Part shown: in pieces, positions 1 to 64,000 of the stretch
Position numbering within the stretch: position 1 is the stretch's first letter
How the letters are laid out: every line of letters starts with the position of its first letter
IMG/VR virus record: IMGVR_UViG_3300042298_004026
Reading direction: 5' to 3' (one strand)
DNA from: an uncultured virus (IMG/VR IMGVR_UViG_3300042298_004026)
Lineage: Duplodnaviria; Heunggongvirae; Uroviricota; Caudoviricetes
Length of the DNA stretch: 64,000 nucleotides
Position numbers and translations under genes: made by a program
The notes under the pieces: model-generated
What the model saw: only the letters and a program-made list of their open reading frames with translations
The model's database searches: none
Told to the model about the DNA's origin: nothing

Positions 1-1
1 G

Positions 2-421
2 GTGCAGATGGAGAAGTGGAAGAAGAAGATTCAAAAATACAAATTTCCTTTTCATCTCTCAGCAAAGTACAAATTTCCAATTAACATCTTTACTAATCGA
101 GCCGGTACTGTAAAGACAGAAGGGGTTCCACAGGAAGTACTGCGGCGGCCATGCTTCTTACCACATACAAAAGCATTCATTGATTGGGATGGGAGTATGC
201 TATTATGTTGTAATGATTGGGCTCGTGCAGCTGGTCGTTTTGGTAATGTGAACATAACACCCTTTCATAAACTGTGGCTCTCAGAAGAAATGAACAGCAT
301 CCGAAAAAAGTTGTTAAATGATAGAGTGAATGGGGGTGACCCGTGCAATGTTTGTAATGCTACGGGTAACCAAAAGCTCACAGCTGAGGTACGTCAGGTT
401 TGGCATGATGCGCTTAATTGA
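2..421 (+). CDS. Radical SAM protein, C-terminal SPASM/twitch Fe-S domain (5'-truncated by window edge)
   Basis: Motifs CFLP...IDWDGSMLLCCNDW...FGNVN...LW...PCNVCN match the SPASM cysteine pattern. The ORF is open from the window start. Confidence 0.75.
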   Translation: MQMEKWKKKIQKYKFPFHLSAKYKFPINIFTNRAGTVKTEGVPQEVLRRPCFLPHTKAFIDWDGSMLLCCNDWARAAGRFGNVNITPFHKLWLSEEMNSIRKKLLNDRVNGGDPCNVCNATGNQKLTAEVRQVWHDALN

Positions 422-935
422 AGTGTTATCAGAAAAAAACGATATCACTCCTTTTATACAAGAAGTACTTACACCTCAAGTACAATCGTTGTGGCAAAGC
501 TATGGAAAATCTTTTTACGCGTTTCGCCACACTGAGTCCATTCGGTTGTTGGGACCGTCAGAACAAGTCGGTGCTGTTACAATGGAGAATGTACTTAGAA
601 ACAATACAGAGATTGTTGATTTGACTAATGGCCTTTTTCCAAAAACTGTTGACTGGCTTCAAACAAATTTTGTATCATTGCAAAGAGCTGCTTTAATAAA
701 GCTGTACCCTTTTAAAGATGTTGCCCTTCATGTTGATCGAGGTGATTATTTTGATAAAACTAAACGTTTCCATTTATGCTTAAAGGGGTCGTACCGATAT
801 TTTGTAGGTGAAGAAAGTTTAGATGTTGTACCTGGAATGTTATTCACATTTCGGAATGATGTTAGGCATGGAACACAAAATTTAAACAGAGAGGATCGAA
901 TAACTCTTATGTTTGACGTTTTAAAGCCTCTGTAG
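405..935 (+). CDS. Aspartyl/asparaginyl beta-hydroxylase-like Fe(II)/2OG oxygenase
   Basis: Motifs VALHVDRG...RFHLCL...HGTQN...DRITLMFD (HxD...H...R). The start is placed at ATG 405/408, overlapping the upstream stop. The stop codon lies inside the tRNA-Ile 5' end. Confidence 0.75.
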   Translation: MMRLIEVLSEKNDITPFIQEVLTPQVQSLWQSYGKSFYAFRHTESIRLLGPSEQVGAVTMENVLRNNTEIVDLTNGLFPKTVDWLQTNFVSLQRAALIKLYPFKDVALHVDRGDYFDKTKRFHLCLKGSYRYFVGEESLDVVPGMLFTFRNDVRHGTQNLNREDRITLMFDVLKPL

Positions 936-1017
936 CTCAGTGGTAGAGCAGCGGATTTATACCCCGTAGCGCCAGATAAGCGGCAGGTCGTTGGTTCGAA
1001 TCCAACCAGAGGCACCA
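926..1017 (+). tRNA. tRNA-Ile(UAU) with long variable arm
   Basis: Acceptor stem GCCTCTG/CAGAGGC, discriminator A, encoded CCA. D-arm GCTC/GAGC. Anticodon loop TT-TAT-AC (anticodon 958-960). About 22-nt variable region. T-arm GTTGG-TTCGAAT-CCAAC. Confidence 0.85.
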
Positions 1018-1021
1018 GTTA

Positions 1022-1098
1022 CTGACCGTAGCTCAGTCGGATAGAGCAACGGATTTCTAATCCGTTGGTCGGGGGTTCGAATCCCTCCGGTCAGGCCA
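1022..1098 (+). tRNA. tRNA-Arg(UCU)
   Basis: Acceptor CTGACCG/CGGTCAG plus G-CCA. Anticodon arm ACGGA-TT-TCT-AA-TCCGT. T-loop TTCGAAT. Confidence 0.95.
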
Positions 1099-1102
1099 AA
1101 TT

Positions 1103-1190
1103 GCGGATGTGGCGAAATAGGTGAAACGCAGCAGACTTAAAATCTGCCACATAAGAAACGATGCGGGTTCGAATCCCGCCATCCGCACCA
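1103..1190 (+). tRNA. tRNA-Leu(UAA)
   Basis: Acceptor GCGGATG/CATCCGC plus A-CCA. Anticodon arm GCAGA-CT-TAA-AA-TCTGC. Long variable region. T-arm GCGGG-TTCGAAT-CCCGC. Confidence 0.93.
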
Positions 1191-1213
1191 CCTAAATATT
1201 TTTATTTGAACGA

Positions 1214-1798
1214 ATGAATTACTTTCAGTATAACTTTGAGTTTGAGAGACAACTAACTCTATACGCTAGAAAAGTGTTTTTACGAAGTAATGACCCGCTC
1301 ACATCCTTTGGCTTGCTGCCAAAACAAATACCGGATGACATCCTTTTATCAACAAACAGCGAGTTAACACAGAAGGGATTGCCGCCTGTCCAATTTATAC
1401 ATTTTTGGCGGAAGCCGTCCAACCATCATCAGCCTATCCACGTTGACCCGTGGGACTGGGATGTGATTGCAGGTCGCACTACAGACATAGTTCCAACGCA
1501 CGTTGCAATTAACATTCCATTAACAGAGAACGCTAGTACAGAAATGTTCTGGTATGATGGATCTTTCCGACTTGTACCGAAGATCTTTATGGTTCAATCA
1601 AAAAAAGTGCAAGTGTTTGATATCGACTGGCAATCTGATCACGTTGTATGTGATAAACTTCATGTAAACGACACGTACATTTTACGTGTCAGCAAACCTC
1701 ACAATGTTATTTTGGGAAATAAGACGCGGGACTTAATCTCTATACGGTTAAAAAACAACCCTACTTTCGAGCATATAGTAGGAGCGCTGAGAAAATAA
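1214..1798 (+). CDS. Putative double-stranded beta-helix Fe(II)/2OG oxygenase-like protein (paralogue 1)
   Basis: Motifs PIHVD...VAINIP...PHNV...RDLISIRL. Confidence 0.55.
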   Translation: MNYFQYNFEFERQLTLYARKVFLRSNDPLTSFGLLPKQIPDDILLSTNSELTQKGLPPVQFIHFWRKPSNHHQPIHVDPWDWDVIAGRTTDIVPTHVAINIPLTENASTEMFWYDGSFRLVPKIFMVQSKKVQVFDIDWQSDHVVCDKLHVNDTYILRVSKPHNVILGNKTRDLISIRLKNNPTFEHIVGALRK

Positions 1799-1799
1799 T

Positions 1800-2450
1800 A
1801 TGAAACACTCTGCATCGGGCGATCATTACTTCGAGTACGATCAGTTTTCATTTGTACCCTTTCTTCAACAGTGGGCTCTTGAAGAGACAGAGAGGTTTAT
1901 GGGCAATAGCTCGGATAAGCCTTTCAACTTTACGCGGTTGTATTGGCGTCACGAAATCGATTCCGTGGTGAGGAGGCTTGATGAAGAATTGATCGCAAAA
2001 GGTCTTCCACACGTTGAATTTATACACTTGTTTCGTCGCCCCCCGTTTTTTACATCAGCGATACATTACGACACATATAATGTAACCAATTATGGGCCAA
2101 CCAAATTTAACGGTATATTTCATAGAAAAACTGCTTTCAACATTCCTGTAGAGGGGTGTGACGATGAGAGTTTCTTTAACTTTTATCAGATGCATACGCC
2201 GGAGAAGATGGAACTAATCGATAGCGTCGACCACAACGGCAACAGATACGCTAAAACACATATTACGTGGGACGAAGACCCAAACAAACCTCCTACTTTG
2301 CTTGAGCAAGCACATATGAAGAATCCAATGTTTGTTAGATCAGGTCTTCCACATCAAGGTGTAACTGGGTCAGTTTCAAAAATACATTTATCAATGCGAT
2401 TTATAAAAAACGAACCTTTAGAGTTTTTTAAATCGAGACTTTTGGTATGA
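1800..2450 (+). CDS. Putative Fe(II)/2OG oxygenase-like protein (paralogue 2)
   Basis: Motifs KGLP...AIHYD...AFNIP...PHQG...LSMRF, in the same order as the flanking ORFs. Confidence 0.55.
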   Translation: MKHSASGDHYFEYDQFSFVPFLQQWALEETERFMGNSSDKPFNFTRLYWRHEIDSVVRRLDEELIAKGLPHVEFIHLFRRPPFFTSAIHYDTYNVTNYGPTKFNGIFHRKTAFNIPVEGCDDESFFNFYQMHTPEKMELIDSVDHNGNRYAKTHITWDEDPNKPPTLLEQAHMKNPMFVRSGLPHQGVTGSVSKIHLSMRFIKNEPLEFFKSRLLV

Positions 2451-3028
2451 AATTTTTTTTCTACGATTTTGATTTCGTGCCGTTGTTTAAAGAGCATGTA
2501 TTAAAGTTATATAACCAGCAGCTCATACCACCCGGTCCGTCGCATGTCTTTGCAAAGCAGTATCCTAAATTACGCGATGTGGTTAATTATGAGCTTAAGG
2601 CAAAAAGATTGCCCTTATTTGAGCACCTCCATTTTATCAATTGGCCAGCAAGCTCTCTCGACGCAACGGCTATTCATGTTGATGGCTCGTATGGAAGCAA
2701 CGGACCTAAACATGCTGCATACAATATTCCGATTTTTGGTTCAAGCGGCGTTAATTATGAATGGTTTGCTGAACCGTATCAATTTGAGGAAAAACAAGTT
2801 ACAATGCCAAATGGACGAGTTTTGACTAAACAAATACCCGTCTTTCCTCATCAACCTATTGTTAGTGAAAGTGTATCTGTTTCAGGTAACTTATTTCTAT
2901 GTACTCATATACCCCATAGAGCTACGTTATCAAAAGAAAAGAGGTTGATAATATCTTTGCGATTTGAAGGCAATTGGACAGTATCACAATTTAAAACAGC
3001 GGTTGAGAGGGAGGATATTCATGGCTAA
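2447..3028 (+). CDS. Putative Fe(II)/2OG oxygenase-like protein (paralogue 3)
   Basis: Motifs KRLP...AIHVD...AYNIP...PHRA...RLIISLRF. ATGA overlap with the upstream gene. Confidence 0.55.
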   Translation: MKFFFYDFDFVPLFKEHVLKLYNQQLIPPGPSHVFAKQYPKLRDVVNYELKAKRLPLFEHLHFINWPASSLDATAIHVDGSYGSNGPKHAAYNIPIFGSSGVNYEWFAEPYQFEEKQVTMPNGRVLTKQIPVFPHQPIVSESVSVSGNLFLCTHIPHRATLSKEKRLIISLRFEGNWTVSQFKTAVEREDIHG

Positions 3029-3164
3029 TACTTTACCCGAAGATAATACATATGTTGATAAGAATGAATACTACGATATACTTACAACGGAGGATTGTTT
3101 TACATTTGTTGTAAATACGGATGATCTTGAAATCGGAGAGAATATCATTCTTGGTTATAACTAG
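3021..3164 (+). CDS. Small acidic hypothetical protein (47 aa)
   Basis: ATG at 3021 is preceded by GGAGG. The ORF fills the gap between neighbouring genes. Confidence 0.45.
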   Translation: MANTLPEDNTYVDKNEYYDILTTEDCFTFVVNTDDLEIGENIILGYN

Positions 3165-3172
3165 GATTTGTT

Positions 3173-3640
3173 ATGAAGATGAATATTGATGAAGTAAAAG
3201 AGTTTATTCAAAAACAATCGGAATCAACAAAAATTTACATAGGTGCTGATTCTGTACGTTTCCAGCACAAAAAGAAATGGTACGCAGAGTACACGCTGGC
3301 TGTTGTTATTCATATTGATGGTCAACATGGTTGTAAAGTATTTGGTGAAATACAAAACGAGCCCGACTTTGATCAGAAGAAAAATAAACCAGCTCTTAGA
3401 CTTATGAATGAAGTATATAAAGTGTCAGAGCTATTTCAAAAACTATCCGATGTGCTTGCCGACCGTCACGTGGAAGTTCATCTTGATATTAATCCTGATG
3501 AGAAATATGGGTCGAGCTGTGTTGTACAACAAGCGATTGGTTACATCAAAGGCACGTGTAACATTATTCCCATGGTTAAACCAAATGCATTCGCTGCATC
3601 ATATGCAGCAGATCGTTTGAGAGAGGTTATATCAGCATGA
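3173..3640 (+). CDS. RNase H-like YkuK (DUF458) family protein
   Basis: Motifs KIYIGADS...RLMNEV...EVHLDIN...VKPNAFAASYAAD. Confidence 0.8.
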   Translation: MKMNIDEVKEFIQKQSESTKIYIGADSVRFQHKKKWYAEYTLAVVIHIDGQHGCKVFGEIQNEPDFDQKKNKPALRLMNEVYKVSELFQKLSDVLADRHVEVHLDINPDEKYGSSCVVQQAIGYIKGTCNIIPMVKPNAFAASYAADRLREVISA

Positions 3641-4275
3641 ACATTCTTGCTGCAACAATTAATTTGCCGTTGTTAGATAAAGAAAAGGCATTAGCAGAAA
3701 CTCAATCGGTTGATGAACGTTGTTGGTTCTATGATACGTATCGTCACACTACCATGCTTCCTGTTATGACAATGGGTGGCGAAATGGGTGAGAAGGGTGC
3801 TTCTAATTTTAGAGAGAAAAAGTCATTTCAATGGACTCCTTACGCACCAGAAACACTTGTTGAATGGTTTGAGAATGTTGTATTTCCCTGGATGGGAATG
3901 AAAACACGTATAAGTATTTTGAAGACAAGCCCTGGGCAAAGAAATCACGAACATATTGATTGCTCACCACAGGCTTTTGGAACAAGGCAGCACAAGTTTC
4001 GTATCGTCCTCAAAGGACGAACAGATAGTTTGTACTTCGTCAGTAAGTACTCTCCAATCACGATGTTCAACACTGATGGTCCGTTCATAATGGATGGTAG
4101 CTGGCCTCATGGAATGCACAACTTTACTAACGAAGAGAAGTACACGGTAGCAGTTGGTGCTCCTTGGACAGGTTTAGAGAATTACAACAATCTTGGACCC
4201 CATATCATTCTACGTAATCCGATCCTTCTGCCGGAAGATCTAAAGAGATATTATGATCAACGATACTTCAAATAA
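3637..4275 (+). CDS. Aspartyl/asparaginyl beta-hydroxylase-like Fe(II)/2OG oxygenase
   Basis: Motifs RISIL...NHEHIDC...KFRIVL...DGSWPHGMHN. Confidence 0.6.
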   Translation: MNILAATINLPLLDKEKALAETQSVDERCWFYDTYRHTTMLPVMTMGGEMGEKGASNFREKKSFQWTPYAPETLVEWFENVVFPWMGMKTRISILKTSPGQRNHEHIDCSPQAFGTRQHKFRIVLKGRTDSLYFVSKYSPITMFNTDGPFIMDGSWPHGMHNFTNEEKYTVAVGAPWTGLENYNNLGPHIILRNPILLPEDLKRYYDQRYFK

Positions 4276-4867
4276 GGTTGAGTTTTTTGAAGCTGGTAGG
4301 GACAAATATAAGTTCACTATCATAACAAATTTTGATACCGATAATGTGAGCTTAATTCAATCTTTGTGGGAAAGTTATTCAGGGAACAGGCTTAAACAAA
4401 ATTACACTCCTGAAGCACTTAAAAGATTGCTCCGAGCTCAGCGTTTTGATCTGGGATTCTTTGTTGTCGAGCGAAATGACGTGGTAGTTGCGTCGTTTGG
4501 CTTAACACTATATAATCGCTGGGCCGTAGGTACCCGTTACATAAAACACACAAAGAAAATAGAGCCAATAGCTGCAACAGTTATAGCACCTTTTTTAAAA
4601 AAGTTCCTCGATGGGAAAGTCGATGGAATGGCAGTAGCTTATAATAGTGAAGAAAGAAGAACACTTAGTGTGTTCAGTGAAAAAGCTGATCGTGTATTTG
4701 TTTATAAAAAAATAAGCGATGACGATTTGAAGCACCTTTATGAATTTAAGGAACTAGATTATGAAGTTTTCTACAGAAACACTCGTCAACGAGTTTTTTA
4801 TGCTCCATACAAAGAAGGAGCTAAACCGGTTTTTGAACGATATACAGGATCCAATGACAGAAATTAG
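4253..4867 (+). CDS. Hypothetical protein, possibly GNAT-like fold
   Basis: 204-aa ORF. FFVVERNDVVVASFG...RY resembles GNAT strands, but the match is weak. Confidence 0.35.
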   Translation: MINDTSNKVEFFEAGRDKYKFTIITNFDTDNVSLIQSLWESYSGNRLKQNYTPEALKRLLRAQRFDLGFFVVERNDVVVASFGLTLYNRWAVGTRYIKHTKKIEPIAATVIAPFLKKFLDGKVDGMAVAYNSEERRTLSVFSEKADRVFVYKKISDDDLKHLYEFKELDYEVFYRNTRQRVFYAPYKEGAKPVFERYTGSNDRN

Positions 4868-5090
4868 TCCAGTTAAGTCCCTAAAAGATTTTCAACGAGA
4901 TGTAGAGAGATTAGCTTTTGAAAAACGTATCGATTTCATGGAAGCCGTCCTGCTTTATTGTGAGCAGACAGGTATGGAAATTGAGACAGCTGGTAGTTTG
5001 ATTAAGTCGAGTGCAAAAATGAAAGCTCGGATTCAAGATGAAGCCGAGGCACTCAACTACTTCCCTAAAACAACAAAGCTGCCTTTGTGA
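4854..5090 (+). CDS. gp33: Late-promoter transcription co-activator (T4 gp33-like)
   Basis: Motifs FQRDVERL...DFMEAVLLYCE...MEIETAGSLI...KARIQDEAEALNYF. Lies directly upstream of gp59-gp32 as in T4-like phages. Confidence 0.88.
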   Translation: MTEISPVKSLKDFQRDVERLAFEKRIDFMEAVLLYCEQTGMEIETAGSLIKSSAKMKARIQDEAEALNYFPKTTKLPL

Positions 5091-5692
5091 TGTTTGCGCT
5101 ACGGATGGACGCGTTCGAAGCATATAAACGCTACCTTGCTCTGAAAAGTCATTTTACCACCGATCGGTATGACTTCTTCAAGTACAACGGTGCAGTGAAG
5201 GCTCAACGTGATAAGTTTGAAACACGTAACGACAAGTACTTTTTTCATAAACTATCAAAACACAAAGATCTAACTAACTTTTTAGTAGCTTTGTTTGTTT
5301 ATGGTAAACATGATATGTGGATTGGTGATGTCCTTCGTAATGAAGAATCTGATAAGATGTATCGTGAGTGGTTACGTGTGAAGGAATCATTGACATATGT
5401 TTTTAAAAATGATATTGAGAAGTTTAATGAGGATCTTATAAGCAGTTTTGTGGTGACCGATGGTCAACATCCCCACGCTCTTAAACTTTTACTGCGAAAA
5501 GAAATTCACATTGAAACATTTATTATTATGAACGACATCCTTAGGTTCAGTCCTATGTGGAACCGCGAGATTAAAGAACAGGCTGTGTGGCCTGATGTGA
5601 GGAAGAAGTGTAAGAAGTATTTTCCTTTCATGCAATATGACAAAGACCAACTCAAAAAAGTTGTTGTTGACCGTTTTAATGTTAGTCTGTAA
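5087..5692 (+). CDS. gp59: Helicase loader (T4 gp59-like)
   Basis: Motifs AYKRYLALKSHFTTDRYDFFKYNG...RNDKYFFHKL...GQHP...KY.PF, plus synteny. Confidence 0.92.
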   Translation: MMFALRMDAFEAYKRYLALKSHFTTDRYDFFKYNGAVKAQRDKFETRNDKYFFHKLSKHKDLTNFLVALFVYGKHDMWIGDVLRNEESDKMYREWLRVKESLTYVFKNDIEKFNEDLISSFVVTDGQHPHALKLLLRKEIHIETFIIMNDILRFSPMWNREIKEQAVWPDVRKKCKKYFPFMQYDKDQLKKVVVDRFNVSL

Positions 5693-5700
5693 GATAAATA
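5667..5700 (+). promoter_or_regulatory. Candidate dual promoter for gp32: sigma70-type TTGACC-N17-TAAGAT overlapping late-type GATAAATA
   Basis: TTGACC at 5667-5672, TAAGAT at 5690-5695, GATAAATA at 5693-5700. Confidence 0.55.
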
Positions 5701-5764
5701 TCTGTATCGTTATGATACTGTGGACACGCAAATACAAATCACACTTTTATACAAGGAAATACAC

Positions 5765-6673
5765 ATGACAATCGATTTCAAAGCCCTCAAAAAAGCTAGC
5801 GCCACCTCTCTGCAAACGGCTCAGAGCGCTGTTGAAAAGCTAGCAACTCCCTCAACCAAGCCTCAAGACGACGATCGTTTTTGGCGACCCACTGTGGACA
5901 AAGCTGGTAATGGTTACGCTGTTATTCGTTTCCTTCCTGCGCCTGCTGGTGAGGACGTTCCGTTTGTTCGACTGTTCGATCACGCGTTCCAAGGTCCTGG
6001 TGGTTGGTTGATTGATGGGTGTCTCACTACCATTAACGAGAAATGCCCTGTATGCGAGCATAACAGTGCTTTGTGGGCAACTGGTTCGAAAGAGAACCAA
6101 GACTCAGTACGTAAACAGAAGCGCAAGTTGTCCTTTATCAGCAACATCTATGTTGTGAAAGATCCTTCCAATCCCGAAAACGAAGGGCGTGTCTTCTTGT
6201 TTAAGTATGGCAAGAAGATCTTTGATAAACTTAATGCAGCAATGAATCCTGAATTTGAGGATGAAGATTCAGTTAATCCGTTTGATTTCTGGACGGGTGC
6301 TAACTTCAAGCTCAAAATTCGTAAAGTTGAAGGCTATCAGAATTACGACAAGTCTGAGTTTGATACTCCGGAGCCTCTTTTGTCTGATGATGATGAGCTC
6401 GAGGCTATTTGGAAGCGTGAATACTCTTTGCAGCCGTTCCTGGATAAGTCAAACTATAAGTCGTATGACGATATCAAGAATCGTCTGAATAAAGTATTGT
6501 CGCTTGCTATGGCACCTGCAGCTAAGTCTAATGCTTTTGAAGATGAAGCACCTGTTATGCGTGCAGCAGCTCCGAAACCTGCTCCTACGAAAGCTCCGAA
6601 GGCGGACTTGCCATGGGACGAACAGGAAGATGAAGACATGCTCCTATTCCAGAAGCTGGCTAGTGACGACTAA
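5765..6673 (+). CDS. gp32: Single-stranded DNA-binding protein (T4 gp32-like)
   Basis: DDRFWRPTVDKAGNGYAVIRFLP; Zn-site H...C...CPVC; FKYGKKIFDK; acidic C-terminus. AAGGA ribosome-binding site before ATG 5765. Confidence 0.97.
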   Translation: MTIDFKALKKASATSLQTAQSAVEKLATPSTKPQDDDRFWRPTVDKAGNGYAVIRFLPAPAGEDVPFVRLFDHAFQGPGGWLIDGCLTTINEKCPVCEHNSALWATGSKENQDSVRKQKRKLSFISNIYVVKDPSNPENEGRVFLFKYGKKIFDKLNAAMNPEFEDEDSVNPFDFWTGANFKLKIRKVEGYQNYDKSEFDTPEPLLSDDDELEAIWKREYSLQPFLDKSNYKSYDDIKNRLNKVLSLAMAPAAKSNAFEDEAPVMRAAAPKPAPTKAPKADLPWDEQEDEDMLLFQKLASDD

Positions 6674-9558
6674 GCACCAACTGCACCTATAAACTCAGCG
6701 CGCCCTTGCGGTCCATTAGAGGCTGCAAGGGCTTGCGTTGTATTATGTGCAACGATAATTGTTGGTGAAACTGTTGTTTTTTGTTTTGCAGCGTTAACAG
6801 CTGTCGATGCTTGTGCAAGCTGTGTTCCGGTTTCATTTTGTTGAGGTACGATTGTGTTCATGCTAATATCCGTACCTGATTTAATCATACTAACGATTTT
6901 TGGTGCACGTCTGCCGACTTGTTTGTACCAATCACTGTCTATCATTTCAACAGAAGCTGTATCGAAATCGCCAGCTTTCAAAGCTGCTGTCGCTTTTGGA
7001 AATTTAATATACCAGTTGTTTCCCATATTGAAAGCCAAGTCAATAAGAGCAGCACGGCCTGTTTGATTAGCTTTATCATATCCAGGTCCTCGCACTGCAC
7101 CTGCCTTATGCTTGAGGTAGTCTTTGGCAAATAGAGCCATAACCTCATCATCAGAAAATTGTCTGTTCCATTGGGGAGGAAGGCTTCTACCATCACCAAT
7201 AAGATGACCAACACCTATCGTCCATAGTCCTTGGCTGTCCTTATAGGGTGTATTCCTTACCCCTTCGTGATCCATAATCATTGCCATTATAGGTTTGTCG
7301 TCTGACGTTATTCCAGACAATGGAGCAAGATTGATCGGCGAAGGAGGATTGACGGGTGGTGTGTAATACTCGTCAGGTGGCTGAGTGTTAATTAATTGTT
7401 GTTGTTGCTGGCTTCTTCGCTGAGCTCTTCGCTCACGAGCTGTTGGCGCATTGACGTTAATGGAAGACTGCTTCAACCAGCTAGCAAATCCAATCTTTTT
7501 AATGAGTTCATAATCATTTTTCCATGATGAAAGGATTTCTTCTTTTGACTTATTCCACGAGTCCTTCATTTGTTGCTTCAACAATTCCCATTCTTCGTCA
7601 ACGATTTTGACCACCTCGAGCCATCGAGGGCCACTGATCATTCCGCCCGGGTTTTCTGGGTCAATGTTGGGATCTACGCCAAAATGTTCTTCATATGTTT
7701 CAAGTCGTATACGTGGAAGAAGTGTGACAGCTGTCACACCAAACAACGTTGGGTCGAACGTTTCTCCTATACTGATTGCGGCTTGTGTAATCTGTCCTCT
7801 CACCAATTCCCAAGCAGCAAAACCTAAACCTACGGCAAGACCAATGAACGGTAGTTTCTTAGCTACAGCTGCACCAGCCGCCCTGGCAAGTTTATTTCGA
7901 GCAATGATACTAATGGCCTTTTTCGCTTCATTACCAATTGGAGCTACTACTCTTGTTTGCTGTACTGGTGGCGCTGTAATACGTGTAGGTTCTGGTGTAG
8001 GAGCCGCAGGTGGTGGTGTAAGAGGTTTTGGAGGTTCAGGTGATGGTGATGGTGTAGGTGTAGGCGTAGGAGGTTTTGGAGCTTCAGGTGCTGGCGTTAT
8101 TCGTTTGCTTTCGGATTCTCTGACTGCTTGAGCTAAAGCAAGACGCCTAGCTTCACTTGCATACTCTGCGTTTACTCGTTTGTAGTCTGCGTCGTTTGCA
8201 ATCCTTGCTTTCTCAGCTTCAACCTTTGCTCGTTCCGCATTCACTCTCTCTGCTTCTGTTGCAGCAGCTTTAAGTCTTTCATCAGCGAGTTTTTCTTGAC
8301 GTCTTAATTCTGCAGATCTCTCTACATAGCTCTTATCAAAAGTATCTCTAAGTTTCCCAAATTCTTGTCTTTGTTTCTCGAGCGCATCAATCTCAATTTT
8401 TAGTTGAGCAGCGCGAGCTTCATTGGCCGTTGCAGCAGCTTTACTTACCTGCTCGGCTTTTGCCGTATCTGCGTTTAGACGAGCTCGTTGTGTTTCCACA
8501 TCGGCTTGGGCAGCTTGAACTCTTGCGCGTTCCGTTTCAATATTACGGCGGTCAGCATCGACAGCAGCTCTTTCTGTCTGTAACCTCTTTTGTTCTGCTT
8601 CAACTTTTTGTTGTTCTGTTTTTATTCTTTTTTGTTCTTCAGCCTGTTGAGCAGCAACTTTTTTTCGTTGTTCTTCAATTGCATTTGCACGTGCTTCTGC
8701 TTCAGCTTTAAGTTTTTTGTATCTTTCTTCAGCAGCTGCCTTCTCGGCGGATAGTTTTCTTTGCTCGGCTTGTAATTTTCTTTGCTCAGCATCTAAAGCC
8801 GCTTGCCTACGAGCAATTTCACGATTTATTGCAGCCTGTCTTGCTGCTTGTTGTGCGGAAGGACCCCTTCCAACCCCAGCTTTGCCGCGAGCTCTACTCT
8901 CTTGTAGAACTCTATTTGATATTCTCCGTGCTTCTTGAGGTGATGCACCGTTCCTTAGAGCTCTATTGTATGCACGTTGAGAGGCAGCTCGCGCACGTCT
9001 CTCTGTTTGAGCTGGGGTTGGACCACGACGTTGACCCGGTGGTTTGGGAACAGGTCTTCCACCAGGAGGTCTGCCAGGGGGTCTACGAGGAGGCCTACGT
9101 GGTGTTCTTTTTGGTGGACCTTTTGTTGGTTTTTTGCGACCAAGTAAGTTGAAAAAGTTATCGAAAAAGCCTCCAACATCGTCATTGTCTTCTTTTAATT
9201 GTTGATTAACTTTTTTAACCGACGATGGACTAATTTTTATTTTCTTCTTTTTCTTACGAAGATCATCTATTTCTTTCAGAACCTTATCTGTCTCTTCTTG
9301 TAGTGTAACCTGTGCACCCATTGCCTGAGCAAGGATCTGTACATTTTTTGATATGAGGATGAAGTGTTTTTCTATGCTTGATAAAGATGCACGAGTTGTA
9401 CGAAGTTGAGTTGTTACTTCCTCGATATACTCAACGCGTTTCTTTGTTCTTTCTGCGCGCTCTTTTTTTAAACGCGCTTCACGTAGCACGTCACCAAATG
9501 AACCAAGACTTTGTTCAAATTTTTCGCGGAGAGCCTCTTTCAATACGCTAGTTGCCAT
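6670..9558 (-). CDS. Tape-measure/baseplate-hub-like protein with C-terminal T4-lysozyme (GH24) domain
   Basis: Long Ala/Glu/Lys/Arg coiled coil, Pro-rich linker, hydrophobic LPFIGLAVGLGFAAWEL, then HEGVRNTPYKDSQGLWTIGVGHL (E-x8-D-x5-T triad)...AFNMG...SDWYKQVGRRA. Confidence 0.75.
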   Translation of the reverse strand: MATSVLKEALREKFEQSLGSFGDVLREARLKKERAERTKKRVEYIEEVTTQLRTTRASLSSIEKHFILISKNVQILAQAMGAQVTLQEETDKVLKEIDDLRKKKKKIKISPSSVKKVNQQLKEDNDDVGGFFDNFFNLLGRKKPTKGPPKRTPRRPPRRPPGRPPGGRPVPKPPGQRRGPTPAQTERRARAASQRAYNRALRNGASPQEARRISNRVLQESRARGKAGVGRGPSAQQAARQAAINREIARRQAALDAEQRKLQAEQRKLSAEKAAAEERYKKLKAEAEARANAIEEQRKKVAAQQAEEQKRIKTEQQKVEAEQKRLQTERAAVDADRRNIETERARVQAAQADVETQRARLNADTAKAEQVSKAAATANEARAAQLKIEIDALEKQRQEFGKLRDTFDKSYVERSAELRRQEKLADERLKAAATEAERVNAERAKVEAEKARIANDADYKRVNAEYASEARRLALAQAVRESESKRITPAPEAPKPPTPTPTPSPSPEPPKPLTPPPAAPTPEPTRITAPPVQQTRVVAPIGNEAKKAISIIARNKLARAAGAAVAKKLPFIGLAVGLGFAAWELVRGQITQAAISIGETFDPTLFGVTAVTLLPRIRLETYEEHFGVDPNIDPENPGGMISGPRWLEVVKIVDEEWELLKQQMKDSWNKSKEEILSSWKNDYELIKKIGFASWLKQSSINVNAPTARERRAQRRSQQQQQLINTQPPDEYYTPPVNPPSPINLAPLSGITSDDKPIMAMIMDHEGVRNTPYKDSQGLWTIGVGHLIGDGRSLPPQWNRQFSDDEVMALFAKDYLKHKAGAVRGPGYDKANQTGRAALIDLAFNMGNNWYIKFPKATAALKAGDFDTASVEMIDSDWYKQVGRRAPKIVSMIKSGTDISMNTIVPQQNETGTQLAQASTAVNAAKQKTTVSPTIIVAHNTTQALAASNGPQGRAEFIGAVGA

Positions 9559-9560
9559 TA

Positions 9561-11171
9561 TTAGCTCACCATCATACTGCTCGGAGCAGAATCAAAAGTT
9601 GTTCCTTCATCGAGTGACCCTCTATCGGCTATTGGGGAAGGAATAGGTGCTGGATCACGTTGTTCGTTTAATACTGATGCATCGGAAGACTGAATAACTT
9701 GTGGTGTTGGTACATCAGTACGTACCGCATTCACAAGATTATTTAACATCATTGTCATATTGGAGATAGTCGAACCCGTGTCAATGTTTTGAGGCTGTAT
9801 TTGATTTACAGCTTGGTTAAACATATTCTGAAAGGTAGGAGGTGCTTCTAATGGAGCACTTACGGGTTGTCCCGAACCAAACAAACCAGACAAATTAGGT
9901 GGTAATGGTGATGTGTTTTCTTTAAAATCACCTCGATCCGATGATGTCGTCGATTGATTCATTAAATCATTAAATGAACTCGAGGTAGAGCTAGACAACA
10001 TCGGTTGTCGTTCTGGTCTTACTTCCGATGATTGTTGAGTGGTATACCTTTCCTCTTGCTGTGGCCGTACCTGCTCTGGTGTAACAGGTGCAGCACCGCC
10101 GATATCATTCATCGGACTAGGCTGAGCCTGTATTGTATCGGATGTGTCCTCAAATGCTCTAACACCGAGTGTGTTATTTCTTATTGGTTGAGGTATGTCG
10201 ATAGGTTGTGGTGATGGAGGTGTATATGGCTCACCATAAGTGGAAGGAGTGGCTGTTACAGCAACAGGAGGAGGTGTCGAAACAAGTGTTGGAGCAGGCG
10301 GTGGAGCTGATGGTATTTCTACAGGCTGCGGTCCAGGAGCTGTGCCCTGCATGTCTGTCGCGGCTTGACCTAGATCAACAGCGCCTTCTTGAGGTTCTAA
10401 AGTTGGTGGAGGGGGTGGCTCGTTTACTGGTGGAGATGGTGGGGTACCCATCATACTCGTTGCAGCATCACCGTAATCTAACGAAATATCTTCCCCTTCT
10501 TCATCCCCACTGTATGTACTTACTAATCCTTGTTCGGTATTATATGATACGGATTCTGGCGCACCCTGCTCGTTGGCTGTTAACATAGCAGGTGTCAGAG
10601 CAGCTGTTGTTACTGCTACAGCACCTGTCGAGAGAGCAGCACTTGCTGCGCTGGCAAGTAAAAACTTACCAATATTCGCTAAACCACTTTTTATTATTGA
10701 ACGTGTTTTGTTTGTGCCTCTTAGCAATGAGCCGAGAATGCCACCCTTCGTATCATCGGTACCTGTATCGGTGCCTCCAGCAGACGCCTTTTTTACTACT
10801 TCAGCTTCAACGGCTCTTTCTTCATTATCTTCTTCTTCAACAGCTGCCTTTTCCTTGGAAAGTCTTTCTTTTTGAAACTTGAGTGCGTCTTCCATGCGTG
10901 CTACGTGCTTTGACCACACAGCAGCTATGTTGAAAATATTATCGGAAATGTTAACAACAATTGGCTCTATTCTAACAATTGTTGTGTTTATATTGGTTTG
11001 AACGTTTTGTTGCTCGGCTAAAGCGGAAGAAACAGGATCGTCTTCTTCTTTTTTAAGAACCCGCTTTGATATAGCTTGACCTATAGTACCTGAACCAAAA
11101 AATCCTGTTATGATTTTTTGCTTAGCGACTTTCTTTAGTTCAGCAGATATTTCTGACGCATACGAAGCCAT
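9561..11171 (-). CDS. Tape-measure-associated Pro/acidic-rich protein
   Basis: Helical N-terminus, hydrophobic Ala-rich stretch and long Pro-rich disordered tail. Lies between gp51 and the lysozyme-bearing gene. Confidence 0.45.
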   Translation of the reverse strand: MASYASEISAELKKVAKQKIITGFFGSGTIGQAISKRVLKKEEDDPVSSALAEQQNVQTNINTTIVRIEPIVVNISDNIFNIAAVWSKHVARMEDALKFQKERLSKEKAAVEEEDNEERAVEAEVVKKASAGGTDTGTDDTKGGILGSLLRGTNKTRSIIKSGLANIGKFLLASAASAALSTGAVAVTTAALTPAMLTANEQGAPESVSYNTEQGLVSTYSGDEEGEDISLDYGDAATSMMGTPPSPPVNEPPPPPTLEPQEGAVDLGQAATDMQGTAPGPQPVEIPSAPPPAPTLVSTPPPVAVTATPSTYGEPYTPPSPQPIDIPQPIRNNTLGVRAFEDTSDTIQAQPSPMNDIGGAAPVTPEQVRPQQEERYTTQQSSEVRPERQPMLSSSTSSSFNDLMNQSTTSSDRGDFKENTSPLPPNLSGLFGSGQPVSAPLEAPPTFQNMFNQAVNQIQPQNIDTGSTISNMTMMLNNLVNAVRTDVPTPQVIQSSDASVLNEQRDPAPIPSPIADRGSLDEGTTFDSAPSSMMVS

Positions 11172-11305
11172 TATTGTTGCTGGAGCCTTTGTTGTTCATT
11201 TTTCAGATGTTCTTTGAGCATATCACCATAAAGATCACGTTCAAATGGATAAAGGTTTTCAAGCTCGAGTATCGAATATTTATGATGCTGAACCATCGCG
11301 AACAT
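11171..11305 (-). CDS. gp51: Baseplate hub assembly protein (gp51-like, short form); probably also expressed as a gp26-gp51 frameshift fusion
   Basis: Not in the ORF track. Translates (LSHNSIANYYQF)MFAMVQHHKYSILELENLYPFERDLYGDMLKEHLKNEQQRLQQQ. TAATG overlap with the downstream gene. Confidence 0.8.
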   Translation of the reverse strand: MFAMVQHHKYSILELENLYPFERDLYGDMLKEHLKNEQQRLQQQ

Positions 11306-11337
11306 AAACTGGTAGTAGTTCGCTATACTGTTGTGGC

Positions 11338-12048
11338 TCAGCCCAATGTGAAAAAATCAGTTAGTGTCCTAAGTACAATCTTAACAACCCGGCCCTTAGA
11401 GTTTGTGTACTGAATTTCATGTTGTATACGTGGCATTGCATCAATAAATTCTTGTATCTGCTGGTATGCATTGACGGGTAATGATTCAACAAACTCAAAT
11501 AACTCTTCTTTCGAATACGTACGAGGATCGTGTTCAACACCCTCAGCACAGATCTTATCAATACATGATTGGATAATGAAGAAATTGAAATCAACACCCT
11601 CGCTGATACTTTCCGCATCGTTAATCAGGTTCACCCTTGGATGACGAATTTTCAAAGACACCTGATCGCTGATACTAATCTCGTTACTAACTTCTTTTGG
11701 GTATGTGACTTCTACGCTTTCAAGATCAACCTCAACATCATAAAGCTGCTCATCTTCATTGTCACGGTACGTTAATTTTATAACGTTCTGAACTGATTTT
11801 GATCTTAGTTTGATAAAAAAGTATTCAAGATCGTACGTGGTGAAATCATCAATATTGATACCCAAACTCAATATGCAATTGGCAACCACCTGCTTCACTG
11901 CACGAAGAATATCGGTTTGTTCGCCACTTGCTTGGGCAATCAGAAGGATCTTTTCTTCTTTAACCAAAAAAGGTCTGTATTGTACAATCTGCTTTGTCGA
12001 AGGCAAAGTCAGCGTAAACGTTGGGTGCTGTATCACCGGTAAGCCCAT
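11338..12048 (-). CDS. gp26: Baseplate hub assembly chaperone (T4 gp26-like)
   Basis: LPVIQHPTFTLTLPS...YRPFLVKEEKILLIA...DLEYFFIKLRSKSV...TDFF. AGGAG ribosome-binding site before ATG 12048. Confidence 0.9.
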   Translation of the reverse strand: MGLPVIQHPTFTLTLPSTKQIVQYRPFLVKEEKILLIAQASGEQTDILRAVKQVVANCILSLGINIDDFTTYDLEYFFIKLRSKSVQNVIKLTYRDNEDEQLYDVEVDLESVEVTYPKEVSNEISISDQVSLKIRHPRVNLINDAESISEGVDFNFFIIQSCIDKICAEGVEHDPRTYSKEELFEFVESLPVNAYQQIQEFIDAMPRIQHEIQYTNSKGRVVKIVLRTLTDFFTLG

Positions 12049-12064
12049 AATCAACTCCTATTAT

Positions 12065-12913
12065 TTAACGAAATATACCAGATGCATTACTCAGCGTAGT
12101 TGAAGAAGCAAGAGCATCCTGAATACTGCGTGGCTTGCGAATTGTTCTAAGCGCTTGCACAGCTGTTGTAAGTTTAACCAGCTTTTGCAGTGTGCTGAGT
12201 TTGCCGATGTTTGTATTGCTACTACCTTGAAATGGCTGTTTAACGTTGAGTAGCTCGGCATGCATAAAACAGAATGTGATCCCGAATTGCATGTAACCGT
12301 CGGTATCTTTCCATGAAAGTGACACGTCAGGAACAATTTTAGGAAATGCATTGTAAAGTCTATACTCTAAAATCTTATCGTTTTGCTCGTTGTATGTTGT
12401 TATATCGATATCAGCTTTGTAATTTTCCTTAAACTCAACTTCATATGGTGCAAGACCAGTTGCACTAGATTGACGTGATGAATTTATTTGACCATCGCCG
12501 TTAACAATCCCGTGCATCCATCCATAGAAAAACTTGTAAATTTCACCAGCACCATCACCAATGAAATTAAGAGTAATGTCATTGAACTGCATTGAATATG
12601 GGACGTTTTCGGTCGGTCCAATACCAAATCTCTTTATACTGTCGTCTGTTTGGATGCTGATTGCTGGTAGCTGAGCACCTTCTGCAAATAGAGAAATCTT
12701 TTGAACAGTGGCCGTTGACTTTTCATCCCCTTGCATTATTTTTGGAAAGGGGATCATTACATCAAAAAGATTTGTCCGACTGACGGACGAATTACGAATC
12801 TCTGTAAGGAAGCTGTTATATCGCCCCGTAGGCCCAGATTGCTTTTTTCCAAAAAGCGATTTGAGTGTTGCTAATGTACCAAGCGCGTTTAATCCCGTGT
12901 TCAGTAGACTCAT
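12065..12913 (-). CDS. Baseplate tail-tube initiator / tube-like monomer (gp54/gp19-like)
   Basis: SRTNLFDV...AQLPA...PY...DITLNF...LYNAFPK...LSW...ITF (tube fold). Position next to gp2. Confidence 0.75.
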   Translation of the reverse strand: MSLLNTGLNALGTLATLKSLFGKKQSGPTGRYNSFLTEIRNSSVSRTNLFDVMIPFPKIMQGDEKSTATVQKISLFAEGAQLPAISIQTDDSIKRFGIGPTENVPYSMQFNDITLNFIGDGAGEIYKFFYGWMHGIVNGDGQINSSRQSSATGLAPYEVEFKENYKADIDITTYNEQNDKILEYRLYNAFPKIVPDVSLSWKDTDGYMQFGITFCFMHAELLNVKQPFQGSSNTNIGKLSTLQKLVKLTTAVQALRTIRKPRSIQDALASSTTLSNASGIFR

Positions 12914-13488
12914 TATTTTACCATATCCCTTGAATTACGCCAGACAGTCTCTTTTCTACGTTTTTGGAATCTTTCAAGTGGTAGAAACAGAGCGGTGTTC
13001 CATTGTTCAGCAGGAATCCACAGGAATCTGCTTCTTACATGACTATTTAGATAGTGCTTGACGCATGGTTCAAAGTATTTGAACTTCGAAGACGAGCTTA
13101 GTATTTGATATGATATTTTTAGTTTGGTAGTATCGTCGTAGACCTTATTGTTTGCAAGATCGAGAAGGCTATCCATTAAACGAGCTCTTAGAATATGTGG
13201 TAGGTAATGTAAGTTGAGTCCATAAAAACCACCATCTACTCGTTGGAACGGAAAAATTAGAGGGAACTTGTCATAATATGGTAGTTGATCCTTTGTTTTT
13301 GGATCATAATAAAACAAGTACATTCTACCTATTGCTATTCTTGAAACAAGGCGTGTATTACCATCAATCAGTTGTCTGGGATTACGAACGTTGGCAGCCT
13401 GTTCCTGCAACCAGTTCTGTGCATTTTGTTGCGTCTGCGCCGCGTTGGTGTTTCCTTGGAGAACACCATAAAATGTATTGGTTGCCAT
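12913..13488 (-). CDS. gp2: DNA end protector protein (T4 gp2-like)
   Basis: GRMYLFYYDPKTKDQLPYYDKFPLI...GLNLHYLP...KHYL...FLPLERF. Confidence 0.93.
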   Translation of the reverse strand: MATNTFYGVLQGNTNAAQTQQNAQNWLQEQAANVRNPRQLIDGNTRLVSRIAIGRMYLFYYDPKTKDQLPYYDKFPLIFPFQRVDGGFYGLNLHYLPHILRARLMDSLLDLANNKVYDDTTKLKISYQILSSSSKFKYFEPCVKHYLNSHVRSRFLWIPAEQWNTALFLPLERFQKRRKETVWRNSRDMVK

Positions 13489-13931
13489 TATATCTGCTTA
13501 ATTCCTAATTCGTGTTCCGTTAAGATCATAAACTTCCATTTTCTGTCTTCGCAATATGCTGTAGCAGCTTGCCATTTAGCACTGTTCACACCCCACGTAT
13601 ACACTTCTCTTAAGTATTGTTTGGTCTTTTTTTGTTGTGGAATAGGAGGCTTCACCTCCTTTGCAGGCTTTATTTCAACAACGATAGTTTCTTGATGGCC
13701 GTCTTTGTTTTTCTTTTTTATCTTAAAGTCAGGAAAGTATCTATGAATTTTATTATCGAGAGGAGAGCGGTAAGGTATTATTAACTCCTCACTGGACCAT
13801 TCAATTATGTCCTTGTGAGCGTCTAAATACCTCATAAACTTTAACTCCCAACTACTTCGATAGACGATGTTAGAGGGATCGCCCCTGTATTTCGTGGGGT
13901 TAGTTGGTTTGAAAAGACCTTTATAGCTCAT
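13488..13931 (-). CDS. gp4: Head completion nuclease (T4 gp4-like)
   Basis: YKGLFKPTNPTKYRGDP..IVYRSSWE...WSSEE..IPY...HRYFPDF...EIKP...N.AKW. Confidence 0.95.
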   Translation of the reverse strand: MSYKGLFKPTNPTKYRGDPSNIVYRSSWELKFMRYLDAHKDIIEWSSEELIIPYRSPLDNKIHRYFPDFKIKKKNKDGHQETIVVEIKPAKEVKPPIPQQKKTKQYLREVYTWGVNSAKWQAATAYCEDRKWKFMILTEHELGIKQI

Positions 13932-13936
13932 AGGAC

Positions 13937-13944
13937 TATTTATA
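13937..13944 (-). promoter_or_regulatory. T4-type late promoter TATAAATA for the gp4-gp2-gp54 block
   Basis: TATTTATA on the + strand at 13937-13944, 5 nt upstream of the gp4 ATG. Confidence 0.7.
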
Positions 13945-15026
13945 TGTTAGATTCAATATCCAGCGGGTTAAGCAGTGCCGGCTCGGCTTTGCAAGGAGGC
14001 GTTCAATCAGCTTTTAGCTCCGCATCGTCGCTAGCAGAAAAAGTTGGCGTGCAGGACATTGCAGGTGGTATCAAAGATGGCTTTGGGAAAGCCTCTGATG
14101 CAATAGGTGGGATATTTAAAAAAGCGCCATCTGTAAAAGCAGATACATCATTCCCATCGTCCACGTTGCCTCGTGCTGCAACACGTAGAGAAGAAACACC
14201 ACAGTTTGTAGCGCCTGTTCCAGGTACACCGCTTATCTACCCAGTGGATATGAAGTATTATACAAAGTTTACGTTTTATCAGTATAAACGTATCATTGCT
14301 ACTGAGGCACCAAAACAATTGCCCACATCCACAATTGTTTTACCAATGCCATCAAATTTAAGTGAGTCGTTCAATGTTACTTATGATACACCTGAACTTG
14401 GAGCTATAGGTGGTGCAGCAACAGAAGCAGCTATAAGAGCAGCACAAACAATTCAAAATGAATCCGGTTTTATAAACAAGATCGTTCAAGGTGCTGCCAG
14501 TGCTGCTGGTACAGCAACTGCAGCTGGTATTGGTAGTGCTGTTGGTTTAACAGCATCGTTGAATATTTTGAAGAATGCAAAGATCCAAACCGGTGGTGAT
14601 ATTGTTAAAAAAGTAACAGGTCTTACCCCAAACCCTTTTATTGCTACGATTTTTAAAAATGTGCAAATGCGTTCACATCAATTTAGTTATCGTTTTGCAC
14701 CTAATAATTTGAAAGAGTTGCAAACAGTAAAAGCTATAATAAAGCAATTAAAGCTAAGAATGCTACCGGATTTTTTGGAAGGTAGCTTAGATATGGCTTT
14801 CACCTTCCCTGACACGTGTGAAATAGCTTTTGGTCCGGCTAGCAATCCACCATATAAGATAAAAAGAAGCGTGCTCAAGGATATGAGTGTAAATTACTCA
14901 CCAAACGGGCCAGCTTTTTTTAAGACCGGTGATCCTGTAATTGTTGAAATTACTCTCTCTTTTATTGAAGTCGAACCCTACACGAGAAGAGACGAAGCCG
15001 ATCCAAAATCAACAAGTCCGATTTGA
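13944..15026 (+). CDS. gp48: Baseplate tail-tube cap (T4 gp48-like)
   Basis: LIYP.D...IVLPMP...NPF...FKNVQMRSHQFSYRFAP...VLKDMSVNYSP...ITLSFIE. Confidence 0.88.
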   Translation: MLDSISSGLSSAGSALQGGVQSAFSSASSLAEKVGVQDIAGGIKDGFGKASDAIGGIFKKAPSVKADTSFPSSTLPRAATRREETPQFVAPVPGTPLIYPVDMKYYTKFTFYQYKRIIATEAPKQLPTSTIVLPMPSNLSESFNVTYDTPELGAIGGAATEAAIRAAQTIQNESGFINKIVQGAASAAGTATAAGIGSAVGLTASLNILKNAKIQTGGDIVKKVTGLTPNPFIATIFKNVQMRSHQFSYRFAPNNLKELQTVKAIIKQLKLRMLPDFLEGSLDMAFTFPDTCEIAFGPASNPPYKIKRSVLKDMSVNYSPNGPAFFKTGDPVIVEITLSFIEVEPYTRRDEADPKSTSPI

Positions 15027-15038
15027 ACAGGTAATACA

Positions 15039-15884
15039 ATGGCATCATATTTTAAATATTTTCCCAGTTTATTACATAGCAACACAGTTGCTACAAATAT
15101 CATAACACGTATCCGGTTCGAAGAAAGTGTTAGAAAGAACGTTGTCGCTTTTTTCCCACATGTCGTTGAAGAAGGCCAACGCCCAGATCAGATAGCTGAA
15201 GGCTATTACGGGGATCCTTCTTATGACTGGGTTGTGTACCTCACAAATAATATTATTGATCCATTCCACCAATGGCCAAAAACGCAGCAAATCTTTGATG
15301 ACTTCATTGTGTCGAAGTATGGATCGAGCGAAATCGCTCAGCAGCAAACAGCCTTTTACAGAGTAAATTATGATAATGATGATAGAGTGCTTTCAACGTC
15401 TGCATATGCGGCTTTGAGCTCGATTCAAAAGCAGTATTGGACGCCAATATTGAATCAGAATAACATTATCATTAACTATCAGAGAAAAGAGATAGAAGAT
15501 GCTATTGAGACAAACAAGGTAGTGTCTCTTGTTGGTGCCTTTGGTAGCGTTAGTGAAGGTACCATAATAAAACAATCATCAACTGTCAAGGGCACTGTGA
15601 GTTTTGCGAACAGCACTAATATAGTAATTAAGCACGTATCGGGTACATGGGCTGCTAACACTCCTATTACGACTGTTTTAACTAATACGTCGGTGACCGC
15701 AAATATCACTTCTGTCTCTACTATTGCATCCAGTCTAGATGCGGACGAAGTCAGTTATTGGTCGCCTGTAAGTATGTTTGATGTAGAGTTTGAGACGAAT
15801 GAGTCTCTACGTCATATTGAGCTAGTTATACCCTCGTACATTGATGTAATCGAAAAGGATATGAGAGGACTGCTCAAGGTATGA
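15039..15884 (+). CDS. gp53: Baseplate wedge subunit (T4 gp53-like)
   Basis: YFKYFP...EGQRPDQIAEGYYGDPSYDWVVYLTNNIIDP...WP...E...NE..R.I. Confidence 0.9.
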   Translation: MASYFKYFPSLLHSNTVATNIITRIRFEESVRKNVVAFFPHVVEEGQRPDQIAEGYYGDPSYDWVVYLTNNIIDPFHQWPKTQQIFDDFIVSKYGSSEIAQQQTAFYRVNYDNDDRVLSTSAYAALSSIQKQYWTPILNQNNIIINYQRKEIEDAIETNKVVSLVGAFGSVSEGTIIKQSSTVKGTVSFANSTNIVIKHVSGTWAANTPITTVLTNTSVTANITSVSTIASSLDADEVSYWSPVSMFDVEFETNESLRHIELVIPSYIDVIEKDMRGLLKV

Positions 15885-17125
15885 TTCGAACGCCTTATGA
15901 AACTGGTGATTTCCATCTGAGATCACTAACCATATCAACAAGCGACGGTAAGGGAGCAGTCGTTGGTGTTGATCAAATTGTCACAATTGACATATACGAA
16001 GACTTAATGAAACCGACCTTATACGCTGTACTGGTTTTAATGGATACGGTCGGCTTTATTGAAAAATTGCCCATAATAGGCGAAGAAAAGATTGAGATAG
16101 AAGTTGAGACACCCGGTATAAGCTCTCCGGCAACATTTAAGTTCCGCTGTTTTAAAGTTTCAAACATACATCCACTGGACACGAGTAAGGGAGTAACATA
16201 CTTTCTCCATTGTGTCAGTGAGGAGCATTTACGGAACGGTCATGTTAAAAGAGATTTCATGACTGGCTTAGTAAGTGACATGGTTGAGCGAATAGTTACA
16301 AGAGATTTAGCCACAGAGAAACCTTTCTTTTTTGATACCACAAAAGGAATTGAAACGCTTGTGTTCCCTAATTTAAAACCTCTTGCGTCGATCGATTTCT
16401 TACGACAGAGAGCGGTCAGTGCTGAGGACCCAGTGTCTCCATATGTTTTCTTTGAGAACCAGTACGGCTTTAATTTCTCGACCCTGAGAGGCCTTTTTAA
16501 AAAGGGCTTATCAAAAGTTGAATCAGAAAATAGAGTGTTTAACTACAAACAGAATCCTATGTCGTCGCCTGAACGTCAAGCTGAGTCATTCAGAGCGATT
16601 GTTGATTATCAAAATGTTTACAGCGGTGAAACGGCTAGGAATCTTTCTAAAGGTGTCTATAAAAACGTAACTGGTATCTTTGATCTCGCAACAAAAAAAT
16701 TTGAGACACAGGAATTTATTCTTCAAGATAAGTTTGAGCTGCTAGCAGCAGACACAACAAAAACAATACCTAACACCTCCGAGTGGCTTAGTACTTTTGG
16801 ATCAGAAGTACAACGACGTTTTTTAAGTGTAAGAGATGGATCAAAGCCTCAAGTTTATTTCAATAATGTGATCGGAGCAAAAAATTCTTTCGTGTTGTTA
16901 ATGAATAGTGACATAACACGTGTAAAAGTACCAGGAGATACAGGACTGGCGGTCGGTCAAGTGGTAAAACTGGAAATGCCTGTTTTAGATGGTATGACTG
17001 GTCGTAAAAATTTCGATGAAGTAACAACTGGATCGTATTTAATCTTGCGTCTTCGACATATGTTCTCTTTAACACAGAAAAAGAAGCATTTCATTGTGTT
17101 TGATTGCGCGCAGATAGGAAGATAA
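15881..17125 (+). CDS. Baseplate hub protein (gp27-like)
   Basis: IDIYEDL...LPIIGEEKI...YVFFENQYGFNF...VPGD..L.VG...GSYLI..LRH. Lies between gp53 and gp5. Confidence 0.75.
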   Translation: MIRTPYETGDFHLRSLTISTSDGKGAVVGVDQIVTIDIYEDLMKPTLYAVLVLMDTVGFIEKLPIIGEEKIEIEVETPGISSPATFKFRCFKVSNIHPLDTSKGVTYFLHCVSEEHLRNGHVKRDFMTGLVSDMVERIVTRDLATEKPFFFDTTKGIETLVFPNLKPLASIDFLRQRAVSAEDPVSPYVFFENQYGFNFSTLRGLFKKGLSKVESENRVFNYKQNPMSSPERQAESFRAIVDYQNVYSGETARNLSKGVYKNVTGIFDLATKKFETQEFILQDKFELLAADTTKTIPNTSEWLSTFGSEVQRRFLSVRDGSKPQVYFNNVIGAKNSFVLLMNSDITRVKVPGDTGLAVGQVVKLEMPVLDGMTGRKNFDEVTTGSYLILRLRHMFSLTQKKKHFIVFDCAQIGR

Positions 17126-17908
17126 ATGACTACAAGATTTTTAGGCGAAGAGGGATTTCAGTGGTTCATAGGTGTCGTTGAGGACAGAGAAGATCCTGAG
17201 AAACGAGGACGAGTAAAGGTTCGTGTTCATGGATTGCATGATGAGAACAAGGCACGTCTACCAACGTCAGGCTTACCTTGGGCCACGGTTATATTACCGG
17301 CTATCAGTGCAAGCCTTAAACAGGTTGGTATATCCGCTACAGGTCTACAAGTAGGATCCACTGTACTTGGTTTTTTCTTGGACGGAAAAGAAGCAAATGT
17401 ACCAGTTATTTTTGGATCAATACCAGGTATAGGTGATATACCACAGCTTGCAGCCGACAAACCTTTGATAAACAAACAACCACTTGGGCCTGAGCCTGTC
17501 TCTGCTTTCGCAGCAAAACATCCCTATAACAAAGTCGTTGTAACAGAATCTGGTCACGTATTCGAAGTTGATGACACACCCAACGCACAGAGGCTACATA
17601 ATTATCACAGGTCTGGGACCTATGAGGAAGTGGATGTATCGGGCCGTCGCGTAAATAAGGTGGTGGGGGACGACTACGAGATTGTTGCTAAAAATAAAAC
17701 AATATACATTCAAGGTGATTGGAATATAGAGGTAAGGGGCAACTTCACATTAAATGTGCAAGGGAACATCGTAATTAATGGTAAGAGTATAAACCTCAAT
17801 CGAGGAACGAAAGGTGCGGCTAGATTTGGTGATGCTGTGCCTGATTCAGAAATAGACGGCACACAAGGGATTGGTGCTGGATCTTCAACAGTGTTTATAG
17901 GGAATTGA
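17126..17908 (+). CDS. gp5: Baseplate central spike (gp5-like; OB-fold plus short beta-helix, no lysozyme domain)
   Basis: WFIGVVEDREDPEKRGRVKVRVHG...LPWA...GFFLDG...PYNKV..TESGHVFEVDDTP...HRSGTYEE. Confidence 0.9.
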   Translation: MTTRFLGEEGFQWFIGVVEDREDPEKRGRVKVRVHGLHDENKARLPTSGLPWATVILPAISASLKQVGISATGLQVGSTVLGFFLDGKEANVPVIFGSIPGIGDIPQLAADKPLINKQPLGPEPVSAFAAKHPYNKVVVTESGHVFEVDDTPNAQRLHNYHRSGTYEEVDVSGRRVNKVVGDDYEIVAKNKTIYIQGDWNIEVRGNFTLNVQGNIVINGKSINLNRGTKGAARFGDAVPDSEIDGTQGIGAGSSTVFIGN

Positions 17909-17909
17909 A

Positions 17910-18338
17910 ATGGCACTGGTTACAAGAGTAAAAACATCAACACCTGTCCGCCGAAAGCAAGAACTTTATTCTGATTTTTTTACTGACCTGCTTAGTTTAG
18001 ATGTAACGCGTGATATCGCTAAGGCTATGAATGAAGACGCTGTTAAGCAGTCGATTCGTAATCTCCTACTCACAAACAGAGGCGATCGATTGTTTAATAA
18101 CACGCTAGGAAGCGACATATACTCATTACTGTTTGAGAACAGTAGCCCAGCTTTGGAGCAAACACTATCCGATTACATTAAGACAACAATAGAAAATTAT
18201 GAACCACGTGCAGAATTAATCGATGTAGTTGTAGATAGCGAGGCGGATGAACATGAAGTGTTGGTTGTCATAAATTTTCGTGTTCTAAATAAGACTGAAC
18301 CTGTTTCTCTCGAGCTAGTTTTAAATAGGATCCGATAA
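17910..18338 (+). CDS. gp25: Baseplate wedge subunit (T4 gp25-like)
   Basis: NEDAVKQSIRNLLLTNRGDRLFN..LGSDI..LLFE...IENYEPR. Confidence 0.93.
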   Translation: MALVTRVKTSTPVRRKQELYSDFFTDLLSLDVTRDIAKAMNEDAVKQSIRNLLLTNRGDRLFNNTLGSDIYSLLFENSSPALEQTLSDYIKTTIENYEPRAELIDVVVDSEADEHEVLVVINFRVLNKTEPVSLELVLNRIR

Positions 18339-20126
18339 ATGGCCAATACCAATATTGACTTGGTTGGTTTAGATTTTACAAGTCTAAAAAACAATCTAAA
18401 AACATTCTTAAAGAATAACACATCCTTCAAAGATTTGGATTATGAAGGATCTAATATCAATGTGCTGCTTGATGTGCTTGCATATAACAGCTACTTAAAT
18501 GCGTTCTATACAAACATGGTAGCAAGTGAGATGTTTTTAGATAGCGCTCAACTACGCGATAGCATTGTTTCCCATGCAAAAGAGTTAAACTATGTTCCAC
18601 GGTCCTTTGTCTCAGCAAAAGCAACAATCGATGTAACAGTGACCCCTGCAGGCAATACATCTTCCGTATTCATTCCTAAAAATACATCGTTTACATCTCG
18701 AGTTGGATCAAACACGTTTACTTTTGTCACAAACGACTCTTATGTTACAGCAGCCAACGGTGCTAGTTTTGTTCAACGACTGGATTTATATGAAGGGTCT
18801 ATCAAGACCGAGTCGTTTGTCATTAACTATTCAAACACATCGCAACGATTTGTTCTCTCTAATCCTACAATAGACACGGCTTCCTTAGAAGTTGCGGTAT
18901 ATGAGGATAACGGACAGACAACACTAGTTTATACACGTGCAGCAACTCTTTACAACCTTAATGAAACATCAAGAGTGTTCTTTATACAGGCTGCTCAAAA
19001 TCAACAATATGAAATTATTTTTGGTGATGGTGTTTTCGGTCGTAAACCGAAGGATGGTTCAACGTTTGTTGCCAAGTACAGGGCTTGTTCGGGCGAGTTA
19101 CCGAACGGTGCGCGCGTATTCGATGTAGATGGTCCAATCGATGGACATAGCAACGTTGTTGTTACAACAATCGATGAGGCTTCAGGAGGAGCGGTTGCAG
19201 AGTCCATTGAATCAATAAGATTCAATGCGCCGCGCTCATTCCAAGCGCAGAATAGAGCCGTTACTGCAACTGATTACGAGACGTTACTCAAATCACAATT
19301 CTCCGATATACAATCAATAAGCGTGTATGGTGGTGAGGACAGTGACCCGCCCCAGTATGGAAAGGTTTTTATTTCAGTCGATGTTGCTCAAGCGGAGGGT
19401 GCGCCCGAGTTGCGTAAAAAAGCATACTTTGATTTTATCAAAGATAAAACACCACTTAGTATGCAAGTGAATTTTATTGATCCTTTGTTTCTTTATGCTT
19501 CGGTTGAAACGACAGTTCAGTTCGATGTTAACATGACGACGAAGACAACGAATGATATTGAAACATTGGTCAAAGCAGCAATCAGCAACTACAACATTAC
19601 AAAATTATCTAATTTTAAGAAAACTTTATACTACTCACAATTGGTCAATGCTATTGATAAAGCTGACCCAAGTATAGTTTCAAATGATACTGTTGTAAAA
19701 ATGATCGCACGTGTTACACCACCAACGAATGTACCATACCCATTCAGTGTATCCATTAATAATCGAGTTGTTGCTGAAGAGGGAAAGAAGCTAGAGGTAG
19801 ATGAAACTCATTATGGACATGGACTAACAAGTTCCTTTTTTACATATGAAGGTAGTAGATGTTCTCTAGTCGATGATTCGCTAGGAAATGTTCATATAGC
19901 TTTGCAAGAGGGTGAAACGATTCGCATCATCAAAAAAGTGGGGACAATCGATTACACCAAAGGCCGAGTTGTTGTCGAAGAAACATTTGAAGTCAGTGCC
20001 TATGAAGGAAATTTCCTTGAGTTGATCTTTAAAACCGTTTCAAAAAATCTCGAAACAAAAAATAATGCCATTCTCAGTATTGACAATCTAGATGTTAACG
20101 TAACAGCTGTTGGTGTCAAGCAATGA
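18339..20126 (+). CDS. gp6: Baseplate wedge subunit (T4 gp6-like)
   Basis: LDFTSLKNNLK.FL...DYEGSN..VLLDVLAYN...EMFLDSAQLR...FGDGVFG...QNRAVTATDY. Confidence 0.95.
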   Translation: MANTNIDLVGLDFTSLKNNLKTFLKNNTSFKDLDYEGSNINVLLDVLAYNSYLNAFYTNMVASEMFLDSAQLRDSIVSHAKELNYVPRSFVSAKATIDVTVTPAGNTSSVFIPKNTSFTSRVGSNTFTFVTNDSYVTAANGASFVQRLDLYEGSIKTESFVINYSNTSQRFVLSNPTIDTASLEVAVYEDNGQTTLVYTRAATLYNLNETSRVFFIQAAQNQQYEIIFGDGVFGRKPKDGSTFVAKYRACSGELPNGARVFDVDGPIDGHSNVVVTTIDEASGGAVAESIESIRFNAPRSFQAQNRAVTATDYETLLKSQFSDIQSISVYGGEDSDPPQYGKVFISVDVAQAEGAPELRKKAYFDFIKDKTPLSMQVNFIDPLFLYASVETTVQFDVNMTTKTTNDIETLVKAAISNYNITKLSNFKKTLYYSQLVNAIDKADPSIVSNDTVVKMIARVTPPTNVPYPFSVSINNRVVAEEGKKLEVDETHYGHGLTSSFFTYEGSRCSLVDDSLGNVHIALQEGETIRIIKKVGTIDYTKGRVVVEETFEVSAYEGNFLELIFKTVSKNLETKNNAILSIDNLDVNVTAVGVKQ

Positions 20127-23100
20127 GACAGATCGAAGAGTTAATATTCCCACTTGTTAAAGCTCAATTTCCTGACTTCTATCAGGATGAAGGTCCTCGC
20201 TTTATTTCTTTTGTTAAGGAATACTATCGATGGATGGAGGCTGAAGGGGAAGCATTAAACGCTTCGCGTAACTTACTTGATTATCGAAATATTGATAGTA
20301 CATCAAGTGATTTCATAAAATATTTTAAGAACAAATACCTGTCCGGCGTACCTCTTTCAACGGAAGCAAACACACAGCTCGTTATTAAGCATGCTCTTGA
20401 TATCTACAAAGCCAAAGGAACAGAACGAGGTGTACAGCTTCTAATTCAGGGACTTTTCAATGAAGAATCAAGAGTTGTTTTTCCCGGTCAAGATATTTTT
20501 AAAACGTCAGACGGCGTCTGGATTAAGCCCACGTACCTCGAGCTGACGGTCAAAGAAAGAACACAAAGTTTTGTTGGTCAGGAAATTGTAGGTTCACGGA
20601 GTGGTGCTAAGGCATTTCTAGAAAGTATTGTAACCAAACGACTTGCAGGCAAGTACCAACAAGTTGCTTATCTGAGTAGTGTTAGAGGTAACTTTGAAAC
20701 CGGCGAGCTCATAACGACGACATCAAACACATCCTTTGAAAACGCGCCTACTGTAATAGGTTCAATGACTTCACTTACCGTAATCGATGGTGGTGCTAAT
20801 TTTGCTGTTGGTGATATTTTTGAGGTAACATCAACAAACGGTAAACAAGGCAAAGCACGTGTAACTGAGGTTTCAAATGAAACCGGACGTGTCACTTTCA
20901 TATATGTTGATGCATTTACAAGTGGTGGTTGGGGATATAGCATTGACCATGCAAACGTTATCGTATCGGATAAAGTCCTAACTCTCACCAACATTGTTAA
21001 CGCCAATGGGTTGATTACCGACTTCAGTCAATTTGAAACCGTCACACAACCCTTAGCTAATATTGGGTATAGTACGGCGAGAGGGAACAATTATCATTTC
21101 AATGTTGGTAACATCATAGAGAATTACAATTCTAACGGTGATGTTGTTGCTAACGCTGTTATAGCAGTCACAAGCAAAACTACAAACGCCGTTGGATGGA
21201 TTATTGTAGTGCCCAATGTTGGTAATATAGCCGCTCAAGACACAACATTTGCTGTGAGATCACAAGATCCCGATGAATCATCGTTTAATCCATCAACGAT
21301 CGGATTTGCTGAAAATACTTATACATCTGTTTATAGTAAGACATACTCTAATCTATTTACGGGTAGTTTTTCTCAAGAATTCACTTCGATATACACTTCT
21401 GATTATACTGGCGTATATGGTACGGTATACAGTTCTACTTATACACAAGGGTATTCTAGCACATACAGCAGAGTCTTCACTTCCGATTCTTACCTAGGCA
21501 ATTACTCTAAAACATTTACGAGCGAAGTATACACAGGTACCTATAGTAGGGTGTTTACAACTAGTGGAACAACAAACTTTTCCGGTTCATACCTACAATA
21601 TTTTATCGTTACAACACCATACACAGGGTCTGCTTATACAACAGCCTTTACCGGTGCATATACAGCTGTAGGCTTCACAGGCTTATACAATCTGACATAC
21701 ACAGGAAATTATACTAGAACCTTCACCAGCGAATTTCAGGGTACGCTAGTACCTGGTTTTTACACGGGTACCTACTCAGGGTCTTATGCTGGATCATATG
21801 TGGGGTACTTTACTGGTACACGTGTAACTCCGTTTGGTAATATTCCTTACAGCACAACATATATTAACTATTTTCTGGGATCGTATGTAGGTGGGTATCA
21901 AGGTGTGTATCAATCCGCGTATCAAAATCCATATAGCGGAGCAACGTTTGCTGCAAATGTAAACTCTTATAACTTACCTAATTATGTAAGCAATTTCTCA
22001 AGGGCCTATACGGGTGGCTTTATTTCATATCCTGTTTATACGGGCTTGAAATCGTTACCTTATGGTGGTGTTCCGGGTGTTACAGAAGGTTATGTTGGAG
22101 CTGGATATACCGGAGCCTATATTACATCATATTCGTCCATATACAGTGGTGCATATGGTGGTGATTCGTTCTCGAGAATTTTCACAGGACTGTATCAGCT
22201 CGGATCATTCACAGGAAACTTTACCTCAACATTTACCGGTAATTTTTCTGGTTCGTACGGAACAGCATATACAGGCACTTACAGTGATACGTTCACAAAT
22301 GATTATGTGGGTAGTTTTTCACGAACATTTCAAGGCAACTTCACAACAAGCTACACAACAAGCTACACAGGATTATACAATGTCTTTTCTGGTGCTTACA
22401 CGAGCACGTATTCGCAAGCATTTACTGCATTTACAGGTGCATACACAGGATTCACGGGTAGCTATAGTTTAGCTTTCAGTGGTAATTACAATGCTTTTTC
22501 TGGTCAATACCTTAGTTTCTCACTGTCATTTAGTGGATACAGTTCAGCTTTTAGCGGCGTATATAATAATTCATTCACCAGTGGGTATGGTGGGTATACA
22601 GGCATCTTTACAAGAACTTACACCAGCGCACAAGGAACAGCAAACGGCGTCATAGTTCAATATTTCAGCAAAGCATATACAGGGTTATATGCAGGTTCTG
22701 ATTATACAAGTGCTTTCAATGGTTACACGAGAACATTTACCGTAACACTTGCTGGTGCGTTTACAAGTTCGTATAGTGGTCAATTTACAGGCGCTTACAT
22801 AGGGTATACAGGAACGTATCTGGCTCGAACATATACGGGTAGCTATGGTGCTTACAGTGGAGCGTATCAAGACTCACTGTTCACGGGTAGTTATGGATTT
22901 TTCACAGGTGCTTTTGGATCAGCCTACACGGGTCTCTTTATAGGTAGCGGTAGCACCCGAATAAACACATTAACTGCACATGAATTCAGTAATAATGATA
23001 TTGTTCGTTACCATGTCATGCCAGGTAATACATACATTCCTGAGCTGTCAATAGGTGCTGCATATTACATAGTAAACGCTGTACCAGGTTCAACGAGCTT

Positions 23101-25567
23101 ATACTTGTCTCATACACCTGGTGGTGCCCCAATATCCCTTACCAGAGGGTCAAACGAAACAGGTCACAGGCTGATACGTACCTTGGGTACTGCTGTCATT
23201 ACGTTCTATGGGGATAGGACAGCTACAGGTAATGTTAATGGCTCAAATACATCCACGCTCGTTTACTCCTTCAATGCACAAACATCTGTGTCAAGTGCTG
23301 GCGACACAATAACAATACCGAGCCATCAGCTTGAAAACAATTACGTTATCTCTTACAGTGTCAGTGCAGGTAACACACAACTCGATGGGCTAATTAATAC
23401 CACAAAGTACTATGTTGTTAACACAACTGCATCCACTATCCAATTATCTGCTACCAGAGGTGGATCGCCTTTAGGTATATCAGCAAGCAATAGAAGCGAA
23501 AATGGGCATTTCATAACACACACAACAGGATTCGTGGGTGTTGTTGATATATCAGTCAACGGATTCGTTGCATCAGCTCAAACCTACATTCGTGGGTCGA
23601 CGAGTAACACAACAGCCTCTGTGGCGAACGTAAGTACAGGATCAGGAGCTGGTTTTAGTATCGGTCTTTTAACGGATACAGAGAGTGTCCTACTATCACC
23701 CGACTTTATTGATGGAAAAAATACAGGTAATGTGAAGTTTAGCGAAATAAAACTTAACGGTATTGGCTCTAATGTTACCGCTGGTGGATATGGAACGGCA
23801 GCTACATTTAATGGTAATACGGATATTACAGAAGGAGCAAATGGTACTGGCGTTTTGTTACCATCACGTGTTGAATTCAATGCTTTATCAGGTGTTAACA
23901 ACACGACTAATATTATTACCATTAGTTCGCCAGCTAAACACATCTTTAGTAACAACGAGCAAGTAAACTATCTTGTTACACCTGGTAACACGGCTGTTAC
24001 TGGCCTGGCAAACAACACCAATTATTATATTGTCAATGCAGTTGCAGGATCAACTACGTTACAGTTGTCGCTTACTTCTGGCGGTTCGCCAATTGACATA
24101 ACAGCCACTGCCAACGAAGTTGGGCATTCACTTACACGACAGGCCACAACTGGATCAAATAACAGTATAGCCTTGAGCACAGCTGTCAATTATTTGCCGA
24201 ACAGTGCTGTGCATTACAGTCTAAGCGCAGCGAACACATCTATCGATGGCCTTACACCTAACACCGTGTATTATATCGATCAATCAAATGCAACACATAT
24301 AACGTTGAAGGATTCACCGACAGGACTACGTATTAATATCCTTAAAGGACCAACCGAATCGGGGCACACGTTGTTTGGTCCTCTGAGAATAATTACGGGT
24401 GCAAACTCAACATACGATAATGTTGGTTCAGGCGAAGAAATATTCCGTGGTCTTGGTTTTATCAAATTCCCTGGAACAAATCTTGATACGATTCTTCTTG
24501 ACGCTCTTCGTTTTGACAGTACCACTATAGGATCTATAGCTTCGTTGGTTTCTATTAACCCAGGAGCTGATTATAATGTTGATCCGTTTGTAACCGTTGT
24601 TGATACGTTTGTTGTTGGATACGACAGTCGTGATTATGTTATGCAAATTAACAATACAGTTGGTGCATTTGTTGTTGGTGAGCAGATACAACAGTCATAT
24701 AGCAACGTAGCAACACAACTAACCGTTACAGGATTCACAGGCACAGCTGCAAACGGTGTTGGGACTTCAACGTTTGTTATAAATGAGTTTGTATATCAAA
24801 GTAATTCAACAGCAAACGTAGCAGCATCTGGATTTGTCGTTGAAGCTGCAATAAGTGCTGGCTCTGGAACATTAAAAATTAAAAATGTAACGGGCACGTT
24901 TGTAAATAATGCGCCGTCCTACCCTCTGAAGGGGTTGTCGTCAGGATCAACATCTAATGTTACACTTGTGACGCCAACAACACTTGCAACTACTGCTAGG
25001 GCACTTGTTAAATCAGCAAACTCATCGGTCCTCAAATTAAAGCGTATCAATTTAGAAAACACCTTCCTCGATGGTAATCCGATTATAGGTCGTTCATCCG
25101 GTGCAACAGCAAACGTTGTTGGTGTTGTTGAGGATGCAAACGCTGTGCCTGTTGGTTTAAATGCATCAATAGAGGCCAACGTTCAAACAGCGAATAATGT
25201 TGTGAAAAAACTTGCTGTTGCTGATTCGGGTTTTGGATATCTTGATCGTGAACCAGTTACTTTAACGATGTCTAACTCAGCGTTCAGCGTGACTGCTGTT
25301 GTTGAGCTTGGTAAACAAGGCGTTGGGCAGGGATATTATGGTTCTACAAGAGGATTTTTAAGTGATGATAAGAAACTGCAGGATGGTGAATTTTATCAGG
25401 AATACAGTTATGAAGTACAAACAAAGGTACCGTTTGATAGATATTTCGATGTCTTGAAAAGAGTTACACACGTAGCTGGAACAAAAGCATTTGGTAGAGT
25501 TATTTCTCTTTCGCTGGCAAACTTAGAAATGACCGCTATAAATACTATCGAAACCTCGAACACTTAA
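20123..25567 (+). CDS. gp7: Baseplate wedge initiator (gp7-like) with inserted tetrapeptide repeat and four small H-x-[FL] beta-modules
   Basis: N-terminal QFPDFY...FVKEYYRWME...YKAKGT and C-terminal LQDGEFYQEYSYEV...HVAGTKAFG are gp7-like. Lies between gp6 and gp8. Confidence 0.8.
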   Translation: MRQIEELIFPLVKAQFPDFYQDEGPRFISFVKEYYRWMEAEGEALNASRNLLDYRNIDSTSSDFIKYFKNKYLSGVPLSTEANTQLVIKHALDIYKAKGTERGVQLLIQGLFNEESRVVFPGQDIFKTSDGVWIKPTYLELTVKERTQSFVGQEIVGSRSGAKAFLESIVTKRLAGKYQQVAYLSSVRGNFETGELITTTSNTSFENAPTVIGSMTSLTVIDGGANFAVGDIFEVTSTNGKQGKARVTEVSNETGRVTFIYVDAFTSGGWGYSIDHANVIVSDKVLTLTNIVNANGLITDFSQFETVTQPLANIGYSTARGNNYHFNVGNIIENYNSNGDVVANAVIAVTSKTTNAVGWIIVVPNVGNIAAQDTTFAVRSQDPDESSFNPSTIGFAENTYTSVYSKTYSNLFTGSFSQEFTSIYTSDYTGVYGTVYSSTYTQGYSSTYSRVFTSDSYLGNYSKTFTSEVYTGTYSRVFTTSGTTNFSGSYLQYFIVTTPYTGSAYTTAFTGAYTAVGFTGLYNLTYTGNYTRTFTSEFQGTLVPGFYTGTYSGSYAGSYVGYFTGTRVTPFGNIPYSTTYINYFLGSYVGGYQGVYQSAYQNPYSGATFAANVNSYNLPNYVSNFSRAYTGGFISYPVYTGLKSLPYGGVPGVTEGYVGAGYTGAYITSYSSIYSGAYGGDSFSRIFTGLYQLGSFTGNFTSTFTGNFSGSYGTAYTGTYSDTFTNDYVGSFSRTFQGNFTTSYTTSYTGLYNVFSGAYTSTYSQAFTAFTGAYTGFTGSYSLAFSGNYNAFSGQYLSFSLSFSGYSSAFSGVYNNSFTSGYGGYTGIFTRTYTSAQGTANGVIVQYFSKAYTGLYAGSDYTSAFNGYTRTFTVTLAGAFTSSYSGQFTGAYIGYTGTYLARTYTGSYGAYSGAYQDSLFTGSYGFFTGAFGSAYTGLFIGSGSTRINTLTAHEFSNNDIVRYHVMPGNTYIPELSIGAAYYIVNAVPGSTSLYLSHTPGGAPISLTRGSNETGHRLIRTLGTAVITFYGDRTATGNVNGSNTSTLVYSFNAQTSVSSAGDTITIPSHQLENNYVISYSVSAGNTQLDGLINTTKYYVVNTTASTIQLSATRGGSPLGISASNRSENGHFITHTTGFVGVVDISVNGFVASAQTYIRGSTSNTTASVANVSTGSGAGFSIGLLTDTESVLLSPDFIDGKNTGNVKFSEIKLNGIGSNVTAGGYGTAATFNGNTDITEGANGTGVLLPSRVEFNALSGVNNTTNIITISSPAKHIFSNNEQVNYLVTPGNTAVTGLANNTNYYIVNAVAGSTTLQLSLTSGGSPIDITATANEVGHSLTRQATTGSNNSIALSTAVNYLPNSAVHYSLSAANTSIDGLTPNTVYYIDQSNATHITLKDSPTGLRINILKGPTESGHTLFGPLRIITGANSTYDNVGSGEEIFRGLGFIKFPGTNLDTILLDALRFDSTTIGSIASLVSINPGADYNVDPFVTVVDTFVVGYDSRDYVMQINNTVGAFVVGEQIQQSYSNVATQLTVTGFTGTAANGVGTSTFVINEFVYQSNSTANVAASGFVVEAAISAGSGTLKIKNVTGTFVNNAPSYPLKGLSSGSTSNVTLVTPTTLATTARALVKSANSSVLKLKRINLENTFLDGNPIIGRSSGATANVVGVVEDANAVPVGLNASIEANVQTANNVVKKLAVADSGFGYLDREPVTLTMSNSAFSVTAVVELGKQGVGQGYYGSTRGFLSDDKKLQDGEFYQEYSYEVQTKVPFDRYFDVLKRVTHVAGTKAFGRVISLSLANLEMTAINTIETSNT
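21320..22945 (+). repeat. About 540-aa [F/Y]-x-G-x tetrapeptide coding repeat inside gp7
   Basis: Aromatic residue at about every fourth position (YTGT YSRV FTGA...) with Thr/Ser/Gly filler. Confidence 0.9.
25537..25544 (+). promoter_or_regulatory. T4-type late promoter TATAAATA upstream of gp8
   Basis: Exact TATAAATA about 30 nt before ATG 25576. Confidence 0.7.
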
Positions 25568-25575
25568 CAGTAAAG

Positions 25576-27339
25576 ATGACAACACAACTTATTACCAATT
25601 ATTTTCGTCTCCATAATGTTAATCAATTTAAGGAGTCGATAAACGAAACAGCAAACAGTGTTTATTATGTGTTTGCAGCTCGACATATACCATATGCAGG
25701 TGGAGATGGTACTGTTGCTAGCATTACCAATAGCGTCGAAGAAACGATGACCAATCCGTATGAAGAAATGGTTTTTGGTAAAAGAGTCTCAGCGAATGAT
25801 GTCGCCGTAATGATAACTAGGTATGTGTGGACATCTAATACACAGTATTCTGCATACCGAAGTAATGAAGACCTCAACGACAAACAGTTTTTTGTATATG
25901 TCGACGAAGGGTCCTCATATAGTGTGTTCAAGTGTTTGGATAATAACGGTAACGCCTACTCAACATATGCACCTTCTATTAGTGAAACTTCGCCCGATGA
26001 TGAGTATTATGCAACCAATGATGGGTATCAGTGGAAGTTCATGTATTCGATTACTCCTACACAGTTTGACAAATTTGCAACTTCAGATTTAATACCTGTA
26101 TTTGCAAACACCCAAGTTGTAGGCAATGCAGTCTCTGGCGCTATTGAAGTTATAGGTGTTACTTTCAAAGGATCCAATTACAACACAACGTTGAGTGGTA
26201 TATTTGAGTCGGACGATGTTCGTATTGGTGGTGATTCAACCCTGTATTACATAGCTAATAGTGCATCATCAGCGAATAACTTCTATACAGGTAGTTATGT
26301 TTACTTAACAGCTGGAACAGGAGCTGGGCAGGGTAGGCGTATTGTCGATTATTATGTTATAGGTGGTTCAAAAACGATTGTCATTAACGAACCATTTACA
26401 GTTAACCCTGTCGGTGGTACAGAATATGAAATTACACCTGCTGTTGTTATAGAGGGTGATGGAAATTACGCGGAAGCTCGGGCTATTGTTAACACAACAT
26501 CTTCTAATTCAATATCACGAATAGAAATTATCAACCGAGGTAGTGGTTATACGTGGGCTACAGCAACTGTCACTGGTAACACAGGAGGCATATCGAATAA
26601 TGCATCTCTACGTGTTGACAGGGGACCTAAAGGTGGACACGGTTCAAATCCTGAATATGAACTTGTGGGTACGGCTTTAGGGATAAGTGTTACTTTTGCA
26701 AACAATGAGGTTGGCACCATACCGACAGAGAACGATTACAGGACTTTTGGTTTGTTAAAAGATCCACTTTATGCTAATGTTGTATGCACACTTACGTCAC
26801 CAAATGGTTCTTTCACGGTCGGTGAGCTTGTAACACAAAATGTTTCGAATGCGTCTGGCTATGTTACAGAGTGGGATACTATTAGTACCTTGTCCTTGAC
26901 GAATGTTAGCGGGGTTTTCGTTACTTCGCAAGTTGTAACTGGTGCTACTTCGGATGCTGAAGGCACAGTGAGTACGTATCAAATAAACGGACAAGCAAAG
27001 AATTTCAATACATTCGATCAGCGTTATCGTTATACCTTTTTACCAATTGGCGGTACCTTTCAACAAGATGAAGTTGTATATCAAACAGATATACAACTTG
27101 CAAATGCTATTTTCCACAGCAACACGTCAACAAACCTATATGTAACACACGTCAAAGGTGTGCTAAATACAGGTAACACTTTGATAGGGATCAATTCAAC
27201 AGCAACGGCAAATTTATTGTTTGCCTATGCACCTGATCTAGTTAAACATTCTGGTGAAGTAGTGTATGTAGAAAATGAGACACCAATCACGCGATCCAAT
27301 TCTCAATCAGAAACCATCAAGCTAATTTTGCAGTTTTGA
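25576..27339 (+). CDS. gp8: Baseplate wedge subunit (T4 gp8-like)
   Basis: RYVWTS...VFKCLDN...DGYQWKFMY...GGHGSNP..EL...GLLKDP...SGEVVYVEN...R...QSETIKLILQF. Confidence 0.9.
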   Translation: MTTQLITNYFRLHNVNQFKESINETANSVYYVFAARHIPYAGGDGTVASITNSVEETMTNPYEEMVFGKRVSANDVAVMITRYVWTSNTQYSAYRSNEDLNDKQFFVYVDEGSSYSVFKCLDNNGNAYSTYAPSISETSPDDEYYATNDGYQWKFMYSITPTQFDKFATSDLIPVFANTQVVGNAVSGAIEVIGVTFKGSNYNTTLSGIFESDDVRIGGDSTLYYIANSASSANNFYTGSYVYLTAGTGAGQGRRIVDYYVIGGSKTIVINEPFTVNPVGGTEYEITPAVVIEGDGNYAEARAIVNTTSSNSISRIEIINRGSGYTWATATVTGNTGGISNNASLRVDRGPKGGHGSNPEYELVGTALGISVTFANNEVGTIPTENDYRTFGLLKDPLYANVVCTLTSPNGSFTVGELVTQNVSNASGYVTEWDTISTLSLTNVSGVFVTSQVVTGATSDAEGTVSTYQINGQAKNFNTFDQRYRYTFLPIGGTFQQDEVVYQTDIQLANAIFHSNTSTNLYVTHVKGVLNTGNTLIGINSTATANLLFAYAPDLVKHSGEVVYVENETPITRSNSQSETIKLILQF

Positions 27340-27349
27340 GAGATAACAC

Positions 27350-30300
27350 ATGCCATTAGAAAAATCCCTTAATGTAAGTCCTTATTACGATGATTTTAAT
27401 GAAGAGAAGGACTTTTACAGAATATTATTCAAGCCTGGTGTTGCTGTTCAGACTCGAGAACTAAATCAACTTCAAGCGCTTCTACAAAATCAAGTTGAAC
27501 GTTTTGGTAGTCACGTATTTAAATCTGGCACAATATTAAGCGGCGTAAATTTTAACTATCTAACAGCATACCCTTATGCAAAGATACTAGATGTGCAAAC
27601 GGATGGTCAGCCTTCATTACCAGCAGGATATGTTAACTATTTTGTTAAGTCAAATTTAAATCTAACAGCACGGGTTGTTGATTACAAAGATGGTCTAGAA
27701 GCAAGCAATCCTGATCTTAAAACAATTTATCTTAGATACACGAATAGTTCGGATCCAGACCCCGCCGCTTCAAGTATCATATACTCAGCATTTCAACCTA
27801 ATGAACAGCTAACTGTTTTTGGTGAGGATTATCCATTATTCAAAATTAATGTTATTAGTGGTGGTGTTGGTTTTTCTAACTCGGATACAATTGTAGTTCA
27901 AAGTGCTCTACAACTAGCTAACGTGACGGGAACGTTCACGAACGGTGAAGTTATTACACAATCGACGACGCTTGCTAAAAGTGTTATTAAGGCAATAAAC
28001 ACGACGGCTATAGCAAACACAACTATTCTTAGTATCGCACCTCTCACGGCTGATTTAACCAATACTAGCGTCAATTCGGCGGCATGGACCTTCACAGCAC
28101 CTTATACGGTTACAGGCAACACTTCAGGTGCAACCGCTAATGTGGTTGGCTTAATAGGTTCGGGTGCTACAGCTCTGTTAACCACGGACACGAGTGGTAT
28201 TATTCAATCTGTATCGCTGAGCGATGTTGGTGAGGACTATACCTTTCTGCCATGGGTAACTGTTAAAACATCCAATGCCACTGCTACCGTGGCGAGTTTA
28301 GATCTTGTAGCGCAAAATTACAAAGCTAAGATTACTGTAGCAAACACAACTGTAAACGCTGTTGGTACAGGATATGCATTTGGTGTATCAGAAGGTATTA
28401 TATACCAGAAAGGACACTTCCTCCGAGTAGAGAAGCAGTCTATTATTATAGACAAATATACGACAACACCAAACAATATTGTTGTTGGTTTTAAGACTAC
28501 AGAAGGATATGTTGATAGTAATGAGGACGAAACGCTTCTCGATAACGCATCGGGGGCGCCTAACTATACAGCACCGGGGGCAGATAGACTGCTGTTGACA
28601 CCGGTTCTGACAACCTTGACGTCGGAACAAGCTGCAGCAAATATCGACTTTTTTGCTTTAGCAGAGTGGAAATCGGGTCTACCATTTAAAGAAAACCGTA
28701 CAACAGTATATACAACAATAGGTGATGAACTAGCTCGTAGGACTTACGAAACGCATGGTAATTACATCATAGATCGTTTCAACGTCACAACAAAAGAAAA
28801 GGCAACAACAAACACGACACATTTTGATGTTGTTGTTGATCCAGGTACAGCCTATATTGAAGGGTACAGAATAGCGACGAAATACAACAACTATATCAAT
28901 GTTGCTCGCTCTTCAACAACAACGGACTTATCATCTCAATCTATAACAGTTAATTATGGCAATTACACAATTGTAAAAGAACTTGTTGGTGTTTTTAACT
29001 TTAAGGCTGGAGCATCTGTATCTTTATATGATACAACAAAACAGCTAATAACCAATAGCACGAATACCACGTTGACTGTTACAAATGGAACAATTACGCC
29101 AGCTGGTAATTCTATAGGAACAGCAAGACTTCGTTCCTTGGTTCTTGATACAGGCGATCCTGGAACAGCCGAAGCAACGTATAGGATGTATCTCTTTGAT
29201 ATTGACATGGACTCGGGATATTCATTCCGTGACGTCAAAAGCATTTATTCTAACGATGGACAAGACGGTATTGCAGATGTAGTACGAGTTCAGGATGCTA
29301 CAATCAATGCGAACGTTGCACAGCTGTATGATGTTTCACGAAATCAGTTAGTGTTTTCAATTGAAGCCGGGGCTGTTGAGTCATTAGAAAACATTTCGTA
29401 CATTTATAGAACTGTTTCAGACAACGATCGGCTAGTAACAACATCAGGCACAGTACAAATAGGACCACTGAACGCGGGATTCACATTTCCATACAGCGGA
29501 ACGCTATCAGCAACACAAGAAAAAGATTTTGTTGTGATACCAACAGAGCCTTTTCAAGCCGCTGCGAATATTACAGGCACAAGCATAAGTGTGTATGCAA
29601 ACGGGTTGATCGAAGGAACAGGTACTACATTCATAGCCGATCTTGCACCAGGTGATTTTATCAAGTGTGCCAATTCATCAGCTACTGCTTATTTTCAGAT
29701 TAAATCAATTGCAAACAACACTCAAGCGCAGCTAACAACAGCAGCAACAGCAATGACTGCTGGTAATACATACCTATATTTCCCTGCGCTATATCCTATA
29801 TCACTATCGCGTACATCACGAAGTATTAGTATTACCGGTGGTGCTAGCACTGCTACAGTCAATTTAGGTGTTTCAGCAAACGTTGAAGCAAACGCGATTG
29901 TTGTCTATAACGTAAAGACAGCAAACGTTTCACCGGTGTCGAAAACAATTAATCGTGATGTGCTTGTTAAGATTCATACAGCAAACAATGATGGTAGTAA
30001 CACAGGACCGTGGTCATTAGGATTACCTGGTGTTGTTCGTCTAAAAAATGTATACCTTGGTAATTCGACCAATGTAGGAACAACTACTAATACGACAGTA
30101 TCTGATGTTACGAAATATTTCGTTGTAGATCCTGTTGAAGATGAGAACGCTTATAGATTGTCTCAACTTAAATTAAAAAATGTACCCTCTACACTGGCTG
30201 TCAATACAAATCAGCTCATACTTGCGAAAGTTGATGTACTGACACAGGCGTCTCGAGGACTTGTTGCTATTGGTTCTTACGATATAAATGATACGGCCAA

Positions 30301-31363
30301 CCTTGCTAGTTCTTCAAACACAATTAACACGTTAGAGATACCTGAACTCTTTACGACTCAAGGTAAATATGTTGACCTACGTAATGCCTTTGATTTTCGT
30401 CCATATGGTACAACCACTGCTAATGTTACGGCAACATTAGGTTCAGCAAGTACAAACCCATCAGGCGCATTCGCTTTAAGCAATACAGAATTGTATATTC
30501 CAGCACCTGATTCAACAATAACGTTTGATGCTACATACTACAATAAACGTAAAGACCGTGTTGTTGTAACAAGTAACGGGTCCTTTGTTGTTTTACAGGG
30601 TACGCCTGATCTTAATAATCCGAAAGCCCCTGAGCAACCAGATCACTCGGTTACAATAGGTGTTTTAAGTGTTCCTGCATATCCCTCACTGCCTTCAATT
30701 TTAAACTCTCAGACAACAGAGTTTGCTGGTAAAGAGCTTGCTTCACAAGATACGCTTCTAACTGAAAGACTTAGCAGCTCATTAGTGACGGTTGATACAG
30801 TAAAAAATATCAATGATGCACAGCACCGCGTTTACACGATGAAAGATATTGGTTTGCTTGATCGTCGTCTAAACACAATTGAAAGCACCGTGAGTTTATC
30901 AGCTATTGAGCAAAAGATAAAAGAGTTAACAATTCCAAGTAGCATAACAATAACAACAAACAGATTTAAGAACGCTTTCTTTGTTGACCAGTTTAGTGAT
31001 TACACCAAATCTGATTCAACCCATCGCGAATTTAAAGCAAGTGTTTCGCCCGAACGTGGAATTTTGCAACCAAAGATCAATCAACTAAATATTGAGTCTG
31101 AGTTTGATTTGACGCATTCAAATACAGCAGCTTGTGTTACGAATGGGCTCGCTATGTTACCGTACACTTCGGAAACACTGATTAATCAAAACATAAAGAA
31201 TATTGTTCTTAACGGTGATGGACAAGAAGTAAGGTTTATAGGGTCAGGATCAATTTCACCTCCATCTTTCTCTGTGAAATTGCGTGGTGAACGTATCATT
31301 CAAGAAGATGCTCCACCACCACCGCCACCTCCACCAAGTAGGCCGTGGTGGAAATTCTGGTAA
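27350..31363 (+). CDS. Large virion structural protein, VrlC/DUF4815-like (N-terminal part)
   Basis: LNVSPYYDDF...RILFKPG.AVQTRELNQLQ...APGADRL...LARRTYETHGNY...YTMKDIG.LDRR...RFKN.FFVD.F. Confidence 0.8.
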   Translation: MPLEKSLNVSPYYDDFNEEKDFYRILFKPGVAVQTRELNQLQALLQNQVERFGSHVFKSGTILSGVNFNYLTAYPYAKILDVQTDGQPSLPAGYVNYFVKSNLNLTARVVDYKDGLEASNPDLKTIYLRYTNSSDPDPAASSIIYSAFQPNEQLTVFGEDYPLFKINVISGGVGFSNSDTIVVQSALQLANVTGTFTNGEVITQSTTLAKSVIKAINTTAIANTTILSIAPLTADLTNTSVNSAAWTFTAPYTVTGNTSGATANVVGLIGSGATALLTTDTSGIIQSVSLSDVGEDYTFLPWVTVKTSNATATVASLDLVAQNYKAKITVANTTVNAVGTGYAFGVSEGIIYQKGHFLRVEKQSIIIDKYTTTPNNIVVGFKTTEGYVDSNEDETLLDNASGAPNYTAPGADRLLLTPVLTTLTSEQAAANIDFFALAEWKSGLPFKENRTTVYTTIGDELARRTYETHGNYIIDRFNVTTKEKATTNTTHFDVVVDPGTAYIEGYRIATKYNNYINVARSSTTTDLSSQSITVNYGNYTIVKELVGVFNFKAGASVSLYDTTKQLITNSTNTTLTVTNGTITPAGNSIGTARLRSLVLDTGDPGTAEATYRMYLFDIDMDSGYSFRDVKSIYSNDGQDGIADVVRVQDATINANVAQLYDVSRNQLVFSIEAGAVESLENISYIYRTVSDNDRLVTTSGTVQIGPLNAGFTFPYSGTLSATQEKDFVVIPTEPFQAAANITGTSISVYANGLIEGTGTTFIADLAPGDFIKCANSSATAYFQIKSIANNTQAQLTTAATAMTAGNTYLYFPALYPISLSRTSRSISITGGASTATVNLGVSANVEANAIVVYNVKTANVSPVSKTINRDVLVKIHTANNDGSNTGPWSLGLPGVVRLKNVYLGNSTNVGTTTNTTVSDVTKYFVVDPVEDENAYRLSQLKLKNVPSTLAVNTNQLILAKVDVLTQASRGLVAIGSYDINDTANLASSSNTINTLEIPELFTTQGKYVDLRNAFDFRPYGTTTANVTATLGSASTNPSGAFALSNTELYIPAPDSTITFDATYYNKRKDRVVVTSNGSFVVLQGTPDLNNPKAPEQPDHSVTIGVLSVPAYPSLPSILNSQTTEFAGKELASQDTLLTERLSSSLVTVDTVKNINDAQHRVYTMKDIGLLDRRLNTIESTVSLSAIEQKIKELTIPSSITITTNRFKNAFFVDQFSDYTKSDSTHREFKASVSPERGILQPKINQLNIESEFDLTHSNTAACVTNGLAMLPYTSETLINQNIKNIVLNGDGQEVRFIGSGSISPPSFSVKLRGERIIQEDAPPPPPPPPSRPWWKFW

Positions 31364-31376
31364 GGATAAGTGTTAA

Positions 31377-31856
31377 ATGGCAATACAAACAAATTTATTT
31401 TTTACGACCCGCGACCAGGTTTTTACGGTAACAGTCTATGGGCTGAGACCTTTAACAAGACATTATTGTTTTTTTGAACGTAAACTTGTTCCGACAACTC
31501 AAATAAAACCTTTAAATGGAAATTTAGGCGAGTCAATTATTACCGATGAAAACGGATCTGTAACATTTGACTTCTATTATCAAAGTGGAGCTTCTCTCGC
31601 TGCGACAACTGTTGCGGAAGCTCAACGGTTTGCTGCATCTATTGCAGGTACAAAGGAAATTATTGTTAGCAACATCGGTTCGTCTACGTTAGATGCAGGA
31701 TACGAAAATACATCGGATTCTTTCTTTACAACACAAATCCAAATTTCTGTTTTTATTCCGTCAGATAATGAGTTTGAGACTATAAACAAACCCTATGTAC
31801 CGCCGCCGCCTCCTCCTATTACAGACGCGGGATACGATCAACCTCAAGGATGGTAA
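31377..31856 (+). CDS. Virion structural protein (middle segment of a VrlC-like protein)
   Basis: GLRPLTRHYCFF...TDENG...GTK motifs resemble an internal segment of VrlC-like proteins. Confidence 0.55.
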   Translation: MAIQTNLFFTTRDQVFTVTVYGLRPLTRHYCFFERKLVPTTQIKPLNGNLGESIITDENGSVTFDFYYQSGASLAATTVAEAQRFAASIAGTKEIIVSNIGSSTLDAGYENTSDSFFTTQIQISVFIPSDNEFETINKPYVPPPPPPITDAGYDQPQGW

Positions 31857-31876
31857 TTAATAATAAAAGGTAATAA

Positions 31877-33913
31877 ATGAGTTACGATCTAGGACAAACA
31901 TTTTACGTAGACAAAGCAGCAGTTCAAAATGCTGAAATGTGTTTTATTACATCTATTGGTTTGTTTTTTAAAACAAAACCTGTTCAGGGTAAAACAGTAA
32001 GTGGTATAGAATCACCAGGCGTTACCATTGCTTTGTGTAGTGTTAAAGAGGATGGGACACCCAATATAGGTAGTTCACCAATAGACATATCTCGCAAAGA
32101 ATATGCGGATATATCCGTCAGCACGACAGGCTCTACAGAAACAACATTTACATTTGCTAAACCATTATGTATTGATACGGACCGAACCTATTGTTTCCTT
32201 ATAGCCTTTGACGGTAATGACACAGGGTATGAAATATTTGCAAATAAGTCTGGTAAACTAGCTGTTTCCTCGACGTCAATCACACAAGTTTCATCTGGTA
32301 TTGTTGACGGAAATGCCTACAAGATAACGAACGGCAATGTTCTTACTCCTTTGACTGACACGGATATCACATTCAAAGTTAAAGTAGCCAAATTTACTGA
32401 ACTTACAAAAACAATAAAAATTAATAATCGTCCCTATGAGTTTCTAACCGTTTCCGGTGTCACGGGAACTTTCAAGGGTGGTGAAGAAGTTTACGGTCAA
32501 GGTGCGTTTGTAGGAAACGTTCATATTACTCAAACGACAACTCTCATCGGTAACGGTACAACATTTACTTCCACACTAACAGTGGGCAATAAAATTAAGA
32601 TTGAAAGTGCTAACGGTGGTTTAGTTAACATTCGCGTTGTAAATTCTATTACCAATGCAACACATTTGGTGATGGATCGCCCAGGAAGTTTTATTGACAC
32701 TGCAGCAACATGTAACACAGGACCAACAGGTTTTCTTTATGAATACGATCCAATAAATGATTTGATGGTGATTCAGGATTCAGACTCTACGTCTGACAGT
32801 AACAAAAATTGGGGCGATTCGAGCGTTGTTATAGGTGTGGATTCAAGAGCTTCAGCAAATATAACTAGTGTAGCAAATACACGTGTTAACAATATTATAC
32901 CTAACTATACGGCTACAACACCTCCACAAACATCGCTGTCGCTTACGACTAATTTTGCTAACACAAGTGGAGGGGTGAGCTCCACGAGGAAAGTAACAGC
33001 AAAGCTCGGTAAGCGAGTGTTCATTAATACGTATGACGCAATGCTGGCTTCTAGGACCCGTGAAGTCAAGGCAGCTACGCCTTTCAAATCGTTTGAAGGT
33101 GAACTCCTATTGACAACATCCAATCCTTATTCTAGTCCCTTCGTACGTGAAAATGATTTGGATTTATTTGTAGAAAGATATAGCGTTAACAATAATACAG
33201 CAAACGAATCATCAAACAGAGGGTCTGCTTCAGCTCGTTACATTGGAAATCAAGTAACGTTAACAAATAATCAATTTGCTGAAGATATGAAAATTTATCT
33301 CAAAGCATTTAAGCCTTCAAATACTGATATTCAGGTGTACGTTAAATTTTATAATACAACAGATATTGAATCATTTGACATGAAGAGCTGGACAGAATTA
33401 TCGTTAAATTCAACTTCGGTAAGTATAACATCAAATCCTTCAAACATTGATGACTTTAAAGATTTAGGGTTTGATGTACCGTTTTATCCACCAGGCACGC
33501 AAATCACAGGTAATTTTGCTGTCAACGCAAATGGTTTAATCCAAGGGTCATCAGGTACAGTAAGTAGCAACGTAGCTGTAGGGGATGTTGTTCGGGTATA
33601 TCATCCAGCTAATGCTAGCATCTACGTTGTAGATTCAGTGGTCGCAACTAATTCTTCTTCTTTAACCTTGTCGAGAGGGATCTCAAATACAACTATTACA
33701 GACCTACAATCGGGGTTCTATGTAGACAAAGCTACAGACAAAGAGGTTGCTTTCCTGGATAAACAAAATTTCAACACATTAACATATTTTAATAGTTCAT
33801 TATCTAAGTTCAAGACATACAACGCCTTTGCTGTAAAAATTGTGTTATTGTCTTCAGATAATACAAATATACCATTCGTTGATGATCTACAGGCTGTAGC
33901 GGTGTCAGCGTGA
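31877..33913 (+). CDS. Virion structural protein (C-terminal segment of a VrlC-like protein)
   Basis: DLGQTFYV...FITSIGLFFKTKP...DITFKV..AKF...FAVKIVL...P.V.DL.AVAV. Confidence 0.65.
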   Translation: MSYDLGQTFYVDKAAVQNAEMCFITSIGLFFKTKPVQGKTVSGIESPGVTIALCSVKEDGTPNIGSSPIDISRKEYADISVSTTGSTETTFTFAKPLCIDTDRTYCFLIAFDGNDTGYEIFANKSGKLAVSSTSITQVSSGIVDGNAYKITNGNVLTPLTDTDITFKVKVAKFTELTKTIKINNRPYEFLTVSGVTGTFKGGEEVYGQGAFVGNVHITQTTTLIGNGTTFTSTLTVGNKIKIESANGGLVNIRVVNSITNATHLVMDRPGSFIDTAATCNTGPTGFLYEYDPINDLMVIQDSDSTSDSNKNWGDSSVVIGVDSRASANITSVANTRVNNIIPNYTATTPPQTSLSLTTNFANTSGGVSSTRKVTAKLGKRVFINTYDAMLASRTREVKAATPFKSFEGELLLTTSNPYSSPFVRENDLDLFVERYSVNNNTANESSNRGSASARYIGNQVTLTNNQFAEDMKIYLKAFKPSNTDIQVYVKFYNTTDIESFDMKSWTELSLNSTSVSITSNPSNIDDFKDLGFDVPFYPPGTQITGNFAVNANGLIQGSSGTVSSNVAVGDVVRVYHPANASIYVVDSVVATNSSSLTLSRGISNTTITDLQSGFYVDKATDKEVAFLDKQNFNTLTYFNSSLSKFKTYNAFAVKIVLLSSDNTNIPFVDDLQAVAVSA

Positions 33914-34143
33914 AATATCGTCCAGATACAAGCGACTCTAATTATATTCGAGATCCTCTGTCCAAAGCTGTTCTAAATATTGATATGGCAGGATATGAAC
34001 GGTTCAAAACGGAACGAGACTTCATACTAAGGCAGCAACAACTTGAAAATAGTGTGCATGATCTTAAAAAAGATTTGAATGAATTTAAAGACTTAATTAA
34101 ACAGTTAATTAACGGAAACACAAATGGCAAGACCAATAGCTAA
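33910..34143 (+). CDS. Small conserved coiled-coil protein
   Basis: RDPLSKAVLN.D...Y followed by a coiled coil ending LIKQLI. GTG start. Confidence 0.65.
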   Translation: MKYRPDTSDSNYIRDPLSKAVLNIDMAGYERFKTERDFILRQQQLENSVHDLKKDLNEFKDLIKQLINGNTNGKTNS

Positions 34144-36196
34144 TGTTGTTATATCTACGGATTCATTTGCAACGTGGATTGGTATTACTAATCGGATAGC
34201 GGACACTATTACGACGCAGGCCTTAACAGCAAACAACACCGCTAATGGGGCTAATGTTTCTGGTAATTCACAACTAATAGGTATTTTTGCTGCAAACACT
34301 ATAGCTGCTGGTACAACCCTACGTGGTGGTACAGTTAACGCATCGGCTAATTTAAATCTAACATCAAATGCTTACTTTACAGGAAGTAATACGGCATTTG
34401 CTAGTAACGTTGCCGTTTACAATTCGACAGGATATTTTTACTCAAATACTCAAACGTTTTACATAGCTGGTACATTTGCCAATGTAACCGCAAATAGCTA
34501 CTTTAATTCTAACTTCTTTATTGCTAACACGGTCATAAACCGTATACAAGGTGGTGGGTTTCAAGTAACCTCAAACACGTTACTTTCTTCAGCCAACGTA
34601 TTTGTTAACGCAGCAGCAACCACCATACAAAACGGTCAAGCAACAATAACATCTAACGTCTCTATTGAGAATGCAAATACCAATATTAATGCAACAGCTT
34701 TTGGTGTTCAAGGTGTTAGCACTATAACAGGTAATACTACATTAAAAGGCAATACATCTACTAATAGTATTCAGCTCACTGGCAATTCGACTGTAACCGC
34801 TTTGACGGTAAGTGTCAACAGCACTTCTGTTGCAGGTAATTTGGCTGTGACAAATGCTACTTCGTTATCCAATACGTTATCTGTTACTGGCAACACAACG
34901 ATATCAAATACATTAGCTGTTACTGGTAATGTGACGTTTTCTAATACATTATTTGTTGTTGGTGCAGCTACACTATCAAATACATTAGCCGTGACAAATG
35001 CAGTAACTTTGTCGAACACGTTGTTGACGGTAGGTAATGTAACGTTTTCGAATACATTAGCTGTAACCGGTGCTGTCACAATGTCTAATACGCTAGCCGT
35101 GACAAATGCAGCTACGTTTTCAAATACAATATCCGTTACTGGTAATGCTACTTTTTCAAACACAATATCTGTTACGGGCGCTGCAACACTTTCAAATACA
35201 CTGGCAGTGACAAATGCGGCAACATTATCTAACACACTGTCTGTTACTGGTAATGCTACGTTCTCAAACACAATAGCTGTTACAGGTAATGTAACGTTTT
35301 CAAACACGCTAGTCGTAACTGGTGCTGTAACGTTATCAAATACATTAGCTGTAACTGGTACTGGGACGGTGAATGGTGCATTCACGGTTAACAATACAGC
35401 TTCTGTAGGCAACACAACGATAACAGGATTCGTTAACGTATCATCAACAGCAAATGTTGGTGGTAATGTAAATTTAAGAGGTACCCTCACTGTTAATGGT
35501 GCTGTGACAGTACCTAATACATTAGCTGTAGGAAATACTAGTGTTACTGGTTTTGTGTCTGTGACGCAGACATTGGGTGTAACTAACGCTGCTACTTTCT
35601 CCAACACACTAGCGGTCACGGGTAACGTAACGTTTTCTAATACGTTAGCGGTTACAGGTGCAACGACTTTATCTAATACGTTAGCTGTTACAGGTAATGC
35701 GACGTTCTCAAATACAATAGCTGTCACTGGTAACGCAACATTCTCAAATACGATATCTGTAGCCGGTAATACTACGCTATCAAATACACTAGCCGTAACA
35801 GGTGCTACGACTCTATCGAACACACTCAGTGTTGCTGGTAATACAACACTCCAAACAGATCTTGAATTGTGCGTTGTATCGACTACACTTAATACAGTCA
35901 CTGTAACTCCACAAGATGTATTGGTGTTAACAAAGCCTGTGGGATATAGAGCTGCAAAAATAACTGCAGCAGTGACGAGTCAAAGCGGTGCCAATGTATC
36001 AACACAGGAAATGATCCTTGCACATTCAGCTTCTGCTAATGATGTAACATTAACAATTTATGGTACAGTAGCTGCTCCAGCAACATCTAATCTGGGTAGT
36101 TTTTCTGCCGCTATAAATACAACAGCACTGGCACTAAAGTTTCATCAAACAGGTGCTAGTTCGCTTGTAAAAATGTTCATTCAGTTTATCAAATAA
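34124..36196 (+). CDS. Fibre-like virion protein with 12-aa beta-repeat (NTLAVTGNxTFS)
   Basis: N-terminal DSFATW..TN motif; dozens of SNTL[AS]VTG[NA]xT[FL] units; small C-terminal domain. Confidence 0.7.
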   Translation: MARPIANVVISTDSFATWIGITNRIADTITTQALTANNTANGANVSGNSQLIGIFAANTIAAGTTLRGGTVNASANLNLTSNAYFTGSNTAFASNVAVYNSTGYFYSNTQTFYIAGTFANVTANSYFNSNFFIANTVINRIQGGGFQVTSNTLLSSANVFVNAAATTIQNGQATITSNVSIENANTNINATAFGVQGVSTITGNTTLKGNTSTNSIQLTGNSTVTALTVSVNSTSVAGNLAVTNATSLSNTLSVTGNTTISNTLAVTGNVTFSNTLFVVGAATLSNTLAVTNAVTLSNTLLTVGNVTFSNTLAVTGAVTMSNTLAVTNAATFSNTISVTGNATFSNTISVTGAATLSNTLAVTNAATLSNTLSVTGNATFSNTIAVTGNVTFSNTLVVTGAVTLSNTLAVTGTGTVNGAFTVNNTASVGNTTITGFVNVSSTANVGGNVNLRGTLTVNGAVTVPNTLAVGNTSVTGFVSVTQTLGVTNAATFSNTLAVTGNVTFSNTLAVTGATTLSNTLAVTGNATFSNTIAVTGNATFSNTISVAGNTTLSNTLAVTGATTLSNTLSVAGNTTLQTDLELCVVSTTLNTVTVTPQDVLVLTKPVGYRAAKITAAVTSQSGANVSTQEMILAHSASANDVTLTIYGTVAAPATSNLGSFSAAINTTALALKFHQTGASSLVKMFIQFIK
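34835..35850 (+). repeat. 36-nt (12-aa) degenerate tandem coding repeat
   Basis: Repeated AATACATTAGCTGTxACTGGTAAT...-like units. Confidence 0.9.
36112..36119 (+). promoter_or_regulatory. T4-type late promoter TATAAATA upstream of the 36205 gene
   Basis: Exact TATAAATA inside the 3' end of the upstream CDS. Confidence 0.6.
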
Positions 36197-36204
36197 GGTA
36201 AGTA

Positions 36205-37998
36205 ATGGCTGATACGTCAAGCAATGTTCAATTCAAGGTTGAAAATGGTCTCCTTGTTTTAGGTACCGCAAATGTTGCTGGACCAGCAGTGTTCAATGCC
36301 AACGTTGACATTAACGGGTCATATCTTTCTGTTACGGCAAATCTTCAAAGTAGCCTGGTTCCATTAAATAACACCTATTCACTTGGTAACGCAACATCGC
36401 GCTGGGCGTTGAGCGCAATGGGCGGTAGTTTTGTTGACAGTGTTTCAGTTACTAACACCTTATCAACAGGTAATACAACAATAACCGGTTTCGTCAACGT
36501 ATCATCCACAGCAAATATTGGTGGTGCAGCGACATTGAGAGGCACGCTAACGGTAAATGGTGCTGTAACTATTGCCAATACTCTAGCTACAGGTAATACA
36601 TCCATAACAGGTACACTGGCTGCTAATAATACAACTATAACAGGGTTTGTTAATGTATCATCAACAGCAAATATCGGTGGTGCCACGTCGTTAAGAAGTA
36701 CGTTGGTTGTAAACGGTGCTGTAACTATTGCCAATACTCTAGCTACAGGTAATACATCCATAACAGGGTTTGCAACAGTATCCACAACCCTTACTGTTAC
36801 AGGAGCGACAACACTTTCCAATACTCTTTCTGTAACAGGAAACACCACTCTTTCGAACACGCTAGCTGTTACTGGTAATACATCTCTCTCTAATAGTTTA
36901 ATCGTAACTGGTAATACGACCTTATCAAATACACTGGCTGTAACTGGTAACGTCGTTCTATCGAACACATTAGCTGTAACTGGTAATGTGACGTTTTCTA
37001 ATACGTTAGCGGTTACAGGTAATACCACTTTTTCAAACACTATTAATATTGCCGGTATCACAACCTTACGTAGCGCTGCCAATGTAGTTGGAGCAGCTGC
37101 AGCCTTCAATGCATTGACGGGTGTTGCAAACACGACGGAGTTCATCACCACAACGGCAGCACATGGCTTTAGTAATGGTGATCTGGTTCAGTACATTGTA
37201 TCGACTGGTAATACAGCTGTAACAGGTCTTGCAAATGGAACAAGTTACTACGTGGTTGAGGCGAATTCAACTGCATTCAAGTTATCCTCGTCGTATGGTG
37301 GATCAGTCATAAATCTAACCGCCAGTGTTAGTGAAGTTGGACATACTCTTACACCCCAACGAATTGTTCTATCAACGAATGGTAATATTGATAGTTCGTT
37401 AGGATTAGCTAACGTTGGCTCTTTACGTGTATTAGGGACCGCTGTTGTAAACGGTGCAGTAACGCTAGCTAGTACGTTAGGTGTTACTGGAGCAGCAACA
37501 TTTTCAAACACAATATCCGTAACAGGTAATGCGACCCTGTCAAACACGCTTGCTGTTACTGGTGCAACGACACTATCAAATACACTTGTTGTTTCGGGTA
37601 ACGCAACATTTGACACAGATTTGCTTTTCATTGATGCAGTAAACAACAGAATTGGATTCAAGAACACATCACCAAGCTCAACCGATCTAATAACTATATC
37701 AGGTAATACTGTACTTACTGGTTTAAGTGCAGCTATTCGTTTCCTATCGTCAAACGCAACACATAATGCGTCTATTACAATAGCCGGTAACACAACAAAT
37801 ACACGTACGACGTTTACTACATACGAAGCGAACGCAACAGCAAGTGATGGTGGTTTTATTTTCCAGGCAGCAAACGGAACAACAACCACATCTGTTCTAG
37901 CTTTTAATCAAACTGAGCTAAAGTATAAAACTGGTAATGTTGCACATGCAGGAAATTTTGGGATTTACGATGTAAGCGGTACGCGGCTAGGACCATGA
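36205..37998 (+). CDS. Fibre-like virion protein with 12-aa repeats and one H-G-F module
   Basis: FKVENGL N-terminus, YSLG...RW motif, NTLAVTG repeats, and an AHGFSNGDLVQY...YYVV...FKLS module. Confidence 0.7.
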   Translation: MADTSSNVQFKVENGLLVLGTANVAGPAVFNANVDINGSYLSVTANLQSSLVPLNNTYSLGNATSRWALSAMGGSFVDSVSVTNTLSTGNTTITGFVNVSSTANIGGAATLRGTLTVNGAVTIANTLATGNTSITGTLAANNTTITGFVNVSSTANIGGATSLRSTLVVNGAVTIANTLATGNTSITGFATVSTTLTVTGATTLSNTLSVTGNTTLSNTLAVTGNTSLSNSLIVTGNTTLSNTLAVTGNVVLSNTLAVTGNVTFSNTLAVTGNTTFSNTINIAGITTLRSAANVVGAAAAFNALTGVANTTEFITTTAAHGFSNGDLVQYIVSTGNTAVTGLANGTSYYVVEANSTAFKLSSSYGGSVINLTASVSEVGHTLTPQRIVLSTNGNIDSSLGLANVGSLRVLGTAVVNGAVTLASTLGVTGAATFSNTISVTGNATLSNTLAVTGATTLSNTLVVSGNATFDTDLLFIDAVNNRIGFKNTSPSSTDLITISGNTVLTGLSAAIRFLSSNATHNASITIAGNTTNTRTTFTTYEANATASDGGFIFQAANGTTTTSVLAFNQTELKYKTGNVAHAGNFGIYDVSGTRLGP

Positions 37999-37999
37999 A

Positions 38000-40900
38000 A
38001 TGGCAAGACCACTTAGAGCAAGATATGTTACAGCAAGTACAAGTGACGGTGTTCAGGAGATGTCGGATAGCGACATCAATGACCTTGTTATTCCTAGGAT
38101 AACCAACTTATTTTACGCTGCATCAAATACATCTGGCTACGGTAACAAACTCGAACTAAGAACTACACCACCAACTTGGAATTATGTTACTGGTGGGACT
38201 GTTCTTGATGTGTTTCCAACAGCTTTACCGCCCATCGGGACACATCCAGTAACTTCTTCGTCAACAACATACACGTTGTACCAAAATCTTGACACTGCAT
38301 TGACAACAAACTTTGATCTTATAACCAAACCTGTTAAAACAGAGGCAAGTGGTGGTGTTCAAAAGATTCAACAGTTTTCAAACAATGAAATCAGAGATGA
38401 TATTCATAGTAAAGTTATTGCTGAAATATCTGTTGGGGCACAAGGAGCTTACTGGCTTGGAACTTCACCACCAGGAACAGGTACGTGGATTGTTGTATCC
38501 TCAATAAACGATACTTTTGTTAACTCGACAAGCAATAGCACGCAAACAACCACATATAATTTGTATCAGCGCTCTACGAATAGTGGGTATGGTACAAAGA
38601 GGCCTTTAAAAGGTACAGCGAACGCTCTTACAGAGATGTCCGATGCTGAAATTGACACAATGACAGCGGCTATACGTGATTGTATTGCGGCTGGTATTGG
38701 TAGATATCAAATATCGACTACATCACCAACGCCTGGTACTTGGGTAGCTCGTGGTTCTTTCACAGATACACAGAATGGTATAGAGGATCAATCATATTCC
38801 GGTAGTTACTTGGGTACTTTTACAGGTGCGTTCAGTGGCATTTATAATCAAGCATTCACAGGAGCTTATCAGGGACAGTTTAATCGGGCATTTACAGGTA
38901 ACTTTATTGATACTTCTAAATTTACTGGTGCATTTGCAGGTGTGTATCAGCAAAATTTTACAGGTATCTATTCACGTATTTTTACTCGTGATACAAACAC
39001 CTCGTTTACGGGTGTTTATCAGAACACATATACAGGTAATTACACAGGTTTATTTGCGGGTGCATACTCACAGGTATTCTCCGGTGGATATTTGGGAAGT
39101 TATCAAGGCTCTACTTTTACTGGCGGCTTCAACCAGACTTTTGCTGGTACGTATGTGGGAACATTTACAGGACCATATTCAGGAAATTTCCAGGGCGTAA
39201 CATATTCAGGCGGATTCAATCAAAATTTTACTGGCGTATATGTAGGGGCGTTTTCAAGACCATATGCTGGGAACTTCCAAGGTATAACATATTCGGGTGG
39301 ATATAATCAGACTTTTGCCGGTACGTATGTGGGAACATTCACGGGACCATATTCTGGTTCTTATCAGGGTACAATATATCCTGGTGGGTATAATCAGACG
39401 TTTGCTGGAACATACAATCAAACGTTTACAGCTCAATACTCAGGGGATTTCCAGGGCGTAACATATTCAGGCGGTTACAATCAGACTTTCATAGGTGTAT
39501 ACGCAGGATCATTTTCAAGACCATATGCTGGGAATTTTCAAGGTATAACATATTCAGGTAGCTACAATCAAACCTTTGCCGGTACGTATAATCAAAGTTT
39601 TACCGGTGGATTTGTAAATAATTATGCCGGGACCTACTCACAGGCGTTCAGTGCCACGTACGCTGGTGGATATGTTGGGGACTTTTCAAGAGCATATACA
39701 GGTTCATATCAGAACACATATTCAGGGGCATATGCAAATACGTGGTCTCGAATATTTTCAAGAGCGTGGACGGGATCCTATACTGCTGCATATACGGGCG
39801 ATTATACTGGTGCATATACGAAGGCCTTTGCGCGACTTTTCACAGGAACATATACAGGCGCTTGGATTGGTAACTACACACGTGGCTTTGTAGGCCTATA
39901 TGGTTCAACATTCTCAAGAGGCTTCTCCTCCTTTTTCGTGGCCGCGTACACTTCAACGTATGCAGGAACTTATACAGGTAACTACACACGAGCTTTCACA
40001 CCATCGTTTCAAGGATCGTATGCACTTCCTTCTGTAGGCTCCTACGATGGGGATTACATAGCAGGTGGATTTACTGGGCCTTTCAACATCACGTATTATA
40101 CAGGTACATATCAGGGCACATATAACAGCTTTTTCACGGGTACGTATGAAGGTGCTTTCTCACGTATATTTGCCGGTAGTTATGCTGGTACATACCAAGA
40201 CCCCTATACAATAACATCATTTACGGGGCCATTTGCTGGTACAGGTTATTTTACAGGATCGTACGTTGGCAATTACCAAGGTAATTTTGGCGCTAGTTAT
40301 CAAACGACATTCCAGGGATTTTATTCGGGTTTATATACGCAGGCCTTTTTGAGAGCGTGGACGAACGTATTTGTATCAAGCTGGACATCACTGTATGCTG
40401 GTACATACTCAAGAGCATTTACAGGTGAATATCTCCAAAACTACATTGGATCGTATGAAGGAACATTCAGTAGAGAGTTCTCAGCCCCATATCAGGGATC
40501 ATATGAGAATAGTTGGTCAAGAATATTTACTGGTGATTGGACGGGGGGTTTTAGTACTAATTACACTGGTGGGTATGTTAATTTTTGGACAGGGTCTTAC
40601 ACGAGTACATATTCCAGGGTTTTTTCGGGAGCTTATACTGGTGTAATTACATACACGGGTGGGTTTGTTGGGTTATATGCAAATACGTGGGCAGGCAGTT
40701 ACACAGGACAATTTACTGGTGGCTATACTAGGGCGTTCACGGGTGACTATACGGCTACTTGGTCAGGATCCTATACCGGTGCGTACTCACAAAACTTTAC
40801 CGGTTCGTATACAGGGACCTTTACTGGTGGATATACGGCTACGTGGACCGGTACCTACTCAAGAGTATTCACAGGACAGTTTACAGGCGGATATACCGCG

Positions 40901-41548
40901 GTATTTACTGGTGCTTATACATCAACCTGGACAGGTTCATATGTAGGTTCATACTCACAAAACTTTTCTGGTAACTATGTAGGAACATTTACGGGTGCGT
41001 ATACATCCACTTGGACAGGTTCTTACACCGGATCGTATTCACAAAACTTTACTGGTATATACACAGGCACGTTCACAGGGGCATACACGGCTACGTGGAC
41101 GGGTGTATATTCTGGTGCGTATTCACGAAATTTTACAGGCGCATATACGGGTACATTCAGCGGCAACTACACAGCTACCTTTGCTGGGACGTACACGGGC
41201 GGTTATACACGAGCATTTTCTGGTACATACGCTGGTAACTACACGGGCGGGTTTATTGGTCAGTGGACAGGAGTATACAGCCGTATATTCACTGGTTTAT
41301 ATACCGGCGCGTTCACAGGCGTTTTTATTGGTAACTTTACAGGTAGTTATGTTGGGACATATTCACGTATATTTACGGGTGCATATACTGGTTTGTTCAC
41401 TGGCTCATATTCTGGAGCATATACGGGTGCTTTCAGTGGTAACTATGCTAATAATTTTACACGATTATTTACAGGGGCATACTCGGGTCTAACCGTCACC
41501 GGTACAACGACGACGACTACATATACATTATGGGTTAGAACAGCTTGA
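38000..41548 (+). CDS. Giant tetrapeptide-repeat protein A (1182 aa), putative virion fibre
   Basis: Three N-terminal RPL...EMSxxxI modules, about 900-aa [FYW]xGx array (38795-41491), C-terminal LWVRTA. Confidence 0.8.
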   Translation: MARPLRARYVTASTSDGVQEMSDSDINDLVIPRITNLFYAASNTSGYGNKLELRTTPPTWNYVTGGTVLDVFPTALPPIGTHPVTSSSTTYTLYQNLDTALTTNFDLITKPVKTEASGGVQKIQQFSNNEIRDDIHSKVIAEISVGAQGAYWLGTSPPGTGTWIVVSSINDTFVNSTSNSTQTTTYNLYQRSTNSGYGTKRPLKGTANALTEMSDAEIDTMTAAIRDCIAAGIGRYQISTTSPTPGTWVARGSFTDTQNGIEDQSYSGSYLGTFTGAFSGIYNQAFTGAYQGQFNRAFTGNFIDTSKFTGAFAGVYQQNFTGIYSRIFTRDTNTSFTGVYQNTYTGNYTGLFAGAYSQVFSGGYLGSYQGSTFTGGFNQTFAGTYVGTFTGPYSGNFQGVTYSGGFNQNFTGVYVGAFSRPYAGNFQGITYSGGYNQTFAGTYVGTFTGPYSGSYQGTIYPGGYNQTFAGTYNQTFTAQYSGDFQGVTYSGGYNQTFIGVYAGSFSRPYAGNFQGITYSGSYNQTFAGTYNQSFTGGFVNNYAGTYSQAFSATYAGGYVGDFSRAYTGSYQNTYSGAYANTWSRIFSRAWTGSYTAAYTGDYTGAYTKAFARLFTGTYTGAWIGNYTRGFVGLYGSTFSRGFSSFFVAAYTSTYAGTYTGNYTRAFTPSFQGSYALPSVGSYDGDYIAGGFTGPFNITYYTGTYQGTYNSFFTGTYEGAFSRIFAGSYAGTYQDPYTITSFTGPFAGTGYFTGSYVGNYQGNFGASYQTTFQGFYSGLYTQAFLRAWTNVFVSSWTSLYAGTYSRAFTGEYLQNYIGSYEGTFSREFSAPYQGSYENSWSRIFTGDWTGGFSTNYTGGYVNFWTGSYTSTYSRVFSGAYTGVITYTGGFVGLYANTWAGSYTGQFTGGYTRAFTGDYTATWSGSYTGAYSQNFTGSYTGTFTGGYTATWTGTYSRVFTGQFTGGYTAVFTGAYTSTWTGSYVGSYSQNFSGNYVGTFTGAYTSTWTGSYTGSYSQNFTGIYTGTFTGAYTATWTGVYSGAYSRNFTGAYTGTFSGNYTATFAGTYTGGYTRAFSGTYAGNYTGGFIGQWTGVYSRIFTGLYTGAFTGVFIGNFTGSYVGTYSRIFTGAYTGLFTGSYSGAYTGAFSGNYANNFTRLFTGAYSGLTVTGTTTTTTYTLWVRTA

Positions 41549-41554
41549 GAAAAA

Positions 41555-44500
41555 ATGCCACTTCGTCCGTTATACTATAATACATCGTTATCCGGATTAC
41601 AGGAGATGTCCAATACGGACATCGATGGATATATTTCAAATGTAATAGGTTCTGATTTTGCTTCGACAGAAGATATTGGATCTCTCATCGTGCAGGATCC
41701 AGGTGATCCGGTTCCTGCAAATTCTACCTCCATTGGTACATGGGTTGATACACGCTACGATCAACAAATAGGTGACCATCCTGTTTCAGAAGCGAATCTT
41801 GTTTATTCAAACACAACCATTTATCAAAGATTGGGTGGTGGACCATTAACGGACCCTTCAATGGTACGACCTATTTGCTGGAATGATACGCTTGATGGCG
41901 TACAGCAAATGGCGAATACGGATATTGACACAACCATTATTGCGAAGGCCGTTTCTTATATTGTCAATGGTGGTGTCGGTTCATATGTCCTGCAGCCGTC
42001 TGCACCAGTAACTGGTACGTGGGTTGTGAGAGGGCGATTGCAGAATACTGAACGTCCATACTTTGCCAATGAAACATTTCTCTGGCAAAAAACGTCTGAA
42101 AGTCCAAGCGGCTCTATAAAGCCTTTGAAATGGAGTACTAATGCTTTACGTGAGATGTCAAATAACGACATCAAAACCTTGACACATAGAGCAAGAAATT
42201 ACATCGCCAATACAGGTATAGGCACCTATCAATTATCCACAACCACCCCGTCATCAGGCGGAACGTGGGTTGAGGCGGGTACGGGATTCAATGATACCCG
42301 TCAAGAAATAAGACCTCAAACTTATAATGCTCAAGTGTATACAGCAACTTTTTCTGGTGTATATACACGGGCTTTTGTTGGCAAGTATCAAGGTAGTTTT
42401 ACTGGTTTGTATGGGATACCATACACACGTGAATTCACAGGTACATTCGCAGATACGTTTACCGGGGCTTTCAATCAGCAATTCACCGGAGCTTTTTCTA
42501 GCGGATATGCAACAACGTACACGGGTACGTTTAATCAGCAGTTCACTGGACAATTCACTGGCGCTTATACTGGTGGTTATACAGGAACATTTACCGGTGC
42601 TTACACGGGCGGATATACAGGTGCATTCACTGGTGTATATTCGGCGCCTTATGTGGGTAGCTTCACTGGTGTATATGTAGGGACGTTTAATCAGCAGTTT
42701 ACTGGCGCGTTCAGTGGTGTTTATCTAGGGACATATCAACAAAATTTCACTGGTGATTATGTTGGTGGCTTTACAGGTGCATTCAGCGGTGCTTATGCTC
42801 AAGCATTTACGGGTGCATATAGTTCAATCTTTACAGCAGCATATAGCGGTTCGTTTACAGGCCAGTTTTCGGGTTTATACACAGGCGCTTTCACGGGTGT
42901 ATATGTAGGAAGTTACGTGGGGAAATTCACAGGCGCATATACGGCTATCTATAGTAGATTGTTTACAGGGGACTACACAGGTATTTATACTGGTGCATAT
43001 AGTCAGAACTTCACCGGTGCCTTTACTGGTCAATTCAATCAAGTGTTTACAGGTACGTTCGCTGGTGGTTATGCAGGAACGTTTAACCAAGTATTTACGG
43101 GCACATTTGCAGGTACTTACAGTAGCCTGTTCTCTGCAATATACACAGGCAACTACACTGGTATATACAGCCAAGCGTTTACAGGTGCATTCACGGGTAT
43201 TTTTAATCAGGCTTTCACAGGTAACTTTGTTGGTAATTATGTTGGTAACTATCAGCAAACATTTACGGGAGCTTTTGCAGGAACATACAGCAGTTTATTC
43301 ACGGGAAGCTACACAGGTAACTACACAGGATTATATAACCAAGTATTTACAGGAACGTTTGCTGGAACATATAGCCAAGTATTTTCGGGTAGCTATACCG
43401 GTAATTACACGGGATTATATAACCAAGTTTTTACAGGTACTTTTGCGGGAACATATAGTAGATTATTCACAGGAAGCTATACAGGCAATTACACAGGCAT
43501 ATACAATCAAATATTCACAGGTACCTTCGCAGGCACTTACAGTAGATTATTCACGGGAAGCTATACAGGTAATTACACTGGCATATACAATCAAGTATTT
43601 ACAGGTGCGTTTGTAGGAAATTATGCCGGGTCGTTTACTGGTTCGTTTGCTGGTGGATACACAGGTGCTTTTTCCGGTTCATACACAGGCGCTTACACAG
43701 GAATTTATGCAGGTTCATATGTAGGAAATTACCAGGGAAACTTTACTGGTTCATTTGCAGGAACATATAGTAGATTATTTATAGGTTCGTATTCGGGTGG
43801 GTACACACGTGCATTCACAGGAGCTTACACAGGAATTTATTCGGGCGGGTACGTAGGCTCCTTCACGGGTTTGTACTCCGGTGGGTATGTAGGTTCTTTC
43901 ACAGGTATTTACTCAGGCGGATACACGAGAGCTTTCTCGGGATCATACACTGGATCATATACTGGAACATACGCCGGAACGTACACAGGTTTGTATTCAG
44001 GTGGGTATGTCGGATCGTTTACGGGCATATACTCAGGCGGATACACGAGGGCTTTCTCGGGATCATACACTGGATCATATACTGGAACATACGCCGGAAC
44101 GTATACAGGCATATATGCTGGTGGATATGTGGGGTATTTTACGGGCATATACTCAGGCGGATACACGAGAGCTTTCTCGGGATCATACACTGGATCATAT
44201 ACTGGAACATACGTAGGAACGTATACAGGCATATATGCTGGTGGGTATGTGGGGTATTTTACTGGAATATACTCTGGTGGGTATACAAGAGCTTTCTCAG
44301 GATCATATACTGGATCATATACTGGAACATACGCCGGAACGTATACGGGTTTGTATTCAGGTGGTTATGTCGGATACTTTACAGGCATATATTCAGGTGG
44401 TTATGTTGGATACTTTACAGGAATATATGGTGGCACGTACAGTAGGTTATTCACAGGTGCCTACGCGGGTGGATATATTGGGTACTTCACAGGAATATAT

Positions 44501-47500
44501 GGCGGTACGTATAGTAGATTATTCACAGGCGCCTACGCGGGTGGGTATGTTGGTTACTTTACAGGAATATATGGTGGTACATATAGTAGATTATTTACAG
44601 GTACATACTCTGGAAGTTATCAAGGCAATTTCACGGGGCTCTATTCAGGTACATATAGTAGATTATTTACTGGCAGCTATACAGGATTATATTCCGGAAA
44701 CTTTCAGGGTAACTTTACAGGTGCTTTTGCTGGTACGTATAGTCGATTGTTTACGGGTTTATATACAGGATCATACTCTCGTGGGTTCACGCGGGTCTTC
44801 ATCGGGACTTATCAAAGAGGGTTCATAGGGTCATATGCAGGTAGCTTCAATAATACATTCACACCAACATTTGCTGGAGCTTACGCTCGGGCCTTTATTG
44901 GAGTTTATGCAGGATCGTACCAAAACCCATTCACTGGAATATATTTCACTGGTTATTACACTGGTTTTTACATTAATTTTTTTACAGGAACTTATCAGGG
45001 AGCGTTCACGCGTTTGTTCACAGGGGCATATACAGGCGTTTATCAAGATCCTTACGTCATTTTAACTTTTACGGGGCCATTTGCTGGTCCAGGTTTTTTC
45101 GCGGGTACCTATGGGGGTTCTTATGTAGGTGTGTTTGGCGCCTCATATAGTAGGCTATTTACAGGCTTTTATTCAGGATCATATACTGGTGATTTTACGG
45201 GAGCGTTTGCTCGGGTGTTCACAGCAACATGGACAGGGTCCTATGCAGGATCTTATCAAGGCAACTTTACAGGAAGTTTTGCGGGTACGTATAGTAGATT
45301 GTTTACTGGGCAGTATTCTGGCGCTTATGCAGGATCCTATCAGGGTAACTTCACAGGTACTTTTGCTGGTACGTATAGTAGATTATTTACGGGTACGTAC
45401 TCGGGCAACTACCAAGGCAACTTCTCCGGGATATATGCAGGATCATATGCACAGACGTTTACTGGAATATACTCCGGCAATTACCAAGGCAACTTTTCCG
45501 GAACATATGCGGGTGCATATGCACAGACTTTCACAGGAATATATTCCGGCAATTATCAAGGCAACTTCTCAGGAACATATGCAGGAGCATATGCACAAAC
45601 ATTTACAGGTGCATATGCAGGGGCATATGCTCAAACATTTACAGGTACTTACGCAGGCGGATATACAGGCTATTATTCTGGCGCCTATGCTGGTACATAT
45701 TCGGGTGCATTCAATCAAACATTTACAGGTGCATATGCAGGGGCATATGCTCAAACATTTACAGGTACTTACGCAGGCGGATATACAGGCTATTATTCTG
45801 GGGCATATGCTGGAACGTATTCGGGCTCATTTAACCAGACATTTACGGGTGCATTTGCAGGGGCATATGCTCAAACATTTACAGGTACTTACGCAGGCGG
45901 ATATACAGGCTATTATTCTGGCGCTTATGCTGGTACATACTCAGGAGCATTTAACCAGACATTTACAGGTGCATTCGCCGGTGTATATCAACAAACCTTT
46001 ACGGGTACGTATTCAGGTGGATATATTGGATACTATTCTGGCGCTTATGCTGGTACATACTCAGGAGCATTTAACCAGACATTTACAGGTGCATTCGCTG
46101 GTGTATATCAACAAACATTTACCGGTTCTTACTCGGGTACATATCAGCAAACGTTTACAGGTGGGTATGCAGGGACATATTCAGGGTCTTATAATCAGAC
46201 ATTTACAGGCGCTTTTTTAGGTAGTTATGAAAGTTCTTTCACTGGATTTTATTCAGGTGCCTATAGTAGATTATTCACTGGTAGCTACACAGGTGCGTAT
46301 ACTGGAATATATGTGGGTTCCTATGTTGGTACATTTAATCAAACATTTACGGGTAGTTTTGCAGGCACATATTCAAGAGTATTTTCGGGATTATATTCCG
46401 GTGGCTACACGGGTGCATTTACTGGAATATATGCCGGTGCTTATGTTGGCAACTTCCAAGGCAATTTCACAGGTAACTACTCTGGTGGCTACACAGGTGC
46501 ATTTACTGGAATATATGCTGGTGCTTATGTTGGCAACTTCCAAGGCAACTTCACAGGAAATTATTCAGGTGGATATACAGGAACATTTTCGGGAATATAT
46601 GCTGGTAGTTATGTAGGAGGGTATCAGGGCAACTTCACAGGAAATTATTCAGGCGGATATACCGGCACATTTACTGGTGTATATGCAGGCGCTTATGTTG
46701 GAAGCTATCAAGGGAATTTCACTGGAAGTTTTATTGGTGGCTACACACGTGTGTTCTCGGGCACATATTCCGGTGTATATACGGGTGTTTACACAGGTCA
46801 ATTTACAGGGATATACTCAACGTTATTTACAGGTGCATTCAGTGGGATATACGCAGGCGGATATGGTGGGAGTTTTCTAGGAAACTTCTCAGGGCTGTAT
46901 TCGGGCGGATACACAGGAGCGTTTACAGGTATTTACACAGGTATCTACACAGGTGGGTATACTGGCACCTTTACTGGAGCATACTCAACACAGTTTACAG
47001 GTACATTTACAGGTGGATATGCAGGCACGTATGCCGGTGCCTACCAAGGCAACTTCACAGGCGTGTTCCAAGGTACGTACCAACAATCATTTACAGGTAA
47101 TTACACCGGCATATACAGCCAAGCATTTAGTGGTACATATAACCAAGCATTCACAAGAAACTTTACTTTTGATTATACCGGTACGTTTTCGGGACCATAT
47201 GTAGGATTTTTCACTGGAAGTTATTCACAAGTCTTCAGTAGATTTTTTACAGGATCATATACGGGTCAGTTCACAGGCGCTTATTCGGGCATATACAGTC
47301 AAGCCTTTACAGGTGCGTTCTCTGGCAATTATACAGGTATCTACAGTCAAGCATTCACAGGTGCTTACACGGGTATATTCAATCAAACATTCACTGGCGA
47401 TTTCGTAGGAAAATTTAATCAAACCTTCAGCGGTATTTTCATTGGTTCCTATAATCAACAATTCACTGGTGCTTTTAGTGGTGGGTATACGGCGGTGTAT

Positions 47501-47983
47501 ACTGGCGCTTACAGTCAAGCCTTTACTGGTACATTCAGCGGCATTTATACTGGTCAGTTTTCTGGTGCGTACACGGGAGCATTTGGTTCATTGTTTACAG
47601 GAGTATACAGCCGTATATTCACTGGATCTTATTCGAGCGCATTCACAGGCCAGTTTAACCAATCGCCTGTTTACACGAGCGTGTATTCAAGACCATATGC
47701 TGGCGTGTATGGTCAGACGTTTAGTAGTACGACATATCCAGGTGCGTTTTATGCACAAGCGTTTACAGGAGAGTACACAGGATCGTATACAGGAACCTCT
47801 ATCTTTGGGTTCACAAGTAGTTTTTCTAAAGCATTTACTAGTTTGTTAGGTTCTTTTTCATCGTTATTTACAGGACTATATACTAACATAACAGGGCAAT
47901 ATCTAGCAGCTTGGTCGGGGTTGACAATAATGTCAACGCCGGAAACAATTCAAACACTTAAACTTTGGGTACGAACAGCATGA
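41555..47983 (+). CDS. Giant tetrapeptide-repeat protein B (2142 aa), paralogue of A
   Basis: Same N-terminal module triplet, about 1860-aa [FYW]xGx array (42338-47923), C-terminal LWVRTA. Confidence 0.8.
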   Translation: MPLRPLYYNTSLSGLQEMSNTDIDGYISNVIGSDFASTEDIGSLIVQDPGDPVPANSTSIGTWVDTRYDQQIGDHPVSEANLVYSNTTIYQRLGGGPLTDPSMVRPICWNDTLDGVQQMANTDIDTTIIAKAVSYIVNGGVGSYVLQPSAPVTGTWVVRGRLQNTERPYFANETFLWQKTSESPSGSIKPLKWSTNALREMSNNDIKTLTHRARNYIANTGIGTYQLSTTTPSSGGTWVEAGTGFNDTRQEIRPQTYNAQVYTATFSGVYTRAFVGKYQGSFTGLYGIPYTREFTGTFADTFTGAFNQQFTGAFSSGYATTYTGTFNQQFTGQFTGAYTGGYTGTFTGAYTGGYTGAFTGVYSAPYVGSFTGVYVGTFNQQFTGAFSGVYLGTYQQNFTGDYVGGFTGAFSGAYAQAFTGAYSSIFTAAYSGSFTGQFSGLYTGAFTGVYVGSYVGKFTGAYTAIYSRLFTGDYTGIYTGAYSQNFTGAFTGQFNQVFTGTFAGGYAGTFNQVFTGTFAGTYSSLFSAIYTGNYTGIYSQAFTGAFTGIFNQAFTGNFVGNYVGNYQQTFTGAFAGTYSSLFTGSYTGNYTGLYNQVFTGTFAGTYSQVFSGSYTGNYTGLYNQVFTGTFAGTYSRLFTGSYTGNYTGIYNQIFTGTFAGTYSRLFTGSYTGNYTGIYNQVFTGAFVGNYAGSFTGSFAGGYTGAFSGSYTGAYTGIYAGSYVGNYQGNFTGSFAGTYSRLFIGSYSGGYTRAFTGAYTGIYSGGYVGSFTGLYSGGYVGSFTGIYSGGYTRAFSGSYTGSYTGTYAGTYTGLYSGGYVGSFTGIYSGGYTRAFSGSYTGSYTGTYAGTYTGIYAGGYVGYFTGIYSGGYTRAFSGSYTGSYTGTYVGTYTGIYAGGYVGYFTGIYSGGYTRAFSGSYTGSYTGTYAGTYTGLYSGGYVGYFTGIYSGGYVGYFTGIYGGTYSRLFTGAYAGGYIGYFTGIYGGTYSRLFTGAYAGGYVGYFTGIYGGTYSRLFTGTYSGSYQGNFTGLYSGTYSRLFTGSYTGLYSGNFQGNFTGAFAGTYSRLFTGLYTGSYSRGFTRVFIGTYQRGFIGSYAGSFNNTFTPTFAGAYARAFIGVYAGSYQNPFTGIYFTGYYTGFYINFFTGTYQGAFTRLFTGAYTGVYQDPYVILTFTGPFAGPGFFAGTYGGSYVGVFGASYSRLFTGFYSGSYTGDFTGAFARVFTATWTGSYAGSYQGNFTGSFAGTYSRLFTGQYSGAYAGSYQGNFTGTFAGTYSRLFTGTYSGNYQGNFSGIYAGSYAQTFTGIYSGNYQGNFSGTYAGAYAQTFTGIYSGNYQGNFSGTYAGAYAQTFTGAYAGAYAQTFTGTYAGGYTGYYSGAYAGTYSGAFNQTFTGAYAGAYAQTFTGTYAGGYTGYYSGAYAGTYSGSFNQTFTGAFAGAYAQTFTGTYAGGYTGYYSGAYAGTYSGAFNQTFTGAFAGVYQQTFTGTYSGGYIGYYSGAYAGTYSGAFNQTFTGAFAGVYQQTFTGSYSGTYQQTFTGGYAGTYSGSYNQTFTGAFLGSYESSFTGFYSGAYSRLFTGSYTGAYTGIYVGSYVGTFNQTFTGSFAGTYSRVFSGLYSGGYTGAFTGIYAGAYVGNFQGNFTGNYSGGYTGAFTGIYAGAYVGNFQGNFTGNYSGGYTGTFSGIYAGSYVGGYQGNFTGNYSGGYTGTFTGVYAGAYVGSYQGNFTGSFIGGYTRVFSGTYSGVYTGVYTGQFTGIYSTLFTGAFSGIYAGGYGGSFLGNFSGLYSGGYTGAFTGIYTGIYTGGYTGTFTGAYSTQFTGTFTGGYAGTYAGAYQGNFTGVFQGTYQQSFTGNYTGIYSQAFSGTYNQAFTRNFTFDYTGTFSGPYVGFFTGSYSQVFSRFFTGSYTGQFTGAYSGIYSQAFTGAFSGNYTGIYSQAFTGAYTGIFNQTFTGDFVGKFNQTFSGIFIGSYNQQFTGAFSGGYTAVYTGAYSQAFTGTFSGIYTGQFSGAYTGAFGSLFTGVYSRIFTGSYSSAFTGQFNQSPVYTSVYSRPYAGVYGQTFSSTTYPGAFYAQAFTGEYTGSYTGTSIFGFTSSFSKAFTSLLGSFSSLFTGLYTNITGQYLAAWSGLTIMSTPETIQTLKLWVRTA
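43262..46729 (+). repeat. Mirror-arranged tandem repeat blocks in protein B: 84 nt x4, 120 nt x4, 72 nt x3, centre, 72 nt x3, 120 nt x4, 84 nt x4
   Basis: Blocks at 43262-43597, 43874-44353, 44390-44605, 45398-45613, 45614-46093 and 46394-46729. Confidence 0.88.
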
Positions 47984-48423
47984 AACGAACTATTGTAAAT
48001 CCGCATTGGGTAAACAATGCAAGAACAGTTATCTCTGCTGAATTTCATTATGATGACGGTAGGGTAGCGCAGGCAACGATTTCCGAGTCGGATGTTACTA
48101 ATCCAGACCTTGTTGAAATTAAATCAAAATTTACGGACGAGCAACTTGAAGCTAACACGCGTAAAAAAATTCAAGAGATCAATGCCGAGCGTGAGCGTAA
48201 GCATCAGGAAGAATTGGCTAAGGCTCAACGAAAACAACAAGAAGAATTGTTTGCAGCTAAGCTAAGAATTTTTGAGATCGACGCCATTAAAGAATCAGAT
48301 AATCGAGTGCTCAAAGCAAAGATAAGAAAGTCAAAGAGTGATGTTGAGGCTATGGCGTGGGCCTCGGCTTTGTTGCTTGATATAGCCCAAAAGGAAATAG
48401 CAACAAATTCAACGGCGGAGTAA
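47980..48423 (+). CDS. Hypothetical protein, possible fibre assembly chaperone
   Basis: ATGA-coupled to protein B. Small beta N-terminus plus charged helix ending LFAAKLRIFEI..IK.S....K.KIRKSK. Confidence 0.6.
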   Translation: MKRTIVNPHWVNNARTVISAEFHYDDGRVAQATISESDVTNPDLVEIKSKFTDEQLEANTRKKIQEINAERERKHQEELAKAQRKQQEELFAAKLRIFEIDAIKESDNRVLKAKIRKSKSDVEAMAWASALLLDIAQKEIATNSTAE

Positions 48424-48425
48424 AA

Positions 48426-49160
48426 ATGAATATTCGTAATGGTTTTTTAATTGTTGCATCACAACTCAAAGAGTATCTAGATTCGGCAAATTATCTGGCG
48501 AGTAGTATAAAAGACTACTATCCCGAAGCACACATCACTCTTTTTGTAACTCCAAAGCTAGAGCAATATGCTGACCGCAGTGCCTTTGATCTAGTTATAT
48601 CTGAGGATGTTCCGAACCATGTGCGTACAAAGTTGTACGCTCTCTCCAGAACACCATACACTGAGCTTACTGTTTATGTTGATGCAGATATGGAGTGCAT
48701 GCACTCTGATGTCTCGAATATTTGGGATGAAATGCCTGAGGATTGTGACCTCCTGATTACAAAAATACGTCCCTATAACGGTAAAGAGGATCGTTGGCCG
48801 GGAGGTGCGACGATACCTCAAGGCCGTATGATATATCATGGTGGTTTTTTTATGTACAGATCAAACCCACAAACACTTGAGTTTATGCGTAGGTGGTGGG
48901 AGGATTATAAATTACAAAGAAGTGAACCATGGCCTTATCCTGAAGAAGAGTGTAGGAAGTCCTTTGCTCAATGGGATCAATTTACTTTTTGGAAACTTTT
49001 AGCTGTTGACAAGCTAGATGTTAAGGTAGGTGTTTTTGATGATGATGCAAGATGGAATTTTGTAAATGGTTATTATCCAAAAGAAGCCAAAAAAGAGATC
49101 GTTTTTTGGCACCACACTATTCCTTCTAAGCACGAAAATATAGGGATCAAAGCTAAATGA
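48426..49160 (+). CDS. GT-A fold glycosyltransferase (GT8-like)
   Basis: SIKDYYPEAHITLF...KLYAL..TPY...TVYVDAD (DxD)...HGGFF...WDQF..W...RWN...HH. Confidence 0.75.
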   Translation: MNIRNGFLIVASQLKEYLDSANYLASSIKDYYPEAHITLFVTPKLEQYADRSAFDLVISEDVPNHVRTKLYALSRTPYTELTVYVDADMECMHSDVSNIWDEMPEDCDLLITKIRPYNGKEDRWPGGATIPQGRMIYHGGFFMYRSNPQTLEFMRRWWEDYKLQRSEPWPYPEEECRKSFAQWDQFTFWKLLAVDKLDVKVGVFDDDARWNFVNGYYPKEAKKEIVFWHHTIPSKHENIGIKAK

Positions 49161-49789
49161 AAGAAATTCAAATAAACAATAAAGAACTTAAACAAATTTT
49201 AAATGATTGGTTAGAGGTTCTTTTGAGAGCAGATCGTTCGAAATATCCCTATCAAGCAGGCGTGGGTAAAACTGGATTAGTGACTCCAGAGTATGCATGT
49301 AGTATGGAATACTTGCAACACATGCAAAGTAAAAAAGTAGACGGATTCCCAGAAACAACACATGGTGTTGATCTAATGAGGTTTCGACCACCACACCAAT
49401 CCCTTGCCGACGCTTTGGTAAAGCTAGACTACGATCTACTCAATTGGTCTGGATCGCGCAACAATGCGGTTAAGATGCTCTATCCTAAAGGCGGGTATAT
49501 GGGCTGGCATCATAATGCAAACGCGCCCGGTTATAACATTCTTTTATCATGGTCTGAAAAAGGTACAGGTTTCTTTCGTTACCAAGATCCAATAACAAAA
49601 GAGATTGTCACGATGCAGGACACGCCTGGGTGGACGTGTAAAGTTGGATATTATGGACCATGGCATGAGCCGGATCGAATCTACTGGCACTGCGCAAGCG
49701 CACATGAAGAAGAGCGGGTAACGCTAGGGTATATCATTCCTCATGAAGGGATGTGGAATAATATGTGCGATGATATTCAGTCAGCGTAA
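49157..49789 (+). CDS. Putative Fe(II)/2OG oxygenase-like (cupin) protein
   Basis: YPKGGYMGWHHNANAPGYNIL...YWHCA...RVTLG. Confidence 0.55.
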   Translation: MKEIQINNKELKQILNDWLEVLLRADRSKYPYQAGVGKTGLVTPEYACSMEYLQHMQSKKVDGFPETTHGVDLMRFRPPHQSLADALVKLDYDLLNWSGSRNNAVKMLYPKGGYMGWHHNANAPGYNILLSWSEKGTGFFRYQDPITKEIVTMQDTPGWTCKVGYYGPWHEPDRIYWHCASAHEEERVTLGYIIPHEGMWNNMCDDIQSA

Positions 49790-50511
49790 TATTTTCTAAA
49801 GAAGTGTTCGTAGTGTTTGGGTAGGGTTGGACCGTTAAAAAGTATCACAGGTATTTTTTTAACGGTCTCAACAAACTTACTTTCTCTATATGCTTTTTGG
49901 ACTGGGTCGTACAACGCATTCTCTTCAATGTCTACGCCGTAAAGAAAAGAATAAAATTTTCTTGTTGGAAAATATCCAATATTCACGTTGATATTTTCTT
50001 TCTCATAAAACAAAAAAGAGTCCATACCCCATCTATATTTGTTCATAAATGATTCAGGATCTCTAGATACAAACTCCCAAATTTTTTGTGGTTTGTTTTC
50101 TTGCCACGTCATGCAACTACTGTTAAACGGATGGTGAAATATTGGGAAACCATAGTCCCATTTTGGTCTCCACTCTGCTTCAATTAGTGTTAGCTCATTA
50201 TGATTAAAAGCAGTGATGTCGTTAATGTCGTGTTTAATGACAACATCGAGATCAAAAAAAATACGATCACCAGTTGGTAGTTGATCGTTTACTTGCTCAC
50301 TGAACAGAAACATCTTATTGTAGACGACGATATCAAACTCGTTTTCAACATATTCAATGATATTGATACCATGTGAAATCCCTTCGGGATTGTCCGTGTA
50401 GCAGAACATCTTGAATGGTCTTGCTATGTTCTTGCGGCACATCCTAAATAAGTTATTGACCATAGAGCTAGGGTATTTCGTACCAACTTTAACACATAAA
50501 ATAGTGAGCAT
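49777..50511 (-). CDS. GT-A fold glycosyltransferase
   Basis: ILCVKVGTKY...VNNL..M...FCYTD...K..LF...FFDLDVVI (DxD)...FNSSCM.W. Start is at 50511 or 50517. Confidence 0.75.
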   Translation of the reverse strand: MLTILCVKVGTKYPSSMVNNLFRMCRKNIARPFKMFCYTDNPEGISHGINIIEYVENEFDIVVYNKMFLFSEQVNDQLPTGDRIFFDLDVVIKHDINDITAFNHNELTLIEAEWRPKWDYGFPIFHHPFNSSCMTWQENKPQKIWEFVSRDPESFMNKYRWGMDSFLFYEKENINVNIGYFPTRKFYSFLYGVDIEENALYDPVQKAYRESKFVETVKKIPVILFNGPTLPKHYEHFFRKYYAD

Positions 50512-50515
50512 TTCC

Positions 50516-51118
50516 ATGGATATTCAATATCTAACAAAAATTTCAGATGTTTTAAGGAAGGGTGTGTCTACAGGGTTAAATGTGTTTGATTTCGCTAATT
50601 CATTCAGTCAAACACAACTCGAATCAAAAAAATGGTTGGTTGAAGAATTAAGTAAAGTTTCATTCAAGAAACAACCCACCATACTTATATTGGGTGGATG
50701 GTACGGAAGCTATCTTGTTCCACTGCTACGGCAGCATGTAAAACCTGATCACATATATTTCAATGATATCGACAGATCGTGTTTAGACGTTGCAAAAGAG
50801 TTACATACCAGATACAAAGAAGATAGAAGTATAAGTTTCCACCATTTTGATGCTACAGCAATGTTTCATCATTTTGATGCTGATATCGTTATAAACACTT
50901 CATGTGAGCACATGGAGCAGTACGAGGAGATGTTGAAGGAGGGCCAAGATACGTTATTCGTACTGCAGTCGTGTGATGAGGAAAGTGACCCGGGTCACGT
51001 AAACGTTTCCAAATCAACACAAGATTTTTTACACAAAGTTGGGTTAACGCGCGTATACATGCAGTCGAGAAAGAACCTTGGACACAAAAACAGGTTTTTG
51101 ATCATAGGTAAACAATAG
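50516..51118 (+). CDS. Class I SAM-dependent methyltransferase-like protein
   Basis: SFS..QLESKKWL...ILILGGWYG...FNDID...DIVINTSCEHM...LQS...RFLIIG. Confidence 0.65.
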   Translation: MDIQYLTKISDVLRKGVSTGLNVFDFANSFSQTQLESKKWLVEELSKVSFKKQPTILILGGWYGSYLVPLLRQHVKPDHIYFNDIDRSCLDVAKELHTRYKEDRSISFHHFDATAMFHHFDADIVINTSCEHMEQYEEMLKEGQDTLFVLQSCDEESDPGHVNVSKSTQDFLHKVGLTRVYMQSRKNLGHKNRFLIIGKQ

Positions 51119-51130
51119 CATAAGTGTTTT

Positions 51131-51138
51131 TATAAATA
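51131..51138 (+). promoter_or_regulatory. T4-type late promoter TATAAATA
   Basis: Exact motif in the intergenic gap before ATG 51162. Confidence 0.75.
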
Positions 51139-51161
51139 CACAAAAACAGAGAATTCTACTC

Positions 51162-51488
51162 ATGGCCATAAAAGCAAATTTGATAATTGATCAAGGGACA
51201 GATTATCAAACAGATATAACACTTACGGACCTTGATGATAATGTTGTTAACTTGTCCGGGTATACAGCTAATGCCCAGATAAGAAAGTCATACACTTCGT
51301 CAAACGCTGTCAGTTTTTCTGTAACGCTTGGTGAAAATACTGGTATTGTGACGTTATCGTTAACCGATACACAAACAGCCAATATCACACCTGGAAGGTA
51401 TTTGTATGATGTTCTCTTAACATCAAACAATATAACATCGAGAATTGTAGAAGGTATAGTTACCGTAACGCCAGGAGTAACGAGATGA
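51162..51488 (+). CDS. Virion structural/adaptor protein (BppU-N-like beta domain)
   Basis: ANLIIDQG...NLSGYT..AQIRKSY...LSLT..QT...GRYLYDV...RIVEG.VTV.PGVT. Confidence 0.6.
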   Translation: MAIKANLIIDQGTDYQTDITLTDLDDNVVNLSGYTANAQIRKSYTSSNAVSFSVTLGENTGIVTLSLTDTQTANITPGRYLYDVLLTSNNITSRIVEGIVTVTPGVTR

Positions 51489-51709
51489 GTGCAGGGATAA
51501 AAGTGCGACTTTCGGGTGGTGCTATTAGTCCGGCTGGAACCGTAACAATTAAAAATACAATTCAATCTGAAGTAAATAGAAGAATAGACCAGCTGTTAGA
51601 CGTGGTGGCTGATACTGCAAACACTGCTGCAGGAAGCACTCTTGTTTATGATCCATTAACAGACAAATATGTCGTAAAATTATTAGACTTAGACGGGGGT
51701 AGTTTCTAA
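51485..51709 (+). CDS. Small virion protein ending LDGGSF
   Basis: L.DV...GSTLVYD...K...LDGGSF. Translationally coupled on both sides. Confidence 0.6.
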   Translation: MSAGIKVRLSGGAISPAGTVTIKNTIQSEVNRRIDQLLDVVADTANTAAGSTLVYDPLTDKYVVKLLDLDGGSF

Positions 51710-53635
51710 ATGGCAAATTTAATTCAAATTAAACGAAGTGAAACGACAGCAATACCAACTTCACTGGAAGACGGCGAGTTAGCCTATACTAGTAATGGTG
51801 AAGTACTATTTATTGGTAGCAATGGTGTCGTTATTCCTATTGGTGGTCAACGGGTTCCTGGTGTTTTAACGGCTAACCAAGCTCTTGTTGTTAACTCTTC
51901 AAGTTCTATTGACTCTATCAAGGTCGCAAACCTTGTACCGACAAAGATTTATGCAAATGGTTCCCATGGTAGTGTGGGCCAGGTTCTTGTGTCTGATGGT
52001 GCAAATGTGTTTTGGGGTACAGGCACAGCTGGCACTAATACAACCATTCAGTTTAACGACTCTGGTACAGCAAACGGTATTGCAGCATTTACGTTTAATA
52101 AAGATACGAATACAATGTTTGTATCTGGCGCTATTACTGTTGGCTCAAATGTCATTACAAATACTTCTACTATTAGTATCGGTAACAGTACAGTTAACAC
52201 GACCGCCAATTCGTCTGAGCTTCGTGTAAATGGTACTATAGTTAATAGTTCTATTGTCCAGGTTGCTGGACAATTCCGAGGCTATACAGCTAACGTCAGT
52301 ACAAGTATTGAAGTTGGTTCAAATGTGTTTGTCAACACATCGACTATATCCGTTGGTAATTCAACAGTCAACACGCAGATAACCGGTTCACGTATACTGG
52401 TTGGTGGTGCCGATGATAGTTCCAATGTCACTTCAGGTGCGGTTGTTATTGATGGTGGTTTAGGTGTTGGTAAGAGAATAAACACAAAAGAACTAGCTGT
52501 TGGTAACACAACTGTTTATTCGTCTGCAAATGGTACGACAATTGTAACACAAGACGTGTTAGCAACAGGTACTGTGAATGCGACAGTTTTGAGTGTCGGC
52601 GGTTCGGTTGTAGGTAACAACAGCGGTATCTTTACATCAGGTGTTGTCAACGGTGATATTGTCCAGGTCGGTTCTAACTTTAGAGCCAACACAACACAAA
52701 CATCTGTTGGAACGTTCTTAACTGTTGCTGGTAATGCAGTTGTTAATGGTCAGCTCACAGTTAACAACACAGCTGCTCTTGGTAACACAACCATCACCGG
52801 TTTTGCAAATGTTTCAACATCGTTGAATGTAACTGGTGCAGCAACAGTCAATGGTGCCTTGACGGTTAACAACACAGCGGCTGTTGGTAACACAACAATA
52901 ACAGGTTCGTTAGGCACAACAGGTGCAGCAACAGTCAATGGTGCGTTTACTGTTAACAATACAGCAAGTGTTGGTAATACAACAATCACAGGCTCGGCTA
53001 ATGTAACAGGTCACCTACAAGCTAATTCTTTGAGTGTTGGTGACACAACAATCAGTGGTAACCTAACCGTTACAGGCACACTTACAACCGTCAGTGCCAA
53101 TAATATCAGCATCACCGATTCAATGATCCAGCTGGCATCTAACAATACAACAACAGATGTGCTGGACATCGGTTTGTTTGGTAGTTATGAAGCCGGTGAT
53201 AGTGGTAACCATGAACATACTGGTTTCTTCAGAGATGCAAGTGATTCGGGTGTTTGGAAACTGTTCGAGGGACTAGAAGTCTCCCCTACCACAACCGTCG
53301 ATACAGGTAATAATACTTTTGAATTTGCAACGTTGCAAACATTCTTGAAAACGGGTGGTGCAGGTTTAACAGGTTTAATAGCAAACTCAACAACTATTGC
53401 TTTAACTGCAAACAGTACATTGAATGTTGCGATCGTTGCTAACACATTGACACTATCAACAGCTCTTGCTGGTAATTCTGGTGGTACTGGTCTTGCAAGT
53501 TATACAGCTGAAGATATCCTTGTTGCAAACAGCACAAATGGCTTTAGAAAACTTGCACTGGGTACAGCAGGTCATGTATTACAAAGTAATGGTACAGCAT
53601 TGATTTATTCAACATTGGACGGTGGTTCGTTCTAA
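51710..53635 (+). CDS. Tail-fibre-like protein
   Basis: N-terminal IQIKRS...P..L.DGELAY motif, internal TVNNTA.VGNTTITG repeats, C-terminal LDGGSF. Confidence 0.7.
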   Translation: MANLIQIKRSETTAIPTSLEDGELAYTSNGEVLFIGSNGVVIPIGGQRVPGVLTANQALVVNSSSSIDSIKVANLVPTKIYANGSHGSVGQVLVSDGANVFWGTGTAGTNTTIQFNDSGTANGIAAFTFNKDTNTMFVSGAITVGSNVITNTSTISIGNSTVNTTANSSELRVNGTIVNSSIVQVAGQFRGYTANVSTSIEVGSNVFVNTSTISVGNSTVNTQITGSRILVGGADDSSNVTSGAVVIDGGLGVGKRINTKELAVGNTTVYSSANGTTIVTQDVLATGTVNATVLSVGGSVVGNNSGIFTSGVVNGDIVQVGSNFRANTTQTSVGTFLTVAGNAVVNGQLTVNNTAALGNTTITGFANVSTSLNVTGAATVNGALTVNNTAAVGNTTITGSLGTTGAATVNGAFTVNNTASVGNTTITGSANVTGHLQANSLSVGDTTISGNLTVTGTLTTVSANNISITDSMIQLASNNTTTDVLDIGLFGSYEAGDSGNHEHTGFFRDASDSGVWKLFEGLEVSPTTTVDTGNNTFEFATLQTFLKTGGAGLTGLIANSTTIALTANSTLNVAIVANTLTLSTALAGNSGGTGLASYTAEDILVANSTNGFRKLALGTAGHVLQSNGTALIYSTLDGGSF

Positions 53636-53651
53636 ATGAAAAAGGATTGTT

Positions 53652-54029
53652 ATGGAAGCAGATTTGGTAAATGCGTTCGTTGAGAAACAGCGTGATACGA
53701 TAAATGAATTTGTAGCAAAGAATGTAATGTTGGAGGCGCGGCTTGTTGTAGTTGAGAAGAAGCTACAACAAGCTGCTGACCTTAGTGATAAGATTGCTGA
53801 TGGTGAGCTTCAGTTGAGGCTAATGAAAACACAAAACGAATCGATGTCGGTTATAATCGATAAGCAAAAACAAAAAGAAAAAGAATTAAAAGAAAAGACT
53901 GATCAGCTCCAGGAAAAAAACGAACAGCTTCAGAAACTTGTAGATCAACTTACCAATGAAAAAGAAGCCCACAGACAAAAAGCAGAAGCTCTTCGTAAAA
54001 AAGCTGAAGAGTTAATGCAAAACAACTAA
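53652..54029 (+). CDS. Coiled-coil hypothetical protein
   Basis: Heptad-rich E/K/Q/L sequence. AAGGA ribosome-binding site. Confidence 0.65.
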   Translation: MEADLVNAFVEKQRDTINEFVAKNVMLEARLVVVEKKLQQAADLSDKIADGELQLRLMKTQNESMSVIIDKQKQKEKELKEKTDQLQEKNEQLQKLVDQLTNEKEAHRQKAEALRKKAEELMQNN

Positions 54030-54037
54030 AGTTAAAA

Positions 54038-54727
54038 ATGTCACAAATCATTCAAGTTAAACGAACAGACGTTGCCGGTCGTACACCAAATACGACAAAT
54101 GTTGCTAATGATCAGTACATTTATGAAGGGGAATTGGCCCTCAACATGGCCGATAGGAGACTTTTTACCTCCAACGGATCTGTAGTTATCGAGGTCGGTG
54201 CAAATTTAACCAGCTTAAATGTCGTGGGTGGTACAACTGTTAATGGTACACTTACCATCAACAATACTGCAAGTATCGGGAACACAACTATTACTGGTTT
54301 TGCTAATGTATTGAGCAACTCATCTGTTGGTTTACGAGTATCAAGAAGTGATTTTGGTTCCCAATACATTGATATCAAGTCATATTCAACCGGACATTTA
54401 TTAACATTTCAAGCTGCATCTACTAACCCAAAATCTGTTTACTTTAATATAGATGTTAATGGTAACACAGCTGCTGATACCCGTTACCTGCTTCAAATTG
54501 ACAGTGTTGAAAAGTTTAAAGTTAATTCATCCATAGTAGCAGTCAATAATGATTTAACGGTTACTGGTTTTGCTAATGTAACATCTGCAATACAAGTCGG
54601 TTCTATGTTCGTTGCAAATAGTACGATGGTGAAAATAACAAGTGACGATAAGTTAACATTCAATAATGGCACAACACAGAACACCGCGTTCCGTGTGTAT
54701 AACGAGAGTGGTACACGTATAGCCTAA
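54038..54727 (+). CDS. Short tail-fibre-like protein
   Basis: IQVKRT...P...EGELALNMADRRLFT N-terminal fibre motif. Confidence 0.65.
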   Translation: MSQIIQVKRTDVAGRTPNTTNVANDQYIYEGELALNMADRRLFTSNGSVVIEVGANLTSLNVVGGTTVNGTLTINNTASIGNTTITGFANVLSNSSVGLRVSRSDFGSQYIDIKSYSTGHLLTFQAASTNPKSVYFNIDVNGNTAADTRYLLQIDSVEKFKVNSSIVAVNNDLTVTGFANVTSAIQVGSMFVANSTMVKITSDDKLTFNNGTTQNTAFRVYNESGTRIA

Positions 54728-54749
54728 ATAGTTCCAAAAGGAGAAGTGT

Positions 54750-55493
54750 ATGGCTGTACCAACCACACGAGCAGGGTTCAAAGAATATTGTCTCCGTGCT
54801 CTAGGCAAACCTGTTATTGAGATTAACGTTGATGACGATCAAGTAGAGGATCGTATTGATGAATCCCTTCGTTATTATTGGGATTACCATTTCGATGGTA
54901 CAGAAAAGGTTTATTATAAGCACGCCATAACCGCTCAAGATAAAGAAAACAAATACATCACATTGCCTGAAAATATCATAGGTGCTGTCCGTGTGTTCCC
55001 TATTGGCGATCCATCAATTCGTTCAGACGACTTGTTTAATATAAGATATCAAATTGCTCTCAATGACCTCTATACATTAACAGCATATTCAATGATTCCC
55101 TATTACATGGCAATGCAACATCTAGCCCTGATTTCGGAGTTTTTAGTTGGACAACAACCGATCAGATACAGCCGTCACCGTGATCGTCTACACGTTGATA
55201 CTAAGTGGGATAATTATAATGTTGGAGATTATCTTCTAGTTGAAGCATATGAAGTTTTAGACCCGGACACATTCTCAGAAGTTTGGTCTGATAGATGGCT
55301 ACAAAATTACTGTACACAAAAGATTAAGTATCAATGGGGTGCTAATCTAACTAAATTCATTGGAATGCAGTTGCCAGGTGGCGTACAATTCAATGGTGAA
55401 AAGATTATGAACGATGCAAAAGATGAAATAGAGAAGATGGAAAAGGATATGATCCTTAATTATTCTCTGCCTGTTGCGGACATGATGGGATAA
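54750..55493 (+). CDS. gp13: Neck protein (T4 gp13-like)
   Basis: YCLRALGKPVIEINVDDDQVEDRID...YHFDG...WL..Y....IK.QWG.NL.KF.G.QLPGGV. CCTAAATA late-type motif at 54723. Confidence 0.95.
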   Translation: MAVPTTRAGFKEYCLRALGKPVIEINVDDDQVEDRIDESLRYYWDYHFDGTEKVYYKHAITAQDKENKYITLPENIIGAVRVFPIGDPSIRSDDLFNIRYQIALNDLYTLTAYSMIPYYMAMQHLALISEFLVGQQPIRYSRHRDRLHVDTKWDNYNVGDYLLVEAYEVLDPDTFSEVWSDRWLQNYCTQKIKYQWGANLTKFIGMQLPGGVQFNGEKIMNDAKDEIEKMEKDMILNYSLPVADMMG

Positions 55494-55494
55494 C

Positions 55495-56241
55495 ATGGCA
55501 ACAAACTTCTTCTTCAATAATTTTACAAGTAGCCAGGAACAAACGTTACTTGAAGATTTAATTATTGAATCGATAAAGATTCACGGTGTTGATGTAATTT
55601 ATCTACCTCGTAGCACAGGTACTGTTGATGCTGTTTTCAATGAAGATATAACACGTAGTTATGTTGCTGCTGTACCTATTGAGATGTATGTGAAGAATGT
55701 TGAGGGATTTGCAGGGGATGGTGACTTTCTCTCTAAGTTTAATTTAGAAATACGTGATCAGATAACGTTCACGGTTGCATTTCGCACATTCGCCAATGAA
55801 GTAATTGCTGCGGATACGACGACAGGGGATGCTACGAGAGACAGGCCGTTGGAAGGCGATCTGATTTATTTTCCATTCAATAAAAAAATATTTGAGATAC
55901 GTTTTGTTGAACATGAATCAGTGTTCTACCAATTGGGTTCTTTACAGATGTATGATCTCAAGTGCGAGTTATTCGAATACAACAACGAGTACTTTGGTAC
56001 GGGTGTACCAGATGTTGATCGCTTAATGTATAACTACTCTCTTGGTTCGGAACTGTATGGAATCAAAACAGAGAATAGCTATCTCATCACAACAGAGGAT
56101 GGGTATCCGTTACTACAAGAGGAATTCGACAGTAACGATCATGAAAACGATCCCTTATCCCAGAACGAGGAAATTGAAACAGTGGCTGATGGTATCATTG
56201 ACTTTACAGAACGCGATCCTTTTAGTGAGGGTACGTACTAA
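55495..56241 (+). CDS. gp14: Neck protein (T4 gp14-like)
   Basis: EQ.L.EDLIIESIKIHG.DV.YLPR...IEMY...RP.EGDLIYFP...FEI.FVEHE..FYQLG. Confidence 0.95.
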   Translation: MATNFFFNNFTSSQEQTLLEDLIIESIKIHGVDVIYLPRSTGTVDAVFNEDITRSYVAAVPIEMYVKNVEGFAGDGDFLSKFNLEIRDQITFTVAFRTFANEVIAADTTTGDATRDRPLEGDLIYFPFNKKIFEIRFVEHESVFYQLGSLQMYDLKCELFEYNNEYFGTGVPDVDRLMYNYSLGSELYGIKTENSYLITTEDGYPLLQEEFDSNDHENDPLSQNEEIETVADGIIDFTERDPFSEGTY

Positions 56242-57050
56242 TGTTCGGTCATGTTTATTATCATAGCTTGATACGGAAATATGTGGCCGTGTTCGGTACA
56301 CTATTTAACGACGTGTACCTGAATCGTTACGATACAGACTCAGATATGAGAACATCCATTAAAGTACCTATCACATATGGACCACGTGAAAAGGTGCTTG
56401 CACGGGCATTGGCTGATCCAGATTTGAATAGAATGCCTTCTATAACATTACCACGAATGACGTTCGAAATGACGTCATTGCAATATGCATCAAATCGTAA
56501 GCTAAACACAATTGGTAAGAGGGTTGTAAAAGATACAACCGATCCAAATCAGTTGAAGTACCAATACAATCCTGTTCCTTATGATATAAGTTTTACATTG
56601 TCTGTCATTACAAAGAATGCCGACGAAGGTGCTAACATAGTTGAGCAGATACTACCTTTTTTTACACCAGAGTGGACGACTTCTGTCGAACTGATACCAG
56701 AAATGGATTATGTCGCTGACATCCCTGTTGTTCTCGATAGAGTTAGTTGTATGGATGAATATGAGGGGGATTTTTTAAACAGACGCGCAATTATTTGGAC
56801 GTTAGATTTTACTATGAAGGTTTACATTCTAGGTCCAATAAGAAAGCAAGGTATTATCAAGTTTGCAAATACAAACATTTATGACTACACATCTTCACCC
56901 AACACTCATCTCTCAAGTGTCGATGTACGACCTGGCCTACTAGCAAATGGTTCACCAACAACCAATAGTGCTGCGACAGTCTCTATTGACTTAATTGAGT
57001 CAGATGATAATTATGGTTATATTGTTACAGTGACTAATCCAAATGAATAA
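56241..57050 (+). CDS. gp15: Tail sheath stabiliser/terminator (T4 gp15-like)
   Basis: YYH..IRKYV..FGTLFN...VPITYGP.EK...LPRM.FE...EQILPFF.P. Confidence 0.95.
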   Translation: MFGHVYYHSLIRKYVAVFGTLFNDVYLNRYDTDSDMRTSIKVPITYGPREKVLARALADPDLNRMPSITLPRMTFEMTSLQYASNRKLNTIGKRVVKDTTDPNQLKYQYNPVPYDISFTLSVITKNADEGANIVEQILPFFTPEWTTSVELIPEMDYVADIPVVLDRVSCMDEYEGDFLNRRAIIWTLDFTMKVYILGPIRKQGIIKFANTNIYDYTSSPNTHLSSVDVRPGLLANGSPTTNSAATVSIDLIESDDNYGYIVTVTNPNE

Positions 57051-57432
57051 TGACCCCATAGCCAATGCTCTTGATATAACACCACTTGCACCATCATCGC
57101 CAATTATTCAGCGATTTGAAGATAACCAAGTTGTTGATGATTTTGAGTTTGCAAGGACAAATCTAATTAATGCCATTGAGCAAGGGCAGACTGCGTTGGC
57201 TGATATTGTAACGGTCGCAGGCATGTCCCAACATCCTAGGGCATATGAGGTTGTTGCAACTTTGTTGAAAACTGTTGCAGATGCAAACAAGGACTTACTT
57301 GAATTGCAAAAACGAAAGAAAGACTTGACTGGTATTGGACCTGCCCCAACAACAGTGAATAATAACTTATTTGTTGGTAGTACGGCAGAACTCCAGCAAC
57401 TAATAAAGAAACAAAATGAGCAAGCTGGGTGA
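57043..57432 (+). CDS. gp16: Terminase small subunit (T4 gp16-like)
   Basis: DDFEFAR.NL...HPRAYEV...NNNLFVGST.ELQ. Confidence 0.93.
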   Translation: MNNDPIANALDITPLAPSSPIIQRFEDNQVVDDFEFARTNLINAIEQGQTALADIVTVAGMSQHPRAYEVVATLLKTVADANKDLLELQKRKKDLTGIGPAPTTVNNNLFVGSTAELQQLIKKQNEQAG

Positions 57433-59089
57433 TTCGTATCTAGGTAATCAAAATTTAAAAAGATCAAATGTAAAAATTGCTTGGACACCTGATCAAGTTC
57501 GGGAGTGGTTGAGGTGTGCTCAAGATCCTGTTTACTTTGTTGAGACCTATGTTAAGATTGTTAATATAGATAAAGGTCTTGTTAATTTTAACTTGTATGA
57601 TTATCAACGTAATATTGTTGAGACTGCCGTTGAGGATCGTTTTGTAATATGTAAGATGCCGCGTCAGTGCGGTAAGACAACCACAATCGTAGGTGTTATG
57701 TTGTGGTATGTTTTGTTCCATCAGAACTATAGCGTAGCTATCCTTGCTCATAAGCTCCAACAAGCTCGTGAAATACTTTCACGTATACAACTTGCATATG
57801 AACATTTACCAAAGTGGATTCAGCAAGGTATTGTTGAATGGAACAAAGGTAATCTTGAGCTTGAAAACGGATCTAAAATCCTAGCTTCTGCAACATCATC
57901 GTCAGCTATACGAGGTGGATCGTTCAACTTAGTTTATTTGGATGAGTTTGCGTTCGTTGAAAACAATATGCAAGAAGACTTTTTTGCATCTGTGTATCCT
58001 ACTATTTCATCAGGCACTACTTCCAAAGTACTAATCACATCCACACCCAACGGTTTGAATATGTTCTACAAACTATGGGTAGACAGCGAGGAAGGCAAGA
58101 ACGACTACACGCGTATCGACGTTCACTGGAGTCAAATGCCGGGTCGTGATGAGAAGTGGAAACAAGAAACGATACGCAATACATCTGAAGATCAGTTCCG
58201 CGTCGAGTTCGAGTGTGAATTCATTGGTTCATCGCATACATTGATAAGTGCAACAAAGCTAAGAGTTTTAAGATCAATTCAACCAATTTTAAGTAATCCT
58301 GATACACGAATTTATGCGCAGCCTATTGCAGGCAGACAATATTTTACAGTTGTTGATACAGCACGGGGTGTGGAGGGCGATTATTCTGCGTTTATTGTTT
58401 TTGATGTATCGGAGCTTCCGTATCGTATTGTTGCTACGTATAAGAATAATATGGTTTCACCTCTGTTGTATCCAAATATTGTTTTCCAGCTTTCAAAACA
58501 TTACAACAACGCTTATGTACTTGTTGAGACAAATGATATTGGTGAACAGATTGCAAACATACTCCAACACGATCTGGAATATGAAGGCATTCTTACGACA
58601 GTTAATAATGGTCGTAGCGGCCAAGTAATATCACCTGGGTTTGGGCAACAAACAAGACTTGGTGTTCGAACAACAAAAGCCGTCAAACGTATTGGTTGTA
58701 TGGGACTGAAGACACAGGTTGAGTCAGATAAACTCATCATTAACGATGACCGCGTCTTGTATGAATTGTTTCGTTTTGTAAATATTGGTGAGAGTTACGA
58801 AGCGGAGGAAGGTCATGATGACCTAGTGATGTGTTGTGTTCTATTTGCGTGGGCAATGGGACAAACATATGTCAAGGAATTAACAAGTGTTGATTTACGA
58901 CAGAAGTTAGAAGAAGAAACAGAGACCGCGCTAGAAGAAAGTATGATGCCTATCGGTATTATTGATAGAGGCGAAGCTGCAGACCTGTTAGTAGTTGCAA
59001 CAAAGAAGAACGACGATTCATGGATTTTTGCTGGCGATGATGACTTTGACGCACGAATGATGTCAAAGCATGAAGCCGCGTTCCACTAA
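57416..59089 (+). CDS. gp17: Terminase large subunit (T4 gp17-like)
   Basis: Walker A PRQCGKTT, Walker B LVYLDEFA, TSTPNG, nuclease acidic residues (VDTARG, HDDLVM). Confidence 0.98.
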   Translation: MSKLGDSYLGNQNLKRSNVKIAWTPDQVREWLRCAQDPVYFVETYVKIVNIDKGLVNFNLYDYQRNIVETAVEDRFVICKMPRQCGKTTTIVGVMLWYVLFHQNYSVAILAHKLQQAREILSRIQLAYEHLPKWIQQGIVEWNKGNLELENGSKILASATSSSAIRGGSFNLVYLDEFAFVENNMQEDFFASVYPTISSGTTSKVLITSTPNGLNMFYKLWVDSEEGKNDYTRIDVHWSQMPGRDEKWKQETIRNTSEDQFRVEFECEFIGSSHTLISATKLRVLRSIQPILSNPDTRIYAQPIAGRQYFTVVDTARGVEGDYSAFIVFDVSELPYRIVATYKNNMVSPLLYPNIVFQLSKHYNNAYVLVETNDIGEQIANILQHDLEYEGILTTVNNGRSGQVISPGFGQQTRLGVRTTKAVKRIGCMGLKTQVESDKLIINDDRVLYELFRFVNIGESYEAEEGHDDLVMCCVLFAWAMGQTYVKELTSVDLRQKLEEETETALEESMMPIGIIDRGEAADLLVVATKKNDDSWIFAGDDDFDARMMSKHEAAFH

Positions 59090-59107
59090 AATTAGAATCC
59101 CCAAAAT

Positions 59108-59115
59108 TATAAATA
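59108..59115 (+). promoter_or_regulatory. T4-type late promoter TATAAATA upstream of gp18
   Basis: Exact motif in the gp17-gp18 intergenic region. Confidence 0.8.
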
Positions 59116-59168
59116 CCATCGATTATCTTAATCTTTACAAATAAAAAACCTCAGAGGGGAGAATAGTC

Positions 59169-61283
59169 ATGCCATTTCAAGTCAGTCCTGGCGTAAACGT
59201 CACTGAAATTGACCTAACAACGGTCGTCCCCGCAGTATCTACAACCGAAGGTGCCCTTGCCGGCGTGTTTCGTTGGGGTCCTGTCGGTACTCGTGTGTTG
59301 GTTGATTCAGAGATCAATTTAGTTGCTAGATTCGGAAAGCCTACAAATCATAACGCAGAAACATTTTTTACAGCAGCAAATTTTCTTGCGTATGGAAATA
59401 AACTGTACCTAACACGTGTCGCAAACACGACATCTACGAATTCCAATACTGTCTGTCGTAACGCTATTGCCAATTCAGCAAACGTTTCGGACTGGTCGGA
59501 TGCCAATGGCGACACATCAACAGATAATGCGTTATATGTTGTTAAGAATGAAGATTACTGGGACGCAGAATCAGATACTATTCAGACGTCTGGTGACACA
59601 GATGTCAAGTATATTGCTAGATGGCCAGGTAAGCTAGGTAATTCGTTGAAAATTTCTGTTTGCCCAAGCTCTGATGCCTATTCAAAAATATATGATCTTG
59701 CAAACAACGGTACAGCAGACTACATCAGCGCTGTAAGTAATGTTGCTTTTGTTATTGGTAGCAACAGCGCAACTGTTTCTATTACTGTTGGTTCTAGTGG
59801 AACGATTGCAAATACAGTCGGATATGCAACAACAATCTCCAGCGGTATCACGGTTGGTGATATTGTTGAAGCAGGAAACAGTACTGTCGGAATCCAATAT
59901 ATGCGTGTAACAAATGTTGGCGCGGTTTCAAACTCAGCCACGGTTGCATCGTTTGCAGTATCGTTTGAGGACGTATATGGGTTATCTCAAAACGTCAGCT
60001 CGAGCACGTTGACACGTAAGTGGGAATATTGGAACGCTGTTGATACAGCACCTGGTCAATCGACCTATCAGGCCTCGTTTGGTAACACAAGCGCGGATGA
60101 CGAACTGCATGTTATCGTTGCGGACGAAGACGGTGAATTCACAGGTGTTCCAGGTACAATCCTGGAAGTGTTCCGTAGTGTATCTCGAGCAAGTGATGCA
60201 AAAACAGAAGATGGATCTGCAAACTATTATAAAACAGTTATCGATCAGTCGTCTGCTTACATCTGGGTTCTGAATCATCTAACTGGTGCAGCGAACGGAA
60301 CAGCAGCAACACTTGCTGATCCAACAGCAACAAAACCTGTCACGCTTTCTTTCCAAGGTGGTCGTGACGGCGATACAGAAGCAGGTATTTCAGTTGGTAT
60401 TATACTAGGTGGTTATGATCTTTATTCATCTGCTGAAGATGTTGATGTATCGTTGATTCTGACGGGTAAGTCGAAGGGCGGTACACATGGTGAACAGATT
60501 GCTAATTACTTAATCGACAATGTTGCCGAAAAGCGTAAGGATTGCGTTGTGTTTGTGTCTCCACAAAAAGACGATGTAGTCAACAACGCTGGAGATGAGG
60601 CGGATGATGTTGTTGAGTTCCGTAACGTGTTGCGTAGCACATCTTATGCGGTTCTAGACTCGGGTTACAAATATCAATACGACAAATACAACGACATCTA
60701 TCGTTGGATTCCGCTGAACGGTGACACAGCTGGTTTGTGTGTTCGTACAGATGAAACCAGAGATGCGTGGTTCTCGCCAGCTGGCTTTAACAGAGGCCAA
60801 ATTAAGAATATCGTTAAGCTAGCATTCAATCCAAGACAAGCTGCTCGTGACATCCTGTATAAGGCTGGTGTTAACCCTGTTGTTACGTTCCCTGGTCAGG
60901 GTACTATTCTGTATGGCGATAAGACGCTGCTTTCGAAACCAAGCGCGTTTGATCGTATCAATGTTCGTCGCCTCTTCATCGTACTAGAAAAAGCTATTGC
61001 GACCGCTGCTAAATTCACATTGTTTGAGTTCAACGATGAATTTACACGAGCACAGTTCCGTAATCTTGTAGAACCGTTCCTACGTGATGTTCAAGGTCGT
61101 CGTGGCATTTATGATTTCAAAGTCGTATGCGACACTACGAATAATACAGGTGAAGTTATCGACCGTAATGAATTTATAGGTGACATCTATATTAAGCCAG
61201 CTCGTAGTATTAACTTTATCCAGCTCAACTTTATTGCAGTAAGAACGGGTGTTGAGTTCTCCGAAGTCGTCGGTCAGTTTTAA
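59169..61283 (+). CDS. gp18: Tail sheath protein (T4 gp18-like)
   Basis: SPGVNVTEIDLT...WGP...WFSPAGFNRG...FDRINVRRLF...IKPARSINFI.LNF. Confidence 0.98.
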   Translation: MPFQVSPGVNVTEIDLTTVVPAVSTTEGALAGVFRWGPVGTRVLVDSEINLVARFGKPTNHNAETFFTAANFLAYGNKLYLTRVANTTSTNSNTVCRNAIANSANVSDWSDANGDTSTDNALYVVKNEDYWDAESDTIQTSGDTDVKYIARWPGKLGNSLKISVCPSSDAYSKIYDLANNGTADYISAVSNVAFVIGSNSATVSITVGSSGTIANTVGYATTISSGITVGDIVEAGNSTVGIQYMRVTNVGAVSNSATVASFAVSFEDVYGLSQNVSSSTLTRKWEYWNAVDTAPGQSTYQASFGNTSADDELHVIVADEDGEFTGVPGTILEVFRSVSRASDAKTEDGSANYYKTVIDQSSAYIWVLNHLTGAANGTAATLADPTATKPVTLSFQGGRDGDTEAGISVGIILGGYDLYSSAEDVDVSLILTGKSKGGTHGEQIANYLIDNVAEKRKDCVVFVSPQKDDVVNNAGDEADDVVEFRNVLRSTSYAVLDSGYKYQYDKYNDIYRWIPLNGDTAGLCVRTDETRDAWFSPAGFNRGQIKNIVKLAFNPRQAARDILYKAGVNPVVTFPGQGTILYGDKTLLSKPSAFDRINVRRLFIVLEKAIATAAKFTLFEFNDEFTRAQFRNLVEPFLRDVQGRRGIYDFKVVCDTTNNTGEVIDRNEFIGDIYIKPARSINFIQLNFIAVRTGVEFSEVVGQF

Positions 61284-61311
61284 TAATAAATAAGAACAAA
61301 GGAGAACAAAC

Positions 61312-61863
61312 ATGGCATTCAACGTAAATGAAATTAGAAGTCAGCTAACACTGGGGGGAGCACGTGGCTCCCTTTTCCAGGTGACTTTTAGTAATCCTGC
61401 AAATAGTGTTGCTGATATTAAGGTGCCTTTCATGGTACGCGCAGCACAGATTCCTGAATCGACACTAGGTACTATCGAAGTGCCTTACTTTGGTCGTAAA
61501 GTAAGGCTAGCTGGTGACAGAACTTTCGGTGATTGGTCGGTCACAATTATCAATGATGAAGATTTCCTTATTCGTAATGCTATGGAAGAATGGTCAAACA
61601 GAATCAATTCGCTAGAGGGTAATTTAAGAGTATTTGGTGCTGCAGCACCGTTACTATATAAATCAACAGCGGAAGTTACTCAGTTTTCGAAAACCGGTGT
61701 TCCTATTCGTTCGTATAAATTTAATGGCATCTATCCTTCGTCTGTTTCGTCAATTGATTTGAACTGGGCCGACACAGATTCGATTGAAGAGTTTCAGGTT
61801 ACCTTCCAGTATGACTGGTGGGAAGTGAGTGGCGGTATTACTGGCACAGCCGGTGGCGCCTAA
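61312..61863 (+). CDS. gp19: Tail tube protein (T4 gp19-like)
   Basis: GGAR..LF.V...GRKV.LAGDRTF..W.VT..NDEDF..R...EEF.VTF.YDWW. AATAAATA at 61285. Confidence 0.97.
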   Translation: MAFNVNEIRSQLTLGGARGSLFQVTFSNPANSVADIKVPFMVRAAQIPESTLGTIEVPYFGRKVRLAGDRTFGDWSVTIINDEDFLIRNAMEEWSNRINSLEGNLRVFGAAAPLLYKSTAEVTQFSKTGVPIRSYKFNGIYPSSVSSIDLNWADTDSIEEFQVTFQYDWWEVSGGITGTAGGA

Positions 61864-61864
61864 C

Positions 61865-61897
61865 AGAAGATGAGCGACGCCAGTCGCTCTCTTCTTT
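61865..61897 (+). terminator. Rho-independent terminator after gp19
   Basis: AGAAGA-T-GAGCGAC-gcca-GTCGCTC-TCTTCTTT hairpin followed by a T-rich tail. Confidence 0.7.
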
Positions 61898-61909
61898 AAT
61901 GGAGTAGTT

Positions 61910-63532
61910 ATGGCAAACCTGTTTGGATTTGAGATCCGTCGCAAGGTCGATCCAGAAGTTGAGCAAAAACAGCAACCAACTTTTGCACCAGAAGTCACAG
62001 ATGATGGTGCAGTTGTTGTTGCAGCTGGTGGTGCTTATGGTACATACATTGATTTACAAGGTGCAGCACGTACAGAGGCTGAGCTTGTTACCAAATACAG
62101 AGAAATGTCACAGCACCCAGAAGTGGAGCGTGCTGTTGATGATGTTATTAACGAAGCAATTGTTAATGATCCAGACCAAGACACAATCAGTATTGATCTG
62201 GAAGAAACAAAACTATCACCCAACATTAAAAAACTAATCACGCAAGAATTTGAAAATGTTCTTGATTTATTAAGTTTTGAAAAGACGGGATTTGATCTAT
62301 TTCGTAGATGGTATGTTGATGGGCGAATGTACTATCACGTTGTGATTGACGTTACAAAACCAGGCGATGGTATTAAAGAGCTACGGTATATTGACCCACG
62401 CAAGCTGCGAAAAGTACGTGAAGTCACCCGCCGCCGGAACAAAAATTCTGTTACCTCACAGACGGAAGTTGTACAAGAATACTTCATATACAATGAAAAA
62501 GGATTCCAGAACAAAGCCGGTGAAGTTGGTACTGCCAGCAATGTTCAAGGATTAAAGATAGCGCTCGACAGTATTGTTCATGTTACGTCGGGCCTTACCG
62601 ACACAAACAGTACACTTGTTTTGTCACATCTTCATAAAGCGATAAAACCATTAAATCAACTCAGAGCTTTAGAAGACGCCACAATCATATACAGAATATC
62701 AAGAGCACCAGAGCGTCGTATATTTTATATTGATGTTGGTAACCTGCCAAAAATGAAAGCAGAACAGTACCTACGCGATATGATGATTCGTCATAAAAAT
62801 AAGATCGTATATGACTCATCTACTGGTGAGATACGCGACGACCGTAAATTTATGACGATGTTAGAAGATTATTGGTTCCCAAGACGAGAAGGTAGCAGGG
62901 GTACAGAGATTTCAACTCTACCGGCTGGTCAAAACCTCGGAGAGTTACAGGACGTCGAATACTTTCAAAAGAAATTATACGAGTCGTTGAACGTTCCAAC
63001 ATCACGTCTTCAGTCAGACAACACATTTATGTTGGGTAACCAAGACGCTCAGATATCTCGTGATGAGATGAAATTTGCCAAATTTATTGATAGAGTGAGG
63101 ACAAGGTTTAATCATTTATTTCTTGAAGCTCTCTCGAAACAATTAGTGTTGAAAAACATAATGACTATCGAAGAGTGGGAACAGATACAAAATAAAGTCA
63201 CCTTCAATTATGCGAAGGACAATTTTTATGAAGAGCAGAAGAATGCATTGATTCTTCGCGACCGTCTTACTTCTTTGCAGACAATGGAACCATACATTGG
63301 TCGATATTTCTCTAATGATTGGGTACGTAAGCATGTTCTGTATCAAACAGAAGATGATATCGATGAGATGAATAAGCAAGTGAAAAAAGAGATGAAGGAT
63401 CCCCTATACCAGATGCAGGTAGATACTGAGGGTACTCCTGTGGACAGCGCTCGTCCGCTCGCAAGTACAACTGCTCAAGGACCTCAACCTGGTGGAGTCA
63501 GTTCCGTAGCTCCTGGTGATCAAAATAACTAA
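61910..63532 (+). CDS. gp20: Portal protein (T4 gp20-like)
   Basis: LFGF...FRRWYVDGR...IYRISRAPERRIFYIDVGNLPK.KAEQYL...EDYW.PRREG..GTEI.TLP.GQNLG. Confidence 0.98.
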   Translation: MANLFGFEIRRKVDPEVEQKQQPTFAPEVTDDGAVVVAAGGAYGTYIDLQGAARTEAELVTKYREMSQHPEVERAVDDVINEAIVNDPDQDTISIDLEETKLSPNIKKLITQEFENVLDLLSFEKTGFDLFRRWYVDGRMYYHVVIDVTKPGDGIKELRYIDPRKLRKVREVTRRRNKNSVTSQTEVVQEYFIYNEKGFQNKAGEVGTASNVQGLKIALDSIVHVTSGLTDTNSTLVLSHLHKAIKPLNQLRALEDATIIYRISRAPERRIFYIDVGNLPKMKAEQYLRDMMIRHKNKIVYDSSTGEIRDDRKFMTMLEDYWFPRREGSRGTEISTLPAGQNLGELQDVEYFQKKLYESLNVPTSRLQSDNTFMLGNQDAQISRDEMKFAKFIDRVRTRFNHLFLEALSKQLVLKNIMTIEEWEQIQNKVTFNYAKDNFYEEQKNALILRDRLTSLQTMEPYIGRYFSNDWVRKHVLYQTEDDIDEMNKQVKKEMKDPLYQMQVDTEGTPVDSARPLASTTAQGPQPGGVSSVAPGDQNN

Positions 63533-63547
63533 ATAATTGGAGGAATT

Positions 63548-63826
63548 ATGACTGATAAACAATTTACTATTGCAGATATGATTGGAGCCGTAAACGATGA
63601 GAGTCCGAGTGGTTTTCAGGCTGCATTCAACTCATTAGTACTTGATAAGATACAAGATGCAATCAGTGCAAAGAAAGCAGAGATTGCAAGTAATTATTTT
63701 AACTACGAAGACGAAACAGAAGAAGAGGAAGACACGGAAGAAGAAACCTCAGACGCTGAAAGTAACGAAGGAACCGACGATGAAGACACTGAAACAGTTG
63801 CTGGAAAAGAAGACGGACAAAGCTGA
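63548..63826 (+). CDS. Prohead core protein (gp67-like), acidic
   Basis: Small helical protein with a Glu/Asp tail directly after the portal gene. ACTAAATA and GGAGG upstream. Confidence 0.65.
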   Translation: MTDKQFTIADMIGAVNDESPSGFQAAFNSLVLDKIQDAISAKKAEIASNYFNYEDETEEEEDTEEETSDAESNEGTDDEDTETVAGKEDGQS

Positions 63827-64000
63827 ACCAACGGCTCCTATTGAGCCTGATTCAGTTACTTCGTACGTTCCTAAATCAAAGGACGAGAAGCGCTTCATGG
63901 ACAAGCATGTCGTTCAAAAGATAGACGACGCTAATGGCAATGGAGATGATGTCTTTCGTGGTTCAAACATTAAGGCATATGATCGGTCTACGACAAGACA
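63780..64000 (+). CDS. Hypothetical head-region protein (3'-truncated by window edge)
   Basis: Open frame MKTLKQLLEK...YVPKSKDEKRFMDKH...DDVFRG runs to the window end. Not in the ORF track. Confidence 0.55.
   Translation, partial: MKTLKQLLEKKTDKAEPTAPIEPDSVTSYVPKSKDEKRFMDKHVVQKIDDANGNGDDVFRGSNIKAYDRSTTR

Follow-up and report, generated by a model that had tools for sequence, protein, structure and literature searches.

An uncultured T4-like phage encodes two giant proteins, P0001 and P0002, each probably a single-chain cap that sits on the tip of a trimeric tail fibre and carries a long hairpin ribbon. Their genes lie in a window of 64,000 nucleotides, which is the whole stretch of IMG/VR record IMGVR_UViG_3300042298_004026 that was analysed. 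The reading frame of P0001 (38000-41548, 1182 aa) and that of P0002 (41555-47983, 2142 aa) are both open, and both proteins end in LWVRTA. Their layout is as follows.

38003..38290, + strand: P0001 repeat 1, predicted docking hairpin, helix and prism blade 1 (sequence profiles; model of a relative)
38324..38572, + strand: P0001 repeat 2, short loop, blade 2 (sequence profiles)
38600..38770, + strand: P0001 repeat 3 up to FTDT, blade 3 minus its last strand (sequence profiles)
38771..38794, + strand: P0001 conserved outbound stem (conservation among relatives)
38795..41488, + strand: P0001 [FYW]-x-G-x array, with antiparallel, complementary arms of ~456 residues (outbound) and ~464 residues (return)
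40121..40144, + strand: P0001 putative hairpin tip, Gly714 (tip-like motif, picked by eye)
41489..41545, + strand: P0001 return stem and last strand (LWVRTA), predicted to close blade 3 (strand matrix, profile-profile comparison; models of relatives)
41561..41833, + strand: P0002 repeat 1 (sequence profiles)
41864..42094, + strand: P0002 repeat 2 (sequence profiles)
42119..42298, + strand: P0002 repeat 3 up to FNDT (sequence profiles)
42323..47911, + strand: P0002 array, ~896 residues out and ~993 back
44969..44992, + strand: P0002 putative hairpin tip, Gly1145 (motif picked by eye)
47660..47900 (limits approximate), + strand: P0002 return-arm surplus of ~87 residues adjoining the base, possibly a side branch
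47912..47980, + strand: P0002 return stem and last strand, LWVRTA (strand matrix)

Repeats, array and returning strand

A profile of repeat 2 alone, built from 58 relatives, finds three repeats at the start of both proteins, where an earlier note on this DNA had seen three copies of a module: at aa 10-67, 109-191 and 201-264 in P0001 (E 7e-6, 4e-18 and 2e-16) and at aa 4-70, 104-180 and 189-256 in P0002 (E 5e-10, 4e-29 and 1e-16). Compared with one another, the repeats reach profile-profile probabilities of 98-99.6%. The GTW consensus that the note gave to all copies holds for repeats 2 and 3 (APxxGTW), and the short loop that it gave to copies 1 and 2 holds for repeat 2; repeat 1 is the divergent copy, without a clean P..GTW, and its loop has 23-24 residues with a conserved G.HP. 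The array of some 900 or 1860 residues said to follow FTDT (aa 254-257 of P0001) or FNDT (aa 245-248 of P0002) was recovered as 898 aa (~aa 266-1163) and 1863 aa (~aa 257-2119), respectively. A conserved non-repetitive stem separates it from repeat 3, the outbound length being 8 residues in 98 of 117 cases, while on the return side the last aromatic residue and the Trp are 18 residues apart in 76 of 117.

The C-terminal LWVRTA strand, which had been likened to the last strand of modules 1 and 2, resembles that of repeat 2 and not that of repeat 1. With a matrix derived from the last strand of repeat 2, and no C-terminus in its input, the C-terminal strand ranks first among 917 positions in P0001 (23.6 bits, runner-up 5.4) and first among 1886 in P0002 (9.1 bits, runner-up 0.4), and profile-profile comparison of the C-terminal piece with repeat 2 gives a probability of 75% (E 2.4e-5). 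A repeat-1 matrix places the strand second in P0001 and outside the top five in P0002, and the profile-profile comparison of the piece with repeat 1 gave no match.

The array is read as interrupting repeat 3 between its strands 2 and 3, with both array ends returning to the same base. This reading is supported by a natural deletion series and two AlphaFold2 models of short relatives, by the lock-step arm lengths and mirror complementarity along both giant arrays, and by relatives in which the corresponding loop of repeat 1 bears the array. The out-and-back hairpin on a compact base that the note had envisaged is borne out in this way, and the homologues with short arrays form the deletion series: inserts range from a 23-residue loop to ~1890 residues, about 80-fold, on an unchanged base. 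On sequence grounds, I hold the repeats, the insertion site, the matched arms and the residue code with very high confidence.

The array as a probable two-stranded ribbon

In blade 3, the turn that links strands 2 and 3 would be drawn out into an antiparallel two-stranded ribbon of up to ~900 residues each way, the last residues coming back to complete the prism. Gly occurs once per four residues of the array, and the outer face is mostly Thr/Ser/Ala. One face alternates aromatic residues and Gly, with Tyr lying over a Gly of the opposite strand and Phe facing a long side chain (Arg, Gln or Asn); since such a code fixes the register, length could change only if both arms gain or lose residues in step. 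Cross-strand aromatic rings that shield Gly in a sheet are known and make the same contact, but here it recurs ~100-230 times per arm and acts as a register code, of which there are at least two dialects. If straight, the ribbon would have a contour length of ~145 nm in P0001 and ~300 nm in P0002, and less if coiled.

In both giant proteins the reversed alignment of the arms scores far above shuffles and the same-direction alignment does not. Arm lengths are equal within 1-2 residues in 24 of 27 proteins, the putative P0001 tip lies at Gly714 where the rule from short relatives gives 713, and the models of relatives have long beta-strands, one short relative being modelled as a hairpin at pLDDT 85-98. 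The matched arms, the reversed-only signal and this hairpin speak against a solenoid, amyloid-like or disordered low-complexity array whose C-terminal strand likeness is incidental. Such an array would fit the low confidence with which the centre of the P0003 array is modelled and a mirror test that was negative in 56 of 90 long arrays, most of these irregular, yet I find it scarcely credible.

In short relatives (24 proteins) the tip is conserved, exposes aromatic residues and often has Arg. One orthologue has a 177-aa globular insert in its outbound arm, with a weak carbohydrate-binding match (E 0.003, below the family cut-off).

Fold of the base

The AlphaFold2 models of two short relatives (pTM 0.89 and 0.74) have three strands per repeat, and in both the entire chain, together with its C-terminal strand, matches three-fold beta-prisms. 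The last strand would therefore close one three-bladed domain, and a single prism takes the place of the three separate globular modules of the note. For both models the top five structural matches are MABP-type, with middling Z.

An MABP beta-prism is defined by three homologous repeats, each a three-stranded sheet, which together form a type-I beta-prism, with PXGY in strand 2 (PMC2881412). The giant proteins have the three homologous internal repeats, and the models of relatives have the type-I prism of three-stranded sheets, as in the MABP domains of MVB12B (3TOW), Plu-MACPF (2QP2), Mp2Ba1 (8B6V) and MPEG1/perforin-2 P2 (6SB1, 6U23). According to excerpts of PMC6753088, one elongated hairpin leaves the prism of MPEG1 and binds lipid through a hydrophobic and basic tip; the giant proteins likewise extend one hairpin. 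The PXGY signature is absent, with APxxGTW in repeats 2 and 3 and none in repeat 1. The profile of 58 relatives found no MABP chains in the PDB at E up to 10, and no MABP-type Pfam family was among the matches listed for it.

PMC2881412 and excerpts of PMC6753088 link MABP domains to membrane binding, which together with the fold match could make the prism a membrane- or glycan-binding working end that is not attached to a fibre through the prism. However, the giant proteins lack sequence likeness to MABP proteins, the hairpin offers no free end for virion attachment, and the modelled interface described below is a conserved helix-and-hairpin layer outside the MABP match, which aligns from residue 41-47 on. 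I consider a working end of this kind very improbable.

Predicted docking to the fibre

The three repeats are predicted to fold as one pseudo-threefold base, each contributing a small N-terminal hairpin, a helix and a three-stranded blade. Within each repeat, the L-[QK]-E-M-S strand would pair with the [IV]Y[DN]xxGT motif at the C-terminus of one fibre chain, so that a monomer is matched to a C3 trimer, like gp38 on gp37. A 3:1 complex model of the homologous L018 pair scored 0.83, against 0.00 for the best control; the mark set for this score is reached by 116 of 157 solved pairs and by 2 of 215 mismatched pairs. The best contacts lie on the L-[QK]-E strand of each repeat, with no conserved Trp there, and the helix-and-hairpin layer that forms the modelled interface is conserved in all three repeats. 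Judging from the models of relatives, the prism fold and the 3:1 docking are highly probable. The elements concerned in the window are these.

38051..38077 (equivalents 38366-38392, 38627-38653), + strand: P0001 predicted docking strand of repeat 1, L/V-Q-E-M-S (transferred from the homologous interface; conservation)
41597..41623 (equivalents 41900-41926, 42146-42172), + strand: P0002 predicted docking strand of repeat 1 (transferred from the homologous interface)
34124..36196, + strand: repeat-rich fibre-like protein (690 aa), probable proximal part of the first fibre (presumed segment order)
36205..37998, + strand: 597-aa repeat-rich fibre-like protein, candidate trimeric partner; its last 12 residues (37960-37995) carry the docking motif (homologous complex)
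47980..48423, + strand: 147-aa conserved neighbour whose start overlaps the P0002 stop (cluster of 33 ORFs), possibly an assembly chaperone
48426..51118, no strand assigned: conserved block of glycosyltransferase-like, uncharacterised and methyltransferase-like genes, candidate fibre modification
51710..53635, + strand: fibre-like protein (641 aa), probable proximal part of the second fibre (same slot in relatives)
54038..54727, + strand: 229-aa protein, candidate partner of the second giant protein (long-tail-fibre distal subunit profiles; same docking motif at its end, 54689-54724)

The glycosyltransferase- and methyltransferase-like block may modify the fibre; glycosyltransferase-like genes lie downstream of the cap gene in most loci. 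Virion presence, the assignment of fibres to caps and host binding are fairly likely, and the tip, with any ribbon-borne domain, most likely makes the first host contact.

As described in excerpts of PMC6851490 and PMC12032242, gp38 of T2/T6/S16-type phages (PDB 6F45) is a monomer that caps the trimeric gp37 tip via three quasi-equivalent elements; a monomer on a trimeric fibre tip is likewise modelled here, in the L018 pair only. The gp38 gene directly follows the fibre gene and its Gly-rich part stems from loop insertions, both of which are shared with the giant proteins. However, gp38 docks via three Trp-tipped helices, whereas relatives of the giant proteins are modelled with strand pairing to the last hairpin of the fibre, and gp38 consists of a beta-helix and a polyglycine II sandwich, in place of a beta-prism base with Gly every fourth residue and a ribbon of up to ~1890 residues. 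Neither the three-helix attachment domain with three Trp in fibre pockets nor the beta-helix with its sandwich was found in the giant proteins, which showed no sequence or fold likeness to gp38 and no PHROG or Pfam matches.

Excerpts of PMC6957217 describe in the trimeric T4 gp37 needle (D10/D11) an out-and-back insert on a small domain (D10, residues 811-881 and 1010-1026) that is closed by the C-terminal strand, as is the insert of the giant proteins. Located at the fibre tip, the needle binds the host, and a tip position is proposed for the giant proteins too. By this likeness they might form a homotrimer with three hairpins wound into a six-stranded needle; phage fibres are mostly trimers (excerpts of PMC12032242), and the alternating aromatic/Gly face could pack a narrow barrel. 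I regard this as quite improbable, as the base is already threefold internally, the model engages all three repeats of one chain with one trimer, and the residue code is satisfied inside a single chain. The gp37 needle is moreover a trimer with seven iron sites and a ~130-residue insert without a tetrapeptide array, whereas a monomer atop a trimer is modelled here. His is outside the ten commonest residues at all four unit positions, with none seen in the P0001 and P0002 arrays, so that His-coordinated iron sites of the gp37 type are not evident from residue composition.

Function and distribution

Structure and docking would be the same if the ribbon were a passive tether, a drag element or spacer, or a scaffold that bears glycans or accessory domains, and if host specificity lay elsewhere. 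The ~80-fold length variation on a constant base, the Thr/Ser/Ala outer face together with the downstream glycosyltransferase-like genes, and the globular insert of the one orthologue would suit such a role. However, the conserved aromatic and often Arg-bearing tip resembles the lipid-binding tip of MPEG1 (excerpts of PMC6753088), and T-even adhesins act at the fibre tip (excerpts of PMC12032242 and PMC6851490), which makes a ribbon without receptor function rather unlikely.

While gp38 is a precedent for the role of a tip-capping monomer, I found none for the architecture, nor any prior description of a two-stranded ribbon fibre design. I lean slightly towards a wider reading, in which a widespread family in uncultured aquatic T4-like phages extends trimeric fibres by a single-chain ribbon with a contour of up to ~300 nm; the symmetry-matching prism would snap onto a short C-terminal tag that is portable to any fibre, the arms would pair by a base-pair-like code with more than one dialect, and the host would be reached far beyond the fibre proper. 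Described phage fibres are trimers almost without exception. If true, the reading would add to them a monomeric segment that has a readable pairing code and owes its length to a single hairpin. Such caps would offer a natural length series for studying the folding and register of very long two-stranded ribbons, and a small tag-and-cap pair for which test proteins of less than 400 residues suffice. Neither Pfam nor PHROG nor the PDB was found to have an entry for the family. It comprises 332 clusters at 50% identity, and one of 50,697 deposited phage records, Phage C48C1, matched.

Repeat architecture and natural deletions

The window is a block of structural genes from a T4-like phage, comprising fibre-like genes as well as those for baseplate wedge, neck, terminase, sheath and portal; some of these names come from PHROG matches, and the others are presumed from T4 gene order. 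Two giant proteins lie within it:

38000-41548, P0001, 1182 aa
41555-47983, P0002, 2142 aa

With a profile built solely from repeat 2, both proteins show three repeats, and repeat-versus-repeat matches reach 98-99.6% probability, which bears out the three-copy module described in the earlier note. Among the array units that start with an aromatic residue, 201 of 227 and 435 of 485 in the two proteins are exactly four residues long. Scored with a matrix from the last strand of repeat 2, the C-terminal strand ranks first of 917 positions in P0001 and first of 1886 in P0002. Repeat 1, the more divergent copy with a loop of 23-24 residues, gives a weaker match: by its matrix the same strand comes second in P0001 and is not among the top five in P0002. 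The proposed likeness of this strand to the last strands of both earlier repeats is clear for repeat 2 and weaker for repeat 1, and with this caveat the earlier observation stands.

A search of 1.84 billion representative sequences (E 0.001) returned 332 relatives, the best 150 of which were used, and 125 of the 155 collected proteins have a Met start and the same C-terminal strand motif. The distance between the Asp of the DT motif and the final Trp is 23 residues in the relative P0151, followed by 30, 32, 38, 39 and 41, and reaches 921 in P0001 and 1890 in P0002; homologues with short or absent arrays, which had been suggested as a check, therefore exist. In the AlphaFold2 model of the 287-aa relative P0076 (pLDDT 95.7, pTM 0.89), strands 241-257 and 260-285 form a single hairpin, and the return strand runs on into the last strand. 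The model of P0003, a short relative with an array and a base 40% identical to that of P0001, has strands at 247-281 and 356-391, residues 282-355 being below pLDDT 50. From these short relatives I infer that P0001 and P0002 would fold likewise. The natural deletions support the earlier reading of the array as an insertion in the repeat 3 loop with both ends returning to the base, a reading that needed one amendment.

In P0151 the array sits in the repeat 1 loop, with almost none in repeat 3, and P0078 has arrays in both loops with an identical tip sequence; because of these placements, the two loops are equivalent sites. Extra globular domains occur within or between repeats 1 and 2 in P0029, P0042, P0085, P0104, P0122 and P0144. 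The base is one that accepts passengers at several sites.

Pairing of the two arms

Of 159 complete proteins, 27 have a single copy of a tip motif. With arms of 14 to 210 residues, the return arm exceeds the outbound arm by 10 residues in 20 of these 27 and by 9-12 in 24; of the remaining three, one has a difference of 2, and in two Arg-rich proteins the motif falls on an ordinary repeat. The rule puts the P0001 tip at 713; the Gly of a tip-like motif, picked by eye, lies at 714. Orthologues, with motifs also picked by eye, are shorter in both arms (456/464 versus 341/349, and 896/993 versus 732/811).

Tyr-Gly facing across the arms is commoner than Phe-Gly, with an odds ratio of 4.8 in the anchored register versus 0.66-2.26 in others; aromatics on the diagonal also agree, at 0.43 bits versus at most 0.07. 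These statistics cover 90 of 117 proteins with clean anchors, 37 having at least four regular units per arm, and relatives among them are not independent. Aromatic shielding of cross-strand Gly is a known effect, as described in PMC7583600.

The score matrix for the arms was derived from 46 other proteins. With it, P0001 reaches 21.0 when its arms are aligned in reverse, against -14.0 +/- 6.3 for shuffles (best of 60, 2.1) and -22.4 in the same direction. The corresponding values for P0002 are 61.1, -52.3 +/- 9.3 (best of 25, -31.6) and -48.9, and arms exchanged between the two proteins score -17.6 and -23.8. Among 90 long arrays across the family, 34 have a reversed score above all their shuffles, and 4 a same-direction score above them; for the 35 regular arrays the counts are 24 and 1. 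An Arg-rich subfamily, to which Phage C48C1 belongs, pairs differently (Tyr-Arg, Arg-Gly, Phe-Ser), with information peaks at offsets 0 and -2.

Beside the base (window about 47660-47900), the return arm of P0002 carries an excess of about 87 residues (16 units). The orthologues in L002 and L003 share this excess, which possibly forms a side branch. In the P0001 array (38795-41488), outbound five-residue units stand opposite Trp-containing return units 5 times, suggesting Trp-covered bulges.

Predicted docking to the fibre

Gene order is stable in 43 loci and the window, running from a large baseplate-region gene through a 77-aa gene and a fibre-like gene to one or two family copies, with a 140-165-aa gene and then glycosyltransferase-like genes behind them. 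Upstream of the family, the gene bodies are unrelated and range from 88 to 1013 residues, but their ends are mostly similar. A C-terminal pattern, written after seeing these ends, fits 17 of 28 distinct upstream ends versus 1 of 363 others, the latter being window gene 54038-54727, which matches profiles of long-tail-fibre distal subunits. In previously unused DNA, a slightly wider pattern fits 6 of 245 ORFs: two in the window, the second-slot fibres of the related records G003 and G004, the known upstream gene of G004 and the 594-aa fibre of Phage C48C1. The closely related record G002 has two family genes, yet its second-slot fibre (L045, 6129 onwards; 341 aa) has a different end without the docking motif. 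The upstream fibres L019 6549-7988 and L020 6333-7967 also lack it and end in D-G/C-G-T-F, as does window gene 51710-53635; the partner of their caps may lie elsewhere.

For the L018 pair, the whole 359-aa relative was modelled together with three copies of the fibre's last 110 residues. The complex scores 0.83 (best of three controls, 0.00). Of 157 solved complexes 116 attain this mark, as do 2 of 215 mismatched pairs, though these counts apply only approximately to the present case. At least 87% of the contacts are shared between runs, and partner pLDDT is at least 82. Fibre motif residues 99-104, 106 and 109-110 are involved, and each copy contacts one repeat (16-26, 114-125, 204-216), the best contacts being with the L-[QK]-E strand. 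All three repeats conserve this strand, its Glu being found in 47, 43 and 53 of 67 rows, respectively, and P0001 and P0002 both have it. The model supports binding of the fibre end to the cap base, one chain per repeat. No similar complex was found by sequence, which makes recall from a solved structure less likely.

Proposed mechanism

I consider it rather probable that these proteins are monomeric caps whose pseudo-threefold base sits on a trimeric fibre and carries a ribbon. One blade 3 turn would be extended into this two-stranded ribbon, with the pairing code setting its register; as the chain end would close the prism, selection could favour matched changes in both arms. PMC6851490 and PMC12032242 describe gp38 on gp37, likewise a monomer capping a trimeric fibre, but fold and interface differ here. 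In the T4 gp37 needle the chain also runs out and back, but that needle is a trimer and has iron sites (PMC6957217). Database and literature searches found no known family, structure or paper describing this protein architecture, and look-ups on the docking likewise came back empty.

At 0.33 nm per residue, any coiling left aside, the ribbon contours are ~144 and 304 nm. The tip of short relatives is aromatic and often Arg-bearing. Together with the position of the tip and a globular insert in one orthologue with a weak carbohydrate-binding match, this points to host contact by the ribbon tip.

Neighbouring genes and related arrays

At 47977-47983 the P0002 stop overlaps the start of the next gene (ATGA, start 47980), which suggests coupled translation. 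Glycosyltransferase-like, uncharacterised and methyltransferase-like genes (48426-51118) follow the family gene in most loci; their products may act on the outer face of the ribbon, which is rich in Thr and Ser. A 962-aa protein (6670-9558, minus strand) has a lysozyme-like domain close to its end.

The baseplate wedge gene 20123-25567 holds a similar aromatic tetrapeptide array of ~540 residues (21320-22936), also found in three related records and with many 3- and 5-residue units; the pairing code learned from the family arrays gives no mirror signal in it. Proteins of 1367-1449 aa (L034 304-4617, L038 2011-6360, L043 41-4144) adjoin a gene of the family; they lack the prism base, and their arrays, of the same type, are flanked by other domains. 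Phage C48C1, the sole annotated phage record matched, encodes a 3347-aa relative (L004 14983-25026) in the Arg-rich dialect; its return arm holds globular inserts, and one stretch appears to be duplicated. The outbound arm of a P0002 orthologue contains a 177-aa globular insert (L002 11948-12478) with a weak CBM_4_9 match (E 0.003, below the cut-off).

What the first reader, a model, noticed from the sequence alone, without database searches (positions are those of the whole stretch)
39101..41179. Protein A shows the same mirror logic, and both symmetry centres fall on one conserved 'tip' motif
Seen: protein A has about six 29-aa units (FQGxTYSGGYNQTFAGTYVGTFTGPYSGN-type, from 39101) in its first half. 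Its second half has about six Trp-initiated units, mostly 28 aa (WTGSYTGSYSQNFTGIYTGTFTGAYTAT-type, about 40688-41179). The centre is near 40,140. That centre reads FFTGTYEGAFSRIFAGSYAGTYQDPYTITSFTGPFAGTGYFTGSY...FGASY. The centre of protein B reads FFTGTYQGAFTRLFTGAYTGVYQDPYVILTFTGPFAGPGFFAGTY...FGASY. This Pro-containing segment stands out as well conserved between the paralogues. Inference: it is the distal turn, tip or binding head.
Basis: partly seen in the sequence, partly recalled or inferred. Interest (0 to 1): 0.8.

Follow-up and report, generated by a model that had tools for sequence, protein, structure and literature searches.

The report
Swappable tip of fold-back phage fibre
Two neighbouring tail-region proteins of an uncultured lake phage most likely run out and back as very long hairpins, and the stretch they share at the far end is not a family-wide conserved motif but their fastest-changing part, which sister genes appear to pass to one another.

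Summary
Protein A (38000-41548) has six 29-aa units facing six Trp units rung for rung. An unbiased covariation scan puts the mirror axis at A 712-716 and B 1143-1147, the same place in the shared motif. Both are [FYW]-x-G-x repeats inserted in the last module of a three-module base, which the C-terminal strand closes, so the centre is the distal end of a fold-back hairpin. This scan already noted that architecture on other DNA of this phage and its relatives.

'Conserved tip' fails. The motif is A's best match to B (rank 1 of 84) but among its worst to A orthologues (76 and 83 of 84). Only 2 of 151 relatives carry its core. Instead, A and B share a tip within one genome in 3 of 7 genomes of this clade, with codon-level identity in two relatives (33 of 40, 25 of 29), which points to tip exchange between paralogues. 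Here the codons are saturated, so exchange is inferred. The two proline elements look like turns, which suggests a forked tip. Host binding is untested; the tip model was uninformative.

The parts
38000..41548 (+). Protein A, 1182 aa: base, out-and-back aromatic-x-Gly-x repeat, closing strand
   Evidence: no PHROG or Pfam family
38000..38794 (+). Base domain of A (aa 1-265): three tandem helix-plus-strand modules
   Evidence: alignment A1; model of relative P0044, pLDDT 93-98
38795..40144 (+). Ascending arm of A (aa 266-715, 450 aa)
39101..39622 (+). Six 29-aa units, seven tokens each
40061..40369 (+). Tip segment of A (about aa 688-790) that matches the tip of B better than any A orthologue
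   Evidence: chimera scan
40070..40096 (+). First proline element (Pro694 plus a 5-residue token), about 21 aa before the axis; candidate distal turn 1
40133..40156 (+). Mirror axis of A (aa 712-719), in register with the family tip motif
40193..40219 (+). Second proline element (Asp-Pro735 plus a 5-residue token), about 21 aa after the axis; candidate distal turn 2
40145..41491 (+). Descending arm of A (aa 716-1164, 449 aa)
40688..41179 (+). Six Trp-initiated units (one of 24 aa, five of 28 aa) that pair with the 29-aa block
41492..41548 (+). C-terminal strand that completes module 3 of the base
   Evidence: strand 342-371 of the P0044 model, pLDDT 94-98 from residue 351; conserved end
41555..47983 (+). 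Protein B, 2142 aa paralogue; base 37% identical to that of A
44909..45217 (+). Tip segment of B (about aa 1119-1221): Pro1125 and Pro1166 flank the axis at aa 1143-1147

Best explanation
A and B are virion fibre proteins of a T4-like lake phage. Each chain builds a three-module base, leaves it through the hairpin loop of module 3, runs out as a beta strand (450 aa in A, 890 aa in B), turns, and runs back antiparallel with aromatic residues facing glycines. Its last strand then closes the base. Fully extended this is at most about 150 nm (A) and 290 nm (B) at 3.3 A per residue (inference). The centre is the distal end. It is the most variable part of the gene, and because it is one contiguous central piece of DNA, a double crossover can replace it without unbalancing the arms. 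Replacement also happens between the A and B genes of one genome, which explains why this phage's two tips match each other and not their orthologues. The likely purpose is that both fibres present the same host-surface-binding end. The two Asn/Asp-Pro elements are probably chain reversals, giving an up-down-up-down forked end whose middle turn is the mirror axis. SHOWN: repeats, axis, equal arms, cross-arm complementarity, variable tip, codon-level A/B tip identity in two relatives. PREDICTED: base closure, on a short relative. INFERRED: fold-back (about 0.85), exchange in this genome (about 0.65), forked tip (about 0.55), host binding (about 0.5).
For: Context: tail and baseplate genes on both sides. 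Insert lengths run from 6 to 1867 aa among 126 complete relatives with the same base and end; 564 clusters hit at E<=0.001. The tip motif sits at offset -2.5 +/- 0.5 in 21 of 122 proteins with inserts of 16-899 aa. Five of 7 B-type proteins keep the axis 19-20 tokens from the midpoint over 374-464 tokens despite different tips. Cross-arm pairs show big-small complementarity: position 4-4 TT 18 vs 70.5 expected and GG 2 vs 14.5; position 2-2 AA 2 vs 43.8. That register puts position 1 opposite position 3. Base trees separate the A and B lineages with starred support. In 3 of 7 genomes of the clade the best A window against the genome's own B is near the middle of both inserts and scores 90, 110 and 113, against at most 58, 48 and 23 for B of other genomes. 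L047 and L003 have 92% and 87% identical bases and the same A tip, yet L047-B carries that A-type tip while L003-B carries the window-B type. Codon identity between the tips of A and B: L047 33 of 40 (18.0 expected), L051 25 of 29 (10.4). Window A aa 700-780 match own B colinearly while aa 800-850 match A orthologues. A single xP-aromatic element lies at the axis in L049-B and L046-B and at the insert midpoint in P0092. A variable receptor-specific segment between conserved flanks is known for T4 gp37 (PMC9659904, passages).
Against: In this window tip codons are saturated: 39 of 85 identical against 36.7 expected. The one 21-nt exact match is reached by 52 of 300 synonymous redraws. A's tip scores only 50-66 against tips of five B proteins of other genomes, under the null 99th percentile of 76. 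Twin proline elements 38-44 aa apart also occur in more distant A-type proteins P0004, P0005 and P0018, so the direction B-to-A is weak. Four of 7 genomes of the clade and 4 of 4 of the L011-L031 clade show no shared tip; in L004-L010 the shared tip is also shared across genomes. The second L051 element is not codon-enriched (11 of 23 vs 8.7). The hairpin of the short relative is modelled at pLDDT about 50. The window's proline elements are degenerate versions of the turn signature, and the two 5-residue tokens also face each other in a straight-hairpin register. No evidence of virion location, host or binding.
Confidence: 0.6

Rival explanations
1. The central motif is a family-wide conserved structural turn or head, kept by purifying selection since A and B diverged.
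For: Best A-versus-B window. A loose skeleton recurs: Asn/Asp-Pro-aromatic-[STN]-[GNA] in 13 of 151 relatives, at relative position 0.42-0.62 of the insert in 12 of them.
Against: Least conserved part against orthologues. The long core is in 2 of 151 relatives. A search of viral contigs with the motif gave only this phage and one B orthologue. The orthologue with a 97% identical base has another centre.
Confidence: 0.1
2. Fold-back fibre with a variable tip, but the A/B likeness in this genome comes from an old shared tip type or from parallel selection for one receptor, not from exchange between the two genes.
For: Saturated codons here. Twin-proline tips in distant A-type proteins. L004-L010 share one tip across genomes and paralogues.
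Against: The tips are more alike (39 of 57 in the core) than the bases (37%), although tips are unrelated between A orthologues with 97% identical bases. A 10-aa insertion is shared only by window A and B among four long-twin tips. Two relatives show codon-level identity.
Confidence: 0.25
3. The tip is one straight hairpin that turns at aa 712-719; the two proline elements are paired kinks or bulges, not turns.
For: The axis is in exact register with the family's single-turn motif (offset -2.0). The 5-residue tokens and the irregular Gly-rich tokens face each other across the axis.
Against: The same element stands alone at the axis or midpoint in three relatives. Short twin tips read as a tandem duplication of one hairpin with a Gly/Ala/Pro linker between.
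Confidence: 0.4
4. No fold-back: two chains lie antiparallel end to end, each C-terminal strand closing the other chain's base, so the centre is a two-fold axis in the middle of a rod.
For: Would give the same mirror covariation; nothing here measures whether the pairing is within or between chains.
Against: Relatives with 16-aa inserts and Gly-Gly turns exist. The monomer model closes its own base with high confidence. Loops and small domains sit at the centre in many relatives.
Confidence: 0.07
5. The fibres do not bind a host receptor. They are whiskers or tethers, and tips vary because the far end is least constrained and drifts by recombination among repeats.
For: No binding data. The tip here is made of the same repeat alphabet, with no separate binding domain. 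Repeat blocks also move between arms.
Against: Tips are replaced wholesale while arm parity is kept. Some relatives carry elaborate or basic tips and inserted domains. Base-conserved, tip-variable is the pattern of known adhesion fibres (PMC9659904).
Confidence: 0.3

Closest known systems
Distal tip of the T4 long tail fibre gp37 (collar plus needle)
   Same: A hairpin goes out from a base domain and returns, the C-terminal strand rejoining the base. A variable segment lies between conserved flanks at the far end (gp37 aa 932-965; PMC9659904 passages; variable centre seen).
   Different: gp37 is a trimer with a six-stranded needle and His-x-His motifs. Here there is no His in 899 and 1868 repeat residues, the arms are several times longer, the repeat is aromatic-x-Gly-x, and the base has three modules in one chain. 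No profile likeness to the gp37 collar (probability 0.1%).
T4 gp10/gp11/gp12 'flower motif' (helix plus small sheets, decorated by large insertions, trimeric; PMC3004832 passages)
   Same: Module 2 of the model aligns with gp11 (1el6, Z 2.5, 45 residues, rmsd 3.2, 24% identity) and with a KP1 baseplate chain (9f4b, Z 2.6). hhalign to gp11 gives E 0.017 over 22 columns. gp10 and gp11 end in a similar short strand.
   Different: All signals are weak. The module HMM score for gp11 is reached by 2 of 300 shuffles, for gp10 by 26 of 300, and gp37 is not hit. Here the three modules would form a single-chain pseudo-trimer with one long insert.
MABP beta-prism domains (8b6v, 2qp2, 3tow MVB12B, 6sb1 perforin-2 P2)
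   Same: Best whole-base matches: Z 7.2, 6.8, 5.3 and 4.7 over 107-119 residues, rmsd 3.6-5.9. The perforin-2 domain bears an inserted extended hairpin whose tip binds lipid (PMC7593815 passages).
   Different: Z under 8 and 5-10% identity may mean only a common arrangement. Those hairpins are short and have no such repeat.
Uncharacterised 3347-aa protein WJE88074.1 of phage C48C1 (Kyanoviridae, OQ984149)
   Same: Same base (24% identity, E 1e-4), same repeat type and end, same three-gene block downstream by size. It was the only isolate hit in three tblastn searches.
   Different: Arg-rich repeat, several globular inserts in the descending arm, different centre; annotated as hypothetical; no paper found.

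Membership tests
T4 gp37-type collar-and-needle tip | Out-and-back hairpin inserted in a base that the C-terminal strand closes | tested here: met
   Model of relative P0044; equal arms; cross-arm covariation. The hairpin itself is low-confidence.
T4 gp37-type collar-and-needle tip | Variable distal segment between conserved flanks | tested here: met
T4 gp37-type collar-and-needle tip | His-x-His metal sites along the needle | tested here: not met
   No His in either repeat region; motifs present in gp37
T4 gp37-type collar-and-needle tip | Sequence homology to the Collar domain (PF07484) | tested here: not met
   No Pfam hit for A or B; Collar not among the 25 families shown of 46 for 75 relatives at E<=10; hhalign probability 0.1%
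T4 gp37-type collar-and-needle tip | Homotrimer with a six-stranded needle | not tested
   No trimer prediction was run
T4 gp37-type collar-and-needle tip | Tip binds a host-surface receptor | not testable with these tools
   Host unknown; needs binding assays
gp10/gp11/gp12 flower motif | Helix plus three-stranded sheet and further strands, tolerant of large insertions | tested here: inconclusive
   Z 2.5-2.6 over 43-45 residues; E 0.017; 2 of 300 shuffles
gp10/gp11/gp12 flower motif | Three-fold assembly of the motif | tested here: inconclusive
   Three tandem modules with repeated secondary structure in one chain; symmetry of the model not measured
MABP beta-prism | Beta-prism fold | tested here: inconclusive
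   Z 4.7-7.2, under the level the tool calls clear
MABP beta-prism | Lipid binding through a loop or hairpin tip | not testable with these tools
   Described for MPEG1 in PMC7593815 (passages)

The most novel reading that the evidence does not exclude
A large unannotated family of T4-like phage fibres is built from one chain: a pseudo-trimeric gp11-like collar carries a single antiparallel aromatic-glycine ribbon up to hundreds of nanometres long, held in register by a readable rung-by-rung pairing code. It ends in a forked receptor-binding tip that is a central DNA cassette, exchanged in both directions between the phage's two fibre genes so that a short and a long fibre target the same host surface.
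Probability: 0.3. Interest if true: 0.85.

Novelty: new variant of a known kind. Interest (0 to 1): 0.62.

Why it matters
It would add an adhesion-fibre design with no solved structure to a family of at least 564 clusters that PHROG and Pfam do not name. It explains how such a gene can change its far end without breaking arm parity, because the tip is one central piece of DNA. The cross-arm pairing code is also of interest for beta-ribbon design.

Tried and rejected
AlphaFold on A aa 635-815 with a 4-row alignment gave mean pLDDT 29, so it says nothing about one turn or three. A two-copy complex job on the short relative P0044 gave no verdict (score 0.06). Foldseek found no match at E<=0.001 in PDB or BFVD, and the profile search of PDB sequences gave one chance hit. 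PHROG, Pfam and the ESM Atlas gave no usable family (best Atlas score 0.86). Homology of the base to the gp37 collar and to gp12 was tested and not detected. The 21-nt exact A/B match at 40220 and 45068 was rejected as proof of recent conversion (52 of 300 redraws reach 21 nt somewhere). A misassembly of A with B's tip was rejected. Joints have sides of 20-33 nt in low-depth contigs and were not used. Axes of the six other A-type proteins (z 1.9-3.3) and of L002-B (z 1.9) were poorly defined, so their rows in the tip matrix are approximate. Four of 126 proteins were dropped before the centrality count for a wrong anchor. Literature searches that found no description of this family or of tip exchange between such paralogues: (open-access library only; supplements not read). 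PMC8594841 passages did not bear on the question.
Full report
CONTEXT. The window is the tail and baseplate block of a T4-like myovirus: baseplate wedge subunits, tail-fibre-like genes and a head-tail adaptor by PHROG. Its DNA is held by lake-water metagenomes: 18 of 24 listed runs hold half of the sampled words or more, and 7 of those may be its source. Protein A is 38000-41548 (1182 aa) and protein B is 41555-47983 (2142 aa). Neither has a PHROG or Pfam family.

OBSERVATION. The units, coordinates and quoted centres are as stated. Both proteins are runs of four-residue tokens, aromatic-x-Gly-x (204 of 219 tokens in A and 450 of 463 in B have four residues). A scan for covariation between tokens at mirror positions, blind to the motif, peaks at A 712-716 and B 1143-1147, the same place in the shared motif. 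In B the repeat periods run 7,10,6 then 6,10,7 tokens. In A the six 29-aa units face the six Trp units rung for rung, and the arms are 450 and about 449 aa. After composition weighting the centre is the best of 84 windows of A against B. Contigs from two runs not flagged as a source cover the tip in place without differences.

WHAT THE PROTEIN IS. The first 260 residues are three repeats of a helix-plus-strands module. The repeat sits in the hairpin loop of module 3, and about 18 C-terminal residues complete that module. A profile of the base hits 564 clusters, of which the best 150 were listed. Among the proteins then held, 126 are complete and have inserts of 6 to 1867 aa. AlphaFold on a 373-aa relative with a 75-row alignment gives pLDDT 93-98 for residues 1-240 and 94-98 for 351-373, with a low-confidence hairpin between. 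After dropping 4 proteins with a wrong anchor, a tip motif lies within -4.5 to -0.5 aa of the insert midpoint in 24 of 112 inserts of 40 aa or more (2.2 expected), and at -2.5 +/- 0.5 in 21 of 122, A included. Over seven long proteins the arms show big-small complementarity at positions 4-4 and 2-2 in one register, and that register sets the aromatic opposite the glycine. Aromatic residues covering glycines across antiparallel strands is a known stabilising pattern (recalled, no call). So the chain goes out and back, and the centre is its far end. Earlier notes of this scan reached the same architecture on other DNA. I had stated this reading before seeing them, and they are not independent evidence.

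IS THE TIP CONSERVED? Not across the family. Against five A orthologues, likeness rises with distance from the axis (Spearman 0.86; mean score 38 within 40 aa of the axis, 98 at the base). The motif windows rank 76 and 83 of 84. In B they rank 177 and 179 of 181. L002-A, with a 97% identical base, is colinear with A only over aa 1-373 and 1086-1182. The long core of the motif is found in 2 of 151 distinct relatives, both B-type. A search of viral contigs with the motif returned this phage and one B orthologue. What recurs is a loose Asn/Asp-Pro-aromatic element, in 13 of 151 relatives and nearly always central.

WHY THEN DO A AND B MATCH? I compared 15 genomes that hold both paralogues. In 3 of the 7 genomes of this clade (window, L047, L051) the best A window against the genome's own B lies near the middle of both inserts and far outscores B of any other genome (90 vs 58, 110 vs 48, 113 vs 23). 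The other four share no tip, nor do 4 of 4 genomes of the L011-L031 clade. In L004-L010 one tip type is shared across genes and genomes. The bases of A and B form separate, well-supported lineages. L047 and L003 are close (bases 92% and 87% identical) and have the same short twin-proline tip in A. L047-B has that tip too, whereas L003-B has the long type of window B and L002-B. At the DNA level the A and B tips share 33 of 40 codons in L047 (18.0 expected, and more than the 26 of 40 between the two A orthologues) and 25 of 29 in one L051 element (10.4 expected); a second L051 element gives 11 of 23 (8.7 expected). That is direct evidence of recent exchange between paralogues in two relatives. 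In the window, A aa 700-780 match B colinearly while aa 800-850 match A orthologues, and a 10-aa insertion is shared only by window A and B among four long tips. Codons are saturated, however (39 of 85 vs 36.7). A's tip scores no better than the null against B tips of other genomes (50-66; 99th percentile 76), and distant A-type proteins also have twin prolines. Exchange here is therefore inferred and old, and its direction is uncertain.

SHAPE OF THE TIP. Pro694 and Pro735 lie symmetrically about aa 714.5, as do Pro1125 and Pro1166 in B. The same element stands alone at the axis in L049-B and L046-B and at the midpoint in P0092. Asn/Asp-Pro-x-Thr/Ser-Gly is a classic hairpin turn (recalled; search listed one unrelated paper). 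If each element is a reversal, a twin tip needs a third turn at the axis and is forked. The short twin tips read as a tandem duplication of one hairpin. Against this, the window's elements are degenerate, the axis is in exact register with the family's single-turn motif, and the irregular tokens face each other as in a straight hairpin. I put the fork at about 0.55; no usable model decides it.

FUNCTION. A conserved base, length-variable arms and an exchangeable far end, in the tail block, fit an adhesion fibre. T4 gp37 has a variable receptor-specific segment between conserved flanks at the end of an antiparallel needle (PMC9659904, passages; the structure paper it cites was not read). Binding, virion location and host are untested.

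RELATION TO KNOWN FAMILIES. It works like the gp37 tip but is not shown to be a member: no His motifs and no collar profile match. The whole base resembles MABP beta-prisms at Z 4.7-7.2, a lead from an earlier scan note that I tested. One module resembles T4 gp11 by structure (Z 2.5, 45 residues), by profile (E 0.017) and by module HMM (2 of 300 shuffles). gp10, gp11 and gp12 share a trimeric motif decorated with large insertions (PMC3004832, passages), so a single-chain pseudo-trimer of that motif is a weak but coherent lead. The only isolate homologue found is a hypothetical protein of phage C48C1. Searches of the open-access library found no description of the family; subscription papers and supplements were not seen.

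VERDICT. Novelty: a new variant of a known kind (fold-back adhesion fibre). The fibre design was already noted by this scan. Tip sharing between paralogues and the forked-tip reading were not in the notes returned. Interest 0.62.

Noticed in passing
window 21305-22942 (+), inside the baseplate wedge gene 20123-25567: The wedge subunit carries about 545 aa of the same aromatic-x-Gly-x repeat, with one Asn-Pro element near aa 602. It has no clear match to the A or B tip (scores 50 and 37), so the ribbon seems to be a portable insert.
   Followed up: partly
window 41555-47983 vs L003:12869-18259: Repeat blocks change sides: B aa 1238-1543 (descending) match L003-B aa 566-875 (ascending), and B aa 816-972 match L003-B aa 1098-1250. 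Complementary block types pair in either direction.
   Followed up: partly
window A and B, and five relatives: A second covariation signal, Phe with Phe and Tyr with Tyr (MI 0.22), lies six residues off the main register. It is not a nearest-neighbour contact in a flat two-stranded ribbon and may mark supercoiling or an inter-chain contact. Unexplained.
   Followed up: no
window 44993-47923 (descending arm of B): B's descending arm is 86 aa longer than its ascending arm, a constant 19-20 tokens in 5 of 7 B-type proteins. The register shifts in the third nearest the base, so the place of the excess is not fixed; irregular tokens at aa 2034-2120 are a candidate side branch.
   Followed up: partly
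window 47965-49789 (+): A small gene, a glycosyltransferase-like gene (PF03407, E 2e-4, just under the cut-off) and a third gene follow the fibre genes in the same order in close and distant relatives. They could be a chaperone and modifying enzymes for the Ser/Thr-rich fibres; untested.
   Followed up: no
L002:13148-19417, aa about 650-830; L039:14983-25026: Globular domains are inserted into one arm only (about 180 aa in L002-B; several in the C48C1 protein) without a counterpart in the other arm, so arms can carry side domains.
   Followed up: no
L051:268-2106 and L051:2125-5877: A and B share two Arg/Lys-bearing tip elements in opposite order along the chain.
   Followed up: partly

Follow-up and report, generated by a model that had tools for sequence, protein, structure and literature searches.

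A 2142-residue protein of an uncultured lake phage with two mirror-registered tetrapeptide arms: evidence for an out-and-back antiparallel chain

The locus and its genes

The window, the whole 64,000-nt stretch of DNA that was analysed (IMG/VR record IMGVR_UViG_3300042298_004026), comes from an uncultured lake phage and carries in its tail region a gene for a protein of 2142 aa, referred to here as the hairpin protein. The gene is flanked by baseplate wedge genes and by neck, sheath and portal genes, that is, by a tail module, as would suit a virion structural protein of a T4-like phage. The genes that concern us are the following.

21317..22957, + strand: insert of irregular aromatic/Gly tetrapeptides, aa 399-945 of the baseplate wedge protein encoded at 20123-25567
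38000..41548, + strand: 1182-aa paralog with the same architecture, 29-aa units facing 28-aa units
41555..47983, + strand: hairpin protein gene, whole (ORF of 2142 aa)
47980..48423, + strand: conserved neighbour of 147 aa, after the last hairpin gene
48426..49160, + strand: GT-A glycosyltransferase-like gene, invariant DxD
49157..49789, + strand: possible 2OG-Fe(II) oxygenase-like gene, a weak assignment (invariant His-x-Asn, His and Arg)

Repeats of the hairpin type also occur, optionally, as an insert in the wedge protein of the baseplate; no convincing register was found in these wedge inserts, the best being 13/16 in L106. In 39 of the 44 loci with room for it, the 147-aa neighbour follows the last hairpin gene; it is possibly a chaperone or anchor. 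Glycosyltransferase-like genes come after the hairpin gene in most loci. PDB profile searches with the three downstream genes returned nothing significant, the glycosyltransferase-like gene giving glycogenin-like rows at E 0.25.

Scans of the 2142-aa protein against Pfam, PHROGs and NCBIfam found no family, solved structures searched by sequence offered nothing credible, and a word-indexed protein search yielded zero matches from 2163 candidates. The hairpin family comprises 443 clusters or more at 50% identity, none of them with a family name. Among the GenBank phage records searched only one holds a relative, and the single match in prokaryote genomes lies in a metagenome bin, where the 26.9-kb contig that carries it is probably a piece of a phage. 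No holder of the gene was listed in the RNA data searched, and promoter scans gave results at or near chance level.

Mirrored tandem blocks

The preliminary description of this DNA had reported three tandem blocks, with units of 28, 40 and 24 aa, that recur in reverse order in the second half of the protein. Protein self-comparison reproduces these blocks, and Tandem Repeats Finder places them at the coordinates first reported.

43262..43597, + strand: 28-aa block, outgoing arm
43865..44404, + strand: 40-aa block, outgoing arm
44390..44605, + strand: 24-aa block, outgoing arm
45398..45613, + strand: 24-aa block, returning arm
45596..46126, + strand: 40-aa block, returning arm
46394..46729, + strand: 28-aa block, returning arm

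By self-comparison the periods of the outgoing arm are 28 at aa 584-680, 40 at 771-950 and 24 at 952-1016, and those of the returning arm are 24 at 1282-1352, 40 at 1348-1524 and 28 at 1614-1724. Tandem Repeats Finder gave 84 nt x4.1, 120 nt x4.4 and 72 nt x2.9 on the way out and 72 nt x2.9, 120 nt x4.4 and 84 nt x4.3 on the way back. The centres of the paired blocks sum to 2294.5, 2296.5 and 2301 (aa), and equally tight sums arose in 11 of 75,126 random non-overlapping placements. As had also been stated, paired blocks are not copies of each other (no cross-arm match of at least 30 aa inside the protein), nor are they DNA inverted repeats: none of the 16 short inverted repeats has its centre at the axis (about nt 45,008). 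They form the conspicuous portion of a more extensive pairing pattern, described below.

That the blocks were produced by the assembly is scarcely credible, even though no listed contig from four lake runs bridges the two 40-aa blocks. Copies within a block have an identity of 0.44-0.72 at third codon positions. Amino acids of the array keep 82-94% identity with third positions close to background, which also speaks for the hairpin reading. The greater part of the gene is carried by contigs from the four runs, almost all of them at 99% identity or better. Given the third-position differences between copies and these lake-run contigs, the array cannot be put down to an assembly echo. The reading frame is also open throughout, and independent relatives have mirrored blocks of their own. 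The contigs of the four runs, which drop rare forms, contained no copy-number variant, and joints seen in them were discounted, with sides of 28-29 bases and paralog-like loose ends.

Register of the arms and the rung rule

42434..44860, + strand: outgoing arm in register, aa 294-1102, aromatic-x-Gly-x tetrapeptides
45158..47584, + strand: returning arm in register, aa 1202-2010

The outgoing arm has an aromatic residue at each fourth position, and the non-aromatic positions of the array are rich in Thr and Ser. Between aa 294-1102 and 1202-2010, 197 of 203 rungs fit one register. We propose that a rung would consist of four residues, namely two aromatics (i+j=2304) and the two residues at the Gly positions preceding them. 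The pairing sum of about 2297 given earlier is thereby corrected to 2304 for aromatic pairs and 2302 for aromatic against Gly position. The composition of the rungs follows a three-state rule: rungs with two Gly never have Phe/Phe, rungs with one Gly have Phe/Phe, and rungs with no Gly pair like with like, mainly Tyr/Tyr. The rule is statistical, and the side-chain packing that would lie behind it is conjectural.

The rule, which was written after inspection of tables that included the 2142-aa protein and whose third clause was added after L060 had been inspected, is obeyed by 205 of 212 rungs at i+j=2304, compared with a mean of 0.68 and a maximum of 0.80 at other registers. In a comparison with controls 198 of 202 rungs agreed, against maxima of 0.80 in 5000 unit shuffles and 0.83 in the parallel control. 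Outside the tandem blocks the same register accounts for 109 of 113 rungs. Relatives obtained after the two-part form of the rule was fixed gave 167/178, 165/169, 196/205 and 129/144 rungs (90-98%), and one pair of conserved landmarks recurs as partners in five relatives whose lengths run from 1792 to 2142 aa. An alignment of Phe and Tyr alone had suggested that the 28-aa block slips by +28, a slip that disappeared under the fuller rule (32/32 at 2304).

Across 85 non-redundant members, in an alignment anchored at both ends only, the mutual information between aromatics of the two arms is 0.333 versus 0.022 when shuffled (z 41), and 556 of 650 Phe/Tyr pairs agree across the arms. At least five in-phase rungs are present in only 38 of the 85 members, and 11 of these 38 fall below 80%. 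Irregular steps are rarely mirrored at the anchor register (10 of 313), and a plain mutual-information scan of the 2142-aa protein alone was ambiguous.

The array could in principle be a solenoid that coils in one direction, or a low-complexity tract without structure, its mirror layout being due to DNA duplication or chance. The array is indeed of low complexity, and a model of the central 309 residues was unconfident (mean pLDDT 34) and was set aside. We consider this explanation very improbable, because a single register holds outside the blocks, the parallel control fails, the axis lacks a DNA inverted repeat, and the N-terminal domain is closed by the C-terminus (see below). The contacts of parallel beta-solenoid fibres (beta-helix or pentapeptide-type) are between neighbouring turns only, in contrast to the long-range mirror register found here. 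The "paired solenoid" offered as an alternative in the preliminary description likewise gained no support.

The base domain and its predicted closure by the C-terminus

41555..42319, + strand: base domain, aa 1-255, three repeats, the third without its last strand
47936..47980, + strand: C-terminal strand completing base repeat 3 (from the motif and the P0029 model)

Base repeats 2 and 3 match each other by BLASTP at E 3e-12, and the family consensus has P-x-x-G-T-W in both. The distance from Trp to Arg is 29 residues in repeat 1, 23 in repeat 2 and 1902 in repeat 3; for repeat 3 it ranges from 44 to 1902 across 138 members. The strict C-terminal motif coincides with the end of the sequence in 150 of 210 family members. 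In an AlphaFold2 model of P0029, a short relative, the base and the last 20 residues have pLDDT of at least 90, long strands run at 240-268 and 349-385, and pLDDT is below 50 over most of the hairpin. Each repeat of the model has three core strands, the ninth strand being supplied by the C-terminus.

A fold search with the P0029 model (not with the 2142-aa protein) placed five entries with MABP-type beta-prisms on top, MVB12B (3tow), Plu-MACPF (2qp2), Mp2Ba1 (8b6v) and the MPEG1/perforin-2 domain (6sb1, 6u23), with Z scores of 7.2, 7.0, 6.2, 5.8 and 4.0, all of them below 8 and thus middling by the tool's own scale; the rest scored at most 2.8. The five matches have rmsd of 3.8-5.0 over 108-122 residues at 7-13% identity. 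VIA matches to the model extend to residue 387, and the C-terminal strand of P0029 is predicted to sit inside an MABP-like beta-prism (Z 6-7). Foldseek gave no match in PDB or BFVD at E 0.001, and no MABP entry was among those listed by the PDB profile search and Pfam scans; MPEG1's own MABP was found by structure alone. The PXGY signature of MABP (PMC2881412) is absent at strand 2, where P-x-x-G-T-W is similar but differently spaced. Like the MABP-type beta-prism, the hairpin base has three internal repeats of three strands, with an extra helix in every repeat. The hairpin protein further differs from MABP proteins in having no pore-forming domain and in its periodic hairpin, which can exceed 2000 residues. 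In MPEG1/perforin-2, one loop of the MABP (P2) domain is a long hairpin with a membrane-binding tip (PMC6753088).

The tip and the question of one chain or two

44861..45157, + strand: tip region, aa 1103-1201, two Pro turn-like motifs, resembling the tip of the neighbouring paralog

Tips vary among relatives, differ sharply even between close ones, and are common to paralogs. The 33 tips compared are enriched 7-fold in Pro. Tips are also modestly enriched in Arg (2.2-fold); MABP domains bind acidic membranes through a loop or hairpin tip. In short members the four-residue phase is broken at the centre by loops containing Gly and Pro.

Covariation is blind to whether pairing is within or between chains. 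Two straight antiparallel chains, each closing its partner's base with its C-terminal strand, would form a dumbbell of double length with no turn; this predicts identical covariation, and the strand swap would be invisible to a single-chain AlphaFold2 run. Such an arrangement appears quite unlikely to us, given the central phase breaks and the Pro enrichment just described, the short hairpin that base repeats 1 and 2 carry at the equivalent place, and the existence of members with very short inserts.

Unpaired insertions and swapped blocks

The register, the covariation, the relatives and the P0029 model give strong support to the idea that the chain goes out and comes back antiparallel and that its arms evolve with coupled registers. 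The accompanying demand that every insertion have an equal partner in the other arm proved too strict. The relative L002 has a 173-aa domain in its outgoing arm only, identified as a head-spike fibre domain (NF048003, E 2e-24), and a spare 40-aa copy in its returning arm only. Each of four marine members carries a single tetrapeptide without a partner, and the 1182-aa paralog pairs 29-aa units with 28-aa units. Unpaired indels in one arm, which the preliminary description had named as a refuting case, thus do occur among homologues, yet the register picks up again past each unpaired piece, so that these pieces look like bulges within a structure that is otherwise paired. L002, L061, L065, L067 and L068 are apparent intermediates of compensating insertions, and the family offers a natural test of how such insertions arise in proteins. 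Relative to L003, the 2142-aa protein has paired blocks in swapped arms (83-88% identity), which is what two-fold symmetric pairing allows.

Proposed architecture and comparison with known systems

Most likely, on the combined testimony of sequence and model, the chain runs out, reverses at a tip that varies and comes back antiparallel, its last residues closing the base. In this scheme the loop between strands 2 and 3 of base repeat 3 would have been extended into about 850 residues of aromatic-x-Gly-x, and arm length would change through slippage duplications. A gain in one arm would be tolerated as a bulge, of which examples are described above, and would usually then be matched in the other arm, an order of events that we presume. 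Extended strands rise by 3.3 A per residue, so the rod could reach about 280 nm if fully extended. It would probably be a virion fibre with an exchangeable tip for host contact. We put the probability of this reading, in which the 2142-aa protein runs out and back as an antiparallel fibre of the virion, at roughly 0.65.

The hairpin may be correct and the protein still not bind the host. It could be a passive appendage (for drag, as a shield or as a glycan carrier), a ruler or scaffold, or have an intracellular role. The glycosyltransferase-like genes downstream in most loci and the Thr/Ser-rich positions would suit a glycan carrier, whereas the sharply differing tips shared between paralogs and the head-spike fibre domain grafted on in L002 suit host contact. 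We regard a role of this kind, without host binding, as unlikely.

More tentatively, and as a joint proposal, a single self-complementary chain could form filaments of 250-350 nm, a protein counterpart of a nucleic-acid hairpin. The three-state rung code would set the register over 800-1100 residues; bulges and domains would loop out, blocks flip between arms and paralogs trade tips; and the linked glycosyltransferase and oxygenase would decorate the Thr/Ser-rich outer face.

Phage fibres are mostly parallel trimers that grow by modules in one direction. The enormously extended self-pairing hairpin would be an undescribed way of building a very long virus fibre; literature searches, with most subscription journals outside their scope, found no description of this architecture. 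The two halves of a fold-back rod must be read against each other, and this is visible from sequence. The gp37 needle of the T4 long tail fibre tip has His-x-His iron sites along its core, unlike the hairpin array, where His is absent from the common residues at all four positions. In the portion of its description consulted, the needle is made of six antiparallel strands from three chains, with the receptor site at the far end, and no tetrapeptide code is described (PMC9659904). The hairpin arms resemble it in taking antiparallel strands out to a tip and back; the two proteins have no sequence relation, and the gp37 tip totals 215 residues whereas the arms here have about 850 each.

Short model hairpins with cross-strand packing of an aromatic over Gly are familiar as aromatic rescue of glycine and as aromatic zippers, and an isolated two-stranded beta ribbon is usually considered unstable at length. 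In the hairpin arms, as in aromatic rescue of glycine, aromatic and Gly residues alternate on one strand face and covary. With about 200 rungs and a three-state rule, the arms differ from the model hairpins; the rule states explicitly how the strands of such an isolated ribbon would pair.

Mirrored blocks and the base domain

The six tandem blocks named in the preliminary description of the 2142-residue protein were recovered at the same positions, with units of 28, 40 and 24 residues in the outgoing arm and of 24, 40 and 28 residues in the returning arm. The centre sums of the block pairs agree to within 6.5 residues, and 11 of 75,126 random placements were equally tight. As had also been stated, paired blocks are neither copies of one another nor DNA inverted repeats. 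Over most of the array each fourth position is aromatic, with Gly two residues later in 79% of units.

The base, residues 1–255, consists of three repeats. A conserved Trp lies 29 residues before the last strand in repeat 1 and 23 before it in repeat 2; the equivalent strand of repeat 3 is formed by the C-terminus of the protein, 1902 residues past the Trp. Among 138 complete members this last distance ranges from 44 to 1902, and marine members of 2317–2590 residues exceed the range. Of 210 family sequences, 150 finish with a strict C-terminal motif, the others being open-ended, fragments or motif variants. An AlphaFold2 model of a 387-residue relative is confident for the base, including the last 20 residues, and of low confidence in the hairpin. 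Residues 42–387 of this model aligned to MABP-type beta-prisms (as defined in PMC2881412) with Z scores of 7.2 to 4.0, the next match scoring 2.8. With a modeled fold match that is only middling, the base was not assigned to MABP.

Pairing of the two arms

Covariation was measured among members anchored at both ends (101 of 137 distinct complete sequences, 85 of them kept as non-redundant). Outgoing and returning units were compared in a register set by the end anchors alone, the array being unused. A single position pair stood out, aromatic with aromatic (z 41), and Tyr faced Tyr or Phe faced Phe in 556 of 650 pairs. The Gly-position residues preceding the aromatics were also coupled, given the aromatics (z 41). 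We call these four residues a rung. In the 2142-residue protein Phe/Phe occurs in none of 131 Gly/Gly rungs versus 65 of the 73 other rungs. The resulting rule was framed after the table with this protein had been viewed, and the fair tests are thus the proteins tested later. Four relatives from metagenome loci, each read in one register, obeyed it in 167 of 178, 165 of 169, 196 of 205 and 129 of 144 rungs.

Marine members added a third rung type, Tyr/Tyr with no Gly; five of them (L060, L061, L065, L067 and L068; 2317–2590 residues) combine it with a repeat dialect rich in Lys, Gln and Glu. The three-clause rule was followed by 90–99% of rungs in eleven long proteins, picked for possessing one clear register, versus means of 0.44–0.73 at other registers. 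When the tandem blocks are set aside, 109 of the remaining 113 rungs of the window protein complied; its shuffles and parallel reading both gave at most 0.83. Across the 85 members, 495 of 580 in-phase rungs were compliant versus 0.52–0.66 at shifts of 4 or 8. Compliance was below 80% in 11 of 38 testable members, many irregular members being unsuited to a fixed-register test. A one-way solenoid and an artefact are, even jointly, very unlikely. A swapped antiparallel dimer predicts identical covariation, and we consider it improbable.

Coupled length change and its exceptions

For the hairpin, it had been proposed that every insertion needs a partner of equal length in the other arm. Five relatives of 1792–2142 residues have the same conserved landmarks opposite each other and a register that is constant inwards up to the tip region, so both arms have made equal net gains. 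Relatives also have mirrored blocks of their own (36/36 and 24/24 in L042, 40/40 in L046, 24/24 and 40/40 in L050), several further blocks having no partner above the threshold used, and in L003 the 40-residue block types of the window sit in opposite arms. Between these genes array residues are 82–94% identical although third codon positions are mostly near background, a pattern indicative of purifying selection on the sequence of the repeats.

As worded, the proposal is too strict: unpaired pieces occur in L002, L061, L065, L067 and L068. The outgoing arm of L002 carries a 173-residue domain, past which the register is back at +173 (58 of 58 rungs), and its returning arm has a spare 40-residue copy; assembly collapse may be another source of this exception.

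L002 11951–12469: head-spike fibre domain NF048003, flanked on either side by a tetrapeptide of the outgoing arm

The other four shift register by 4 near residues 842–850, a shift missing from L060, and the 1182-residue paralog in the window gains one residue of register per 29-residue unit. We read the spare pieces as bulges; they could possibly be intermediates of a two-step duplication.

Genomic setting and proposed role

The window is a structural region of a T4-like phage, with baseplate hub and wedge genes upstream and neck, terminase, sheath and portal genes downstream. The paralog lies directly upstream of the 2142-residue gene, and neither protein matched a family in Pfam or PHROGs. 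Runs containing the gene came from lake metagenomes. Base-profile matches comprise at least 443 representatives (50% clustering), 49 viral loci and 41 metagenome loci, with one GenBank phage, C48C1 (Kyanoviridae). Its relative (L004 14983–25026, 3347 residues) has repeats rich in Arg and several globular domains inserted into it; an exact duplication within it may have arisen in assembly.

The baseplate wedge protein (window 20123–25567) contains an irregular aromatic/Gly tetrapeptide insert of 530–560 residues. Among its relatives, inserts of this repeat type measure 530–560 residues in L102, L103 and L109 and about 265 in L106, and are missing from L104, L111 and L112. Tips vary among close relatives of the hairpin protein. 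Of 10 two-paralog genomes, 5 have a paralog whose tip best matches the other paralog of the same genome, the centres of short paralogs having been placed by hand. The wedge insert, the tail-module location and the variation and sharing of tips would fit an adhesion fibre whose end can be exchanged; a non-adhesive role is unlikely. Tips in L046 (10001–13894), L050 (10001–13453) and L086 (2125–5877) consist of Arg- and aromatic-rich modules in tandem, two or three to a tip and 35–37 residues long in L046 and L050, which suggests a branched, multivalent end.

The gp37 needle (PMC9659904) and MPEG1, in which an elongated hairpin grows out of an MABP domain (PMC6753088), are the closest precedents; both are far shorter and, in the portions of text available, carry no described repeat code. 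Our literature search found no description of the hairpin-fibre architecture, which we rate as new; the task it performs, that of a phage fibre, is probably familiar.

In 34 of the 44 loci long enough to show it, the last hairpin gene is succeeded by three genes in this order:

First: 147-residue protein
Second: GT-A enzyme
Third: oxygenase candidate (weak)

They may serve assembly and modification of the fibre, or alternatively may modify DNA or other virion proteins; PMC12619734 names both uses for phage glycosyltransferases. In the window the conserved cassette (47980–51118) continues beyond these three with another glycosyltransferase, encoded on the minus strand, and a gene resembling methyltransferases. 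Three proteins rich in Asn, Thr and Val with 12-residue repeats (34124–37998 and 51710–53635), common to a subset of related loci, are probably conventional fibre or shaft proteins. A 962-residue protein (6670–9558, minus strand) has a phage lysozyme domain close to its C-terminus.
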